35,733 nucleotides of DNA from an uncultured Spartobacteria bacterium (lineage in GTDB: Bacteria > Verrucomicrobiota > Verrucomicrobiia > Chthoniobacterales > UBA6821): NCBI GenBank assembly GCA_903831635.1, contig CAIKYN010000414.1:1-35733 (forward strand), read 5' to 3'. How positions within the stretch are numbered: position 1 is the first letter of the stretch; the number at the start of each line of letters is the position of its first letter. The notes beneath the pieces were generated by a model. That model did not search any database, had not been told where the DNA came from, and was given only the letters and a program-made list of their open reading frames with translations. The translations under genes were made by a program, and so were the position numbers. This document shows positions 1-35,733 of the stretch, in pieces.

Positions 1-352
1 AAATTCGAAATCGAAGACGAAAGCGTCGACCCATTAGCCAGGGCTGCCGTGAGGGTTTGATTTCCAGCAAGCGAAACTCCTGACGTAAGTGAGGCAGGGA
101 TGGCCGTGAGGCTATCGCCCACGAGCGAGACGTTCTGGATCGCTGGGAAATTCGAAATCGAAGACGAAAGCGTCGACCCATTAGCCAGGGCTGCCGTGAG
201 GGTTTGGTTACCCGCAAGTGAGACCCCGGCCGTCAGCGACGCGGGAATGGCCGTGAGGCTATCGCCCACGAGCGAAACGTTCTGAACCGCTGGGAAATTC
301 GAAATCGAAGACGAAAGCGTCGACCCATTAGCCAGGGCTGCCGTGAGGGTTT
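1..352. repeat. 147-bp tandem repeat (at least 2.4 copies; array may continue left of the window)
   Basis: Units start at 1, 148 and 295 with AAATTCGAAATCGAAGACGAAAGCGTCGACCCATTAGCC... The first 58 nt are identical in all three copies. Copies 1 and 2 are full length and copy 3 diverges after 352. Period = 49 codons of the minus-strand fibre ORF. Confidence 0.95.
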
Positions 353-644
353 GCCCTCCCGAAAGCGAAACTCCTGCCGTTAGCGAGACTCCAGAAAGCC
401 CATTAGTGGACGTTACGCCATCGTCATAGGTAATAGCTAGCACGGGGCCGATTATCCCGGTTCCCGAGAGCGTCAATACACTGTTGGTTCCCTGCACATA
501 AGTCCCGTTACCGCTTTTTAGGCTATAGAGGATACCGCCATTGCTCACGTCTGTGATGAGCAAAATGTGATTTTGCGGGAGATTAACGCCAATCAGCGTG
601 ATTGCTCGCCCGGAGATGGAATAATTATCAAGGAGCTGTTTCAT
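1..644 (-). CDS. Tail fibre protein, N-terminal part only (gene runs off the left edge), with in-frame 49-aa tandem repeats
   Basis: Absent from the ORF track because no stop lies in the window. ATG at 644-642 on the minus strand, frame open to position 1: MKQLLDNYSISGRAITLIGVNLPQNHILLITDVSNGG... then repeated ...SLTAIPASLT(S/A)GVSLAGNQTLTAALANGSTLSSSISNFPA(I/V)QNVSLVGD. 5-nt gap to the upstream fibre-module gene. Confidence 0.7.
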   Translation of the reverse strand, partial: MKQLLDNYSISGRAITLIGVNLPQNHILLITDVSNGGILYSLKSGNGTYVQGTNSVLTLSGTGIIGPVLAITYDDGVTSTNGLSGVSLTAGVSLSGGQTLTAALANGSTLSSSISNFPAVQNVSLVGDSLTAIPASLTAGVSLAGNQTLTAALANGSTLSSSISNFPAIQNVSLVGDSLTAIPASLTSGVSLAGNQTLTAALANGSTLSSSISN

Positions 645-649
645 TTTTT

Positions 650-952
650 TTAGAGAGCAATGGAGTAGACGAGCGCGTCATCATCCGCCCCCTGACTCAC
701 GACCACTGAAAAATTTTCGGCAGTAGAAATGGCAGATGCTAGTTGTGCGGGAGAAACAGGAACAAAACCAAGTGCGGAGGCGATATTTTCGGAAGTCACC
801 GAGGCATCTGATCCATTCGTACCATTTGTTCCATTGGTTCCATTGGTGCCGGGCACACCGACGGCAAGCGTGACAATCTCGGTCGGTGGATTCGGTGCCA
901 CCGTGGCATTGACCACCGGAGGCGGTGTGATTGTGACGGTGATATCGGCCAT
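650..952 (-). CDS. Small fibre-module protein with a collagen-like G-x-y run
   Basis: ORF track. GVPGTNGTNGTNGTNGSDAS is encoded by imperfect 9-bp repeats around 815-850. Tightly packed between fibre-module genes. Confidence 0.6.
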   Translation of the reverse strand: MADITVTITPPPVVNATVAPNPPTEIVTLAVGVPGTNGTNGTNGTNGSDASVTSENIASALGFVPVSPAQLASAISTAENFSVVVSQGADDDALVYSIAL

Positions 953-961
953 CGGAAAAAA

Positions 962-1318
962 TTAGGGAAGAATCTCCAGGGGGCCTTCTCCGCCTGAAAT
1001 CACGGAACCATCAGGGCGGGTCAGCAGTATCTTGACCCAATAAGCTCGAAGTCCTGCCGAATCAGCCAAGGGAAGCGAAAGCGCCGCCGTGACGGCATGA
1101 CCGAGCGAGGCCGTGATCAAAGAATTTGTCACCGTGGTCGAAAAAGTAGCCAGCAAATCCGCCCCCGGAGCACGGAGCAAAACAATCGAGGCCGTGTAAC
1201 CCGTCAGATTTATTGCTGATCCGGTAGTTTCGTCGCTAAGAGAAATGCCAAATGAATAGTCTGCTCCACGCGTGAGGGCTGCTTGATTTGCCGATGTCAG
1301 TGAGAGAGTCGTCGCCAC
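962..1318 (-). CDS. Hypothetical tail fibre-module protein
   Basis: ORF track frame with a GTG start at 1318. S/T/A/L-rich beta-type composition. Preceded by a CTTTGACAT box 13 nt upstream. Confidence 0.55.
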   Translation of the reverse strand: MATTLSLTSANQAALTRGADYSFGISLSDETTGSAINLTGYTASIVLLRAPGADLLATFSTTVTNSLITASLGHAVTAALSLPLADSAGLRAYWVKILLTRPDGSVISGGEGPLEILP

Positions 1319-1328
1319 ATCAGGCGGC

Positions 1329-1778
1329 CTATGTCAAAGATGCACCCACGGTCACCGTGAAATTCTGGGAACTTGTTCGCAATGTAGCGGGGCCGATGTT
1401 TCCGTTTTGTGATCCATAGAAAGGGTTGGATTGCACCCACTGAATCTCTCCCAAAAGCGACAGGGATTGACCGGAACCTAGGGCCTGCTGCAAGGCTGAA
1501 CCTGTCAACGAGGCATGAAGGTAATAGGAATTCGATTCCGAATGATAGTTCCAGGCATCGCTCTGAAGCATGATTTCCCCGGTGTCGGAACTCTTCAAGG
1601 TCAGCAAGATCGAAGTAATCGGATATAGTTCCGGTGCCCCCCCGGGATCCACATTGGTCGCATTGTTCCGAAAGATTATTTCCAGAAGCAGATCATCCCC
1701 GTATTTTTCCAGATCAGGAAGTGTTCCAGTGACCACGCGAGTCACCATATCGACCGAAAAGGAATTCAGCGTATTCAT
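1329..1778 (-). CDS. Hypothetical tail fibre-module protein, paralogous to the C-terminus of the upstream 480-aa protein
   Basis: ORF track. LSLLGEIQWVQSN...SSQNFTVTV resembles VTLIGEIAWQEVN...RSQNFPVTI at the end of 1775..3217. ATGA start/stop overlap with that gene. Confidence 0.65.
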   Translation of the reverse strand: MNTLNSFSVDMVTRVVTGTLPDLEKYGDDLLLEIIFRNNATNVDPGGAPELYPITSILLTLKSSDTGEIMLQSDAWNYHSESNSYYLHASLTGSALQQALGSGQSLSLLGEIQWVQSNPFYGSQNGNIGPATLRTSSQNFTVTVGASLT

Positions 1779-3217
1779 GAGGTGAAATCAGCTTCTTGAT
1801 TGAGTGATCGAGTAATGGTGACAGGGAAATTCTGGCTGCGGCGATTGATCAAACTTGGCCCCACACCTGTCTGATTGACTTCCTGCCATGCGATTTCCCC
1901 AATCAATGTCACGGTTTCAATCACTCCGTCCGCAAAAGATCCAAAACACTTGGAAAGAGCAGGACTAGTGATCGGAAAATATAAAAGATACGAGAAAAAC
2001 GAAGGATCACCCCAGCTTGTCACCACGCACGGGATAAAATTTGCTGAAGAGAGCACCACGGATCGGCTTGCCGGATCAAGAAAAGTGCAAAAAATCATGG
2101 TGATCTGGGGATCGAGAAAAGATGACCCCGCGTGAAATGCGACTTGAAAAAGAAAATCATCCCCTTCCTTCAGCGTGCCTGGAGAAATACTTGTCTGGGT
2201 AACATTCCACGACGGTTGACCATTATTAACAGGCTGCTGACCCCATTGTGCCGTGCCATGGTTTGTTTTATCGATCCAAAGCTGTTGAACCGCAAGATCA
2301 CTGGCAGTCTGGGCTATGGCGTACGGATAACCAATATATTCGATATTAGGTGAAGAAAAAGCGTTTGCATACCCGGCAAGATGCAAAATCGGCAATGGAC
2401 AAGGATAATGGAACGTCGAAGAAACCGATCCTCCAAAAGCTATGGAATTCGGCGATGCCGACAAATAGAACGAAGCTCCATTCCACATTTCGAAATGGTT
2501 GCATGTCACATTTTGTCCCCACCCATACTGATCGGGTCCACCAGGGTAAAGTTGAAGGTTCGTGCTGTATTTCCCGATGATCACCGTGTCGTAAGCAACA
2601 ATGGTTGATCCTTCGCTTCGCAACACATTTACTAATCCATCGATGTAGACAGTATCATAGGCCGTGGGGAGGCTTGTGGCGGCGGTCGTGTGGGAACTAT
2701 TGTTCCACCAATTACCTAAAGTCAGAAGATTCGCATCTGATGTCGCGTTATTATAATAATAAACCTGACCTTTGATGATTAATGTTTCAGAAATAGAACC
2801 AACATAATTACTAGAAACAATTATTGCTTCAACTGTGTAGGATCCAGAGTTTGTTGGAGGCGTCGTTGATCCGTTGTAAGTGATCGATGTCGTCAGCCCA
2901 CTGGGAGTCGTGGTTGCGGTCACGCCATGCGATGACCCGTCATAAGTGACCGTCATCGCCCCCGACAACGTAATCGTGGCCGGTGCGGGCGTAATGTAGA
3001 ATTGAGCAGAAGCCGTGATTGTTACGCCCTCGAGCACACTTGTCGCAACCACATAATAGTTTCCAGCATTGGTCGGCGGAGTGCTGGAGCCATTGTATGT
3101 GACACTTACCGATGACCCGTCAGAGGCACTTGCCGTAATGGATTGAGGTGAACCATTATAGACAACAGACAACCCACTTAAGGTAATAATACCAGGGGGT
3201 ACAGGAGTTAAAGACAT
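1775..3217 (-). CDS. Tail fibre / receptor-binding candidate with two MBG-type repeats
   Basis: ORF track, 480 aa. Tandem ~65-aa repeats (VVYNGSPQSITA...VTYNGSSTPPTNAGNYYVVA and VTYDGSSHGVTA...ITYNGSTTPPTNSGSYTVEA) match the adhesin MBG-domain pattern as I remember it. An AT-rich linker follows, then a distinct C-terminal domain. Confidence 0.7.
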   Translation of the reverse strand: MSLTPVPPGIITLSGLSVVYNGSPQSITASASDGSSVSVTYNGSSTPPTNAGNYYVVATSVLEGVTITASAQFYITPAPATITLSGAMTVTYDGSSHGVTATTTPSGLTTSITYNGSTTPPTNSGSYTVEAIIVSSNYVGSISETLIIKGQVYYYNNATSDANLLTLGNWWNNSSHTTAATSLPTAYDTVYIDGLVNVLRSEGSTIVAYDTVIIGKYSTNLQLYPGGPDQYGWGQNVTCNHFEMWNGASFYLSASPNSIAFGGSVSSTFHYPCPLPILHLAGYANAFSSPNIEYIGYPYAIAQTASDLAVQQLWIDKTNHGTAQWGQQPVNNGQPSWNVTQTSISPGTLKEGDDFLFQVAFHAGSSFLDPQITMIFCTFLDPASRSVVLSSANFIPCVVTSWGDPSFFSYLLYFPITSPALSKCFGSFADGVIETVTLIGEIAWQEVNQTGVGPSLINRRSQNFPVTITRSLNQEADFTS

Positions 3218-5367
3218 TATTGTATTTTTACTTGGGCTGCCGATGCGCCATTTGCTGCCGTCAAACTCGGCACCAATCCGTAGCTGATCCAGGCACGAGG
3301 ATCACTCTGGGAGGATTCCGTGGAAAGGCCAATCAGTCGGCACCGGATCACAAAATCGGCACTTGAAGGTGCGGCGGCGTTGTTGCCGGTGGTGATGCCG
3401 TATTTCTGCTGATCGAGATGCAGAGTGTCGGTCGATCCGACCATGAGTCGGGAAATGTAAACCCCGAAGCTGTGGGTGATCAGATCTTCGGTCATTACAA
3501 TTGGCTGGACGAAAACAGGAGATCCCGTGTTCCAAGTCACCGCCAATCCTCCACTCTCGGTATAATTGCCAATCTCGACGACGAGGTTGTAGCTCACACC
3601 ACAATTTGCCCGAAGGGCCTGCAGCGTGACACCCCAGTCGATCGAGAGCGTGCGGCCCAGCGACAACATGGAGCTGTTCATCGGAACGCTCCAGAGCTCA
3701 CGGTCGTAATTGGAAGAAACAGCCAGGGAGGGAGGACGATTCGGCAATGCCGTGGAAAGATAACCTGTCTTAGGGTCGGACTTTGCCGTTCCAAGATAAC
3801 CGACACACTCAGAAAGCACGGTCAGAGGGAAAGTAACAGCCAGTCCCGAAGTCGCCGTACCGGCTCCCGCCGTTGTGGGTAGGATTGCGGCAAGTTCCGT
3901 GACGGAATTACTCAAAGAATTCAGCGTGGAAGAGAGGCCAGTCACTTGAGCAGGGTCGATGACGATATTAGAGACAAACGCGCTTGTGGGGCCTGCGGTC
4001 GAGATCACCGCCACGACCTGACCACTCGTGAGTACCGAAGGGAATGTCAGCACCACGGTCGATGTCCCGACCACGGCATGGTAGTCGGTGCCATTGATCA
4101 GCAAGGCCCCCGTGGCATTATTGCGAAGGGTCAGGTGCAGGTTTGAAGTTCCGAGGTTATGGGTCACGGTGTAGACCGTGGACGTTCCATTACCCACGGC
4201 TGCGGAATAGAACTGCTGGCCGGTGATGACCTGACTCGGGTCGAACGGTAGATAGCTCGAAGGGCCCGGAGGCTGCGCCCAGTTGATCGAACTCGCCGTC
4301 TCCAATCCAGGCCAATTAATGGGACGCTGAAGCGATGCCTTTTGGCGGAAGAGGGTGACGGTTTGCTTGTTGGAAGAATCAGAGCTTGATTGTCCATCAG
4401 GTAAGATGTCGGCCTCGACTTCCAAAAAAAGATCGTTTCTCGTATCGGCTACTCGAAGCGCTTCGTAACATCCCGAGGTGTTGAGATCAAGGAGCAGGGT
4501 GTTATCCCCCGGAGGAGCCGAGATCACGGAAACCGTCAGGAGTGGTTGAGCCGTGCCATTGAACGACGATCCATCGAAAACAATCTGAGCAACACCCGTT
4601 TGAGGGTTCAGCACGGTGACACTTTGACCAACTCCACTCCAAAGGGCATTGAGCGCACTAGCAATCTGACTGACCCCCGAATCGACCGAGAGGGCCGCGG
4701 TCGTGCGGTTATTCCATGTCAGGTTGAAAGTCCCCTGAAAGGTGGCGGGGATGGTCAGGTTCTGGATGGTGGGGCTGGGGAGACCATAAACCGAGGTCAT
4801 CCCCTCCATGACCATGGTCACCGAAGGGCGCGGAGGAAGCACAGGGGACCAGACATTCGTTGCGGCAAGCGGTGCCTGGACAAGCGTCACTTCGTGTTCG
4901 ACCGTGCTGGCAAGCTGCGTGGTGCGGACGCGGATCAGGGAAACCGGATCAAGGTTGTTGGCATGCTCCACGATGGTGTGCGCGACTCCATCGGAAAACG
5001 TGATGACAAAACTGATGCCATCCACGCGAACCGAACACGTCATCCCGCCGGTCAAGATGGCATTGATGGCGGTCTGTAAATCGGAAGCCGAAGCAGAAAA
5101 AGGGAGCGAGGGCGTGGAAATTCCATCGATCGAAAGGGCAAACGTCCCTCCGGTCGGAGGCGTGTCGCTGAACCCGATCGAGGCACGCATCCCGGCCACG
5201 TTCGGGAAGACCTGGGTGGAGACCCCGCTCTTGGTCTCACAAAACCGCAAACCAAGCGAAATTGCCTCTCCCCCGGTAAACGTGGGAAAAGTGAAATTCG
5301 TCCCGCCAACCTTCGTGACGGCACGCCGACCCGTGAGATCGGCAAAGACAAGGAAACTGCTGGCCAT
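3217..5367 (-). CDS. Large tail tip / central fibre structural protein
   Basis: ORF track, 716 aa, T/S/G/V-rich. TAATG overlap with the next gene. Lies in the tail-tip block downstream of the tape measure. CTTTGACAT box 15 nt upstream. Confidence 0.7.
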   Translation of the reverse strand: MASSFLVFADLTGRRAVTKVGGTNFTFPTFTGGEAISLGLRFCETKSGVSTQVFPNVAGMRASIGFSDTPPTGGTFALSIDGISTPSLPFSASASDLQTAINAILTGGMTCSVRVDGISFVITFSDGVAHTIVEHANNLDPVSLIRVRTTQLASTVEHEVTLVQAPLAATNVWSPVLPPRPSVTMVMEGMTSVYGLPSPTIQNLTIPATFQGTFNLTWNNRTTAALSVDSGVSQIASALNALWSGVGQSVTVLNPQTGVAQIVFDGSSFNGTAQPLLTVSVISAPPGDNTLLLDLNTSGCYEALRVADTRNDLFLEVEADILPDGQSSSDSSNKQTVTLFRQKASLQRPINWPGLETASSINWAQPPGPSSYLPFDPSQVITGQQFYSAAVGNGTSTVYTVTHNLGTSNLHLTLRNNATGALLINGTDYHAVVGTSTVVLTFPSVLTSGQVVAVISTAGPTSAFVSNIVIDPAQVTGLSSTLNSLSNSVTELAAILPTTAGAGTATSGLAVTFPLTVLSECVGYLGTAKSDPKTGYLSTALPNRPPSLAVSSNYDRELWSVPMNSSMLSLGRTLSIDWGVTLQALRANCGVSYNLVVEIGNYTESGGLAVTWNTGSPVFVQPIVMTEDLITHSFGVYISRLMVGSTDTLHLDQQKYGITTGNNAAAPSSADFVIRCRLIGLSTESSQSDPRAWISYGLVPSLTAANGASAAQVKIQ

Positions 5368-5393
5368 ATCCTTTGCCAGTCATGTCAAAGAGC

Positions 5394-5561
5394 CTAAGAA
5401 ACTGGCAGATCCGCTTGAGTGATTTCTTGAGGAATCCCAAAAAATTGAGGATTAAAAGGCAACACGACCCACGGATACGCAGGATCGAGAGGAGCGGCTT
5501 TTTTCTTTTGATCGGCTGCCGCCTGCTTGGCGTTGTTGGCTTTAAGATTAAGATCGGTCAT
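5394..5561 (-). CDS. Small hypothetical protein (55 aa)
   Basis: Below the ORF-track size cutoff. ATG 5561-5559, TAG 5396-5394. MTDLNLKANNAKQAAADQKKKAAPLDPAYPWVVLPFNPQFFGIPQEITQADLPVS. Fills an otherwise empty 206-nt gap in a tightly packed operon. Confidence 0.4.
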   Translation of the reverse strand: MTDLNLKANNAKQAAADQKKKAAPLDPAYPWVVLPFNPQFFGIPQEITQADLPVS

Positions 5562-5573
5562 TTTTTGGGGTGC

Positions 5574-6587
5574 TTAAATGCTCCAAAACATTCCTTTTTG
5601 AGAAATCTGAGCAAGCCCAGTCGAAAGCGCACTGGAAGCATCATTGATTGTCGAAAGATCTTCATTCACAATCGCATCCCCCAGCCCACCGGCGAGCCCC
5701 GTATAGAGCACGATGGGATTGAGAGGGTGTTGCAACTGAGCCACAGTCTGTGCGGCATACAGCAAGTTATAAAAAATCGAGTGCTGGACATACGGCGTCC
5801 ATGTGCCATCGAGAGGGGCGGCGGCATCGGTCTTCGGAGGGGAAAGGAAAAACACCGTCGATATCAAAAGTTCATCATACGGAATATCAGGAGCGAGTTG
5901 CTGTTTTGTCCATGTGGCAAAGAGTTTCTGAGCCGCTGTCTCTTCCTGCTGGATCTTCAGATTCTTAATTACCTTGAACCGGGGCCTTGTACCATACGTG
6001 GACAAGGCGGAACTATCAAACGACGGAACAAGCGAGGTGACCGAACCCCCTCCGGGATTGTCATTGATTTGGATCGTTCCATTGATTCCAAGCCGTGCAA
6101 TGGAGAGATAGAGATCACAGGAGAGCAAGCGACGCCATCCGGGGGCGTTTTCTCCCTGGGCAATGTTCCCCGAGGAATCGAGAGAGACTGATTTATCAAC
6201 CGCCGCTCCCAGTTCCGCAAAAAAAGCCGGAATCGGCAAATCGACACCCGAAAGACTGCCAGCCGTCCGATCCACCACGGAAAGCAACGGCAACACGGGA
6301 TCCGCCGTCAATCCCACGGAAATCAGTTTGCCCGTCTGAGGATCCACCGCCGAACAGAGGGGGTCGATGCCATTCACGAATCCAGCCACCACCGAGGCGT
6401 TCCATTGCTTGGCCTTGGCATCCCACGAGGCCGTCGTCAGCCAGGGATGAGGAACCGACGGAAAAGAATCCTTGGCAGTGATTGCATATCCTCCCGAAGT
6501 TTCTCGAATTTCACAATACGCCCCCGGCTGCGGACGCGCTGCCGCCATGCGGTCGAGCAGTTCATTCACTTCACGAGCTGCAATCAT
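5574..6587 (-). CDS. Tail tip / baseplate-region structural protein
   Basis: ORF-track frame 5574..6716. Start moved to ATG 6587-6585, which forms an ATGA overlap with the stop (6586-6584) of the upstream gene. The longer version would overlap that gene by 133 nt. Confidence 0.6.
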   Translation of the reverse strand: MIAAREVNELLDRMAAARPQPGAYCEIRETSGGYAITAKDSFPSVPHPWLTTASWDAKAKQWNASVVAGFVNGIDPLCSAVDPQTGKLISVGLTADPVLPLLSVVDRTAGSLSGVDLPIPAFFAELGAAVDKSVSLDSSGNIAQGENAPGWRRLLSCDLYLSIARLGINGTIQINDNPGGGSVTSLVPSFDSSALSTYGTRPRFKVIKNLKIQQEETAAQKLFATWTKQQLAPDIPYDELLISTVFFLSPPKTDAAAPLDGTWTPYVQHSIFYNLLYAAQTVAQLQHPLNPIVLYTGLAGGLGDAIVNEDLSTINDASSALSTGLAQISQKGMFWSI

Positions 6588-7174
6588 ACGGCCCAAAAAA
6601 AATGCCGTCCCACACCCGAGGCAGGTTTGAGCCATTGATGCCCAAGATTGTGATAGGTCTGCTGGTAGAGTTTCGGTTCGCCGGATTGTTTTTTGAATAG
6701 GGCGATGGGATGCCAAGCCGTAAAGGGATCCAGGGGTTTCGGCCAGACATTGGTTGTAGAAATCGTCGCCGCAGTGATCAGCCCCGTGGCGTCGATCACG
6801 ATCTTCAGCACGACCCAGATCCGCCCTTCGGTATCGAAATCCGTTCCGATCGAAAGTTTCGGGGCTCCTCCGGCTACCGGTTTTCCCGTTTTGGCATCGA
6901 TCCCGGAGATCGGCACATTGCTGATGGTTGGTTCCATCTGATTGATCAACCCAAGTTCCACGGTGTAATCGCTTCCTTGCTTATTCACGCGAAATGGGTG
7001 AGACCAGTTCAGGCCCGCAGGGACAAAAGAAATGGAAAACCCATTCGGGTTCTGCGTGATCCGGGTATTGGCCCCGGACTGAGGGCGAAGCGCGGCCACG
7101 CAATCTCGGAGCTGATTCCAGAACTTGGCGGTAAAGGGATCACCGGGGGCGACCTTGGGAGGTAATGGGATCAT
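6584..7174 (-). CDS. Tail tip-region structural protein
   Basis: ORF track, 196 aa. ATGA overlap with the upstream gene at 7171-7174. Confidence 0.6.
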   Translation of the reverse strand: MIPLPPKVAPGDPFTAKFWNQLRDCVAALRPQSGANTRITQNPNGFSISFVPAGLNWSHPFRVNKQGSDYTVELGLINQMEPTISNVPISGIDAKTGKPVAGGAPKLSIGTDFDTEGRIWVVLKIVIDATGLITAATISTTNVWPKPLDPFTAWHPIALFKKQSGEPKLYQQTYHNLGHQWLKPASGVGRHFFWAV

Positions 7175-7869
7175 GCGGTGGCCTTATACAAAATGGAATT
7201 CCAGCCACCGGCCCCCGAGAGCTGCCATTGCTCACTCACCTCGAAGACCCCGGCTCTCGATGTGACTTTCGGCGCGAGCTTCAGCCAATTCCGAGACGCA
7301 AGATCCGGCACCTCTATCAAGGTATCACCCGGAAGATCGGAAATCAGACCGATATTATCAAAGAGACCATCAATATCGCCAAGATCAGCCACCGTTTGAG
7401 TCCGTCGAAAAATGCACCCGATCGAGAGATAACTGGTCACCCCGTACATCGGGTTATCCCCTCCCCCGGCATTTTGATTCGGGGCCGTCTGGATGTCGGA
7501 GAGGAGCGAGGCATCCGGGACATTGATGGAGAACTCTTTGGTGGTCTCATTGTATCCATACATGGTCGCAATCGAATCGGCCTGACCGATCCCAAAGTTC
7601 GGATGACTCTGGATCGGTTCCTCTTTCATCGAGAAATCCAAGGTCTCTTGAATCATCCCGTGGGCATCCGTGGCACGAAAATCGCCCACAATGAAACAAC
7701 CACTCTCATCGACTGAAAAACTGGCATCCTCATAAGCTTTGGCAAAAGCTTCCGCAGCCGAGAAGTCAGGCGTCCCCGGTTCAATCGGAAAAGCGTATTT
7801 CTCCGACGAAGAAAAGAGCCCCGTGCGATCCAAGGAAAAACTTCCGCCAATGGTTTGAAAAGTACTCAT
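7171..7869 (-). CDS. Tail tip protein, paralogue 2 of a tandem pair
   Basis: ORF track. LDFSMKEEPIQSHPNFG ... WLKLAPKVTSRAGVFEVSEQWQLSGAGGW aligns with LDFSMSQNPVQSSPNFS ... WLYLAPKISTRGNAFQIVQEWMLSGTGGW of 7876..8577. Confidence 0.65.
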   Translation of the reverse strand: MSTFQTIGGSFSLDRTGLFSSSEKYAFPIEPGTPDFSAAEAFAKAYEDASFSVDESGCFIVGDFRATDAHGMIQETLDFSMKEEPIQSHPNFGIGQADSIATMYGYNETTKEFSINVPDASLLSDIQTAPNQNAGGGDNPMYGVTSYLSIGCIFRRTQTVADLGDIDGLFDNIGLISDLPGDTLIEVPDLASRNWLKLAPKVTSRAGVFEVSEQWQLSGAGGWNSILYKATA

Positions 7870-7875
7870 GGTTTG

Positions 7876-8577
7876 TTAATTGGCCGAAACTTCCAAAACG
7901 CTCAATGAGTCTTTGGAATAAATAGCCTCCAGCCACCCACCCGTTCCCGAGAGCATCCACTCCTGCACAATCTGAAACGCATTCCCTCTGGTCGAAATCT
8001 TCGGTGCCAAATAAAGCCATGTCCGGTCATCACCCATGGCGGGATCTTCTAGTTTCTTAAACGGAGGATCGCCGATGATCGTGCCGATATTCTCAAAGAG
8101 ATCGGAAGGCAACTCGCTCACGGTCTTGGTCTGGCGATACACACACGTGTAGGAAAGGAAATCGGTCGTCCCATACACCGGGGAGGCCGTGCCATCCGGC
8201 AGGCTTTGCGGAAATGCTTTCTGTGCGGTGTCCCATCCGTAGGCGGTCACCATTTTGGAAAAATTCGGCGAACTCTGCACCGGATTCTGACTCATGGAGA
8301 AATCAAGCTCCTCCACCAATCCAATGTCGTCGGAATCATTGGAATCGCCCGAGACTTTCTCATAATCGAACTGGGCAATCCAGTTCCCAGCCTCATCGCC
8401 CTGGGCTTGAGCACCGACAAACAAGGCGTCGTCGTAGGTCTGATCCACCTCGTTGTAGGCCCCCGTAACCGCTGCCTGATACGAAGAAAAAAAGACACGG
8501 CGGGAAATCTTTTCCAGACCCGTCTTGTCGATCGAACGGCGTTCGCCGATCAGGATATGTCCATCATCCAGACTCAT
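7876..8577 (-). CDS. Tail tip protein, paralogue 1 (distal-tail position directly after the tape measure)
   Basis: ORF track, 233 aa. 5-nt gap after the tape measure gene. Homologous to 7171..7869. Confidence 0.65.
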   Translation of the reverse strand: MSLDDGHILIGERRSIDKTGLEKISRRVFFSSYQAAVTGAYNEVDQTYDDALFVGAQAQGDEAGNWIAQFDYEKVSGDSNDSDDIGLVEELDFSMSQNPVQSSPNFSKMVTAYGWDTAQKAFPQSLPDGTASPVYGTTDFLSYTCVYRQTKTVSELPSDLFENIGTIIGDPPFKKLEDPAMGDDRTWLYLAPKISTRGNAFQIVQEWMLSGTGGWLEAIYSKDSLSVLEVSAN

Positions 8578-8582
8578 CGTTT

Positions 8583-10112
8583 TTAAGGACGGGCAAAGAC
8601 CATTCCCCAGTTATCTCCCGCCATGGAGGGCTGCATGGGGCGCTTCATGCCGTCGGCGATTTTTTGAAGCAACGATGTTTGCCGTTTGTTCTCATCGAGC
8701 AACGGATCGCCCTGACCCCCGGCGAGTCCTCCACCCCCGATCTTGCGGAGCGAATCGGCAAAGGCATTGGATTTCCCAAATCCCTCAGCCTCTTCATCTC
8801 CGCCGAGGTGTTTGAACTTCTTGGAAGATTCTTCCCGTGCTTTGGCAAGCTGTTCCTTGCTGGCGTCCGTGGCCGTGAAGGCCCCTTTCATCGGATCGAT
8901 CAGCGCACTCTTGAGATACTCCCCGACCTGACCGAGTCCCTCGCCGATCAAGGCATTGGCGTCACCCTTGCCCGCCTGGGCAAGCTGTTCGGCCCCGTTT
9001 CCTTCGGCCTGAGTCTGCTTCAGGATGTCATCGAAGCTGCTGGCCTTGTAGCCCTCCGTCCCGGTGAGTTTATTGAGACCCGGGATCTTGCCCATCCCCT
9101 GCATCACCTGCTCAATCGCCGCCTGAAGACCGGCTTGGAAATAATCCAGCGGAGTCTTGAACATGTGGACGAGCAGCACTCCGAGTCGTTCAATGAGCCC
9201 CGCAACCACCCCGACAAGACCGGAGATCAGCATGGGAAGTTCCCCGATCAGATTCATGATCCCCTGGACAAGTCCTTCAAAGATCTGACGCATCTCCTCA
9301 TCAAAATCGGTGGAAAAGTTCTCAAAGAACGATCCGATCGCTTCACCTATCCCCGAAAGGTCGATGGAATTGCCAAGCTCCAGCAATGGCTCAATCGCCG
9401 CCATGATCGGTCCAGCCATGCCGATGAAAAGACCCGAGAGCTTGCCCCCGATATGCTCCAACTGGTCATGAGCTTCCTTGAACAAATAGGCATTCTCTCC
9501 CATGAGCTTGGCCGTATTGGAGAGATCCCCCATGTTCTTGAAATCGGGATTCTGGAAAACTTGTAGTAGTTCCCCGCCCGATTTTCCAAAAATGGCGATG
9601 TCCCCTTTGATTTTATCGCTCTGATTGCCCATACCTGCCAAGGCCGTCCCTATATCCCTAAACGCTTCCGCCGGAGCTTTATTTGCCTCGGCTTTGGGAT
9701 CGAGATTGAGCTGAGTCAGTACGGGGGAACCCCCCTTGGTGCTAGCCGACTCACTCAAATACTTCTGCATTTTGTTCACCGCAGGGCCGATCTTCTCGGC
9801 TTCGACGCCCGAATCCTTGAAGAGACGACGCATCATCATCAAATTCTCCACGGCAATACCCGTCCGGTTCGACAGATTGACCATCCCATCCCCCAGCTCC
9901 ACGGCCCCGTGGATACCGGCCATGATGCCGCCAATCGTCGTAAGCGCTGCGGTCACTTCGGCAATCGGTGCCAGGAGTGCCTTGAAATCGAGATGATCGC
10001 CGATCTTCCCCGCTTGTTCACTGAAAGCCTTGAGCTCGTTCTTGCTATTGCCGAGCTTGGAATCGAACGACCCTGTAATCAGGTCGAGGTAGAATTGGAC
10101 GCCAGAACTCAT
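8583..10112 (-). CDS. Tail tape measure protein
   Basis: ORF track, 509 aa, A/G/L/M-rich helical. Core ...NLSNRTGIAVENLMMMRRLFKDSGVEAEKIGPAVNKMQKYL... is typical of tape-measure proteins. Lies downstream of the chaperone pair. Confidence 0.85.
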   Translation of the reverse strand: MSSGVQFYLDLITGSFDSKLGNSKNELKAFSEQAGKIGDHLDFKALLAPIAEVTAALTTIGGIMAGIHGAVELGDGMVNLSNRTGIAVENLMMMRRLFKDSGVEAEKIGPAVNKMQKYLSESASTKGGSPVLTQLNLDPKAEANKAPAEAFRDIGTALAGMGNQSDKIKGDIAIFGKSGGELLQVFQNPDFKNMGDLSNTAKLMGENAYLFKEAHDQLEHIGGKLSGLFIGMAGPIMAAIEPLLELGNSIDLSGIGEAIGSFFENFSTDFDEEMRQIFEGLVQGIMNLIGELPMLISGLVGVVAGLIERLGVLLVHMFKTPLDYFQAGLQAAIEQVMQGMGKIPGLNKLTGTEGYKASSFDDILKQTQAEGNGAEQLAQAGKGDANALIGEGLGQVGEYLKSALIDPMKGAFTATDASKEQLAKAREESSKKFKHLGGDEEAEGFGKSNAFADSLRKIGGGGLAGGQGDPLLDENKRQTSLLQKIADGMKRPMQPSMAGDNWGMVFARP

Positions 10113-10116
10113 AAAA

Positions 10117-10833
10117 TTATTTCATCGGGAAGCCGGATGAGGCCATTTGCTTCTCTTCCAGATTCTTTAGGATCTTCACCATGTTCTTGATCTGGTTATT
10201 CACCGCGTAATCGACGCGGCGTTGCATGTCCTTCACATGGCCTGCAAAATTGACCTCGTTGCTGGCACGGAAAGCGATCCCCTTGGCCCCCACGCTCAAA
10301 GTCATGGCGCCCGGGGCGGCGTGCCGCGAGATCCAGGTAGGCACACGGATTTTCCCCAGCGCCTTTGCTGCAGGCAGCCACCCACTGGCAAGGAATCCGA
10401 CCATCTTCTTTTTCTGCTGGCGGTAAGCATTCAGAATGGAGGATTCAATCAAGAATCGTTCGTCTTTTGTTCCCTTGTTCAGTCTTCTCTCCACCCGGCC
10501 GGTCGATGCCTGGCGAAAAGAACGATGAACCGATGCAGGAGATCCAGACGTGGGAGTTCTTCTGCCAGCCGAACGCATGATCTTGGCCAGATCGTTCAGA
10601 ACGGCTTGCTCTCCCCGTTTCTTGGAATCGCTTCCCGTGGTCATCTCGCCCTTGCCATCATTGGCTGCAGCATCCCAACCGCTCGGAGGAGTGACGGAGA
10701 TGACCGATCGCAGGATACCGCGTGCTTGAGTCTTCATCGCCTCCGTCCGTGAGCGCTTGGAATCCCGCATGTAGGTCTCAAAAGCCTTCAGGAACTTGTC
10801 CGTGTTGCGGGGTTGGATCGTTACAAAGGCCAT
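10117..10833 (-). CDS. Hypothetical basic protein inserted between the GT chaperone and the tape measure
   Basis: ORF track, 238 aa. Its ATG overlaps the end of the frameshifted T extension (ATGGCCTTTGTAA). No motif I recognise. Confidence 0.55.
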   Translation of the reverse strand: MAFVTIQPRNTDKFLKAFETYMRDSKRSRTEAMKTQARGILRSVISVTPPSGWDAAANDGKGEMTTGSDSKKRGEQAVLNDLAKIMRSAGRRTPTSGSPASVHRSFRQASTGRVERRLNKGTKDERFLIESSILNAYRQQKKKMVGFLASGWLPAAKALGKIRVPTWISRHAAPGAMTLSVGAKGIAFRASNEVNFAGHVKDMQRRVDYAVNNQIKNMVKILKNLEEKQMASSGFPMK

Positions 10834-11488
10834 GAGATTTCCGGGGTGTCTTCTTCCTCTGAGGAAATGTCAAAATAGGAAGAGAGTGCGTCGAGTTCCT
10901 CCAACTGCGCTTCCTTCGAAGGACTCGGGTCCACCGTCCAAACGTCGTGACTCCGCCAGCAAGCATGCAAATACTGCAGCAAGCGTGCCAAAGGCATCCG
11001 CAGGATCTGGCGTTCCGGCCACCCCGTCTCCTTCGCAATGGTGAAGACCAGCGAGGCCGTGCGGGATGGCTCCCTCAGTTTCCCGGGGCCGTCTCCTTAT
11101 TCCCCGACCCAGGCTTCTCTTGGACATCAACCGTGGCCTCCGTAATGCCTGCCACGATACGTTCTACCACCGAACGAAGGCCCACCAAACCTGTCATGGG
11201 GATCTTGCGGGCAAAGTGACGCACGGCAGTCTGATAGGCCGTAGGATCGTCGCTCTTAAACGGTACAAGATCAGGATCCGTCCCATGGATATACAGGAAC
11301 TCAGTCATCTGCTGGAGTTGCTCCGCCGTCGTGAGCTTGGCCGAGGGGTCGTACAGGAACGTGAGCCCCGCATCGATCACGATCAACTGGGTCTCCAAGG
11401 AGAAAGGGCTGAAAGTGATGCCATTCCAAACAATCGGCGTGTCACGGAATGCCTTGTTCAGCACGGAGGGAGATGATTTTTTGGACAT
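10821..11488 (-). CDS. Tail assembly chaperone -1 frameshift fusion (gpGT-like)
   Basis: After a -1 slip at 11084-11078 the frame stays open for 86 codons (GKLREPSRTASLVFTIAKETGWPERQILRMPLARLLQYLHACWRSHDVWTV...TPEISWPL) to TAA at 10823-10821. This frame has no Met start, so it is not in the ORF track. Confidence 0.7.
11075..11488 (-). CDS. Tail assembly chaperone (gpG-like)
   Basis: ORF track, 137 aa. Lies between the tube-like genes and the tape measure. Ends ...CCG GGA AAC TGA, i.e. slippery G GGA AAC immediately before the stop. Confidence 0.75.
   Translation of the reverse strand: MSKKSSPSVLNKAFRDTPIVWNGITFSPFSLETQLIVIDAGLTFLYDPSAKLTTAEQLQQMTEFLYIHGTDPDLVPFKSDDPTAYQTAVRHFARKIPMTGLVGLRSVVERIVAGITEATVDVQEKPGSGNKETAPGN
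11078..11084 (-). other. Programmed -1 ribosomal frameshift slippery heptamer GGGAAAC
   Basis: X XXY YYZ pattern in the zero frame (G GGA AAC) directly before the G stop codon. The -1 frame is open downstream. Confidence 0.7.
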
Positions 11489-11524
11489 AAAAAAAAGGTT
11501 ATTAGGCTGAAGGCTGTTAGGCTG

Positions 11525-11686
11525 TTAGGTCAGAGGATGCTTTGGAGGTTTGGCATTAGGAGACACAAACTGCCTCTTGTAACCGATGGCATGGACTTCC
11601 CTGAAAGATGCCAACAATTTCTCAGCCGGTGTAAATTGCTTGAAAACAAGTTTCTTCTGCTTTTTTCCTGAGTTCCTGAGTTCCAT
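11525..11686 (-). CDS. Possible small basic protein (53 aa) starting MELRNSGKK
   Basis: Below the ORF-track cutoff. ATG 11686-11684, TAA 11527-11525. Its first 8 codons coincide with the repeated ATATGGAACTCAGGAACTCAGGAA box, so this may be a DNA motif rather than a gene. Confidence 0.25.
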   Translation of the reverse strand: MELRNSGKKQKKLVFKQFTPAEKLLASFREVHAIGYKRQFVSPNAKPPKHPLT

Positions 11687-11695
11687 ATTAATTTC

Positions 11696-12166
11696 TCAAA
11701 AGATCTCCAGCATCTTTTTCCCTTTGTCAGTCGGGACGAGCTTGCCGTCAGGCCCTCGCGTCGTCGCAATGTAGGCGCTGCGACCGCTCTTCTGAATGTG
11801 GAGCTGCGGGGGATTCTCCCTAATGGCGTCACGCAGCTTGCCAATCTTCTCCATGAACGTGCGGAGGTAGGTGATCGGGTGATCGAGGTTCTCGGAAAGC
11901 CACTTACGGTCATTCCACCGGCGAAGCAATTCATTGGTGGAAATCGTTTCCCCCTTGAAATCGGAAAAAATGATTTCCCGATCTTCGGCGACCCAGACAA
12001 CTGTCCTGGTCGGTTTCCCATCGTCGGTACCGATGGCATTCATGTAGCCCCCTTCCTTGACCAGTTCCCCACCACAGGTGAGGAGGGCTGCGATGGCTTG
12101 GGTGTTCGGACTCTTCAAGGGATCCAGATCGTCCTTGAGATAATGGTAAGTACTTCCTGTTTTCAT
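11696..12166 (-). CDS. Hypothetical protein (moron-like position between tube genes and chaperone)
   Basis: ORF track, 156 aa. No recognised motif. The overlapping 169-aa ORF in another frame looks spurious. Confidence 0.55.
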   Translation of the reverse strand: MKTGSTYHYLKDDLDPLKSPNTQAIAALLTCGGELVKEGGYMNAIGTDDGKPTRTVVWVAEDREIIFSDFKGETISTNELLRRWNDRKWLSENLDHPITYLRTFMEKIGKLRDAIRENPPQLHIQKSGRSAYIATTRGPDGKLVPTDKGKKMLEIF

Positions 12167-12201
12167 AAATTCATTCTCAATTGTTACCGATTAGGTCGTG
12201 G

Positions 12202-12531
12202 CTAGGTCGTGGCGTTCGGGAAAATCTTGGCCGTGTATTTGAACGATGAGAAATCGTCGTTTTTGTAAGATTGCTCGACCGAATCCACGATGATCTTCCC
12301 ACTGGTCAAACCCGTGGGGCCGGTGGTCGTGCTGGCAATGGTGACGGGATTGGAATCGCCGTATCCTTCGACACTCAGCTCCCCCGTGGGATCGTAGGTC
12401 GCCATACCACCAAACCCTCCGGTGGAGTTCATGTAGGTCTTGACCTCGAGCTTCTCACTGGCCGTGACCTTGGTCAGGGTCGTGGTCGAAAGAAGATGGA
12501 TACCGATTCCGCCTGTGTAAGTTGCAGCCAT
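12202..12531 (-). CDS. Small tail tube-like protein, paralogue 2
   Basis: ORF track, 109 aa. Shares ...KTY...G...S.E..G......V.SV.Q...NDDF...K...A... with 12568..12882. Occupies the major-tail position upstream of the chaperones. Confidence 0.6.
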   Translation of the reverse strand: MAATYTGGIGIHLLSTTTLTKVTASEKLEVKTYMNSTGGFGGMATYDPTGELSVEGYGDSNPVTIASTTTGPTGLTSGKIIVDSVEQSYKNDDFSSFKYTAKIFPNATT

Positions 12532-12567
12532 GTGAGTAAAAAGTATGGGGATGAAAAAGCCGGGCGA

Positions 12568-12882
12568 TTAGGAGGCGGTGTAAGCGACGGCCTCCACCTT
12601 GGTCTTGGGGAAATCGTCATTGGTCTCGTCCTGACTGACCGAAGTCACCGTCAAGGTTCCAGCCGAGATCGTGGTAGCTCCGGCAAGTCCGAAAGTGGCC
12701 GATCCGACGATCTCCAAAGAGACTTTGCGTTCTTTCATTGGAACCGCATCGGCTGCCACGGTATTGCCCGATTCGTCTCGGTAGGTCTTGATGGTGGCCG
12801 TGGTCGTGTCCGTGTAGCTCTGGACATTGCCCGTGTAATTGGTGGAGATCGGTGGGGTTCCGACGCCGAAAGTTGCGCTCAT
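12568..12882 (-). CDS. Small tail tube-like protein, paralogue 1
   Basis: ORF track, 104 aa, beta-rich. Preceded by structured element A and a CTTTTGACAC-CCCTAGGG motif 14 nt upstream of the ATG. Confidence 0.6.
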   Translation of the reverse strand: MSATFGVGTPPISTNYTGNVQSYTDTTTATIKTYRDESGNTVAADAVPMKERKVSLEIVGSATFGLAGATTISAGTLTVTSVSQDETNDDFPKTKVEAVAYTAS

Positions 12883-13020
12883 ATCCCTAGGGGCCGTGTC
12901 AAAAGATGCCGACGGTGGTCGGCAGCTTAGTCATGCGAGGCAAAAGCCGAGCAGTCCCGAGATCACCAGATCGAGGGATGCCTGATTGGGGACAATCGGC
13001 AGACAAACTTATAATAGCCA
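12883..13020 (-). repeat. Structured intergenic element, copy A (possible cis-regulatory RNA)
   Basis: Homologous to 18961..19100 in the same orientation. Consecutive hairpins on the transcribed strand, with substitutions confined to loops and one stem fully compensated (see findings). Confidence 0.7.
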
Positions 13021-13449
13021 TTACGCCACCACTGGGGTCACTCCGATCTCGATCTCGATGTCGATCACATGACGTTCGTGATCGATCTGCTCCCGGACGG
13101 TCATGCCTGCAAGGCCCGCATAGCTCCAAGAGCTCTGGGATGTGTTAAACGCTTCGGCCAACGGGGAAGATGGCCCCTGACCATACTGGTCGAACAAGAC
13201 GGCAATCTGGGTCGCCCGGGTGCGGTGCAGTGCCAGATTGGCACCGGCTGCAGGGGTCGTGAGGCGAAGCGGGCAGGTGGATTTCCAAAGGCCAAGAGCC
13301 GAGCGCTGGGCACTGGTCGCCTCCACGATCAACAGGGGCTGGCTGTTGGGAATCTGTTCGGAACTTGTCCCTGGATGAATTGCCAGTCCCGAAAGGAAGC
13401 TCTGGGAAGAGAGGATCCCGATCAAGCCGAGTTCGATATCTGCGGTCAT
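13021..13449 (-). CDS. Head-tail connector / tail completion protein (by position)
   Basis: ORF track, 142 aa. Last gene of the connector block before the tube-like genes. Confidence 0.5.
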   Translation of the reverse strand: MTADIELGLIGILSSQSFLSGLAIHPGTSSEQIPNSQPLLIVEATSAQRSALGLWKSTCPLRLTTPAAGANLALHRTRATQIAVLFDQYGQGPSSPLAEAFNTSQSSWSYAGLAGMTVREQIDHERHVIDIEIEIGVTPVVA

Positions 13450-13459
13450 GGTGTCTTTA

Positions 13460-13786
13460 TCATGGAGTTTTCAGGGTGACGCGGGTTTCCGTTGCGCGTG
13501 CCGGATCACCACTCGGAGGGATGATGTCGAGGATCTGGTAAGTCTCGCCCGTCGATTGCAGTGTCACGGACTCCCCAAGCGTGGGGGCCGGGGTGATCAC
13601 CCGAAGGAAACGGCACTCAAAGCTGGCATCGCTCCGGTAGCCTCCGAGCTGCAGGTCGAGCTTCGGATCGGGAGTCGAGAGCACTGCTCGCTCGGTCATG
13701 CCACGGTACGTGACAGAACTCGCCAAAGCATCACGGCTGCGGGTGGCACGCGACGCCATGCGGGCGATGCTGTCGGAAAGCGCCAT
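13460..13786 (-). CDS. Head-tail joining protein (by position)
   Basis: ORF track, 108 aa. Size and position are typical of head closure/adaptor proteins. Confidence 0.5.
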   Translation of the reverse strand: MALSDSIARMASRATRSRDALASSVTYRGMTERAVLSTPDPKLDLQLGGYRSDASFECRFLRVITPAPTLGESVTLQSTGETYQILDIIPPSGDPARATETRVTLKTP

Positions 13787-13791
13787 TTTCC

Positions 13792-13974
13792 CTAGCCTCC
13801 CTTGACCTTGGAAATAACCTTTTCCACTTTCTCCACAAAACTCTCCACGGCGCTCTCCACTTTGTGCTCCGTGGTTTTCAGATGGTCGTCGAGGATGGCG
13901 ATTTCGGCGCGCAAATTGGCAGGAATCGTCGAAAGGAGGGGGCGGATCTTTGCCCAGGCGTCGGTAGCATTCAT
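13792..13974 (-). CDS. Small helical hypothetical protein (60 aa)
   Basis: ORF-track frame 13792..14166, with the start moved to ATG 13974 (MNATDAWAKIRPLL...) to avoid overlapping 13982..14230. Confidence 0.4.
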   Translation of the reverse strand: MNATDAWAKIRPLLSTIPANLRAEIAILDDHLKTTEHKVESAVESFVEKVEKVISKVKGG

Positions 13975-13981
13975 AAAATAA

Positions 13982-14230
13982 TCAGGCAGAAACGGGTTCG
14001 GATTTGGGTTTTTTGGCGGCTGGCTTGGGAGCTTCTGGAATAAGTCTCTTGCGGCGGATGACTCCCCCGGAGGAATCCCACAGGGAAATGATTCCGAACT
14101 CGGCGTCTGAGTTCTTGGCATGAAAAGTCTCGCGCAGCGCGGCGTAGTCACTGGTAGGCCCGGCAAGAATGCTGTGCCGTGGTTTGCGGGGGTCGCTTTC
14201 TTCGGAAAGCGTGAGGATGAAGGTTCTCAT
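13982..14230 (-). CDS. Hypothetical protein with a Lys/Pro-rich tail
   Basis: ORF track, 82 aa. First gene after the post-capsid terminator. Confidence 0.45.
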   Translation of the reverse strand: MRTFILTLSEESDPRKPRHSILAGPTSDYAALRETFHAKNSDAEFGIISLWDSSGGVIRRKRLIPEAPKPAAKKPKSEPVSA

Positions 14231-14302
14231 CGGTGATGTCGTTGGGTGGGGATCGTTTGCGGATCTTTGGGGATCGTTGGTTTTTTGGTTGGATCTCTTC
14301 AG

Positions 14303-14339
14303 CCCAAAACCCCTCCCCCGGAAATTTCCAGAGGAGGGG
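14303..14339 (-). terminator. Rho-independent terminator/attenuator downstream of the major capsid gene
   Basis: Minus-strand RNA CCCCUCCUCUGGAAAUUUCCGGGGGAGGGG (14339-14310) forms a ~13-bp GC-rich stem using two G-U wobbles, followed by UUUU (14309-14306). On the plus strand the wobbles become C-A mismatches, so the signal is strand specific. Confidence 0.8.
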
Positions 14340-14361
14340 CGGAGCAGGAGAGGTAAATCTC

Positions 14362-15258
14362 TTAGGCGGAGACGATGCGCTTGAGAGCGGCACCCTCGCC
14401 CTTGCCGTAGCCGTAGTTGGCCTCGATCACCATCTGGACGGTGTCCGAGCCGGGGATCGGGTACTCGCGGTACTCGAGGGTGAGTCCGTTGTCATCCGTT
14501 GCGGTGACGTAACGGGTGATGCGGTCGTCCGCAGGAGCGATCGGGGCGAAGGCCACAAGCGCGGCGTCGGGCAACGTGGCGAAACCGACAAGGTTCTCGC
14601 TGTTGGCAGGGATGTTCGGGGTGACGAACACGTCCAGACCGGCGATGTGGGTAAGAGCACCCTTGAGCTTGACGTCCGCACCGGCCTGACCCATGGCGTT
14701 CCAGTTCGCAATGGAACTGTCCTTGAGAAGAGCACCATGGTAGGTGCTGGAAAGCACGAGAGAACGGTTGGCGACGGGCCAGTAGCTCTGGTTGATGGAG
14801 GTGACGATGTCCGCGATGTCCGTGAAATCGAAAGCGGTCGGAGCTCCGGTGGAAACGGCGCTGCCATAGTTGGCGGCGGTCACGACACTCAGGATGTCGA
14901 TCACGACGTCATGGGCGAGAGCTTCGGCCTGACGATCCATGAGCTTCTCCACCGAGAGGTGGGGCTGGCGGGCAAGCTCGTAGCCGGTGATATTGAGCGC
15001 CTGATATTTGCGCTTGTTGATGACGACCGGACGGCTCTGGACAGTACCGGCATCGGCGCTGTATGAACCATTGAAGTCGCTGGAAGCGGTACCCTGAAGG
15101 GGATAGTAGGGAACGGTGATCGTGTCATTACCCTGGAGAGGGATGCCACGGTAAACTGTCGAGAAAGCGTTAATCGGGGCCAGAGTACGCTTGAACGCCA
15201 GAAGGGCGTTTTCAAGGATAGCCTGTACCTGAAGATCGCTGGCGATGGAGTTGGCCAT
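14362..15258 (-). CDS. Major capsid protein
   Basis: ORF track, 298 aa. Follows the portal-protease-scaffold order and is followed by a strong terminator. No exact family assigned by eye. Confidence 0.75.
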   Translation of the reverse strand: MANSIASDLQVQAILENALLAFKRTLAPINAFSTVYRGIPLQGNDTITVPYYPLQGTASSDFNGSYSADAGTVQSRPVVINKRKYQALNITGYELARQPHLSVEKLMDRQAEALAHDVVIDILSVVTAANYGSAVSTGAPTAFDFTDIADIVTSINQSYWPVANRSLVLSSTYHGALLKDSSIANWNAMGQAGADVKLKGALTHIAGLDVFVTPNIPANSENLVGFATLPDAALVAFAPIAPADDRITRYVTATDDNGLTLEYREYPIPGSDTVQMVIEANYGYGKGEGAALKRIVSA

Positions 15259-15309
15259 GATAGTGAGGAATTATGGGTTAGGTTGGGGTTGGTGGGATTG
15301 CTCCCGGGG

Positions 15310-15813
15310 TTATTTCTTGGAACGCTCGGCGTCGTACTTCTGGAGCACGGCCTTGTGTTCGCGGAAAAAGTTGGTCTTGGCGGAACCCTTCAAGGAGTTC
15401 CACTGGTCGTAGATGGAGGCGGGGTCGTTCGTGGCGGCATCGGCTTCGATCGGAAGAGCACTGGCCTCGAACCCAAGGGCCGCGACCTGATCCACGGTGG
15501 CCGCTGCGACCTCCTCATCGATCTGGCGCTCAGCTTGCTCAAGGGTCTCCTTGACCTCGGTGAGCTTGGCGATCTCCTCGGCATGAAGAACTTTGGCGCT
15601 CTCCAGGGCGGAGGCGTGATCGGCGGCAAGCTGCTCGAGCTCACTCACCCTCAGGGCGTGGCCTTCGGCGGCAAGCTCGAACTCGGCGATCACGGCGTTC
15701 TTGGCCTCAAGGAGTGCGATGGACTCGGAGAGGGAATTCTGAGCGGCGGCCAGATTGCCCAAGAGGGTCTCCTTTTCGGCAAGGGCGGCTTTGAGTTGAG
15801 AAAAGATATTCAT
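15310..15813 (-). CDS. Scaffolding protein
   Basis: ORF track, 167 aa. A/E/L-rich coiled-coil composition. Lies between the protease and the capsid gene. Confidence 0.65.
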   Translation of the reverse strand: MNIFSQLKAALAEKETLLGNLAAAQNSLSESIALLEAKNAVIAEFELAAEGHALRVSELEQLAADHASALESAKVLHAEEIAKLTEVKETLEQAERQIDEEVAAATVDQVAALGFEASALPIEADAATNDPASIYDQWNSLKGSAKTNFFREHKAVLQKYDAERSKK

Positions 15814-15858
15814 GTGGTTTCCACTAGGTGCGGTGTCAAAGTTCGGTGAATCGACGGC

Positions 15859-16749
15859 TCACATGCCGTCGTTGTCGTCATCTCCCTCTCCGTCACCATC
15901 CTCGTCCAGATCCTCGGCAATCAGGGAAATCGCCTCGGCAATGCCTGAGACAACGCGGTCGGCAAGGCCATTCTCCACGGCCTGCTCCCCGTCGAACCAT
16001 TGCCCCTGCATGGTGGCGTCACTGATCGTGCGACCCGTGGCTTCCAAACGATTTGCCAGGACTGCGGAAGTGAATCGGCTGTTTGCCCGGTTCACTCCAT
16101 CCTGCAAGAAAGCACGCTCGGCGTCGGTAAAGGATTTCCCTTCCAGCCCGATGGCTTTCAGAGATCCGGCTTTGAAAAGTTCGAGCTTGAGCCCCTCCAT
16201 CTCGTAGGCACGCGAGCTGTCGATCATGGCCAGATAGGTGCCGATCGATCCGACATCACTCGATCCGGTCACAAAAATCCCGGCGGTCGCAGCACTAGCA
16301 AGCCAGTAGGCAGCCGAGCACATCTGTGAATCCGTGAAGGCGTAGAGTGGCTTGGTGGTCTGGCCAAGCGCGGCTGCCGCCTCGGGGGTGCCGGTCACCA
16401 TGCCGCCGGGGGAGTTCACATCGAGCAAGATGCTGGTCACCGAAGGATCCATGTCAGCTTTCATGACGGAATTCACCAAGACATCGACATCCGCCCCACC
16501 GCACATCATCTCAAGCATGTTAAGACGCTTCCCGATGACGCCATTCACCGGGACGATGGCGACGCCATCCTGCACGTCGTATCCTTTCTGCTCCATGTCA
16601 TCCTGGTCGCCGTCGTTTTCGACCGTCAGGAAAGAACTGATCGGCTGGGTCTGATGCGCCTCAAAGAGCGACTGGAGTCGGCGGTGAGACTCGGGAAGGA
16701 TGTGCCACGGCGTGGCGTAGAGACGGGTGGCGATGCGTGCAAGCTTCAT
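15859..16749 (-). CDS. Head maturation protease, S49 (SppA/ClpP-fold) family, lambda gpC-like
   Basis: ORF track, 296 aa. Motifs ...LLDVNSPGG..., ...DSQMCSAAYWLASA..., ...GSIG... are typical of S49 peptidases. Acidic C-terminal tail. Lies immediately downstream of the portal block. Confidence 0.85.
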   Translation of the reverse strand: MKLARIATRLYATPWHILPESHRRLQSLFEAHQTQPISSFLTVENDGDQDDMEQKGYDVQDGVAIVPVNGVIGKRLNMLEMMCGGADVDVLVNSVMKADMDPSVTSILLDVNSPGGMVTGTPEAAAALGQTTKPLYAFTDSQMCSAAYWLASAATAGIFVTGSSDVGSIGTYLAMIDSSRAYEMEGLKLELFKAGSLKAIGLEGKSFTDAERAFLQDGVNRANSRFTSAVLANRLEATGRTISDATMQGQWFDGEQAVENGLADRVVSGIAEAISLIAEDLDEDGDGEGDDDNDGM

Positions 16750-16780
16750 CCCCTCGGCGGGATGTCAAAGCGTGAAGGCA

Positions 16781-17044
16781 TTAGCCTTTTTTCAATTCTT
16801 TCTGACGGGCACGATATTCGACGACATTCTGACGGATTCGCATTTGCATGGAGTCGCGCCAGCTTCGGCGGGTTCCTTTTTTCCGCTCGTATGCACGAAG
16901 GTGCTCCAAGACGCTGCCACACCCTGAGACCTGCTTGTGACCTCCATCATGACAACTGGCCACCGTGATCGGGCTGCCATTCATGGTGCCGCGACTCAGT
17001 CCCACGTCCTCGAAGGCCCCGATCAGTGCGTTCAGATCTTCCAT
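16781..17044 (-). CDS. Small Cys/His-containing hypothetical protein
   Basis: ORF track, 87 aa (..SCHDGGHKQVSGCGS..). Lies between portal and protease. Function unknown. Confidence 0.45.
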   Translation of the reverse strand: MEDLNALIGAFEDVGLSRGTMNGSPITVASCHDGGHKQVSGCGSVLEHLRAYERKKGTRRSWRDSMQMRIRQNVVEYRARQKELKKG

Positions 17045-17049
17045 ACAAA

Positions 17050-18627
17050 TTAGGCTGCGGATGTTTGGTCGTCGGAGGTTTCAATCACCTCGGGGGGTTG
17101 CTGAACTTTCAACTCGGGGTAGAGGTCACTCATGGACAAGCCGCGACTCTCCATCTCCTTTTTCCTCCAAAGGGCAAAATCCATTTCGCGGGAAACCTCT
17201 TCCTTAGCGTCCTGACCTTTGAGATTGTAAAGACGCTCGGTCGAGATCAGACCGGTGCGGTGTTGCTCCAGATAGATGCGACCATCACGACCGAAGTCGC
17301 AGGTGATCTGCTCGGGAGGAACCCATGAGTGCGACCAGAATGCGGGATCCTGACACTTGCGGAGGCGTCCTGCCTTGATCTCCTTGGCAATGGTGTAGAC
17401 CCAATCCCGCGAGAGCCAGGTATCGACAAAGTTGGCCTGTTCACTGGCAATCCATGCCTGGGCATCGGCCAGCACATACCTGACCCCTGCTCCGCCAAAT
17501 TTGGCAATCGACCAACCGAGGGCGTCCGAAATTCCGAGGCCCCAGCAGCAATCGCGAATCAAGGAATTCTCAACGAACTCGACGCTGTTCGGGTGGGGCC
17601 GCTGATCGAGTAATGTCCTGATGTCGTAGCCAGGGGGAACCTCTTTGATCTCGCCACCCATGCCGAAGACTTCGCTCGTGCGAATGCTTTGCAGGTTGCC
17701 GTTGGTATCCGAGCCGACGACCTGATCGGTCTGATACTTGCCAGCCAAGGCGTCCATGATGCCGGGGGTCGCTTCCTTATCCGAGGAAGCAAGGTAATAG
17801 CCGATCTGGTTACTGAGCTTGATGCCCTGCATGACCGAGGCATTCAGCTCGGTGATGTCGATCAATTTATTAACTGCATGGGCAAGAGCCGAAACGCCAC
17901 GGAACTGGCCGGGGCTTTCCTGATTGCACAACCAGACGACATTCTCAGCACCGACCCGGGTGGTCTTGGAGAAATCGTCATCGAGGAAATAGAATGCCTG
18001 GGCGCGACCGAGGCGATCCACGGCGATGCCGTCGTTCATTTTCTTGTCGAGGGTTCCGATCGGTTCCCCCACCTGAGTGCCGGAATAGAGACGGCGAAGT
18101 GCTCCACCGCTCTGGCTCTCGCTAAAAACGATGGCGGCATCGCCGTCTTTCTTCTGAGTCAAATAAGCGAGACGCTGCATCTGGACTCCAGTGAGCCGAG
18201 CAGAAACGTCATAGGTGGAAGCGCTGCGGGCGCGGCGGTTGTACGCGGCGTCGGCCAGGGCATTCCATTCGCTGTCGCGGGTCGTGGCCTGCGGGGTAAA
18301 TCCGTTGCCCACGACCATGTTCGTAATCGAGGTGAGCAGGCGGCGGGCCAGACCCATGTTGGCCATGAGATAATGCACCTTGCGGGCGATCTCGCGGCGG
18401 GTCCAGACGTTGATCTCATCCCGTGGGGAAAGTGTGGGCCAGTAGATGTACCCCCTCTGCATGGAAGGGACGGCGGCGTCGTAACCATACGCGGCCTTGA
18501 TCCGGGCGGGGCCGGTGCCTCCGGTCGTCCCGTTCGGAACTGCAGGCATGCCGGTGGGGGTGGAGGGGATCTTCGGGAGACCGCGACGGGTCGTTTGCCG
18601 TGTCGGGCGGGATGTCTTCTTGGCCAT
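17050..18627 (-). CDS. Portal protein, lambda (gpB) family
   Basis: ORF track, 525 aa. N-terminal basic tail, then ...YDAAVPSMQRGYIYWPTLSPRDEINVWTRREIARKVHYLMANMGLARRLLTSITNMVVGNGFTPQ... resembles the lambda-type portal signature. Lies downstream of a GpA-type terminase. Confidence 0.85.
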   Translation of the reverse strand: MAKKTSRPTRQTTRRGLPKIPSTPTGMPAVPNGTTGGTGPARIKAAYGYDAAVPSMQRGYIYWPTLSPRDEINVWTRREIARKVHYLMANMGLARRLLTSITNMVVGNGFTPQATTRDSEWNALADAAYNRRARSASTYDVSARLTGVQMQRLAYLTQKKDGDAAIVFSESQSGGALRRLYSGTQVGEPIGTLDKKMNDGIAVDRLGRAQAFYFLDDDFSKTTRVGAENVVWLCNQESPGQFRGVSALAHAVNKLIDITELNASVMQGIKLSNQIGYYLASSDKEATPGIMDALAGKYQTDQVVGSDTNGNLQSIRTSEVFGMGGEIKEVPPGYDIRTLLDQRPHPNSVEFVENSLIRDCCWGLGISDALGWSIAKFGGAGVRYVLADAQAWIASEQANFVDTWLSRDWVYTIAKEIKAGRLRKCQDPAFWSHSWVPPEQITCDFGRDGRIYLEQHRTGLISTERLYNLKGQDAKEEVSREMDFALWRKKEMESRGLSMSDLYPELKVQQPPEVIETSDDQTSAA

Positions 18628-18633
18628 AAAAAA

Positions 18634-18960
18634 CTAGGTTCGGACGAGTCGGTGACTGAAGTCGGCAATGACGGGTCCGGGCACTGCCGCAAGCTTGCTA
18701 TCTCCTGTCACTCCGGTGACAGCGGCCTCCATGAGGAGCTTCTCGACGGCGTAACCGATGACGCTCTTCGGGAACGTCACCTCACCCGAGGAATGCACGC
18801 CATCATTCCCCAATGTGGTCACTGTCACTTCCTCGGTCGCTTGCTGAAAAATCGTGTCAGCCAGGGCGGTCAACTGATTTACCGTCTGAGTCCTGCGGAG
18901 GTAGCGGGTGCAGTAGGTGACCTGTCCGTAATTATTAAGAGCCGAATAGTTCAGTGACAT
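18634..18960 (-). CDS. Hypothetical protein in the lambda gpW position (between terL and portal)
   Basis: ORF track, 108 aa. Preceded by structured element B and CTTTTGACAT-CCCCCTAGGGG 16 nt upstream. Confidence 0.5.
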   Translation of the reverse strand: MSLNYSALNNYGQVTYCTRYLRRTQTVNQLTALADTIFQQATEEVTVTTLGNDGVHSSGEVTFPKSVIGYAVEKLLMEAAVTGVTGDSKLAAVPGPVIADFSHRLVRT

Positions 18961-19100
18961 CGCTCCCCTAGGGGGATGTCAAAAGGCCGCTGGGAAGCGG
19001 GCTTAGTCATTCGAGGCATAGGCCGAGAAGTCCCGAGATCAGCAGATCGAGGGATGCCTGATCCGGGAGGATCGGCAGACAAAACCTTGGCACATGCCAA
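18961..19100 (-). repeat. Structured intergenic element, copy B
   Basis: An 82-nt block is ~89% identical to copy A by hand alignment. Same hairpin series, with the terminator-like hairpin built from a different stem sequence. Confidence 0.7.
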
Positions 19101-20882
19101 TTACTTTTTGGCGATCCAATGGGAGAGCACCGCCAGTTTCACGCAGTCGCCGTAGTGATCCTCGCGGATTTCTTTCCAATACTTTGTAGTCCCCCTCGGG
19201 GTGCGGGTCTCGAGTAACTGCTGTCCGGTGAGCCCATGGATGAGGGCAGCCGGTGCGTCGTCCGGTAGATGCAGGAGCGGGGCGAGTCGTTTCTCGATTT
19301 TCTCTAAATAGAGGCTGAGTTTCAGCGTGTAATCAACGTAGGTATGCAACACGAGGCCACGGTGGGTTTTCACCTGCGAGGTGCTCCAGGTGCCGAAGGA
19401 AGCGACGGAGCCCTTTGACGGCCAGAGCTTCCCCCGGCTGCGGACGCAAAGATCATATAGGCGGTCCGTTTGCCACCCTGAATCGACGATGCCGAAACCA
19501 ATGGGCCAGTCGGAGTCGCCGGTGCCCTTGTAGGTCTTCCCATTCAGGATGGGGAGGAGGTCTTCGGGAGCGAGGACGGTGCCGCAATCGATGACGGCGA
19601 TCTCCCCGTCGCGGGCCACCGCTGAGACGACCCAATGGGTCTGATCTTGTCCCGGATCTGCTGTGAGGACGAGGAATCCGAATTTCTCCAAAAGAAACGG
19701 GGGAATCTGACCGAGGCGGTATTCCTTGCACCGCAAGGCGTGAATTTTCTCTTCCTTCACATTCACCGTGCTCTCCTGATGCGGGAGTGCCATCCATCCA
19801 TTATTGTAATCCTGAAGGCCGAACAGATCGATGGACTCTAGGAATCGGACGGCAAGATTTCCAAAAGAACACTGAACGTCGGGAGAATAGAATGAATTCA
19901 GATGGTAAGACCGGCGTCCATAGGGGGCGGAAGGGTTGCGAGCGATCCATAGAGCTCCTTTTTTGTCCGCTTCCTTGAGGCTTGATCCCCGTTCGTGCCA
20001 TTGCTCAGGAGTCAACATCATGGCGGGCTTGTGATGGTCGCGAATCTGAAACTCACAATGGGGGCAGCGGTAGTGGGCGGACTGACGGACTTTCTCCTTG
20101 TCCCAGATGCCGTCCTTTCCTTTGGCTTCGGGATCCCAGATCAGGGTCTTATTCTCACCCTGTCCATGCTCAAAGGTGAACCGGCCTCCGCACTCGGGGC
20201 ATGGCACCTCAAAGTACCTCTGGTCTCCGGCTTGAAAATCCAACCAGAATTCGTGCTCGGCAGTGGTGGGTGTGGACATCTTGACCCGAAGGGATCGGGA
20301 GAAGGTCTTGGTGCGTTGTTCGGCGAGCTTCATAGCGCTCGATTCATCGGTCGAGGCACGGGCAAATTTGCAGCACTCATCGAGAATCAGCGTCTGGACG
20401 GGGCGGGATGCCAAGTTTGCGGGACTATTCGACCCGACCACGGTGGTCGTCTGGCGGGCAAACTGCATCTCGAGCGCCTTCATGAGGTCTTTATTTTCAG
20501 GCATGTGCGCGGAGAGGGCGGGATTGTCCTCGATCAGCGGGATCCAGCGGGTCTGACTCCATGAACGGCCAAGGGCCTCGGTCGGCATGACGACCAATGT
20601 GGGAGATGGGTCATTCACGAGCTTGTAGGCCATGCCCATCATGGAAACGGTGGTTTTCGCACACTGGGATCCCCAGCAGAGCGTGAGGTCGGTGCATCCG
20701 CTCTCGGGGTGGAACTGTTGAAGCGGCTCGCGCATGTAGGGCCGCAGGAGGGTGGAGAATCGACCGGGTTGATTCGGCGAGACGCGGGGGGAGAACTCAA
20801 TGTTCTCTTCACACCACGCGACAGGATCGGGCAACTCAGGCAGACTGAGATCCCCAAGGAACTCTCCCAAGAGATCGGTCAT
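19101..20882 (-). CDS. terL: Terminase large subunit, GpA (lambda A) family
   Basis: ORF-track frame 19101..21191. Start moved to ATG 20882-20880 (MTDLLGEFLGDLSLPELPDPVAWCEENIEF...), which forms an ATGA overlap with the terS stop. ...PGRFSTLLRPYMREPLQQF..., ...PTLVVMPTEALGRSW... and the CPECGG...RCPHCEF zinc motif fit GpA terminases. Confidence 0.9.
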   Translation of the reverse strand: MTDLLGEFLGDLSLPELPDPVAWCEENIEFSPRVSPNQPGRFSTLLRPYMREPLQQFHPESGCTDLTLCWGSQCAKTTVSMMGMAYKLVNDPSPTLVVMPTEALGRSWSQTRWIPLIEDNPALSAHMPENKDLMKALEMQFARQTTTVVGSNSPANLASRPVQTLILDECCKFARASTDESSAMKLAEQRTKTFSRSLRVKMSTPTTAEHEFWLDFQAGDQRYFEVPCPECGGRFTFEHGQGENKTLIWDPEAKGKDGIWDKEKVRQSAHYRCPHCEFQIRDHHKPAMMLTPEQWHERGSSLKEADKKGALWIARNPSAPYGRRSYHLNSFYSPDVQCSFGNLAVRFLESIDLFGLQDYNNGWMALPHQESTVNVKEEKIHALRCKEYRLGQIPPFLLEKFGFLVLTADPGQDQTHWVVSAVARDGEIAVIDCGTVLAPEDLLPILNGKTYKGTGDSDWPIGFGIVDSGWQTDRLYDLCVRSRGKLWPSKGSVASFGTWSTSQVKTHRGLVLHTYVDYTLKLSLYLEKIEKRLAPLLHLPDDAPAALIHGLTGQQLLETRTPRGTTKYWKEIREDHYGDCVKLAVLSHWIAKK

Positions 20883-21529
20883 GCAGGGATCGGATCTGAG
20901 GTGTCGTACTTGCTGAACTCTTTCTCGACGGCGGCCAGCTGGGGCGTGAAGCGGCTGCGCAGCCATTCCTGACATGCCTGGATGCCAAAAGCGGGGTCGA
21001 AACTGTTTGCCCGGGGGCCAACCTCGGAAGGCATGTTGGCCAAGACTGCTCGTATCGGTTGGATGAACCGACGGCGTAGATCGGCGATCTGGGAAGCAGG
21101 GACGAGACGACCGGCGGCGATCTCGGCGGTCTCTCTGGCTCGCTTGCTTTTGCGATAGCTCTCCTGGGCGTCTTTTTCGGCACGGCTCCATTGCGTTGCG
21201 TTGATGTCTCGGGAAGCCAGAAGTTCTCCATAGGTGGCGGCGACGCTTTGCCAGAACTGATAGGCTTCCCTTTCCATGCGACGGGCCTTTTCCAGATCGT
21301 CTCCACTATCCTCGAAGGGAGCCACCGGCGTTGCGTTGAGCGATTCGCAAGGGGAAATTTGACGTACAGGGGCGGCAGAGGTGCGGACGGCGGTGTTGGC
21401 CTGACGGGAAAGGAACTCAAGAAAAAGCGGATCCCGGCGCTGACGATGAAGCTGGGCCGTTCGCAGGGAGATATTTCTGGCCGAGGCATAAGCCTTCACA
21501 AGCAGGTGCTGGTCTCTTCCGTGTCGCAT
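20879..21529 (-). CDS. terS: Terminase small subunit
   Basis: ORF track, 216 aa. N-terminal HTH-like ...AYASARNISLRTAQLHRQR... Translationally coupled to terL. The overlapping 217-aa ORF in another frame is rejected. Confidence 0.7.
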   Translation of the reverse strand: MRHGRDQHLLVKAYASARNISLRTAQLHRQRRDPLFLEFLSRQANTAVRTSAAPVRQISPCESLNATPVAPFEDSGDDLEKARRMEREAYQFWQSVAATYGELLASRDINATQWSRAEKDAQESYRKSKRARETAEIAAGRLVPASQIADLRRRFIQPIRAVLANMPSEVGPRANSFDPAFGIQACQEWLRSRFTPQLAAVEKEFSKYDTSDPIPA

Positions 21530-21536
21530 TCATCGT

Positions 21537-21594
21537 TTGCGTCATGTCAAAGAAAACGCAAGGGCATGGCACATGACGCAATGAGTGCGTCATG
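21537..21594 (-). promoter_or_regulatory. Alternative-hairpin leader upstream of terS (three copies of CATGACGCA/TGCGTCATG)
   Basis: Plus strand: TTGCGTCATG 21537-21546, CATGACGCAA 21572-21581, TGCGTCATG 21586-21594. The middle arm can pair with either neighbour (10 bp or 9 bp). Confidence 0.55.
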
Positions 21595-21833
21595 GCGGTG
21601 CGTCGGGAAAAATGCGTCTTTGCTCCGTTTTACAGTGGGAGACCCAATCAAGGCGACAATCCAAAGCAAAAAATAGATTCCCTTGCAACAAATTTTCCGC
21701 ATGACGCCTAATGTTTGAAGCGTTTGCCAATCACCCCAGATGCTGGTGGTGCAGGTCATCTGCGCTTTCACCCGCCCTCCATACCATATTAATTTTTCAG
21801 CGTTTCAAAAAATCACCATTGTTTCCCACCTTT

Positions 21834-22026
21834 ACCTGCATTACCTGCACTTCTTCTCTCTTAAAGAATTGTAGATAAGAGAAATAAACCCAGTGCCGGT
21901 GACGCCAAAGATTGCCACCATAGGTGCAGGTGACCTGCACTTCGGCGCGCCCATACCCATTTCATCCTGCAAACCCCGCCCCTTTATTTTCAATTCTCAC
22001 CAACATAGTGCCGGTGACCTGCACTT
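21834..22026. repeat. Iteron / palindrome cluster (candidate cos/terminase recognition region or replication origin)
   Basis: GTGCAGGTGACCTGCACTT at 21924-21942 and GTGCCGGTGACCTGCACTT at 22008-22026 (18 of 19 nt identical, 84 bp apart). ACCTGCACTT also at 21843-21852, ACCTGCA at 21834-21840, GTGCCGGTGAC at 21893-21903. 21924-21940 is a perfect palindrome GTGCAGGT-G-ACCTGCAC. AT-rich tracts lie between the repeats. Confidence 0.8.
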
Positions 22027-22081
22027 GTGATCGACCAAAAAGGGCGCGGGAACGCAGAGCATGACGCCGAACTCAGGACAC

Positions 22082-22117
22082 AAAAAAGCCCGATGTCAGC
22101 ACATGCCGAAATCGGGC
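22082..22117 (-). terminator. Rho-independent terminator at the end of the early/replication operon
   Basis: Minus strand: GCCCGAU-[16 nt]-AUCGGGC followed by UUUUUU (22087-22082), 34 nt after the stop of the SF3 ATPase gene. Confidence 0.65.
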
Positions 22118-22150
22118 CTTGTTGTGATGTAAGGAAAGATCAGTTAGCGA

Positions 22151-23254
22151 TCACGCCACCCTGTAGAGTCGAGCATTTCGGTTTCCCACCCGCTCGAACT
22201 TCACCGATGCCCGAGGCGATTCAAAGCGAAAGACGCGCCCATTGTACCCTGCAAAGAGCTTCCCCATGCGGCTGCGGGACTTGGGATAAATCTCAAACTC
22301 CCTGGACTCCTTATCGATCTTCCCGGCGATACCATCCTCGAACAGATTCTCATTCCTACAGATCCAGATCAGATCATCGAAAGAAATCCCCTCCCGCACT
22401 GGGAACTCAATCGCATCGCGGAAATACCCCGCTGCGAGCTTCTCCACCAGCGTCTTCATGTCAATACCGTCAGGATCACCGAAATCATCGGCATCCGGGC
22501 GGCGAAGCGGCGATCCGAATCCCGCATGTTCCACGATCCCACCGATCACCCGACTCCAGTCCTCGAACCCCACCAACCTACCCGACCCCACCGGACGGCC
22601 TGCCGCATCCCAGGCATGAATGAGCGACCAGAGCGCCGACAAGATCGACTGCCTCACCTCCGGGCGTTCCAGATACTCATCACCGATCGGGTTCTTAATC
22701 TCACGGGCCTGCGGATCCGCCTCAAGGTTGAAGAGATCCACGAAGAGCATACGCCCAGCCACGTCAGGAGAGACCTCGCATTGATTCGACGTGAACATCA
22801 CCATGATCTGCTTCCGAATCTCGAATGTCTTGTTTCCACCCATCCGACGACCGGCATGAACGGATGATGTCGCAAACTGCTCAATGGCAGCCCCCTCCAG
22901 CTTCGTCTTCGCATTGTCGAAGATCAGACTCGGATATCCCGACAGCACCGCCGAATCGAGCACCTTGGACACCTCCTCCTTCTCTTCTGGGAATGTCTGC
23001 ATCTTTGCGTACCCAGCCACGGGAATCTCCACGATCTTGGCAAGAAGCGACTTTCCAGACCGGCTGGAGTTTGCATTCCAGCAGAAATACGGGATCTGAG
23101 CCGACTTCGGCAGCAACGTGAATCCAAACCTACTCACCATCGCCGCAATCTGGACGGAGAGCGACCGACCCCCATCATCGGCAAATGGAAACTCCGATAG
23201 CAGATCCCGAAGGAATTTCGTCGCCAAAGGCAACGGAACAAGATCGTAAATCAT
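22151..23254 (-). CDS. SF3 (D5/P4-type) helicase ATPase domain protein
   Basis: ORF-track frame 22151..23302. Start moved to ATG 23254 (ATGA overlap with the upstream stop). ...LRDLLSEFPFADDGGRSL... then Walker A NSSRSGKS and Walker B SLIFDNA. This is the layout of D5_N + SF3 helicase proteins of phages and plasmids. Confidence 0.75.
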   Translation of the reverse strand: MIYDLVPLPLATKFLRDLLSEFPFADDGGRSLSVQIAAMVSRFGFTLLPKSAQIPYFCWNANSSRSGKSLLAKIVEIPVAGYAKMQTFPEEKEEVSKVLDSAVLSGYPSLIFDNAKTKLEGAAIEQFATSSVHAGRRMGGNKTFEIRKQIMVMFTSNQCEVSPDVAGRMLFVDLFNLEADPQAREIKNPIGDEYLERPEVRQSILSALWSLIHAWDAAGRPVGSGRLVGFEDWSRVIGGIVEHAGFGSPLRRPDADDFGDPDGIDMKTLVEKLAAGYFRDAIEFPVREGISFDDLIWICRNENLFEDGIAGKIDKESREFEIYPKSRSRMGKLFAGYNGRVFRFESPRASVKFERVGNRNARLYRVA

Positions 23255-23850
23255 TTGCCCTCCTTGAGCTTTTGGATCTCGTCGCGGAGATAGCGGAGGC
23301 AATGCAATAGATCGTCATTTTCACCAGCGTTTTCACATAGAACGAGGTGATATTCGAAAATATCCAGCGGCATCTCCTGCTTTGGCTCAACTACTAATTT
23401 ACTACTATTTTTTTTACGATTAGTAGTTGGCAACGGGCGGCGGGTGCGGATTCTTCCTGAAGTTTGAATTTTTTCGCCAACCCAAAGACTAAGAGCAGGA
23501 ACCCACCCTGCCATTGGTGAATTATACTGGTCGTCAGCTTCTATGATTTCCCCTTTTTCTTTTATGCGCCATTCTAGTTTAGGGCATATAGTTTCGTAGG
23601 GATGAAGCGTGTGCTTAGAATGAGGTTGACCGCAATCCTTGCATACCCTCTTGGTGACAGGTTTCTCTGGCGCGGTGCCTAGCGCGGCTATAATTCTGTT
23701 CCGCATCTCGCTTGCTGTGGATCTTGCCGCCCCTACCCTTGAATGCAGGGCCATAAATGACGCGCATTCGTCGAGAAGCTCCCTGAGCCTTGCGACCTCG
23801 TTGTCTGGACTTTTAGGTTCCTTGGGGAACTGGCTATATATATTACTCAT
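23251..23850 (-). CDS. Hypothetical protein (shares the NEVARLRELL motif with the upstream gene)
   Basis: ORF track, 199 aa. AT-rich relative to its neighbours. CKDCG...H..H Cys/His cluster. Confidence 0.5.
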   Translation of the reverse strand: MSNIYSQFPKEPKSPDNEVARLRELLDECASFMALHSRVGAARSTASEMRNRIIAALGTAPEKPVTKRVCKDCGQPHSKHTLHPYETICPKLEWRIKEKGEIIEADDQYNSPMAGWVPALSLWVGEKIQTSGRIRTRRPLPTTNRKKNSSKLVVEPKQEMPLDIFEYHLVLCENAGENDDLLHCLRYLRDEIQKLKEGK

Positions 23851-23855
23851 GGTCT

Positions 23856-24443
23856 TTATATCGTTCTTGGCGCGGGGGCGACTCGAGCTTTTAAGCCCTC
23901 AATCTCTTTACATGCTTTTTTATAGAGCCGATTTTCCGCGTTTCCATCGAACTCAATATAAGCAGGGAGATCTCGGATCTCCTCCGCAATTTCAATCGCT
24001 CGGTTCAGAAGCTCCCTGAGCCTTGCGACCTCGTTGGTTTTCTCCACGAGGTCGCGTTCTAGCTTCTCGGACAATTCCACCAAGTCATCATGAGTATGGA
24101 ATGAAAAAAAAACCGCATCCGTTCGAGGTGTTTCTACCTTATTTTTTTCTAGCTCCTTCCTAAACCTTGCCACTTCCGCTTCGGCCTTGTTTAGTTTCTC
24201 GTATCTGTTCACGCCTATCCTTTCGGCGTTTTCTTGAAGCTCCTTGATTTCCTCCCTCAGCTTCTCATTCTCCACCTCCAGCTCATGGCGCTTTCCGACC
24301 ACACGGAGCAGTTCAGGGACAACAGCACAGTCCTCATGCCCCCGTTTGAATGCCTCCTTCACCCGCTGCTCGACCGTGGGGAGAGTACCATCCTCATTAA
24401 GGAAACGGACACCCTCACTGTTCCAGTATTGTTCTGGCGTCAT
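23856..24443 (-). CDS. Coiled-coil hypothetical protein
   Basis: ORF-track frame (TTG start at 24461). Start moved to ATG 24443, preceded by GGGAGGTG 5 nt upstream. E/K/L/R-rich heptad-like sequence. Confidence 0.55.
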   Translation of the reverse strand: MTPEQYWNSEGVRFLNEDGTLPTVEQRVKEAFKRGHEDCAVVPELLRVVGKRHELEVENEKLREEIKELQENAERIGVNRYEKLNKAEAEVARFRKELEKNKVETPRTDAVFFSFHTHDDLVELSEKLERDLVEKTNEVARLRELLNRAIEIAEEIRDLPAYIEFDGNAENRLYKKACKEIEGLKARVAPAPRTI

Positions 24444-24550
24444 TTGAGCACCTCCCGCCAAGCGTGAACGGTTACCTGGATAGATACCGAGATGATCGTG
24501 ATGTAGACGCAGACCAGCGCCAGATCGACGAGGAAATGTGATTTTTTCAT
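24440..24550 (-). CDS. Small membrane peptide (36 aa)
   Basis: Below the ORF-track cutoff. MKKSHFLVDLALVCVYITIISVSIQVTVHAWREVLK. GGAGCAGGAG SD-like sequence upstream. ATGA overlap with the next gene. Confidence 0.45.
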   Translation of the reverse strand: MKKSHFLVDLALVCVYITIISVSIQVTVHAWREVLK

Positions 24551-24590
24551 AAGACTCCTGCTCCCGTTTGTCATTGTTTCCCCTTATCCC

Positions 24591-24914
24591 TTAGAACGGA
24601 CAATCCTCGTCAGCCATATTCGGCTCCGTCGGGCGGCGCGTCCCCATCGAGGGCGCGGGAGCTGCTGGGGCCGGAGCGGGCGCATAGTCTGCACGCGGCA
24701 TATAGACCGTGAAGTTACCGATGATCGGCATCTGCAGATCAGGATTGGCCTGTCTCTCCTCACGAGAAACCCCCTGTTTAACAAAGCCATCATAGCCGAA
24801 CTCATCCCGTCCGTGCTTATTCTCGATCAGCACCAGATCAAGGTAGTTGTGCTTCTTTCCCCGGTGGATCCGGTTCTTGTCGATGAGGTTGGTTTTCAGT
24901 TTTACAGTGATCAT
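24591..24914 (-). CDS. Putative ssDNA-binding-like protein with an SSB-type acidic C-terminal tip
   Basis: ORF-track frame 24591..25040. Start moved to ATG 24914 (MITVKLKTNLIDKN...). Pro/Ala-rich linker APAPAPAAPAPS, then the terminal ...ADEDCPF, resembling the conserved SSB D-D-D-I-P-F tail. The OB fold is not verifiable by eye. Confidence 0.4.
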   Translation of the reverse strand: MITVKLKTNLIDKNRIHRGKKHNYLDLVLIENKHGRDEFGYDGFVKQGVSREERQANPDLQMPIIGNFTVYMPRADYAPAPAPAAPAPSMGTRRPTEPNMADEDCPF

Positions 24915-24921
24915 GGTTTTT

Positions 24922-25083
24922 TTAATTCCCCCGATTTCGAGGGTATTGGTTTTGTTTTGGTTTCTTGGTTTTGTCCTTCTTCCAGACGATCGCCTCATAG
25001 TTGGAGCGATACGCCTGGCTGAAATTATTTCGGGGAGCATCCCCCTTGCCGTTCTGGGCGCTATTTTTGTTATTACGAGACAT
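24922..25083 (-). CDS. Small basic hypothetical protein (53 aa)
   Basis: ORF-track frame 24922..25122. Start moved to ATG 25083, 4 nt after the upstream stop. MSRNNKNSAQNGKGDAPRNNFSQAYRSNYEAIVWKK... Confidence 0.4.
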   Translation of the reverse strand: MSRNNKNSAQNGKGDAPRNNFSQAYRSNYEAIVWKKDKTKKPKQNQYPRNRGN

Positions 25084-25087
25084 CGGT

Positions 25088-25933
25088 TTACTCCTTAACG
25101 AGGATCTGACTCTCCGGGTCATAGCCGGGTCCCTGCAGGACCAGCTTCCCGTCCTTGAAGATCGGAAGAGGAATCCGACTGATCATCCGCAGGGGCCTCT
25201 GCTGCCTACGGAACTCATGCGACTGCAACACCGCTGCCGAGGCCATCTTACCCATCGACTCGTAGCCCCGCTCATAAGTCACCTTCCCATCCTCCCCCTT
25301 CGACTTGATCGTCCTCCAGAAAAGCACATCCTTCTCCACATAGGTACGGAAGGAATCAGGCGAGAGATCCTCCATCCGGTCACTGTGCGGCTGAAGCACC
25401 ACCGGCACCCCATCGAGGAGGAAAACCCCATTCCTAGAGCAGACAGCTCCCACCTCACGGGAAAAATCCGAGAGCAGCCGATTCACACGAGGCAGCTCGA
25501 TCTCCTCACGGAGCATCTTTTTCTCACCCGAGAGCGCCTCCAGCGCATCCTTGGCCGCATCGGCTGAGAGATGACCATCTCCCAAGGACTTGGCGATTGC
25601 CACTTTCTCGCGTTCCAGATGGCACGACCGCAGCGCCTCCAGAGAGCTTGCCACAACCGGCCAGACCTCATGGCCGGGAACGACCGTGGCCGGCCCCCCG
25701 ACGAAGTCCAGCTTGCCAGACTCCATGAGTGCCTGGGTGATCGTGATCAGATTGGCCGGACGCCCCTTCAGCTCCACCTCACGGGCATGGAGGAAAATCT
25801 CCGCCGTGATATCGAGGAGCCAGGACGGGGAGAAGTCCTTGACCTCATCCACGATCCTCTGAGTCCCTTCGCCCACGATCCACCCCCGGACGATCGTGTC
25901 CGCCTGGGCATTATGAAAAATTCCTCCTGACAT
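25088..25933 (-). CDS. DnaB-N-terminal-domain protein; probable N-terminal half of the replicative helicase
   Basis: ORF track, 281 aa. ...HNAQADTIVRGWIVGEG...FLHAREVELKGRPANLITITQALMESGKLDFVGGPATV... follows the DnaB N-terminal domain pattern. The C-terminus ends ...PIFKDGKLVLQGPGYDPESQILVKE. Confidence 0.55.
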   Translation of the reverse strand: MSGGIFHNAQADTIVRGWIVGEGTQRIVDEVKDFSPSWLLDITAEIFLHAREVELKGRPANLITITQALMESGKLDFVGGPATVVPGHEVWPVVASSLEALRSCHLEREKVAIAKSLGDGHLSADAAKDALEALSGEKKMLREEIELPRVNRLLSDFSREVGAVCSRNGVFLLDGVPVVLQPHSDRMEDLSPDSFRTYVEKDVLFWRTIKSKGEDGKVTYERGYESMGKMASAAVLQSHEFRRQQRPLRMISRIPLPIFKDGKLVLQGPGYDPESQILVKE

Positions 25934-26080
25934 ATTGCTCCTTGTTCCTTGTGATTTTCTTCCTGACTGCTTGGTAGTGAGAGACCACGAGTCAAACGAC
26001 CCGACGGCATACTCACCACCGCCACCGAGACAACCGCTACCCGTGGTAGTGATCGGCAGAGTGACCTCTAGTTATTGCGG

Positions 26081-26476
26081 TTAATGGGACGCGATGGCAT
26101 GACGACCGCAGAAAAGCCCCTTCGAGCCCTTCCCCTTCGGATGGCCACATTGCCAGAGGATACCGAGGCCCCCATCGATCGCCCGAAGACATCGGTCTGG
26201 GTCATAGTCCCGCCCATAAGCACGACGGGCCTCTGCAGCCGTGCGAGGTTGCCGAGGAAAAGAGATCTCCTCATCGGACTCCATCTGCTTGATTTCGGGT
26301 TTGAAGCAAGTGAACGCCGCATGATTGGAATACAGCGCCACAGACTCCTTCACGACCGACGCCAGCAGCCGAGTCTCAGGCCGTGCCACCTCATGGCAGG
26401 TGACCGCCTTGGCACAATTCGTTCCTGGGCAATAGGCACGCTTGAGGATCGAAGCATTCGGGGAAACGGCACTCAT
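26081..26476 (-). CDS. Cys-rich putative zinc-binding protein
   Basis: ORF track, 131 aa. CPGTNC...C.H near the N-terminus and WQCGHPKGKGSKGLFCGRH near the C-terminus. ATGA overlap with the clamp gene stop. Confidence 0.5.
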   Translation of the reverse strand: MSAVSPNASILKRAYCPGTNCAKAVTCHEVARPETRLLASVVKESVALYSNHAAFTCFKPEIKQMESDEEISFPRQPRTAAEARRAYGRDYDPDRCLRAIDGGLGILWQCGHPKGKGSKGLFCGRHAIASH

Positions 26477-27687
26477 TTCCCACCTCCTGACGTGCGAATT
26501 GGCATCAGGACATGTGTCCAGCGGATCGGATTGCTTGGGCCGTGATCCGGCAACGTCAGCACCAGCGGATCCATGGGTGCCCCGGGGTAGTAAACCGCCT
26601 TGGCCGTCGGGATCGACTTGATGGCATCACGGAGGAACTGGGCATTCACCGCCACATCCTCCACACCCGGCGTTTCCACATCGACCTGGGCACTTCCCAC
26701 CTCCGGCTCCTCCAGCTTGAAGCTATCTTTCGAGATCACCAGCTTCGGCGTCTTGTCCTTGCCCGTGGTCACCGCAATAGCCAGCACCGAGGAAATCGCA
26801 TCCGACCACTCATCAGGCGAGATCGTGATTGCAGGACGAGACGAGAAATCAGGGATCACCGCCCGATACGTGGGGAATTTCCCCTCGACCAGATTCACCT
26901 TCAGCCAGGCATTATCCCACCAGAAGTTGAGCGCACGATGATCGGCTAAGAGCTTCACCACCTCGCCATCCGCATCAGCGGCCAGATCACGGATCACCGA
27001 GACCGCATCAGCAGGGATCAAGGCCCCACCCTCTTTTCCCTCACTCAGCACCGAGGCCCCGAGTTCCTTCAGATCCCGCTCATAGATCGAGAGGCGGCGT
27101 CCATCGGTAGCCACCATACGGACTAGCGACCCCTCCACCTCGAGCTTCAGCGACCGGAGCAAATAGCGCGACTCATCGCTAGAGATCGACTCCTGAACCC
27201 CCTTGATCATCCCCTCGAGGAAGCGACCGGCTACCTCCACCTTCAGCGCACCATCCTCCGGCACCATCGCCGGTTCCGAGTGAAACTCCGAAGCCGACAT
27301 TGAAGAGAACGTATAGACCGCCGAACGACCCGAAACTTTCAGCCCCCGGGGTGATAGCTCCATCGAGACCTCCGAGTCTTGCAAGAGCTTCGATGCCTCC
27401 AGCAACTTCTTGGCATTCACCAGACAGCTTCCCCCTATTGAGATATCACACGCGAACTGTGCCTTCATCCAGAGATCACCATTGGTGAAATCAAGCGTCA
27501 GATGCCCCTCCTCATCCGCCTCCAGGCGAACCGTATCGAGGATCGGTTGCTGATTCCCAGCCCGTGAGAGCTTAGTCAAACGCCCCATCCAGACCCGCAA
27601 GTCATTTGTTTTCAGTTTAAGTTTCACTTCTCTGCTCCTTTTTTTGGTTGTCGTTGTTAGTTGTTGGCCGTCTTTCCGACCTGTCAT
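26473..27687 (-). CDS. dnaN: DNA polymerase III beta sliding clamp homologue
   Basis: ORF track, 404 aa. ...LTKLSRAGNQQPILDTVRLEADEEGHLTLDFTNGDLWMKAQF...GSCLVNAKKLLEASKLLQDSEVSMELSPRGLKVSGRSAVYTFSSMSASEFH... parallels the canonical DnaN N-terminal pattern (PIL..V.LEA....L.L.ATD.E......V.AK.L..I...LP......L......L.I..G.S.F.L......EFP). Confidence 0.8.
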   Translation of the reverse strand: MTGRKDGQQLTTTTKKRSREVKLKLKTNDLRVWMGRLTKLSRAGNQQPILDTVRLEADEEGHLTLDFTNGDLWMKAQFACDISIGGSCLVNAKKLLEASKLLQDSEVSMELSPRGLKVSGRSAVYTFSSMSASEFHSEPAMVPEDGALKVEVAGRFLEGMIKGVQESISSDESRYLLRSLKLEVEGSLVRMVATDGRRLSIYERDLKELGASVLSEGKEGGALIPADAVSVIRDLAADADGEVVKLLADHRALNFWWDNAWLKVNLVEGKFPTYRAVIPDFSSRPAITISPDEWSDAISSVLAIAVTTGKDKTPKLVISKDSFKLEEPEVGSAQVDVETPGVEDVAVNAQFLRDAIKSIPTAKAVYYPGAPMDPLVLTLPDHGPSNPIRWTHVLMPIRTSGGGK

Positions 27688-28301
27688 TGATCCTCCCCAT
27701 GCGACTGGGTCATATTTTTGATTCGGTTGTTATTGCCCATCTGGCATTCCGAGTAAGCCAGCGAAGCCGTCTCCGACTTCTGAAACCTTCCTTTTGATCC
27801 GAAATGCTCATTGGCCTCGCGGATCTGGATGTCCAGACGCTGTTTACTCACCCCGATCCGGCGGGCGTAATCGGTCATGGAGAGCCCATCCAGAACGTCA
27901 GGTGTGAAGATCAGGCCGATCGCCCCCAGCCGCATGGCGATCACCATGCACCGGGCCATCGCATCACGTCGGCACGGATCCACCACCTCCATTCCCAGCA
28001 AGTCAGCGGCCTGCGCCTCCGTGAACTTCATGCCACGCTTCACCACCTTGAAATCCCGCGTGATCCACCCCAGAGCCGCCTTGAGCGCCTCCGCAGCACG
28101 CGAATCCTCGGTCACCGAGCAGTGCCTGATCACCTCGATCAGATCACCCTGGTACTTCTCCCAGAGGAGTGATGCGAGATCATCACGATCCATGCGGGAA
28201 TTCCGATCCGCTGCACGGAGAATCTTGGCCAGAATCATCGGCCCATCGAGGTCATCTTCCATCTTCGGCCAATACGAAGAACTGGGGGACTCGTGATTCA
28301 T
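27684..28301 (-). CDS. HTH DNA-binding protein, sigma-70 region-4-like C-terminal domain (possible phage transcription factor)
   Basis: ORF track, 205 aa. ...LDGLSMTDYARRIGVSKQRLDIQIREANEHF... looks like a region-4/LuxR-type HTH. ATGA overlaps on both sides. Confidence 0.4.
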   Translation of the reverse strand: MNHESPSSSYWPKMEDDLDGPMILAKILRAADRNSRMDRDDLASLLWEKYQGDLIEVIRHCSVTEDSRAAEALKAALGWITRDFKVVKRGMKFTEAQAADLLGMEVVDPCRRDAMARCMVIAMRLGAIGLIFTPDVLDGLSMTDYARRIGVSKQRLDIQIREANEHFGSKGRFQKSETASLAYSECQMGNNNRIKNMTQSHGEDQ

Positions 28302-28489
28302 CGGATTCCCTTGGCCTCCTGGTTGCGAATCTCTCGGCGGATCGCCTCAGAGCGACGAGCCCGGTTAAGGCCCGAAACATACCCCCCACGACGCCCAAAG
28401 AACGAGCACGCCTCAGACCACGACTCCCCGGTCTCTTGAATGCGCTTCTGAATCCTTTCCACATGACTCATCGGAGGTGAGGTCTTCAT
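28298..28489 (-). CDS. Small hypothetical protein (63 aa)
   Basis: ORF-track frame (TTG start at 28495). Start moved to ATG 28489, which forms an ATGA overlap with the upstream stop. Confidence 0.45.
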   Translation of the reverse strand: MKTSPPMSHVERIQKRIQETGESWSEACSFFGRRGGYVSGLNRARRSEAIRREIRNQEAKGIR

Positions 28490-28716
28490 GAACAAATGAC
28501 CTCCTCCGCCGTGAGAGAATTGGACTTGGGGAAACGGATCAGATCCGCTTCGGGGAAATCATTCTCCAGAGATTCCAGCTCATCGAGGAACCGACTGACG
28601 ATCCTGGCAGCACGGGGGGACTCGAAGCAGTCAAAGCAGACAAGATCCCCTTCATTGACGAGGAAATGCTCCTCCTCGGCCCCACAGATAGAACAGCACC
28701 GAGTGACAGCACTCAT
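28486..28716 (-). CDS. Zinc-ribbon protein, first clear gene of the early operon
   Basis: ORF-track frame 28486..28809. Start moved to ATG 28716, preceded by GGGAGGTGG. CSICG...17 residues...CFDC. Confidence 0.55.
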   Translation of the reverse strand: MSAVTRCCSICGAEEEHFLVNEGDLVCFDCFESPRAARIVSRFLDELESLENDFPEADLIRFPKSNSLTAEEVICS

Positions 28717-29050
28717 CGGCCACCTCCCTTGCGGATGAACTCCCAGGACAAGACAGCAGTCACCGAAACCGCCAGAACAATGTAGAAATGCCCCAGATTC
28801 ACGCGGCACCCCCTTTGGGTGGACAAACCGTGGACTGAATTTTCAGACCCGTGCGGCGCTGAAGAGCGGCCATCTCGTATCCCGTGATCCGGGAATACCA
28901 ATTCCAGAGGGCGGAAAAAAAACGCCTCATCGGAAAAAACGGCTCATCGCCGCAGCTAAGATTTCCGCAAATTCCTGCCGACCGACCCACAGGGTCAACA
29001 TCAGCACCATCAAAAGAACGGGGATCATTGAACCCCTCCCCGAGCAAAAG

Positions 29051-29228
29051 TGCTACACTTTTTGCTACACTCGCCCGATTTTTGGGATTTTACTCTGTAA
29101 AAAGAGTGGCTGCCCCGCATGGATTCGAACCATGAATAATGGTTTCTCTGTCCGATTTCTTGTTTTTCTCTGTTCATGTCTGTGATGGTTTTGTGTTTTC
29201 TGTGGTTTTCTGCTACACTTGCTACACT
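29051..29228. other. attP-like attachment region: tRNA 3'-end core flanked by arm-type repeats
   Basis: TGCTACACT at 29051-29059, 29063-29071, 29211-29219 and 29220-29228, all in the same orientation. Two copies lie on each side of the core at 29107-29134. Directly upstream of int. Confidence 0.65.
29107..29134 (-). other. tRNA 3'-end fragment (T arm + acceptor 3' strand + CCA); probable att core
   Basis: Minus strand reads CATGG-TTCGAAT-CCATG-CGGGGCA-G-CCA: a perfect T stem-loop with the GTTCGAATC consensus, a 7-nt acceptor strand, a discriminator and CCA. No matching 5' acceptor strand (TGCCCCG) lies within 80 nt, so it is not a complete tRNA gene. Confidence 0.75.
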
Positions 29229-29234
29229 ACCGCC

Positions 29235-30269
29235 ATGGCTTCCCTTTATTCCCGAGCGCGATCCCCGTACTGGTGGATTGCTTTTTATGACGCGACCGGA
29301 AAGCGCAGGTGCGAATCCACCGGAAAGCGGTTGGACTCGGTTAAGGAAACGAGAGAAGCCAGGCAACTGAGGGCCTCGAAGGAGGTTGCCGAAATGAATG
29401 CTCCGGCCTCGGAGCGATCCACGCATGATCTTGGAAAATGGGTTCAGCCTTGGATCACAAGTCGCTTCGCTCAACAGGCCAACACACTCGAAAGCTACAC
29501 CCTCACTTGGAATCATTTGAAAGGGTTCCTTGACCTCAAGAGTATCCGAGCTGCCGAGCAGATCCGACGGGAGCACTGCTATGAGTACCTTGAACATAGG
29601 CAGAGAAAAGTCTGCCGAAACACGGCCATCCATGATCTTGTCGTCCTGCGGCTGATCCTCAATGAGGCCGTGAAACGCGGATGGATCACCCAAAATCCTG
29701 CCGCCAAACTGGGTCTCAAAAAAGATACGCCAAAGCTCAAACCGGAAATCACCGCACAGGAAGCGGCGATTATTGAAGAAAATCTCCGCAACCTTCCCGA
29801 ACGGATGCAGATCGCATGGAAAATTGCCTGGGCTCAAGGATGCCGTCTCGCCGAGACCGCCCTCCCCTTGAGCGATGTCGATCTGAAAAAAGGATTGATC
29901 ACCTTCACCCAGAAGGGAAACCGAAGACATACGACCCGCCTTCATCCCGACTTGACTCCCCTCTTCCGAAAGCTGAAACGGGAAAAAAAGACCCGCACTT
30001 GGGAGTTTTCCCGAAACGCCTCCAGAGACTGGGCAAGGGTTTTCAAAAGCCTCGGTCTTCCGCACCTGACCTTTCATTCCACCCGCGTGACGGTCATCAC
30101 AAAGATGGCCCGATCCGGTAAAGTGAACGAACAGCAAGCGATGAGGTTTATCGGTCATGCGTCAGAACAGGTTCACCTGATTTACCAACGGTTGAAGACC
30201 TCCGACCTTGATTCTTGCCTTGAGGCCCTCGGCGCACCTTCATTGAAGGGTAAGCCAAAGAAACCCTGA
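29235..30269 (+). CDS. int: Tyrosine integrase
   Basis: ORF-track frame 29139..30269. Start moved to ATG 29235 (MASLYSRARSPYWWIAFYDATGKRR..., a typical integrase N-terminus). Catalytic residues visible: ...AQGCRLAE... (Arg), ...HSTRVT... (H-x-x-R), ...IGHASEQVHLIYQRL (His, Tyr). Confidence 0.9.
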   Translation: MASLYSRARSPYWWIAFYDATGKRRCESTGKRLDSVKETREARQLRASKEVAEMNAPASERSTHDLGKWVQPWITSRFAQQANTLESYTLTWNHLKGFLDLKSIRAAEQIRREHCYEYLEHRQRKVCRNTAIHDLVVLRLILNEAVKRGWITQNPAAKLGLKKDTPKLKPEITAQEAAIIEENLRNLPERMQIAWKIAWAQGCRLAETALPLSDVDLKKGLITFTQKGNRRHTTRLHPDLTPLFRKLKREKKTRTWEFSRNASRDWARVFKSLGLPHLTFHSTRVTVITKMARSGKVNEQQAMRFIGHASEQVHLIYQRLKTSDLDSCLEALGAPSLKGKPKKP

Positions 30270-30420
30270 ACTCAGGGTGATTTGATAACCATGCCAGGGC
30301 ATGCTGCCGGGTGGTCCTTGTCCCATAGGCCATCACATACCCGACCCTGCACATAGCCGACACATAAGTCGGATCGTGCCCGAGTTGTTCGGCAAGTTGG
30401 GATTTATTGAGAAGCTGCAT
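30148..30420 (-). CDS. Xis-like / MerR-type HTH DNA-binding protein
   Basis: ORF track, 90 aa. MQLLNKSQLAEQLGHDPTYVSAMCRVGY... is a short N-terminal HTH of the excisionase type. The C-terminal ~40 codons overlap the 3' end of int on the opposite strand. Confidence 0.5.
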   Translation of the reverse strand: MQLLNKSQLAEQLGHDPTYVSAMCRVGYVMAYGTRTTRQHALAWLSNHPEFRVSLAYPSMKVRRGPQGKNQGRRSSTVGKSGEPVLTHDR

Positions 30421-30425
30421 GTCGG

Positions 30426-30584
30426 TTAAGAAACTTTTTTTGTAGGTCCATAAGCCTTACGAAGTGCCTTCCTGACTAAATCGGAGACTTTGAGTTCTTG
30501 GGCGTCCGCAAGTCTGCGGAGATGGATGAATACTGGTTCGGATACTCGAACATTAATTCTTGTTTCCTTTCGTTTTTCCGTCAT
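30426..30584 (-). CDS. Ribbon-helix-helix (CopG/Arc-like) regulator, 52 aa
   Basis: Below the ORF-track cutoff. MTEKRKETRINVRVSEPVFIHLRRLADAQELKVSDLVRKALRKAYGPTKKVS. Beta strand (RINVRV) plus two helices. Its stop is 5 nt before the Xis-like start. Confidence 0.6.
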   Translation of the reverse strand: MTEKRKETRINVRVSEPVFIHLRRLADAQELKVSDLVRKALRKAYGPTKKVS

Positions 30585-30679
30585 GGGGCCAGTTGTGCCA
30601 CAAATGTTCCCAAAGGGGAAGAAAAAAGATAAGCAGAATAATTATTTGCGCCGTGACCGATCGGGGCACATTGTAACCC

Positions 30680-30898
30680 ATGGCATTAACTGAAACCATT
30701 AAGGCTAAAGTAGAACCCTCGATGAAGGCCGATTTGGAAAGGATGGCAAAAGAAGAAGGCCCCGGAGTGACGGTTTCTGATTTGGTGAGAAGGGCGATTC
30801 ACCACGTGTATTTCAAAGAAAACACAACCCTCTACCCGATCACCGAAATCACCTCACTCCGACCGGCTGAAGAACCTAAAAAATCAAACGGTCTGTAA
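30680..30898 (+). CDS. Ribbon-helix-helix (CopG/Arc-like) regulator, 72 aa
   Basis: ORF track. ...IKAKVEPSMKADLERMAKEEGPGVTVSDLVRRAIHHVY... has the same VSDLVR(K/R)A helix as the divergent 52-aa RHH. Confidence 0.65.
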   Translation: MALTETIKAKVEPSMKADLERMAKEEGPGVTVSDLVRRAIHHVYFKENTTLYPITEITSLRPAEEPKKSNGL

Positions 30899-30944
30899 TT
30901 TTATCTTTCCCGGATGGACGCAGGTTGTAGAACAAAAGAAAACC

Positions 30945-31340
30945 ATGATCACTCTTTTTCGTAACGGGCAGAACGATGGGCCGTTCACGCTTGAGCAGAT
31001 CCGGGCTCAGATCAAGGGAGGCGTCCTTTCCATGGGAGATCCGGCATGGATGGAAGGATGGAGTGATTGGAAGACCGTATCGGAGATCCCAGGACTCCTA
31101 GAATCACCGGCCCCTGCATTGCCCACGATCGTTGCGGCACCTGACGTTGTCGAAAAGCCGAAGCTCAATATCACGGGAACCTATTGCCCGAATTGCGGCA
31201 ACCGGAACAGCTATCGAAAATCCGATGGCGTTGGTTGCCTTATCATGGGAATTTTGTTCATTTCCATGATCGGGATTCTTTTCATCCCTTTTCTACCGAA
31301 GTCCTGGCACTGCCGTTCCTGTGGGAATGTCTGGAAATAA
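30945..31340 (+). CDS. GYF-domain + LITAF-like zinc-ribbon membrane protein (lysogeny-expressed candidate)
   Basis: ORF track, 131 aa. N-terminus ...NGQNDGPFTLEQIRAQIKGGVLSMGDPAWMEGWSDWKTVSEIPGL fits the GYF_2 pattern. C-terminus is CPNCG-[hydrophobic ~22 aa LIMGILFISMIGILFIPFL]-WHCRSCG, as in LITAF/SIMPLE-type zinc ribbons. Confidence 0.65.
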   Translation: MITLFRNGQNDGPFTLEQIRAQIKGGVLSMGDPAWMEGWSDWKTVSEIPGLLESPAPALPTIVAAPDVVEKPKLNITGTYCPNCGNRNSYRKSDGVGCLIMGILFISMIGILFIPFLPKSWHCRSCGNVWK

Positions 31341-31343
31341 CCC

Positions 31344-31580
31344 TTAGTCCTCTTCTTCCTCGAGCTCGAGGTCGGGTTCGAGTTGGCCGTCGGCAAAATC
31401 TTTGCTGAGCTGGATCAGGGCAAATGCGTTGCCCCATTCCGTTTTAGCGAAGCGCGTGACGCCATTTTCTTCATGGGAGACGACGATAAAACCGAGGTCG
31501 AAATGCTCACTTAGGATTTGCCTGGCCTTTTCCATGGCCTTGAGGCGGCCTTGGTGATCATCGGGCGTGGCTTCGCTCAT
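31344..31580 (-). CDS. Small acidic hypothetical protein
   Basis: ORF track, 78 aa. C-terminus DGQLEPDLELEEEED. 2-nt gap after the phosphoesterase gene. Confidence 0.5.
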   Translation of the reverse strand: MSEATPDDHQGRLKAMEKARQILSEHFDLGFIVVSHEENGVTRFAKTEWGNAFALIQLSKDFADGQLEPDLELEEEED

Positions 31581-31582
31581 GG

Positions 31583-32497
31583 TTAGCGGGCCTCGTATAG
31601 CTCCACTTCTGCAAGTTTTTTCTCCCGGGAATCCTTATTGATGCCCGATGGATTATAGAATCTCATCCACCACGCACCCGTAGGCTTGGGGGGACCACCA
31701 CGCTCGACGTGCCACCCACCATAGCCATCACGGAACTCTTCTTTATATCCAGCGCCCTTGATATGCAACTGGCGGCACATCGTGATTTTATCATCTTGTG
31801 CGAGGCGTATGCGTTCAATGGGCATCATCCATGAATCATGTGTGTGCCCTGTAAAAACAAAATCGGCATCTGCCACATAAACCGCCTGACGGTTTGTCTG
31901 AATCACACCCCGGGTGACGGGGCCACCACCACCCGAACCGTGGAAATACCATAGTTTCTTTGAAGACCTTGCTGTGCCATAGGAACTACATTCAAAACGT
32001 ACATAGCCTGAATATCCCCCACGGCGAGCAATCCCGCCTTGAGCGCGTAATCGCTCACAGATTCTCTCCGTAATGTCGGTTTCGTGGTTTTTCTGAATTG
32101 CGCTCTCGTGATTCCCCACTCCACGTACGGTCAGGATGCTTTTATAAGGGTCCAACCATTCGGCAGCCGTCCTCACAATGGCATCGAGGTAGTCGCCGGT
32201 CATGTGCTCGGGGCGGATGTCCTTTTTGGAACTGCGTTTGTCGTATTTCCCCTGCATAAGACACCCAAAATCGCCTGCATCGATCACCGGCGCATTCCTT
32301 TCCAGCGCAAGATCGAGGTGCTTTTTCATCAGTTCCCGATCGCAATGCGGATTATCCCAATGGCAATCCGTCTGCAGGAGAACCCATTGCTCATCTCCGA
32401 CCCGAGGCAGATCAATGGAAATGACATGAACATTCCGAGAAGATTCCCTGAATTTCCAACTTGGTTTTTTACCGATGACAGATTTTTTGACGGTCAT
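31583..32497 (-). CDS. Calcineurin-like metallophosphoesterase
   Basis: ORF track, 304 aa. Ordered motifs D-C-H (LLQTDCHWD), G-D (IDAGDFG), G-N-H-E (VGNHES), H (FHGSG), G-H-T-H (FTGHTHD). Confidence 0.85.
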   Translation of the reverse strand: MTVKKSVIGKKPSWKFRESSRNVHVISIDLPRVGDEQWVLLQTDCHWDNPHCDRELMKKHLDLALERNAPVIDAGDFGCLMQGKYDKRSSKKDIRPEHMTGDYLDAIVRTAAEWLDPYKSILTVRGVGNHESAIQKNHETDITERICERLRAQGGIARRGGYSGYVRFECSSYGTARSSKKLWYFHGSGGGGPVTRGVIQTNRQAVYVADADFVFTGHTHDSWMMPIERIRLAQDDKITMCRQLHIKGAGYKEEFRDGYGGWHVERGGPPKPTGAWWMRFYNPSGINKDSREKKLAEVELYEAR

Positions 32498-33048
32498 GAT
32501 TCAGCTAAAAAGAAATCGAGATCGGCGTGAAGCTTCTCCACAGGGCCGTTATTGAGCAGGATCCGGTCGAAGGTGATGACCTGTTTCTCCGAGGAATGAG
32601 CTTCCACCGGGGCAATGCCAGGACGCTTGACCGAGATGATCGTGAACCCTGCTTGGTTGAGAGCTTCGGCTTCATTCTCAAAACGGAGGTCATCGACGAT
32701 TACCGAATGCCCTTCGTTGAGGTGGCGGGAGACTTTGGAGAGCAGGATCTTTCTCCAGATGTCGGTAGCGACCAGATCACGTCCCCATTCTGTTCCGAGG
32801 GATTGCATCAGATAGCGTGGGGAACGACCTCCTACCAAATCGCTGGGGGTTTCTTTGAGATTCCCATCCACCATCTCAACGGCTTCCATGAGACCGGCCC
32901 CGGCCTCGATCAGGAGACATCGAATCATCCGTTTGATCGGGGCGGCAAAACGAACCCTGCGAAAACCGTGCTTCCCGACGAGGTGGTCGGCGGCGGTTGA
33001 TTTTCCGCTGCCAGCTAAACCGCAGAGAGCGATGAGCTTGGGGGCCAT
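32494..33048 (-). CDS. Deoxynucleoside monophosphate kinase-like P-loop protein
   Basis: ORF track, 184 aa. MAPKLIALCGLAGSGKSTAADHL...FAAPIKRM...RYLMQSLGTEWGR... matches the phage dNMP kinase pattern as I remember it. ATGA overlap with the next gene. Confidence 0.7.
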   Translation of the reverse strand: MAPKLIALCGLAGSGKSTAADHLVGKHGFRRVRFAAPIKRMIRCLLIEAGAGLMEAVEMVDGNLKETPSDLVGGRSPRYLMQSLGTEWGRDLVATDIWRKILLSKVSRHLNEGHSVIVDDLRFENEAEALNQAGFTIISVKRPGIAPVEAHSSEKQVITFDRILLNNGPVEKLHADLDFFLAES

Positions 33049-33578
33049 TCCCCTACGGGCCGTGTCAATTCCATGGGTGAAAAGCTAAATATGGAACTCA
33101 GGAAATCAGGAAAATGGTCGGAGGAGGTTCAGGTCGCTCTGGTTTATCTATCCAGCCCTCAATGCCTCCCCCGATTAATGCTGGGATAGAAATGCCATAC
33201 GGCATCGACTCCCGCGCTGGAACCGTCGAAACGATTCCGTAACCTTTTCTACACGGAGCATGAGTCCCTCTTTGGTAGATAGGCAAAGATACAGCCGTGT
33301 CAATTCCCTGCAAAAATAAAGTAAGTAGCCACAAAATGCACAAAAGGCACAAAGGAGAAGAAAAAGGAATTTAATATGGAACTCAGGAACTCAAGAATGG
33401 ATCATGAGGAGCGCTATCCCTCACGGTTTGTTTAATGCGCGGCCTGATCAGGACTCCCATCCAATTTGGAAGGGACGGCATTTTGGAGACCACTTACTCC
33501 AATCTAGTTTCCGGTTCACTTCCCCGGCAGATGATCCCAAAGTTTTTTTTATGAGTTCCTGAGTTTCATATCAAAAAA

Positions 33579-34163
33579 TCAACTCACCAGAGCGGCTTTG
33601 AGATTGGCCACGCGGTTAAGAAGTCCATGCAGGTCGTCGTGGACGACTTCGGATGTCGTGGCGAGGAACTTGTAGCGGGCCGCACATTGCGAAAGAAATG
33701 CCAGGGCGAGAGCCTGCTTGTTCTGCGAGGCCCATGCTGCGGAGAGCGTCTGATCGCCGATCTTTCCGTCGATCACCAGATGCGCCCCATCGAGGTCGTT
33801 AAGGGCGAGTTGGAGCAGCCGAACACATGTCCCCTCCCCTTCGTTCACGGCCTGAACAAAAAAGATCCAATTTAACGGCGAGGGCAAGCGCGCCGCCACA
33901 TGCTGCCAGTAATTCTCGGCATAGGTCTGAACGACCCAGTGGGCATTTGCCGTCACCGTGCCGGTCTCATCCACCGGGAGGGAGTCATCCTGCTGATTTA
34001 ATCCTGCAAAAGTCAGACCATGGGAGTCGGGACGCTCTGCGCGGATCGTGATCCCGTCTGATTCAAACTCGCACTCGGCAGGCAGGACGATCGAAAGTCC
34101 CTTGCGAAAATCGGAGGAGTAGTTGCCATTATTCGCTAAGATCAGGATGTCGGAGATTTTCAT
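33579..34163 (-). CDS. Endolysin candidate, GH108-like N-terminal domain + PG_binding_3-like C-terminus
   Basis: ORF track, 194 aa. ...YAENYWQHVAARLPSPLNWIFFVQAVNEGEGTCVRLLQLALN...IDGKIGDQTLSAA... follows the GH108/peptidoglycan-binding pattern. The canonical EGG catalytic motif is not obvious (AECEFESDG). Follows four small membrane proteins. Confidence 0.6.
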   Translation of the reverse strand: MKISDILILANNGNYSSDFRKGLSIVLPAECEFESDGITIRAERPDSHGLTFAGLNQQDDSLPVDETGTVTANAHWVVQTYAENYWQHVAARLPSPLNWIFFVQAVNEGEGTCVRLLQLALNDLDGAHLVIDGKIGDQTLSAAWASQNKQALALAFLSQCAARYKFLATTSEVVHDDLHGLLNRVANLKAALVS

Positions 34164-34432
34164 TGAGTTGGTACCGATGGAGGTGGAGGGGTGTTTTCGC
34201 CCCAGATCTTCTGAGCCACTTTTCCTGCCCCCGAAGCAATGAATACATCCCGCAGGGCATCGGTGAGGTTTCTAGGGAGATCGTAATCGCCCCCATGGCC
34301 ATGCGCCCAGAGGCTATAGATCAAAGCTGCCAAAAACGTGACGCACGTCGTGATCCCGACGATGAAAAAGACAAGGCGAGCCATCGACTCGGGGGTGCCC
34401 TCCTTAAAGTAGGCCGTGATTCCCGCGAGCAT
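34160..34432 (-). CDS. Small membrane protein of the lysis cassette (1 TM)
   Basis: ORF-track frame 34160..34720. Start moved to ATG 34432 (TAATG overlap with the upstream stop). MLAGITAYFKEGTPESMARLVFFIVGITTCVTFLAALIYSLW... ATGA overlap with the endolysin start. Confidence 0.55.
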   Translation of the reverse strand: MLAGITAYFKEGTPESMARLVFFIVGITTCVTFLAALIYSLWAHGHGGDYDLPRNLTDALRDVFIASGAGKVAQKIWGENTPPPPSVPTQ

Positions 34433-34905
34433 TAAAATGGCAGGTGAGGCGTGAATTCCGCTAGGAACCGAAGCGCCCAACGTCCGATGGAAAACCCAAA
34501 AGCGAATCCTCCAATAAAGACCCCAGTCAGGGCGACGAGTTGCCAGGGCATTTGAATGACTTGGAGCGCGGATCGGAAAGCGGAAAGAGCTACCGCGCCG
34601 CATGCGATTGCAAAGATCCAGATCAAAGCATCCCGTTCTTTCTCGGCTTGAGCGGCATGGGCTTTTTCCACGACGACTTGTTCGGTGGCGGCCTTGAGCT
34701 GATCGGCCAAGGAATCGCACACTTTTTGAACATTTGTAGCTTCCGCTTTGGCAGCCGTCGTTTCTTTTTGAGATTCGTGGGTTAGTTGGCGGAGATGTTC
34801 AACCGTAGCAACAATGTCCGTTTTTGAGATTTCCGAAGCGTTCATGTTTAAAAAACCCAAAAACATGAACACGACCGCTCCGATATGTTTAAGAAATCGA
34901 CACAT
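34432..34905 (-). CDS. Membrane protein of the lysis cassette (N-terminal TM, coiled coil, two C-terminal TMs)
   Basis: ORF track, 157 aa. Hydrophobic segments IGAVVFMFLGFL, LIWIFAIACGAVALSAF and LVALTGVFIGGFAFGFSI. Confidence 0.6.
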   Translation of the reverse strand: MCRFLKHIGAVVFMFLGFLNMNASEISKTDIVATVEHLRQLTHESQKETTAAKAEATNVQKVCDSLADQLKAATEQVVVEKAHAAQAEKERDALIWIFAIACGAVALSAFRSALQVIQMPWQLVALTGVFIGGFAFGFSIGRWALRFLAEFTPHLPF

Positions 34906-34906
34906 C

Positions 34907-35128
34907 TTAATGGGTTTTGAGCCATTGTTCGATTACGACACTTTTGGCATCCACTTTCGAGAGGTTGTCCTGGACAACATCGAGGTGCCCGGCAAGCGCC
35001 GCCGTTTGCGACCCGACTCGGACCTGATGCACACATCCGTTCATCGAAAAAACCAGAACCGTTGTCAGTAACGCCGCGATGACCGCAAAGATCCACCCAA
35101 CGATCAGTTCTTTTTGTTCGGGTGTCAT
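34907..35128 (-). CDS. Small membrane / possible lipoprotein of the lysis cassette
   Basis: ORF track, 73 aa. TM LIVGWIFAVIAALLTTVLVF followed by SMNGC (weak lipobox-like). TTGACAT box 14 nt upstream. Confidence 0.55.
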   Translation of the reverse strand: MTPEQKELIVGWIFAVIAALLTTVLVFSMNGCVHQVRVGSQTAALAGHLDVVQDNLSKVDAKSVVIEQWLKTH

Positions 35129-35373
35129 TTATGAACGCTCGATGTCAAGTTCTCGACATGCGTTCTCATGAGCGCAACTTCTTCAGAAAGGTTTTCGAGT
35201 TTCTGAGTTTTCACCCCGGCGATGAATACCGATCCGATGAATTGAAGAAAAACCACCGCAGCGACCGTGCGGAGGAGGGTCGAGTTCTTGTCAGCAGCCT
35301 TAGAGCGTTCTTCCATCACCGCTTTGAGGGCCGCGATGTCTTCTCTGAGTGCTGAAACTTCGTCGGCGCTCAT
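35125..35373 (-). CDS. Small membrane protein of the lysis cassette (central TM, helical flanks)
   Basis: ORF track, 82 aa. TVAAVVFLQFIGSVFIAGV. ATGA overlaps on both sides. Confidence 0.55.
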   Translation of the reverse strand: MSADEVSALREDIAALKAVMEERSKAADKNSTLLRTVAAVVFLQFIGSVFIAGVKTQKLENLSEEVALMRTHVENLTSSVHK

Positions 35374-35630
35374 GTCGTCACCTCCTGTTCCGGCACCGTA
35401 AACACATCAGCAACGGGATCGTAAACCATGCCGATACCCGCATACCGACCACGGATGCGCCCCGAATAACTGGTCTGAACCCATCTGGTATCGGCTCCGA
35501 AAGTCTGTTGGAGGAAAGCAATTCCTAAAGCCTCCCGCTCTGTGCCCGTTTCATCGAACAAGATGGAATTTACCAAGACGGTACCGTTGATCACCACGTT
35601 GTTAGCATCGAGTTGAACGAAATGAGCCAT
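35370..35630 (-). CDS. Conserved small phage protein of unknown function
   Basis: ORF-track frame 35370..35666. Start moved to ATG 35630 (MAHFVQLDANNVVINGTVLVN...GIAFLQQTFGADTRWVQTSYSGRIRGRYAGIGMVYDP...). This N-terminus and the W-QTSY...YAGIG..YD pattern recur in many phage genomes as far as I recall. Confidence 0.55.
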   Translation of the reverse strand: MAHFVQLDANNVVINGTVLVNSILFDETGTEREALGIAFLQQTFGADTRWVQTSYSGRIRGRYAGIGMVYDPVADVFTVPEQEVTT

Positions 35631-35635
35631 AGATT

Positions 35636-35733
35636 TTATGGGGTGTAGGAACCTGCTCCCGTCCATTGAAGAACGGTATTGGAGCCATTTGTCGTGACAG
35701 TAGGTGAACCTGTATAGGTGCCGAGATTGGCAG
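35636..35733 (-). CDS. 3' end of a fibre-like gene entering from the right edge
   Basis: Not in the ORF track (no start in the window). Minus-strand frame ...ANLGTYTGSPTVTTNGSNTVLQWTGAGSYTP, then TAA at 35638-35636. Confidence 0.5.
   Translation of the reverse strand, partial: ANLGTYTGSPTVTTNGSNTVLQWTGAGSYTP

Follow-up and report, generated by a model that had tools for sequence, protein, structure and literature searches.

The window, i.e., the whole 35,733-nt stretch of DNA from an uncultured Spartobacteria bacterium that was analyzed, carries the phage genes terL (19101-21191, minus strand; phrog_15, E = 1.9e-84), portal (17050-18627, minus strand) and major capsid protein (14362-15258, minus strand). 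An integrase is encoded at 29139-30269, no transposase was found in the window by gene annotation, and the phage is temperate. Two spacers of the late operon, 12883-13020 and 18961-19100, hold copies A and B, respectively, of an element of approximately 107 nt. Copy A lies between a 142-aa ORF (13021-13449) and a 104-aa ORF of the structural region (12568-12882, minus strand, from the ORF list), and copy B lies between terL and a 108-aa ORF (18634-18960); the minus strand carries every gene around both copies. The two ORFs flanking copy A, called "connector" and "tube-like" in an initial sequence-only reading of this DNA, gave no PHROG or Pfam match. Being located inside the operon, the phage copies are presumably co-transcribed with it.

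A repeat search of the window returned a direct repeat of 83 nt (12925-13007 versus 19001-19083) with 89% identity and 9 mismatches, the longest in the window apart from a tandem repeat at the window start. The two homologous spacer elements of the same orientation described in the sequence-only reading are therefore real, and its count of nine differences in the conserved block was correct. Beyond the block, homology extends across a hairpin whose stems are unrelated and into CTTTTGACA. With a covariance model (R1), exactly two copies were found in the window, copy B with 114.9 bits (over 18979-19085) and copy A with 101 bits (over 12899-13009). On the minus strand, copy A as a whole spans 12901-13007 and consists of a 5' T-run (13007-13005), a core reading GTCTGCC...ATC (13004-12905), and a 3' T-run (12904-12901). 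Copy B spans 18981-19084, likewise on the minus strand, with its 5' T-run at 19084-19081, its core at 19080-18985 and its 3' T-run at 18984-18981. It begins at the T-run of a small hairpin just past the terL stop codon, TTGGCA-TG-TGCCAA (19087-19100, minus strand), which was seen in the sequence and scored as terminator-like in a terminator scan. Duplication of the element together with its downstream gene was considered and rejected, as the 104-aa and 108-aa proteins are unrelated.

In predicted folds, each minus-strand copy formed a four-way junction (P1 to P4) followed by a hairpin, P5, and the T-run, with P2, P3, and P4 radiating from the closing helix P1 (GUC/GAC) via linkers of 0-1 nt. 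P1 of copy A (12930-13004, minus strand; predicted in the DNA fold) pairs GUC at 13004-13002 with GAC at 12932-12930. The three hairpins enclosed by it, all on the minus strand, are P2 (12979-13001), UGCCGAUUG-UCCC-CAAUC(A)GGCA, with 9 bp, one bulged A and a UCCC loop; P3 (12955-12978), UCCCUCGAUC-UGGU-GAUCUCGGGA; and P4 (12934-12953), UGCUCGGC-UUUU-GCCUCGCA. The terminal hairpin P5, including an AAG/CUU extension identified by covariation, occupies 12902-12928 (minus strand); it was terminator-like in the scan, its core GCCGAC-CACC-GUCGGC lies at 12923-12908, and the 7-pair stem of the scan, which includes a closing U-A, lies at 12924-12907. The corresponding minus-strand helices of copy B are P2 at 19077-19055, P3 at 19054-19031, P4 at 19029-19010, P1 at 19080-19078 with 19008-19006, and the P5 core at 19000-18987. 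From GTCTGCC to the end of P5, the core measures 96-98 nt, with P2 starting 3 nt from the 5' end and P5 ending 2 nt from the 3' T-run.

All four hairpins proposed initially (H1 to H4) were present in the predicted folds. H1 stood as a hairpin, while the 8-nt loop assigned to it did not, since these 8 nt comprise 2 bp and a loop of 4 nt (UCCC). As a result, most of the supposed loop substitutions between A and B are compensated stem changes. The claim that the substitutions were loop-confined, with seven of nine in loops, had to be abandoned: six of the nine differences make up three compensated pairs, three fall in loops, and none breaks a pair. Two of the compensated pairs are at the tip of P2 (U-A to C-G and G-C to C-G) and the third is at the base of P4 (G>U with C>A), and, of the loop differences, P4 has two and P3 has one. 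Retention of the last hairpin (H4, here P5) with different stem sequences in A and B was as initially described. Across copies, the P5 loop remained C-rich (UCCC, CCCC, ACCCC or CACC) while the stem sequence changed wholly, and the P2 loop was UCCC. P3 and P4 varied in length, and about one-quarter of the copies had an optional extra hairpin inserted at the bulged U of P1.

Covariation and the selected strand

Support for the fold came from two alignments, one of 43 distinct copies (A2; slid partners and shuffles as controls) and one of 75 further distinct metagenomic copies (A7). In A2, 87% of the cells were paired compared to 22-41% in the slid controls, a level of pairing and of apparent conservation that is inflated, as it is in A7, because most of P2 was prescribed by the patterns used for searching and A7 followed the structure of the model. 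Double changes were observed in 22 of 38 pairs in A2 (125 such cells versus 35 in shuffles) and in 31 of 38 pairs in A7 (256 versus 64), where divergent copies showed them in P2 as well. By helix, the apex pairs of P2 covaried (CG 38, GC 28, UA 3), double changes affected 7-9 of the 10 pairs of P3 (A2, A7), the base pair of P4 was G-C, U-A or A-U across copies, and P5 showed covariation at all 8 pairs (A7). P1 was invariant in A2, with one compensated variant, AUC/GAU, in L141:2280-2370. The AAG after P1 pairs with the CUU after P5, and this extension covaried as AUC/GAU in the phage copies L001, L048, and L123; no covariation was observed for an alternative pairing of AAG with the 5' UUU. Upstream of prfB, four orthologous copies differed by a compensated pair. 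The fold is thus firmly supported by more than 110 distinct homologues. With covariation in both alignments well above the controls, the suggestion that selection acted on a folded single strand, as opposed to a protein or a linear binding site, was confirmed when checked among the collected homologues. A small peptide starting at the conserved AUGACUAAG was also considered and was rejected, as the optional insertions are of mixed frame (+21, +20, +17, and +12 nt).

RNA under selection normally tolerates G-U pairs far better than A-C mismatches. We attempted to assign the strand from wobble pairs, and no signal was obtained, neither in a smaller set (14 G-U versus 24 A-C) nor among 2394 paired cells (46 versus 47), 93% of which were Watson-Crick. 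Since G-U and A-C were equally rare, there was no support for RNA over single-stranded DNA (ssDNA). Using DNA parameters, the minimum free energy structure of either strand was the covariation-supported fold (z from -4.1 to -6.7). Furthermore, a UCCC loop on one strand is GGGA (GNRA-type) on the other, and conservation of the loop does not therefore identify the strand. The symmetry of the pairing is compatible with, but does not prove, selection for a folded single strand of DNA or selection restricted to the moment of propagation. The equality of G-U and A-C could instead reflect young, unselected transitions and not DNA-level selection.

Occurrence, empty sites, and insertion points

An exact pattern, run against 185,579 species genomes, gave 39 matches, all in MAGs of Chthoniobacterales/'Spartobacteria' (Verrucomicrobiota), with matches on up to six contigs per MAG. 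A metagenome scan added 110 further loci from lake and peat samples. In viral contigs, 17 loci were matched by a 5'-part pattern, some contigs having two copies, and approximately 10 distinct phage-contig copies were recognized. The phages carrying these are divergent from the window, with identities of 21-39% for TerL, 22-32% for the portal, and 33-49% for the 104-aa protein. Two other patterns were discarded: an over-loose one, TCTCGGGACTNCTCG, which hit >120 loci, mostly by chance, and a P2-only pattern, for which look-alikes were found in coding sequences of unrelated phages (L172-L176). The ends of the element read GTCTGCCGAT..TCCC..ATCAGGCA on one side and comprise the P5 hairpin and T-run on the other.

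Searches for known relatives were negative. Rfam 15 gave no match in the whole window at the gathering score and none at E <= 10 in either region, in agreement with the initial statement that the element was not recognized as any named RNA family; for a host copy and for a second element (see below), only chance-level Rfam matches were obtained. ARAGORN detected no tRNA- or tmRNA-like cloverleaf, and blastn in distant mode against 50,697 phage records returned no match to known phages. Among approximately 150 loci, there was no ORF-interrupted copy that could represent an autonomous version.

We compared the two junctions of the window with those of related phages. Homologues of the 104-aa protein were found at 35 viral loci, with the element upstream in only 6, all of which had been found previously, and the eight closest homologues (75-85% identity) had no copy. 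In L181, the empty site before the 104-aa gene reads TAA-AAAAC-TTTGACA-CTCTGCCTAGGGAT-ATG, and that of L183 is similar; in L179 and L184, this junction holds a different structured module of ~110 nt. Five divergent phages have the element at the junction of copy A, before homologues of the 104-aa gene. For copy B, the 108-aa protein was found at 79-94% identity in six loci, none of which carried the element. In L214, the flanks are near-identical to those of the copy B site, the element is absent, and the window has a ~120-nt insert relative to an empty site reading ...AAAAAATAG-CC-TTTTGACATCCCCCTAGGGGAGCGATG, also given as TAG-CC-TTTTGACA. As the element is scattered through Chthoniobacterales genomes and the nearest relatives lack both copies, it is not a dedicated phage regulatory RNA, and the late-operon regulatory role implied by the sequence-only reading is not supported. 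Close relatives have a spacer of ~30 nt in place, and the "non-coding gaps" of this late operon are therefore not to be read as conserved phage regulators; they are host-type selfish DNA insertions.

Filled and empty sites were also observed in host DNA. Approximately 18 of the host copies occupy the tip of a GTAG-containing, REP-like hairpin of ~90 nt, and this GTAG hairpin is also present without the core; the apex of a solo hairpin (L150) reads GTAGGTTTTGCTACGG and the filled version (L171) reads GTAGGTTTG[core]TTTTGCTACGG. GTAG repeats are known in Verrucomicrobia (PMC3733652). In addition, a second element (TTGACGGCAC..., with UCCC-loop hairpins) was nested inside the first in L253, L255, L270, and L273; a further nested insertion of it was evident from comparing L313 with L135, and it also occupied sites held by the first element in other phages. 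Dispersed copies, filled and empty sites, and nesting are the general marks of a mobile repeat, and all were observed here. The element is thus multi-copy and interspersed in Chthoniobacterales chromosomes, i.e., a generic host repeat, an outcome that the sequence-only reading had itself named as one that would overturn it.

The element lands beside short T-runs, which belong to the T-tract that follows a terminator-like hairpin, to the apical loop of the REP-like GTAG hairpin, or to a TTTGACA motif before many phage genes. At 100 distinct sites, T-runs flanked both ends in 98-100%, with at least 2 T directly 5' of the core in 98% and 3-5 T after P5. Because their lengths differ (2-6 nt upstream of the core, 3-5 nt downstream of it), the T-runs are neither a clean fixed-length target-site duplication nor a defined target of the IS200/605 type. 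Terminal inverted repeats (TIRs), which mark a classical MITE derived from a DDE transposon, were absent in A2, where the 5' end, GTCTGCCGATC, is unrelated to the reverse complement of the 3' end (GGCGCGTGGGA). The core also differs from REP/REPIN sequences in being branched and without GTAG.

The TTTGACA motif lies 15 nt before the start codon of the 104-aa gene (12897-12903, minus strand) and, as located by a motif search, 17 nt before that of the 108-aa gene (18977-18983, minus strand). Since the empty sites of L181 and L183 contain this motif without the element, the GACA following each copy is phage spacer, and TTTGACA is a phage spacer and insertion target, not a part of the element. In the window, 7-8 start codons are preceded by the motif at a distance of 12-21 nt, and a small hairpin often comes before it. 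We rejected TTGACA as a sigma-70 -35 box, since no -10 element was present at 16-18 nt in any of 8 sites, and a Bacteroidetes-type TAnnTTTG was not conserved in the phage copies.

Gene context and RNA-level explanations

Gene context was assigned at 118 host and metagenome sites by a crude longest-ORF rule, giving 28 convergent, 10 divergent, 21 tandem-sense, and 12 tandem-antisense contexts. The element preferred the ends of genes, which are the sites of terminator T-tracts and REP-like hairpins, and its orientation bias was weak; a seemingly near-universal co-orientation with upstream genes weakened once the uninformative convergent contexts were set aside. The approximately 10 phage copies started 2-81 nt past a stop codon and were all co-oriented with the genes, an orientation that a strand-specific TTTGACA target would produce by itself. 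Intrinsic terminators have a G+C-rich stem followed by a U-tract of ~5-8 nt. At the 100 sites, the U-run was 3-5 nt, part of it pairing with AAG, while the position after genes fits a terminator. In a simple terminator scan, P5 of copy A passed and that of copy B failed, having 4 U after a 5-bp stem.

These observations bear on whether the element is a cis-acting module of the mRNA, i.e., a 3' structure resistant to exonucleases combined with a leaky terminator or processing point, with mobility explaining only its arrival. REP, SPRITE, and Correia elements set transcript levels in bacterial operons, and such a module would likewise adjust transcript abundance separately for terS-terL, head, and tail genes. 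The uniform orientation of the phage copies shortly after stop codons, the terminator-like P5 with U3-5 (passing the scan in copy A), and the location of most host copies just downstream of genes or between convergent pairs are in line with this, as are the hairpin followed by TTTGACA at other module boundaries of the window. Further hints of a function in place are the junction shared by five divergent phages and the prfB copies, which keep the fold by a compensated change; the element could thus work in place and not merely mark an insertion hot spot. However, the closest relatives lack it at both junctions, copy B failed the scan, the tandem contexts were only weakly biased toward sense, there was no excess of G-U over A-C, and a four-way junction goes far beyond what a terminator needs. 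On balance, we regard the cis-acting module as possible but rather unlikely.

We also considered a trans-acting small RNA (sRNA) or protein-binding RNA, released from 3' UTRs or intercistronic regions, of which the phage copies would mimic or exploit a host system; the partners of its UCCC loops would be G-rich ribosome-binding regions (GGGA), by pairing, or an RNA-binding protein specific for C. The UCCC loop of P2, the P5 loop that stays C-rich through complete change of its stem, and the terminal hairpin followed by a U-run all resemble an sRNA, GGGA or GGAG precedes several start codons of the window, and multiple copies are also found for LhrC (PMC4132741). Nevertheless, no conserved promoter was found before the copies, a considerable fraction of the host copies has antisense orientation relative to the neighboring genes, G-U pairs were not in excess, and the UCCC/GGGA symmetry makes the loop conservation strand-neutral. 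Copies per genome and nesting fit selfish DNA better, and we consider an sRNA improbable.

Finally, the element could be a leader responsive to a ligand or factor, a riboswitch or a processive antitermination RNA of the put/EAR kind, which would modify RNA polymerase and control the downstream late genes. Its architecture is riboswitch-like, with conserved junction nucleotides in the four-way junction and then a hairpin and U-run, AAG can pair either 5' (UUU) or 3' (CUU), the phage has two copies like putL and putR, and some host copies lie upstream of prfB and thrS. Here, however, the genes downstream of copies are functionally unrelated (prfB, thrS, pilT-like, and phage genes), the contexts of the 118 sites are mixed, and for the many copies located between convergent genes there is nothing to regulate. 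Processive antitermination is further contradicted by the absence of the element from the nearest relatives and by the many host copies without a co-oriented downstream gene. Only the AAG/CUU pairing covaries, UUU/AAG does not, and Rfam gave no match. The riboswitch and antitermination readings are therefore largely refuted by gene context and absence from relatives, and we consider a leader very improbable.

A probable mobile DNA repeat and comparison with known systems

Taken together, the two copies probably represent two independent insertions of a non-autonomous mobile DNA element of ~100 nt belonging to the gene pool of Chthoniobacterales and their phages. The best reading is that it is a TIR-less, bcr1-like repeat, a new family of an already known kind of element. 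The selected feature would be a folded single strand needed for the element's own propagation, and the simplest route would be via an ssDNA intermediate on which an enzyme of the host would act, perhaps one of the HUH/Y1 type known from IS200/IS605 or REP elements. An ssDNA route of the HUH type agrees with the presence of hairpins, the lack of TIRs, and pairing that is Watson-Crick only, whereas the flanking T-runs look like a duplication, which speaks against it; the mobilizing mechanism is entirely inferred. The phage copies would be dispensable passengers, with a likely side effect of placing a very stable structure and a weak terminator-like hairpin in the late transcript, both behind terL and ahead of the 104-aa gene. 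The persistently C-rich loops of P2 and P5, kept while the P5 stem changes, are not required by a model of transposition alone.

More tentatively, the element may represent an undescribed form of small-DNA mobility, with TIR-less units of ~100 nt, recognition of a four-way junction, targeting of T-runs, and shuttling between chromosomes of Verrucomicrobia and their phages, though we think this unlikely. A new partnership with an HUH enzyme or recombinase acting on ssDNA would fit, and so would a SINE-like route via RNA, with reverse transcription at T/A-runs primed by a structured transcript bearing a U/A tail. SINE-like priming would explain a T-run of variable length on one side. In a related scenario, some copies may have been domesticated as RNA modules with UCCC loops.

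In this well-sampled case (>110 distinct copies), strong covariation need not mean a functional RNA, and the G-U versus A-C symmetry test combined with a check of the nearest relatives separates the RNA and mobile-DNA readings. Moreover, the link that the element provides between this group of phages and Chthoniobacterales can help to assign hosts to uncultured viruses of fresh water and peat. With it, the few structured repeats that lack TIRs, bcr1 among them, gain a verrucomicrobial family.

Several known systems share features with the element. REP/REPIN sequences are imperfect GTAG-tagged palindromes of 20-40 nt, or inverted doublets of these. Like them, the element is extragenic, multi-copy, structure-dependent, and enriched after genes and between convergent genes, but its core is not a simple palindrome, has no GTAG tag and is also found outside GTAG hairpins, and the element is thus a guest inserted in a REP-like hairpin and not a REP itself. 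The structural features of palindrome-associated elements derived from IS200/IS605 (PATEs) and of other ssDNA elements mobilized by HUH enzymes, i.e., subterminal hairpins (here P2 and P5), no TIR, and the same Watson-Crick-paired fold on either ssDNA strand, were all observed, together with insertion beside a short specific motif. In contrast to PATEs, no TnpA, RAYT or TnpB with matching ends was present among the loci and the window inspected, the internal four-way junction is conserved, and duplication-like T-runs are found on both sides, while peel-and-paste transposition makes no target duplication.

Correia and RUP elements have TIRs and TA duplications. SPRITE, Correia/NEMIS, and BOX are repeats in transcribed intergenic regions that alter termination, processing or stability (PMC3184786); the element resembles these in its size (~105 nt), its terminator-like terminal hairpin, and its intergenic location, but shares no homology with them. 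UCCC motifs in loops, including the terminator loop, have been described for LhrC, RsaE, and RNAIII, LhrC being multi-copy (PMC4132741). The element likewise has C-rich UCCC apical-loop motifs, also in the terminal hairpin, and multiple copies; it differs from these RNAs in that no promoter or strand signature was found and in its mobile-repeat copy number and insertion polymorphism.

Of the described systems, bcr1 from the Bacillus cereus group is the closest in kind. It is a repeat of ~155 bp with 5-bp direct repeats, no known transposase, and a cruciform kept by compensatory changes, which is transcribed and whose distribution is not conserved between relatives (PMC3184786). Both are small (~100-155 bp) non-autonomous repeats with T-rich flanking direct repeats, a non-conserved distribution and a compensated, cruciform-like fold; there is no sequence similarity, and the two are from different phyla, so the likeness is one of kind only. 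The fold of bcr1 consists of two independent stem-loops, and its direct repeat is a defined 5 bp; the element described here has a four-way junction plus P5 and variable T-runs, and, unlike bcr1, it also occupies phage genomes.

Variants of the main element

An optional extra hairpin with GGCAAGCAAAG was found at the bulged U of the short closing helix P1 in about a quarter of the copies of the main element, the ~100-nt structured repeat of the late operon (columns 101-121 of A2, the alignment of 43 distinct copies; e.g., L134:1344-1471, L-numbers denoting the viral-contig, Chthoniobacterales MAG or metagenome loci collected for comparison). The stem of this module covaries, and the 21-nt module is what distinguishes the otherwise orthologous copies at L137 and L139. 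At the same bulged U, some metagenomic copies (the L219 group) carry a larger insert of ~85 nt. In a truncated derivative, the first hairpin, P2, is kept alone, followed by CCCTTGGGCGATTTTTTGAC and then by a second repeat (L001:2188-2290, minus strand; L221; L230; L266); at L221, this derivative adjoins a full copy of the main element.

A second structured repeat and host hairpins

The second structured repeat, ~100-110 nt long and distinct from the main element, starts with TTGACGGCAC, ends with ...CTTGTTTGAC, and had no match in Rfam. It contains hairpins with UCCC loops as well as a UUCG hairpin. It was found in both host MAGs and phages (L179:2385-2485; L184, with the same junction as L179; L076:2470-2530; L001:2119-2200, minus strand; host loci L133 and L159), and it also occupies phage junctions used by the main element. 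At L253, L255, L270, L273, and L313, it is nested within the main element.

The Chthoniobacterales MAGs contain long REPIN-like hairpins of ~90 nt with GTAG/CTAC (L142:3655-3750, minus strand; L161:100-305; L134; L141; L150), positioned directly after genes and in some cases in tandem. The apical loop of these hairpins is a frequent insertion point of the main element.

Other repeats and genes of the window

At its very start, the window carries a tandem repeat with three 147-nt units (1-441; identities 100%, 89%, and 68%). A perfect 30-nt direct repeat, AGAAGCTCCCTGAGCCTTGCGACCTCGTTG, is present at 23774-23803 and 24007-24036 (spacing 233 nt), and a 31-nt repeat, TTTTTTCCTGAGTTCCTGAGTTCCATATTAA, occurs at 11661-11691 and 33544-33574 (87% identical, 21.9 kb between copies), its CTGAGTTC core being tandemly repeated at 11653-11691. 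A homologue of the DNA polymerase III beta-clamp (26473-27687) and a deoxynucleotide monophosphate kinase (32494-33048) are encoded on the minus strand. A tyrosine integrase is encoded on the plus strand (29139-30269), and the phage is therefore temperate.

The TTTGACA heptamer

A Shine-Dalgarno sequence is often absent from host and phage genes. In the window, 7-8 genes have TTTGACA 12-21 nt (in one case 35 nt) ahead of their start codon (heptamers on the minus strand at 1338-1332, 5389-5383, 10874-10868, 12903-12897, 15840-15834, 16769-16763, 18983-18977, and 21551-21545), and the heptamer often immediately follows a small hairpin. No -10 box was found at promoter spacing from these sites. 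The equivalent spacers of related phages are also marked by TTTGACA, which may be a late promoter or start-region signal in this phage group. Two different inserted elements land preferentially at this heptamer.

Follow-up and report, generated by a model that had tools for sequence, protein, structure and literature searches.

A TTGACA hexamer stands at a characteristic distance upstream of start codons in the late genes of this phage DNA, and the question is what reads it: an RNA polymerase, a repressor, or a factor that acts on the RNA? The window analysed here is the whole stretch of 35,733 nucleotides. The first-pass annotation had described the box and offered three explanations, namely dispersed repressor sites analogous to the stoperators of cluster A mycobacteriophages, promoters for a phage-encoded factor that give very short leaders, and an RNA-level translation or processing signal. 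The layout of the box matches neither a known promoter nor a known ribosome-binding signal, and the sequence comparisons presented below suggest that it is most likely an undescribed start of leaderless phage messages.

Placement and orientation of the box

The window contains 13 copies of TTGACA on the minus strand, which is the coding strand, and none on the plus strand (two-sided binomial P = 2.4e-4), in agreement with the single orientation first described. TTGACA lies 11-20 nt upstream of 9 of the approximately 45 minus-strand starts where 0.09 would be expected (Poisson P ~9e-16), and the gaps of these nine range from 13 to 20 nt. The total of 13 copies is not above the 17.6 expected for both strands, such that the signal is one of placement and orientation and not of copy number. 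Codon-preserving shuffles, a form of the shuffled-sequence control that had been proposed earlier, put the intragenic sense copies at expectation (4 observed, 3.5 expected) and show too few copies in the reverse orientation (none observed where 5.0 are expected, P = 0.007). Placement and orientation statistics thus confirm the box as a real, oriented, start-linked element, and a stronger one than was first reported. Every box, start and gap in the original table of nine is correct on rechecking, as is a tenth copy 36 nt before a 28-codon ORF; the list had overlooked three more copies, at 10868-10873, 22459-22464 and 1503-1508. The extended form (C/T)TTTGACA(C/T) is found at 8 window copies, one more than the seven originally counted.

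Boxes of the window

Boxes stand mostly before structural and lysis genes, and all features in this section are on the minus strand. The early/replication operon (28301-22151) has no start-linked box. The intragenic sense copy at 22459..22464 has no start codon at the usual distance and is probably a chance occurrence, as is the one at 1503..1508, given that intragenic sense copies occur at their expected number. A strong intrinsic-terminator-like hairpin evident in the sequence (GCCCGAT...ATCGGGC followed by TTTTTT, 22082..22117) ends this operon ~530 nt before the first late box, and the terminator is conserved, with a different stem in the relative L039. The first late gene follows this strong terminator with no promoter-like element besides the box; it starts at 21529, encodes 216 aa and is a small-terminase candidate by position. 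Its box (21545..21550, 15 nt upstream of the ATG) is flanked by the two arms of an inverted repeat, TTGCGT and ACGCAA, is kept in 5/5 relatives and forms an invariant block in alignment A4.

The box at 18977..18982 precedes by 16 nt a 108-aa gene (ATG at 18960) that lies between the large terminase and portal genes. It is kept in 5/5 relatives despite unrelated upstream sequence, and prophages L047, L048, L049 and L130 have a box at the same gene position. The S49 head-maturation protease gene (ATG at 16749) is preceded at 13 nt by the box at 16763..16768, which 6/6 relatives keep at a gap of 13-14 nt while the spacer sequence changes. Likewise kept in 6/6 relatives is the box at 15834..15839, with a gap of 20 nt to the ATG (15813) of a 167-aa gene in the scaffold position. 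The boxes at 12897..12902 (gap 14 nt, ATG at 12882, 104-aa gene) and 10868..10873 (gap 34 nt, ATG at 10833, 238-aa gene) are each kept in 4/4 relatives. Further along, a 716-aa tail protein gene (ATG at 5367) is preceded at 15 nt by the box at 5383..5388; L034 has the counterpart at a gap of 14 nt, and in L035 it lies 45 nt upstream. The box at 1332..1337, located within the 3' end of the preceding gene, stands 13 nt before the GTG (1318) of a gene for a 118-aa, LtfC-like protein.

Two boxes stand 14 nt upstream of an ATG at the other end of the window. That at 35143..35148 lies within the upstream gene, where it is read as Leu-Thr codons, and precedes a 73-aa membrane protein of the lysis cassette (ATG at 35128). 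That at 33063..33068 precedes a dNMP kinase (ATG at 33048) and is kept in L035, where the lysin stop codon comes immediately before the box. The copy at 33298-33303 is the only one with near-canonical promoter geometry (33276..33303), having a 16-bp spacer and TATCTA at 33276-33281 ahead of the 28-codon ORF that starts at 33261.

Conservation and distribution

If the box matters, related phages should keep it, a check that the first-pass annotation had itself called for. The hexamer is retained at 32 of 34 orthologous starts in relatives while both flanks have diverged. The layout is found in 33 of 80 related viral contigs, as well as in prophages of Ruficoccus, Coraliomargarita and Lacunisphaera and in a metagenome-assembled Verrucomicrobia genome; a DNA similarity search against deposited phages returned no match. 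Box-rich prophages belong to Ruficoccus amylovorans (L068) and Coraliomargarita sp. SDUM461003 (L048), and phages of this kind occur in humic-lake and other freshwater samples. The core is identical in phages whose proteases share only ~40% identity and whose hosts belong to at least two orders (Puniceicoccales and Opitutales). Late regions hold 8-10 boxes each, at a fixed distance from starts. Across the family, non-redundant TTGACA copies number 228 in the sense orientation and 71 in the antisense orientation, and near starts 103 and 1, respectively. None of the 21 host genes examined in L047, L130 and L131 has the box layout, whereas the adjoining prophage or integrative-element parts of the same sequences contain many genes with a box.

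Inside protease genes the hexamer is preserved as the rare codon pair TTG-ACA. Together, the 32/34 retention, the rare codons and the depletion of the reverse orientation indicate, at the level of sequence, that the hexamer is under selection as DNA. The start codons behind the boxes are genuine, with codon-level conservation beginning there, and for the protease gene of L068 the protein start given by NCBI is the start that the box predicts.

A -35 hexamer lacking a -10 element

An unbiased count of hexamers 13-14 nt upstream of starts places TTGACA far first, with 74 of 219 copies against a background of 2.4%. Variants are tolerated at position 6 only, in the order A>T>G>>C (TTGACT 18%, TTGACG 9%, TTGACC 1%), and position 6 is also where sigma-70 -35 elements are least conserved. 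Information is limited to the hexamer and one base on either side, with upstream positions nearly uninformative. The base before TTGACA is G or T, and in Opitutia prophages an invariant TTGACA is preceded by G or CG (cgTTGACA). On the -35 side, then, the sites resemble sigma-70 promoters, with exact TTGACA and variation at position 6 only.

The resemblance ends downstream of the hexamer. The box had been described as containing the -35 hexamer without being an ordinary -35, and this description holds. At 40 sites with a 13-nt gap, no T or A signal appears in the columns expected for TAnnnT 16-18 bp downstream, and A occupies the equivalent of -11 at 2 of the 40. Start codons come 13-16 nt after the hexamer, in the place of a would-be -10 element, whereas a sigma-70 transcript starts ~30 nt past the -35. 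The promoter scan found no -10 element at the boxes; only the 33298 copy, on direct reading of the sequence, has TATCTA at 16 bp, which fails the strict -10 rule of the scan because its last base is A. Ordinary promoters with this hexamer do occur in a host and in another phage. A host gene adjoining one prophage has TTGACA-N17-TAATTT, and in the Verrucomicrobia phage P8625 the arrangement TTGACA-N17-TATTGG/TATCTG-N7-ATG stands before comparable late genes, namely the small gene preceding portal, a tail gene and the tail fibre gene. The box shares its hexamer, position-6 tolerance and orientation to the gene with such -35/-10 promoters, including the leaderless ones of P8625, and differs from them in its start codon 13-16 nt (not ~30) after the hexamer, in the missing -10 at 16-18 bp and in its GC-rich spacer. 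The P8625 genome paper does not discuss promoters, and literature searches on Verrucomicrobia promoters and on BoxA sequences found nothing relevant.

Several other assignments were tried and set aside. The Bacteroidetes-type promoter TAnnTTTG has 6 matches where 8 are expected, and the boxes lack its TA. The box resembles the TTGCA of a sigma-54 -12 element, but there is no GG 10 nt upstream and the start distance is wrong. The ATG could serve as the TG of an extended -10 in the register of the 13-nt gap, but the next hexamer has no A at -11. Finally, the frames are inconsistent if the box is taken to supply a start codon (TTG) or the upstream stop (TGA).

Spacing, nucleotide 14 and start codon choice

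Among the 228 non-redundant sense copies, 3 have a gap of 12 nt, 40 of 13 nt, 24 of 14 nt, 8 of 15 nt, 13 of 16 nt and 8 of 17 nt. The distribution is one-sided, with a mode at 13 nt that abuts a hard lower edge, which would be expected if a start codon cannot precede a fixed 5' end. Only 1 of the 71 antisense copies falls within this range.

When the start codon lies further off, at gaps of 15-18 nt, nucleotide 14 after the box is still a purine in 25 of 31 copies, against 48% in background copies (P = 0.001). Nucleotide 13 tends to be a pyrimidine, and the combination of pyrimidine-13 with purine-14 has P = 0.008. The purine thus follows the box and not the ATG. In the gap-14 class, nucleotide 14 is a pyrimidine in 19 of 24 copies. 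Start codon choice also depends on the gap: GTG accounts for 16 of 40 starts at 13 nt, 1 of 24 at 14 nt and 0 of 31 at 15-18 nt, and this dependence is seen within single genomes as well. The spacer between box and start is 68% GC and 14% A. Leaders of other late genes in the window are AT-rich and poor in G (12%), so the spacer does not resemble a translated leader. At the level of sequence, the shape of the gap distribution and the purine at nucleotide 14 speak for a putative fixed 5' end of the transcript.

Hairpins and Shine-Dalgarno-like runs

Terminator-like hairpins are scattered across the late operon, and hairpins stand upstream of a minority of the boxes. The first-pass annotation had noted a small hairpin often preceding the box; such hairpins are significant at 3-4 of 11 sites and not at the remainder. 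All those described here are on the minus strand. A terminator scan identified TGCCGAC-CAC-CGTCGGCA followed by TCTTTTGACA at 12907..12924 (-13.1 kcal/mol, z -3.4), the U-tract of which overlaps the 12897 box. The hairpin GACGGC-ATGTGA-GCCGTC at 15852..15871 is upstream of the 15834 box (-13.3 kcal/mol, z -2.4). A small GC hairpin, CCGCT-TCCC-AGCGG, at 18983..19004 (-8.2 kcal/mol, z -1.0) has a T-rich 3' side that extends into the 18977 box. A related cassette is found in relatives 4 nt before the box, where its stems covary and its TTCCCA loop is conserved.

A G-rich, Shine-Dalgarno-like run within a mini-palindrome had also been reported downstream of the box. Such runs are present in the window and are not conserved in relatives, several of which have spacers entirely without a purine run. 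Host genes and phage late genes are largely devoid of Shine-Dalgarno sequences. Hairpins that sequester the start codon were considered as a general feature and rejected (mean z about -0.3 against shuffles). A search for Rfam families and tRNAs gave no match.

A proposed non-canonical late promoter

How could a -35 hexamer work so close to the gene? We hypothesize, with a probability of roughly 0.45, that the box is a DNA-level, non-canonical promoter element of late genes, and of a few others, in Verrucomicrobia phages and mobile elements, and that it fixes the 5' end of the transcript. TTGAC(A/T) would be read by region 4 of sigma-A, or by a protein of the same specificity, with the hexamer at about -19 to -14 rather than in the ordinary -35 position. 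The transcript would then begin 14 nt (sometimes 15 nt) past the box, and its 5' end would mostly coincide with the first base of the start codon, ATG or GTG, so that the mRNA is leaderless; otherwise the leader would be 1-5 nt long. With a GC-rich 13-bp spacer and no -10 element, DNA opening should need an extra factor encoded by the phage or element, and the need for such a factor would explain both why the layout is missing from host genes and why it marks late genes.

Among the three explanations first offered, promoters with very short leaders fit best because of the 13/14-nt gap with its hard edge, the purine at nucleotide 14, the near-restriction of GTG to gaps of at most 13 nt, the GC-rich spacer and the terminator-like hairpins that run into the box. 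Points further counted for a promoter are the identity to the host -35 hexamer, the signs of selection on the DNA sequence, the strong terminator ahead of the first late gene and the restriction to mobile elements. The accompanying proposal that the HTH protein at 27684-28301 reads the box is not supported. This 205-aa protein matches neither a Pfam nor a PHROG family and does not resemble a sigma factor in sequence. Its homologues are few (11) and close, and it is limited to near relatives and absent from most box-carrying phages; its structure model is poor (pLDDT 52), and its best sequence match among solved structures is a weak one to the KorA HTH (E = 0.4). The DUF927 primase-helicase was rejected as a co-occurring factor, since it is missing from many box-rich loci. 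ParB_N proteins recur in box phages, with none found in the window. A search for a phage-encoded sigma factor or polymerase that could read the box found none, and the phage has no polymerase-sized gene of unknown function.

The promoter hypothesis has difficulties. We know of no RNA polymerase holoenzyme that uses an element at -19 to -14. Sigma region 4 is held on the beta flap, with the active site ~30-35 bp downstream of the -35 element, not 14, and a GC-rich region from -13 to -1 without a -10 is hard to melt. No co-occurring factor was found, both the 205-aa HTH protein and DUF927 being absent from many box phages. The pyrimidine at nucleotide 14 in the gap-14 class would require the start to move by one base there, and the model does not account for the scarcity of GTG in that class. 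Upstream hairpins, moreover, accompany only a minority of the boxes.

If the box does set starts 14 nt downstream, a -35-type contact would work where current structural models of initiation do not allow it, and this would point to a phage factor. It is possible, although doubtful, that a large family of Verrucomicrobia phages and integrative elements makes its leaderless late transcripts from a new class of promoter, in which a consensus -35-type hexamer stands at -19 to -14, no -10 is present and the region to be melted is GC-rich. Were this so, the factor would reposition sigma region 4 or replace -10 recognition, amounting to a new mode of opening by bacterial RNA polymerase.

Alternative readings

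A serious rival, although we consider it less likely than the promoter, is a start-associated signal in the RNA. UUGACA in the 5' UTR would be bound by a phage- or element-encoded protein or RNA; located 13-16 nt before the start, it would lie just beyond the mRNA channel of the ribosome, where the bound factor could activate or repress late genes that lack a Shine-Dalgarno sequence. The tight coupling to starts and the constancy of spacing within orthologous groups as the spacer sequence changes agree with this idea, and because host and phage late genes largely lack Shine-Dalgarno sequences, another aid to initiation is plausible. GTG at the commonest spacing could mean that weak starts are tolerated only at the optimal geometry, although a gap distribution centred on an optimum should be symmetric and the observed one is one-sided with a hard edge. 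At some sites the CAU of the box or the spacer can pair with the start region, yet the A>T>G>>C tolerance at position 6 is unlike base pairing, RNA structure scores fall weakly below shuffles (z about -0.3) and no Rfam family matches. UUGACA is not complementary to the 16S rRNA 3' tail (...CACCUCCUUUCU-3', as known from other 16S sequences and not from the host's), and its absence from all 21 host genes examined means that it is no general ribosome signal. A precedent exists in the start-associated sequences of cluster K mycobacteriophages (PMC3203893). The RNA-level signal nevertheless makes a coincidence of the exact host -35 consensus with its sigma-70-like tolerance at position 6, and it predicts neither a purine at nucleotide 14 that follows the box instead of the ATG nor the depletion of the reverse complement.

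A second alternative, which we regard as improbable, is that the box is a protein-binding site in DNA that starts no transcript, either a stoperator-like site at which a repressor blocks elongation or one that holds or pauses RNA polymerase with its sigma factor still bound. A tyrosine integrase gene at 29139-30269 on the plus strand marks the phage as temperate, and the boxes, like stoperators, are asymmetric sites scattered between genes, all facing the same way with respect to transcription. Cluster A stoperators, the sites of L5 gp71, have a TTGACA-like -35 half and in L5 read CTTGACA... in the direction of transcription; one overlaps a real promoter, operator O1 of L5 being its -35, and the 33298 copy is similarly the -35 of a near-canonical promoter. 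However, stoperators are 13 bp long with a repressor-specific half, differ by immunity group, also occur in early lytic genes and keep no fixed distance from starts. The box is conserved only over the hexamer and one base on either side, with no specificity half-site, and a repressor with so little to read would bind every consensus host promoter. The same core persists across phages with ~40% protease identity whose hosts span at least two orders, whereas immunity specificities evolve fast, and start-linked boxes are absent from the early/replication operon, which a repressor would most need to silence. Neither the fixed 13-14 nt distance to the start nor the purine at nucleotide 14 is predicted, and sigma-dependent pausing would have to occur without any -10-like element. 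The analogy to stoperators that was first drawn is therefore disfavoured.

Also disfavoured, and very improbable, is a nut/BoxA-like antitermination or termination module acting through Nus factors, composed of an upstream hairpin (BoxB-like or a terminator) and a BoxA-like CUUUGACA: window copies read (G)CTCTTTGACAT or CATCTTTTGACA, near the rrn BoxA TGCTCTTTAACAA, the relatives' covarying hairpin with its TTCCCA loop 4 nt upstream of the box would suit a BoxB, and terminator-like hairpins are scattered in the late operon, but CUCUUU, the part of BoxA that matters, is not conserved (Opitutia prophages have G or CG before the invariant TTGACA), the hairpin is missing at most sites, and one nut site per operon would be enough, at any distance from starts, where 8-10 boxes are found. 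Equally remote is an endoribonuclease that binds UUGACA and cleaves at a set distance of 13 nt on its downstream side to make leaderless cistrons from a long late transcript, which would account for the spacing, nucleotide-14 and GTG evidence as well as a transcription start does and would need no unusual promoter geometry, but we know of no bacterial or phage nuclease that measures distance in this way, and the -35 identity would again be a coincidence and the depletion of the reverse orientation would stay unexplained.

Relation to known phage elements

A late promoter consisting of one short element would have company among phages. The T4 late promoter TATAAATA, read by gp55, the gp36 promoters of phiEco32 and T7-type promoters are all single-element promoters, with the element at about -10 or from -17 to +6, an AT-rich melting site and an identified phage sigma factor or polymerase as reader. 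The box resembles them as one short element with many copies before late genes and, on the promoter hypothesis, would also stand at a fixed distance from the transcript start and give short leaders; it differs in being equal to the host -35 hexamer, in its would-be position at -19 to -14, in the GC-rich melting region and in that the search for a phage-encoded reader found none.

Closest in distribution are the cluster K start-associated sequences, which are 13-bp copies of GGGATAGGAGCCC with a Shine-Dalgarno core, lie 3-7 bp from the start and precede non-structural genes only; their function has been without assignment since 2011, and stoperators have a role in transcription regulation (PMC3203893). 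Both the box and these sequences are short asymmetric motifs with many copies per genome, in one orientation upstream of starts, conserved across related phages before differing gene families and absent from the host. The box is a different sequence at a different distance, a -35-like hexamer of 6-7 bp located 13-16 nt from the start without a Shine-Dalgarno core, and it precedes mostly structural and lysis genes. It would be a second start-associated motif beside that of mycobacteriophages, and one for which cultured lysogens exist, in a phylum that is abundant and whose gene expression is poorly known. On one strand, TTGAC[AT]-N13/14-RTG can serve as a signature for prophages and integrative elements and for their start codons, many of which are GTG.

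A start-linked TTGACA box in a temperate Verrucomicrobiota phage

The window (35.7 kb, 54.6% GC) is a lambda-like siphovirus genome with nearly all transcription on the minus strand. Its head genes encode a GpA-type large terminase (19101-20882/21191), a lambda-type portal (17050-18627), an S49 protease (15859-16749) and the major capsid protein (14362-15258); among the tail genes is the tape measure (8583-10112), the lysis cassette lies at the right end, and the replication block includes a beta-clamp. The phage is temperate, with a tyrosine integrase (Phage_int_SAM_5 and Phage_integrase) on the plus strand at 29139-30269; this is the real gene at the locus, and the overlapping, equally long minus-strand ORF at 29025-30158 appears non-coding. 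The integrase, two ribbon-helix-helix genes (30680-30898, plus; 30426-30584, minus) and a GYF/zinc-ribbon gene (30945-31340, plus) form a lysogeny module, no gene of which has the box described below. No DNA-level match of the window to deposited phages was found. The host phylum is Verrucomicrobiota: named homologues of the S49 protease come from a Verrucomicrobia metagenome-assembled genome and Akkermansiaceae, the best cultured-phage matches of the portal are Akkermansia phage Moulinsart and Verrucomicrobia phage P8625, and related prophages occur in members of class Opitutia (Ruficoccus amylovorans, Coraliomargarita and Lacunisphaera).

The box is the hexamer TTGACA, read on the coding strand upstream of phage start codons. 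All 13 copies in the window lie on the minus strand (binomial P=2.4e-4), which bears out the single orientation reported in the first-pass annotation. Their total number is not above chance, but their placement is: nine lie 13-20 nt before start codons against 0.09 expected (P ~1e-15), and the nine boxes, starts and gaps tabulated in that annotation are exact. Of the remaining four, two are intergenic and precede a start by 34 and 36 nt, and two lie inside genes and look like chance occurrences. Codon-preserving shuffles give 3.5 sense copies inside genes (4 observed, as expected by chance) and 5.0 in the reverse orientation (0 observed, P=0.007), which is thus depleted.

Conservation and spread

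Relatives were recovered that match each box-linked gene at 58-98% identity across its first 40 residues. Their distinct orthologous upstream regions keep the hexamer in 32 of 34 cases, often with unrelated upstream sequence and a rewritten spacer (the sequence between box and start codon). The box is under selection. Of 80 viral contigs retrieved with an S49 protease profile, 33 have at least two start-linked boxes, up to a maximum of nine per 20 kb. The box also occurs in prophages of a Verrucomicrobia metagenome-assembled genome, Coraliomargarita, Lacunisphaera, Ruficoccus and one 8.9-Mb genome, which share it at a small-terminase candidate, a small pre-portal gene, the portal, the protease and the scaffold-position gene; in Opitutia prophages it persists even inside the protease coding sequence, where it is read as TTG-ACA, a rare codon pair. 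Mobile elements of Verrucomicrobia have the box as a family trait. The layout is missing from all 21 host genes examined beside these elements, and one host gene has an ordinary TTGACA-N17-TAATTT promoter. A small integrative element beside gyrB/gyrA (L131, 8450-17834; integrase, DUF927 protein, no virion genes) has genes preceded by TTGACA-N13/16, and therefore the box is not confined to phages.

Anatomy of the box across the family

The family set comprises 299 non-redundant TTGACA copies, 228 sense and 71 antisense. Gaps from sense copies to the next long-ORF start are one-sided, with 40 at 13 nt, 24 at 14, 8 at 15, 13 at 16, 8 at 17 and only 3 at 12; a single antisense copy (1/71) falls within that range. 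In an unbiased hexamer count at this distance TTGACA ranks first by a wide margin (34% of copies vs 2.4% background). Change is tolerated at position 6 only (A>T>G>>C), flanking information is limited to T/G at -1 and a pyrimidine at +1, and no upstream conservation was found beyond this flank across the family. Spacers are 68% GC and 14% A, and a search across the family for a -10 element (TAnnnT, 16-18 bp downstream) found none. At gaps of 15-18 nt, a purine still occupies the 14th nucleotide downstream of the box in 25/31 cases (P=0.001 against a background of 48%) and follows a pyrimidine; this purine tracks the box and not the ATG. Within the same genomes, GTG starts account for 16/40 genes at 13 nt, 1/24 at 14 nt and 0/31 at 15-18 nt; the GTG start predicted from the box is the one given in NCBI's own record of the R. 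amylovorans prophage protease.

The G-rich, Shine-Dalgarno-like run and CCTAGG-type mini-palindromes described downstream of the box hold for the window's close relatives only, and the spacers of other relatives lack a purine run. Early genes of the window have GGAGG. Boxless late genes (starts 15258, 11488, 18627, 12531, 10112 and others) have long, G-poor leaders, AT-rich or C/A/T-rich, in which no Shine-Dalgarno sequence was found (for example ...ccaaccccaacctaacccataattcctcactatcATG before the capsid gene); host genes adjoining related prophages likewise lack one.

A model for box function

How might a -35 hexamer so close to the start codon act? We place the probability that the box is a promoter element at about 0.45. 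The core is the host -35 hexamer, has the same tolerance profile and is identical across deeply diverged phages. A reader that is itself conserved, sigma-A region 4 for example, would explain this better than would a phage repressor, which evolves fast, or an RNA partner. The transcript 5' end would be fixed 14 nt after the box, and most box-driven messages would be leaderless. Such a fixed end would yield the one-sided gap distribution, the box-anchored pyrimidine-purine step at nucleotides 13/14 and a spacer unlike a translated leader, and would also keep GTG starts to the shortest gaps. Some boxes directly adjoin terminator-like hairpins. The first late gene has no other promoter-like element and lies 3' of a strong conserved terminator; together with the depletion of the reverse orientation, these features fit internal late promoters as in P8625.

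The geometry is the obstacle: we know of no holoenzyme that reads an element at -19 to -14, and with no -10 the GC-rich region should not melt by itself. The model therefore requires a further factor that would aid opening at box promoters; no candidate emerged from a search among box-carrying elements. The 205-aa HTH protein (27684-28301) proposed in the first-pass annotation does not suit this role, being confined to close relatives and not recognisably sigma-like. Occurrence of the box is not matched by that of the DUF927 primase-helicase, and ParB_N-domain proteins recur in box phages with none found in the window.

An RNA-level start-associated signal, also raised initially, is a serious though less probable rival. 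It would account for the coupling to start codons and perhaps for the GTG pattern; it does not explain why the core equals a -35 hexamer, why the spacing is one-sided, why the purine is anchored to the box or why one strand is depleted. A non-initiating DNA site, either stoperator-like as first proposed or a sigma-dependent pause, agrees with the orientation and the temperate lifestyle; the motif length is wrong, however, and deep conservation, start-codon spacing and absence from the early operon make it distinctly improbable. We give little credence to a BoxA/nut element, whose CUCUUU core is not conserved, and equally little to distance-measuring RNA cleavage, which would leave the 5' end where transcription initiation would.

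The nearest analogues are the sigma-70 -35 element, cluster K start-associated sequences (PMC3203893), cluster A stoperators and single-element phage promoters. The box is a member of none of these classes; we rate it among dispersed, oriented, start-linked phage expression motifs and consider a new class of promoter a real possibility. No description of its layout was found in the searchable literature. P8625 differs in having ordinary leaderless TTGACA-N17-TATTGG/TATCTG-N7-ATG promoters at comparable late genes. Its genome repeats a cassette, TTGACA-N9-GTATCC-N7-GGATAC-N4-ATG (5412, 10736, 15558, 22406), with a gap to the start codon of exactly 30 nt, the canonical leaderless promoter geometry, and an operator-like palindrome overlapping the -10; the P8625 genome paper does not describe this cassette.

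Hairpins, repeats and rearrangements

The small hairpin noted before the box is stable at 3-4 of 11 window sites. Relatives have a recurrent cassette, TCTTACGC, then a 5-bp GC stem with a TTCCCA loop, then TTGT-TTGACA, the U-rich tail entering the box. It is conserved at L002 8898, L004 8842, L055 7518, L058 1491 and 4463, and L059 8267, its stems covary (GCCGG, GGGCA, GCCGC, GCGCG), and 6/7 perfect hairpins with an NTCCCA loop across all loci precede a box.

An 83-nt segment is duplicated (12925-13007 and 19001-19083; 89% identity, alignment extending to ~100 nt), both copies being located immediately upstream of a hairpin and box (sites 12897 and 18977). It has one reading frame with conservative changes, ending at ATGACTAAG, and so may be a small hydrophobic peptide gene or a small mobile cassette. 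A ~20-nt motif, TTCCTGAGTTCCATAT(T/A)A, recurs on both strands (11661-11691 and 33544-33574, plus; ~33375-33400 and ~33095-33113, minus), three of the four copies lying in the 530-nt non-coding region 33050-33580; they may be operators, arm-type sites or a small insertion. The non-coding region is missing from the related locus L035, where the box follows immediately after the lysin stop codon. The segment from the early-operon terminator to the first late gene (21530-22080, minus) is conserved in relatives and contains four to five AAGTGCAGGT(N)ACCTGCAC half-sites or palindromes, with GACGCA/TGCGTC repeats surrounding the first box; it is likely a cos/terminase-binding or late-regulator binding region.

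Two minus-strand genes (25088-25933 and 22151-23302), separated by three small genes, match what is one undivided DUF927 primase-helicase gene in the related prophages L047-L049; in the window phage this gene is therefore split or rearranged. Relative L067 has an insertion between its tail genes, a 308-aa, AT-rich gene in the opposite orientation (17372-18298, minus), directly 5' of a tape-measure-like gene with a box; the insertion is likely a moron or defence gene. A 147-nt unit occurs three times in tandem at 1-441, the left end of the window, 3' of the last tail gene, the later units being 89% and 68% identical to the first.

Follow-up and report, generated by a model that had tools for sequence, protein, structure and literature searches.

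The window analyzed here, a stretch of 35,733 nucleotides assigned to an uncultured Spartobacteria bacterium (GCA_903831635.1, CAIKYN010000414.1:1-35733), carries two copies, A and B, of an intercistronic element, and both belong to a family, type 1, whose members span about 110 nt and fold into four helices (H1 to H4). The carriers are a clade of temperate lambda-like siphophages, so far represented in metagenomes only, and type 1 shares one layout with a second kind of element, type 2, which takes its place in close relatives. These elements appear to be a new, undescribed structured family, of a kind, the phage intergenic regulatory or repeat cassette, that is already known. Our tentative reading, to which we give a probability of about 0.4, is that they are co-transcribed intercistronic cassettes, moved by recombination and acting in cis as mRNA punctuation.

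Copy B is found in a spacer (18961-19100) which is the exact interval between the large terminase gene and a gene coding for a 108-aa protein, and all of the genes that surround it are on the minus strand (Table 1). Copy A, separated from copy B by 6076 nt, is 89% identical to it across 83 nt and scores 119 bits with R1, a covariance model of type 1 alone. By its terminase, the nearest isolate is the Akkermansia phage Moulinsart (38% identity), from which the element is absent, and the host is probably other than an enterobacterium. A BLAST search of 50,697 phage records gave no match for the element or for the surrounding 4.2 kb.

Table 1. Coordinates of the genes, elements and motifs, in the window unless a contig (L number) is given
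Feature	Position	Strand	Remarks
Large terminase gene	19101-21191	minus	Pfam GpA_ATPase and GpA_nuclease
108-aa gene	18634-18960	minus	precedes the portal gene; start codon ATG at 18960
Lambda-family portal gene	17050-18627	minus	
Copy B, type-1 element	18976-19084	minus	
Copy A, type-1 element	12896-13008	minus	between 142-aa gene (13021-13449) and 104-aa gene (12568-12882)
hp0, small hairpin UUGGCAUGUGCCAA	19087-19100	minus	directly 3′ of the terminase stop codon
5′ boundary motif UUUUGUC	19078-19084	minus	UUUGUC invariant in all type-1 variants
H1	19055-19077	minus	4 + 5 bp stem, bulged A, invariant UCCC loop
H2	19031-19054	minus	4 + 4 bp stem, 2x2 UC/UC internal loop; abuts H1
H3	19010-19029	minus	3 + 3 bp stem, 2x2 UC/UC internal loop
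AUGACUA, invariant	19004-19010	minus	initial A closes H3; UGACU links H3 to H4; H4 lower stem starts at the final A
H4	18983-19004	minus	variable GC stem, UCCC loop, covarying lower stem; then CCUUUUGACA
Start-associated motif TTTGACA	18977-18983	minus	outside the insertion; kept in relatives without the element
Remaining gene leader	18961-18976	minus	CCCCCUAGGGG palindrome and GGAG ribosome-binding site, then ATG at 18960
TTTGACA, all exact copies	1332-1338, 5383-5389, 10868-10874, 12897-12903, 15834-15840, 16763-16769, 18977-18983, 21545-21551	minus	
ATTGACA variant	about 33063-33069	minus	
Type-2 element	L008 8829-8924		
Type-2 element	L010 8773-8868		
Type-2 elements	L170 1917-2012, 5721-5817, 8693-8789		
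Type-2 element	L184 7166-7261		
Type-2 element	L181 3093-3187		
Type-2 element	L173 12614-12710		

Other repeats were noted in the window. A 17-bp palindrome (GTGCAGGTGACCTGCAC, with variants) occurs three times at 21749-22037, with spacings of 175 and 84 nt; the copies lie upstream of the neighbor of the large terminase gene, and may serve as operators or for the binding of terminase. Repeats of the TTCCTGAGTTCCTGAGTTCCATATTAA type, direct and inverted (11653-11695, 33088-33114, 33367-33397 and 33544-33575), cluster in the intergenic region at 33.1-33.6 kb, with one more in the late region, and have an operator-like look. At the edge of the window (1-441), three units of 147 nt stand in tandem, 100%, 89% and 68% identical to the reference copy, and a perfect 30-nt direct repeat (23774-23803 and 24007-24036, 233 nt apart) is located in or beside ORFs of 199 and 201 aa.

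Read 5′ to 3′ on the minus strand, the spacer of copy B begins with hp0, a small hairpin that a consensus terminator scan found to be terminator-like on both strands, and that we count with the inserted DNA because it is missing at the empty site of a close relative (L008). The 5′ boundary motif may pair with the downstream GACA or with an internal GAC; RNAalifold predicts an outer helix, UGUC/GACA, which is invariant and hence outside the reach of covariation. H1 (UGCC-GAUCC-UCCC-GGAUC-A-GGCA) and H2 had been described as two hairpins separated by a single U; the pair of hairpins is real, but the U itself is the predicted first pair of H2, so that the helices abut, and H3, a third hairpin, was missing from the original prediction. 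Hairpins with a UCCC loop are confined, in the window, to the two elements. Downstream of H4 come CCUUUUGACAUCCCCCUAGGGGAGCG and the AUG of the next gene.

The folding of type 1 is clearly under selection. Folding of the gene strand gave z-scores of -3.3 (101-nt core) and of -3.2 and -4.4 (the two full elements). The type-1 alignment is formed by nine distinct variants, copies A and B and variants C to I from public viral and metagenome contigs; these seven full-length variants, and several chimeric forms, were recovered by exact-pattern scans, the earliest of which, in viral contigs, were empty, shorter patterns then finding the homologues. RNAalifold gave 35 pairs in H1-H4 for the nine variants, with 95.8% of the cells paired; double compensatory changes are present in 15 of the 35 pairs, a figure reached by none of 500 shuffles, and in a control with slid 3′ partners only 28-42% of the cells were paired. 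Two pairs of H1 covary (CG/UA and CG/GC), as do two pairs of H3, whose internal loop is fully paired in variant G; four of the eight pairs of H2 show double changes and its internal loop is converted into Watson-Crick pairs in variant D. Sequence varies most in H4, where identity between variants is only 27-91%, but seven of eight pairs covary and pairing is kept: H4 evolves like a structure-only hairpin. Its lower stem, AAG/CUU, which takes the first two U's of the U-run, is AUC/GAU in three variants. The within-genome pairs A-B and D-H have a core identity of 88-89%. The hairpins of the original prediction are thus borne out, by folds of greater stability than shuffled sequence gives, by the second copy and by covariation in nine homologues.

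Rfam 15 gave no match at the gathering score across the window and none at E <= 10 in 18900-19160, and no relevant match across the type-1 and type-2 elements of contig L170; ARAGORN found no tRNA or tmRNA genes in the window. Two candidate functions were rejected. A leader peptide was considered, as the AUG of AUGACUA opens an ORF of 10-19 codons that ends at the UGA of TTTGACA in five of eight variants; however, the peptide is not conserved, its codons are scrambled by the covariation of the stems, and type 2 has no conserved start codon. A hammerhead or other ribozyme was discarded since the CUGANGA core is absent and Rfam gave no match.

The site of copy A holds, in two relatives (L008 and L010), a distinct element of about 96 nt, which defines type 2. 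Its parts are, in order, UUGAC, H1 (UCCC loop), H2 (UUCG), H3, UCUUACGC, H4 (UCCC loop) and UUGUUUGACA; the UCUUACGC linker is invariant, UUGUUUGACA forms the 3′ end, and on the gene strand one H1 loop reads UCCG and the H2 loops read cUUCGg or cUACGg. In an alignment of eleven type-2 variants, compensatory changes are found in 13 of 31 pairs. The R1 model aligns with type-2 elements end to end (E of about 1e-6 to 1e-3), and the two types share one layout: H1-H3 abutting, then H4, in a cassette of about 95-115 nt. There are two to five copies per contig, some tandem or chimeric, with such arrays in L111, L035, L170 and L184; in L111 the 5′ half of a type-1 element is joined to a type-2 element, and in L035 a lone H1 is followed by other modules. 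In some type-2 variants the linker before H4 reads GCUCUUACGC, which resembles boxA. The lambda nut and rrn antiterminator sites have a GCUCUUA-like boxA beside a boxB hairpin; a boxA/boxB assignment is not supported for type 1, which has no boxA-like sequence, and only some type-2 variants read GCUCUUACGC before H4.

The occupancy of both sites differs between close relatives, whose terminases are 89-94% identical to that of the window and whose 108-aa proteins are 79-94% identical. At site B, the window has a type-1 element preceded by hp0, L008 has a 27-nt spacer reading UAG-CCUUUUGACAUCCCCCUAGGGGAGCG-AUG, L009 and L010 also have a short spacer, and L007, L003 and L031 have AT-rich morons with a sigma-70-like promoter; the 108-aa protein of L031 is identical to the window's. 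At site A, where the window again has type 1 and L008 and L010 have type 2, L007 is empty. It is thus shown that a stop codon and a TTTGACA motif already in place may or may not have a cassette added between them, and that cassettes are gained, lost and exchanged, for type 2 or for morons, between near-identical phages. That the element may be a small mobile intergenic repeat had been offered as an alternative in the original prediction, and the filled, empty and swapped alleles at the same sites strongly support it. As morons occupy the same spacer in close relatives, the spacer between the terminase and 108-aa genes is an insertion hot spot. The morons are located at about 3720-4350 in L007, about 1375-2358 in L003 and 1-87 in L031, and their promoter reads TTGACG-N17-TAGAAA. 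Type 1 also precedes unrelated genes, including non-structural ones: variant G, in a non-structural region, follows a canonical terminator directly, stands 4 nt ahead of an AUG, and has genes for a methyltransferase and a DUF3560 protein as neighbors.

That type-2 cassettes with shared flanks replace the elements fits homologous exchange. A T-run followed by GTC or GAC is present at both ends of the element, but we detected no terminal inverted repeats or unambiguous target-site duplication, and the whole spacer, including hp0, differs between alleles; no transposase was found among the genes of the window, and no recombinase or transposase was identified. A scan of 185,579 species genomes with one exact 18-mer gave 70 matches, all of them due to chance (BLAST extension of only about 25 nt), and the true metagenome matches of the 18-mer were to phage contigs only. 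The core consensus of integron attC sites is GTTRRRY; an attC site was rejected, as the boundary GTTTGAC does not fit this consensus and the ends of the element are direct, not inverted, repeats. Two metagenome contigs begin exactly at a module boundary, L030 with its position 1 at the TTTGTC boundary of copy B and L034 with its position 1 at the first H2 base of copy A; such starts suggest branch points of the assembly graph, and so population variants.

Both types of element end exactly at TTTGACA, and the supposed U-tract is the start of this separate motif, which remains at sites without the element. TTTGACA has eight exact copies in the window, every one on the gene strand. Seven, together with the ATTGACA variant, precede the start codon of a substantial ORF by 13-20 nt, among these ORFs one for an early-region dNMP kinase; the eighth (10868-10874) is 34 nt from the start codon that follows it. 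The copy at 12897-12903 is the one downstream of copy A. An extended form of the pattern is found six times against 1.45 expected, and TTTGACA(Y) is often followed by a short palindrome and a ribosome-binding site, CCYAGGGR. In related contigs the motif precedes many ORFs by about 20 nt; no enrichment was found in the Akkermansia phage Moulinsart. Invariant segments of both types, UGUC in type 1 and UCUUACG in type 2, are complementary to TTTGACA, their invariance placing the corresponding helices beyond covariation.

The terminator-like hairpin with a U-tract that had been proposed gave a mixed picture: H4 of copy A was flagged by the consensus terminator scan, whereas H4 of copy B, with a 5-bp stem and only four U in the next 8 nt, was not. 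In variants C, E and F the U-run is only UUU; H4 is followed by 3-4 U, as against 7-8 U for canonical terminators of the same contigs. Strong intrinsic terminators with long GC stems lie directly upstream of three elements (L178, about 3426-3455; L170, upstream of 5817; L184, upstream of 7261); their presence implies read-through (antitermination) or an unrecognized promoter within the elements. A promoter scan found no promoter-like site in or beside the element, and only the neighboring morons of L007 and L003 carry one. A sigma-70 promoter using TTGACA as its -35 region was rejected because no leader has a -10 region at 16-18 nt, and the -10 would sit inside the ORF.

The most curious feature of the elements is that either strand may be the functional one. 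Folding favors the complementary strand, with -49.0 and -50.8 kcal/mol (z = -5.1 and -6.3) for the two full elements against -38.5 and -43.7 kcal/mol (z = -3.2 and -4.4) on the gene strand, and DNA parameters give the same ranking. The plus strand is better by 4-14 kcal/mol in all nine type-1 variants; for type 2 it is better by 1.7-5.3 kcal/mol in eight of eleven variants, with one equal and two favoring the gene strand. Pyrimidines make up nearly all unpaired positions of the gene strand, namely in the UCCC loops, in the UC/UC internal loops and at a C.C mismatch of H4, and in the complementary reading these become GGGA, a GNRA tetraloop, tandem GA in a 5′-CGAG-3′ context, and G.G. A manual tally of the type-1 H1-H4 stems on the gene strand gave 272 Watson-Crick cells, 31 C.U, five C.C, five A.C and no G.U; the five A.C are G.U on the other strand, and RNAalifold counts two G.U on a MAFFT alignment.

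These observations would suit a functional complementary strand (plus in the window), either as an antisense small RNA that might, for instance, silence the gene downstream at its translation-initiation region, or as single-stranded DNA hairpins such as a priming or recombination signal. The loops of type-2 H2, which there read GAA or GUA, the excess of A.C mismatches over G.U pairs on the gene strand and, in copy B, hp0 followed by UUACUUUUU, which is terminator-like on the plus strand, point the same way. However, neither the scan nor inspection revealed an antisense promoter, the other variants, copy A included, have no consistent plus-strand terminator, and the U-runs always come after the hairpins on the gene strand, from which RNA is certain to be made. 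Moreover, several gene-strand loops of type 2 (UCCG, cUUCGg and cUACGg) fit UNCG tetraloops, and an invariant G.U of the gene strand is found in the extended H4 stem of type 2. We regard a function of the complementary strand as unlikely.

In the reading that we prefer, mRNA punctuation, the cassette would be transcribed within the operon mRNA and act in cis. With H4 and its U-run, the upstream message could acquire a 3′ end that resists exonucleases, or meet a leaky terminator; processing could take place at the U-rich UUUG(A/U)C boundaries; and the invariant UGUC or UCUUACG might pair with TTTGACA, mask the motif and so damp the expression of the next gene. Spread of the cassettes would rely on recombination at the boundary motif that they share, a route described for the PeSL cassettes (PMC2839356). 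The attenuator and the processing or stabilizer site proposed earlier are compatible with this anatomy. Punctuation is supported by the orientation of the hairpin and U-run, which always matches that of the genes. It is weakened by the strictly conserved loop sequences, which passive punctuation does not need, by the better fold of the complementary strand and the lack of an identified recombinase or transposase, and by H4 with its 3-4 U, a poor terminator beside the canonical ones with 7-8 U, three elements being directly behind strong ones.

A rival reading is a conditional attenuator with the layout of a riboswitch or RAT, in which binding of H1-H3 to RNA polymerase, or to a factor of the phage or the host, would decide whether H4 terminates. 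The layout is suitable: a conserved multi-helix domain precedes a stem that varies in sequence but keeps its structure, and a U-run and start site come next. A bound partner is suggested by the invariance of the UCCC loops and of the AUGACUA linker, AAG can pair with the 5′ UUU or the 3′ CUU to give alternative folds, and the strong terminators nearby imply that the phage depends on read-through. Yet near-identical phages dispense with the element, its neighbor genes are unrelated and some non-structural, the U-run is short, partly paired and only UUU in three variants, no antiterminator-like protein was recognized in the window, and the alternative antiterminator helix has no covariation evidence, so we think an attenuator improbable. 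Presence or absence at identical sites and several copies per genome would also be features of a miniature mobile element that is purely selfish, without function for the phage, such as a non-autonomous, hairpin-ended one of the IS200/IS605 type inserting beside TTTGAC in one orientation. The alike boundaries at both ends, the strict orientation, the near absence of G.U together with the motifs favoring DNA hairpins on the other strand, and the start of L030 exactly at the TTTGTC boundary would agree with it. That the ends lack inverted repeats and an unambiguous target-site duplication, that whole spacers differ down to hp0, that the genes of the window revealed no transposase and the 18-mer scan only chance matches in species genomes, and that replacement by type 2 fits homologous exchange, make such an element quite improbable.

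The original prediction proposed a put-like processive antiterminator that would gate read-through from packaging into head genes and from connector into tail genes. The put RNAs, of about 70 nt, are two long stem-loops encoded immediately after PL and PR; acting in cis, they render RNA polymerase terminator-resistant by way of its beta′ zinc-binding domain (PMC9378689). As with putL and putR of HK022, there are two copies per genome here, with adjacent stem-loops and terminator-like hairpins downstream; but the unit has four helices in about 110 nt, is intercistronic rather than promoter-proximal, and is dispensable, and the host is probably not an enterobacterium. A comparison with HK022 had been suggested: in a one-way search, R1 run on the HK022 immunity region (positions 25000-32000), both strands, with filters off (Rfam has no put family), the best score was 6.6 bits (E = 1.9), that is, no match in sequence or structure. 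The gating itself fares no better, since an element that near-identical phages lack at both sites, and that is found before unrelated genes, with a homologue in a non-structural region, is hard to square with control of transcription from terminase to head genes and from head to tail genes. A put-like RNA, already disfavored, is thus very improbable.

A wider reading of types 1 and 2, which we consider possible but doubtful, is that these cassettes of structured nucleic acid form a class of their own, new and with a specific partner, and that they join TTTGACA in a phage-wide punctuation or silencing of expression. They might give rise to small RNAs, excised or antisense, or the RNA might be a scaffold on which a host factor, Rho for instance, finds pyrimidine (YC) motifs; if so, portable cassettes would allow phages to rewire the expression of single modules by swapping. 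In any of these readings, the elements are a candidate new family of two types (15 of 35 and 13 of 31 pairs with compensatory changes), absent from Rfam, from uncultured temperate phages, and the natural filled, empty and swapped alleles in near-identical genomes are ready controls for the function of intercistronic elements. They also call for caution, as a hairpin followed by a U-run inside a phage operon can belong to two independent features.

Repeated intercistronic structures, such as the RNase III sites of T7 and the REP elements of enterobacteria, can set the ends or the stability of mRNAs; the layout here is alike, without known homology in sequence or structure, and the conserved loops of our elements point to a specific partner. 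The PeSL cassettes of T4-type phages are also alike in that conserved intergenic stem-loop motifs flank variable DNA and that indels or replacements between close relatives map to the motifs (PMC2839356; PMC4122927). However, PeSL contains a strong sigma-70 promoter, none of which was found here, and the cassette described here is itself non-coding and multi-helical. For the TTTGACA motif only, the stoperators of Cluster A mycobacteriophages offer the closest parallel, being many asymmetric sites in short intergenic spaces whose orientation follows transcription (PMC9283540); stoperators bind a repressor, whereas the fixed distance of TTTGACA from the start codon fits a role in translation or at the RNA level at least equally well.

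The start-associated sequences (SAS/ESAS) of Cluster K mycobacteriophages, a system whose function has been unassigned since 2011 (PMC3203893; PMC12699233), are the closest analogue, in layout only: a short asymmetric motif, in one orientation, precedes some of the start codons at a nearly constant distance, and about half of the motifs have an extra hairpin-forming element immediately upstream. The consensus sequences, GGGATAGGAGCCC there and TTTGACA here, are unrelated, which places our elements outside SAS/ESAS. Moreover, the SAS/ESAS add-on is one 17-bp inverted repeat and is fixed per gene family, whereas the add-on here is a four-helix element of 95-115 nt, polymorphic between near-identical phages, in structural as well as non-structural regions and in another host lineage. 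Nevertheless, the coupling of these cassettes to a start-associated motif links them to the question posed by SAS/ESAS in Cluster K.
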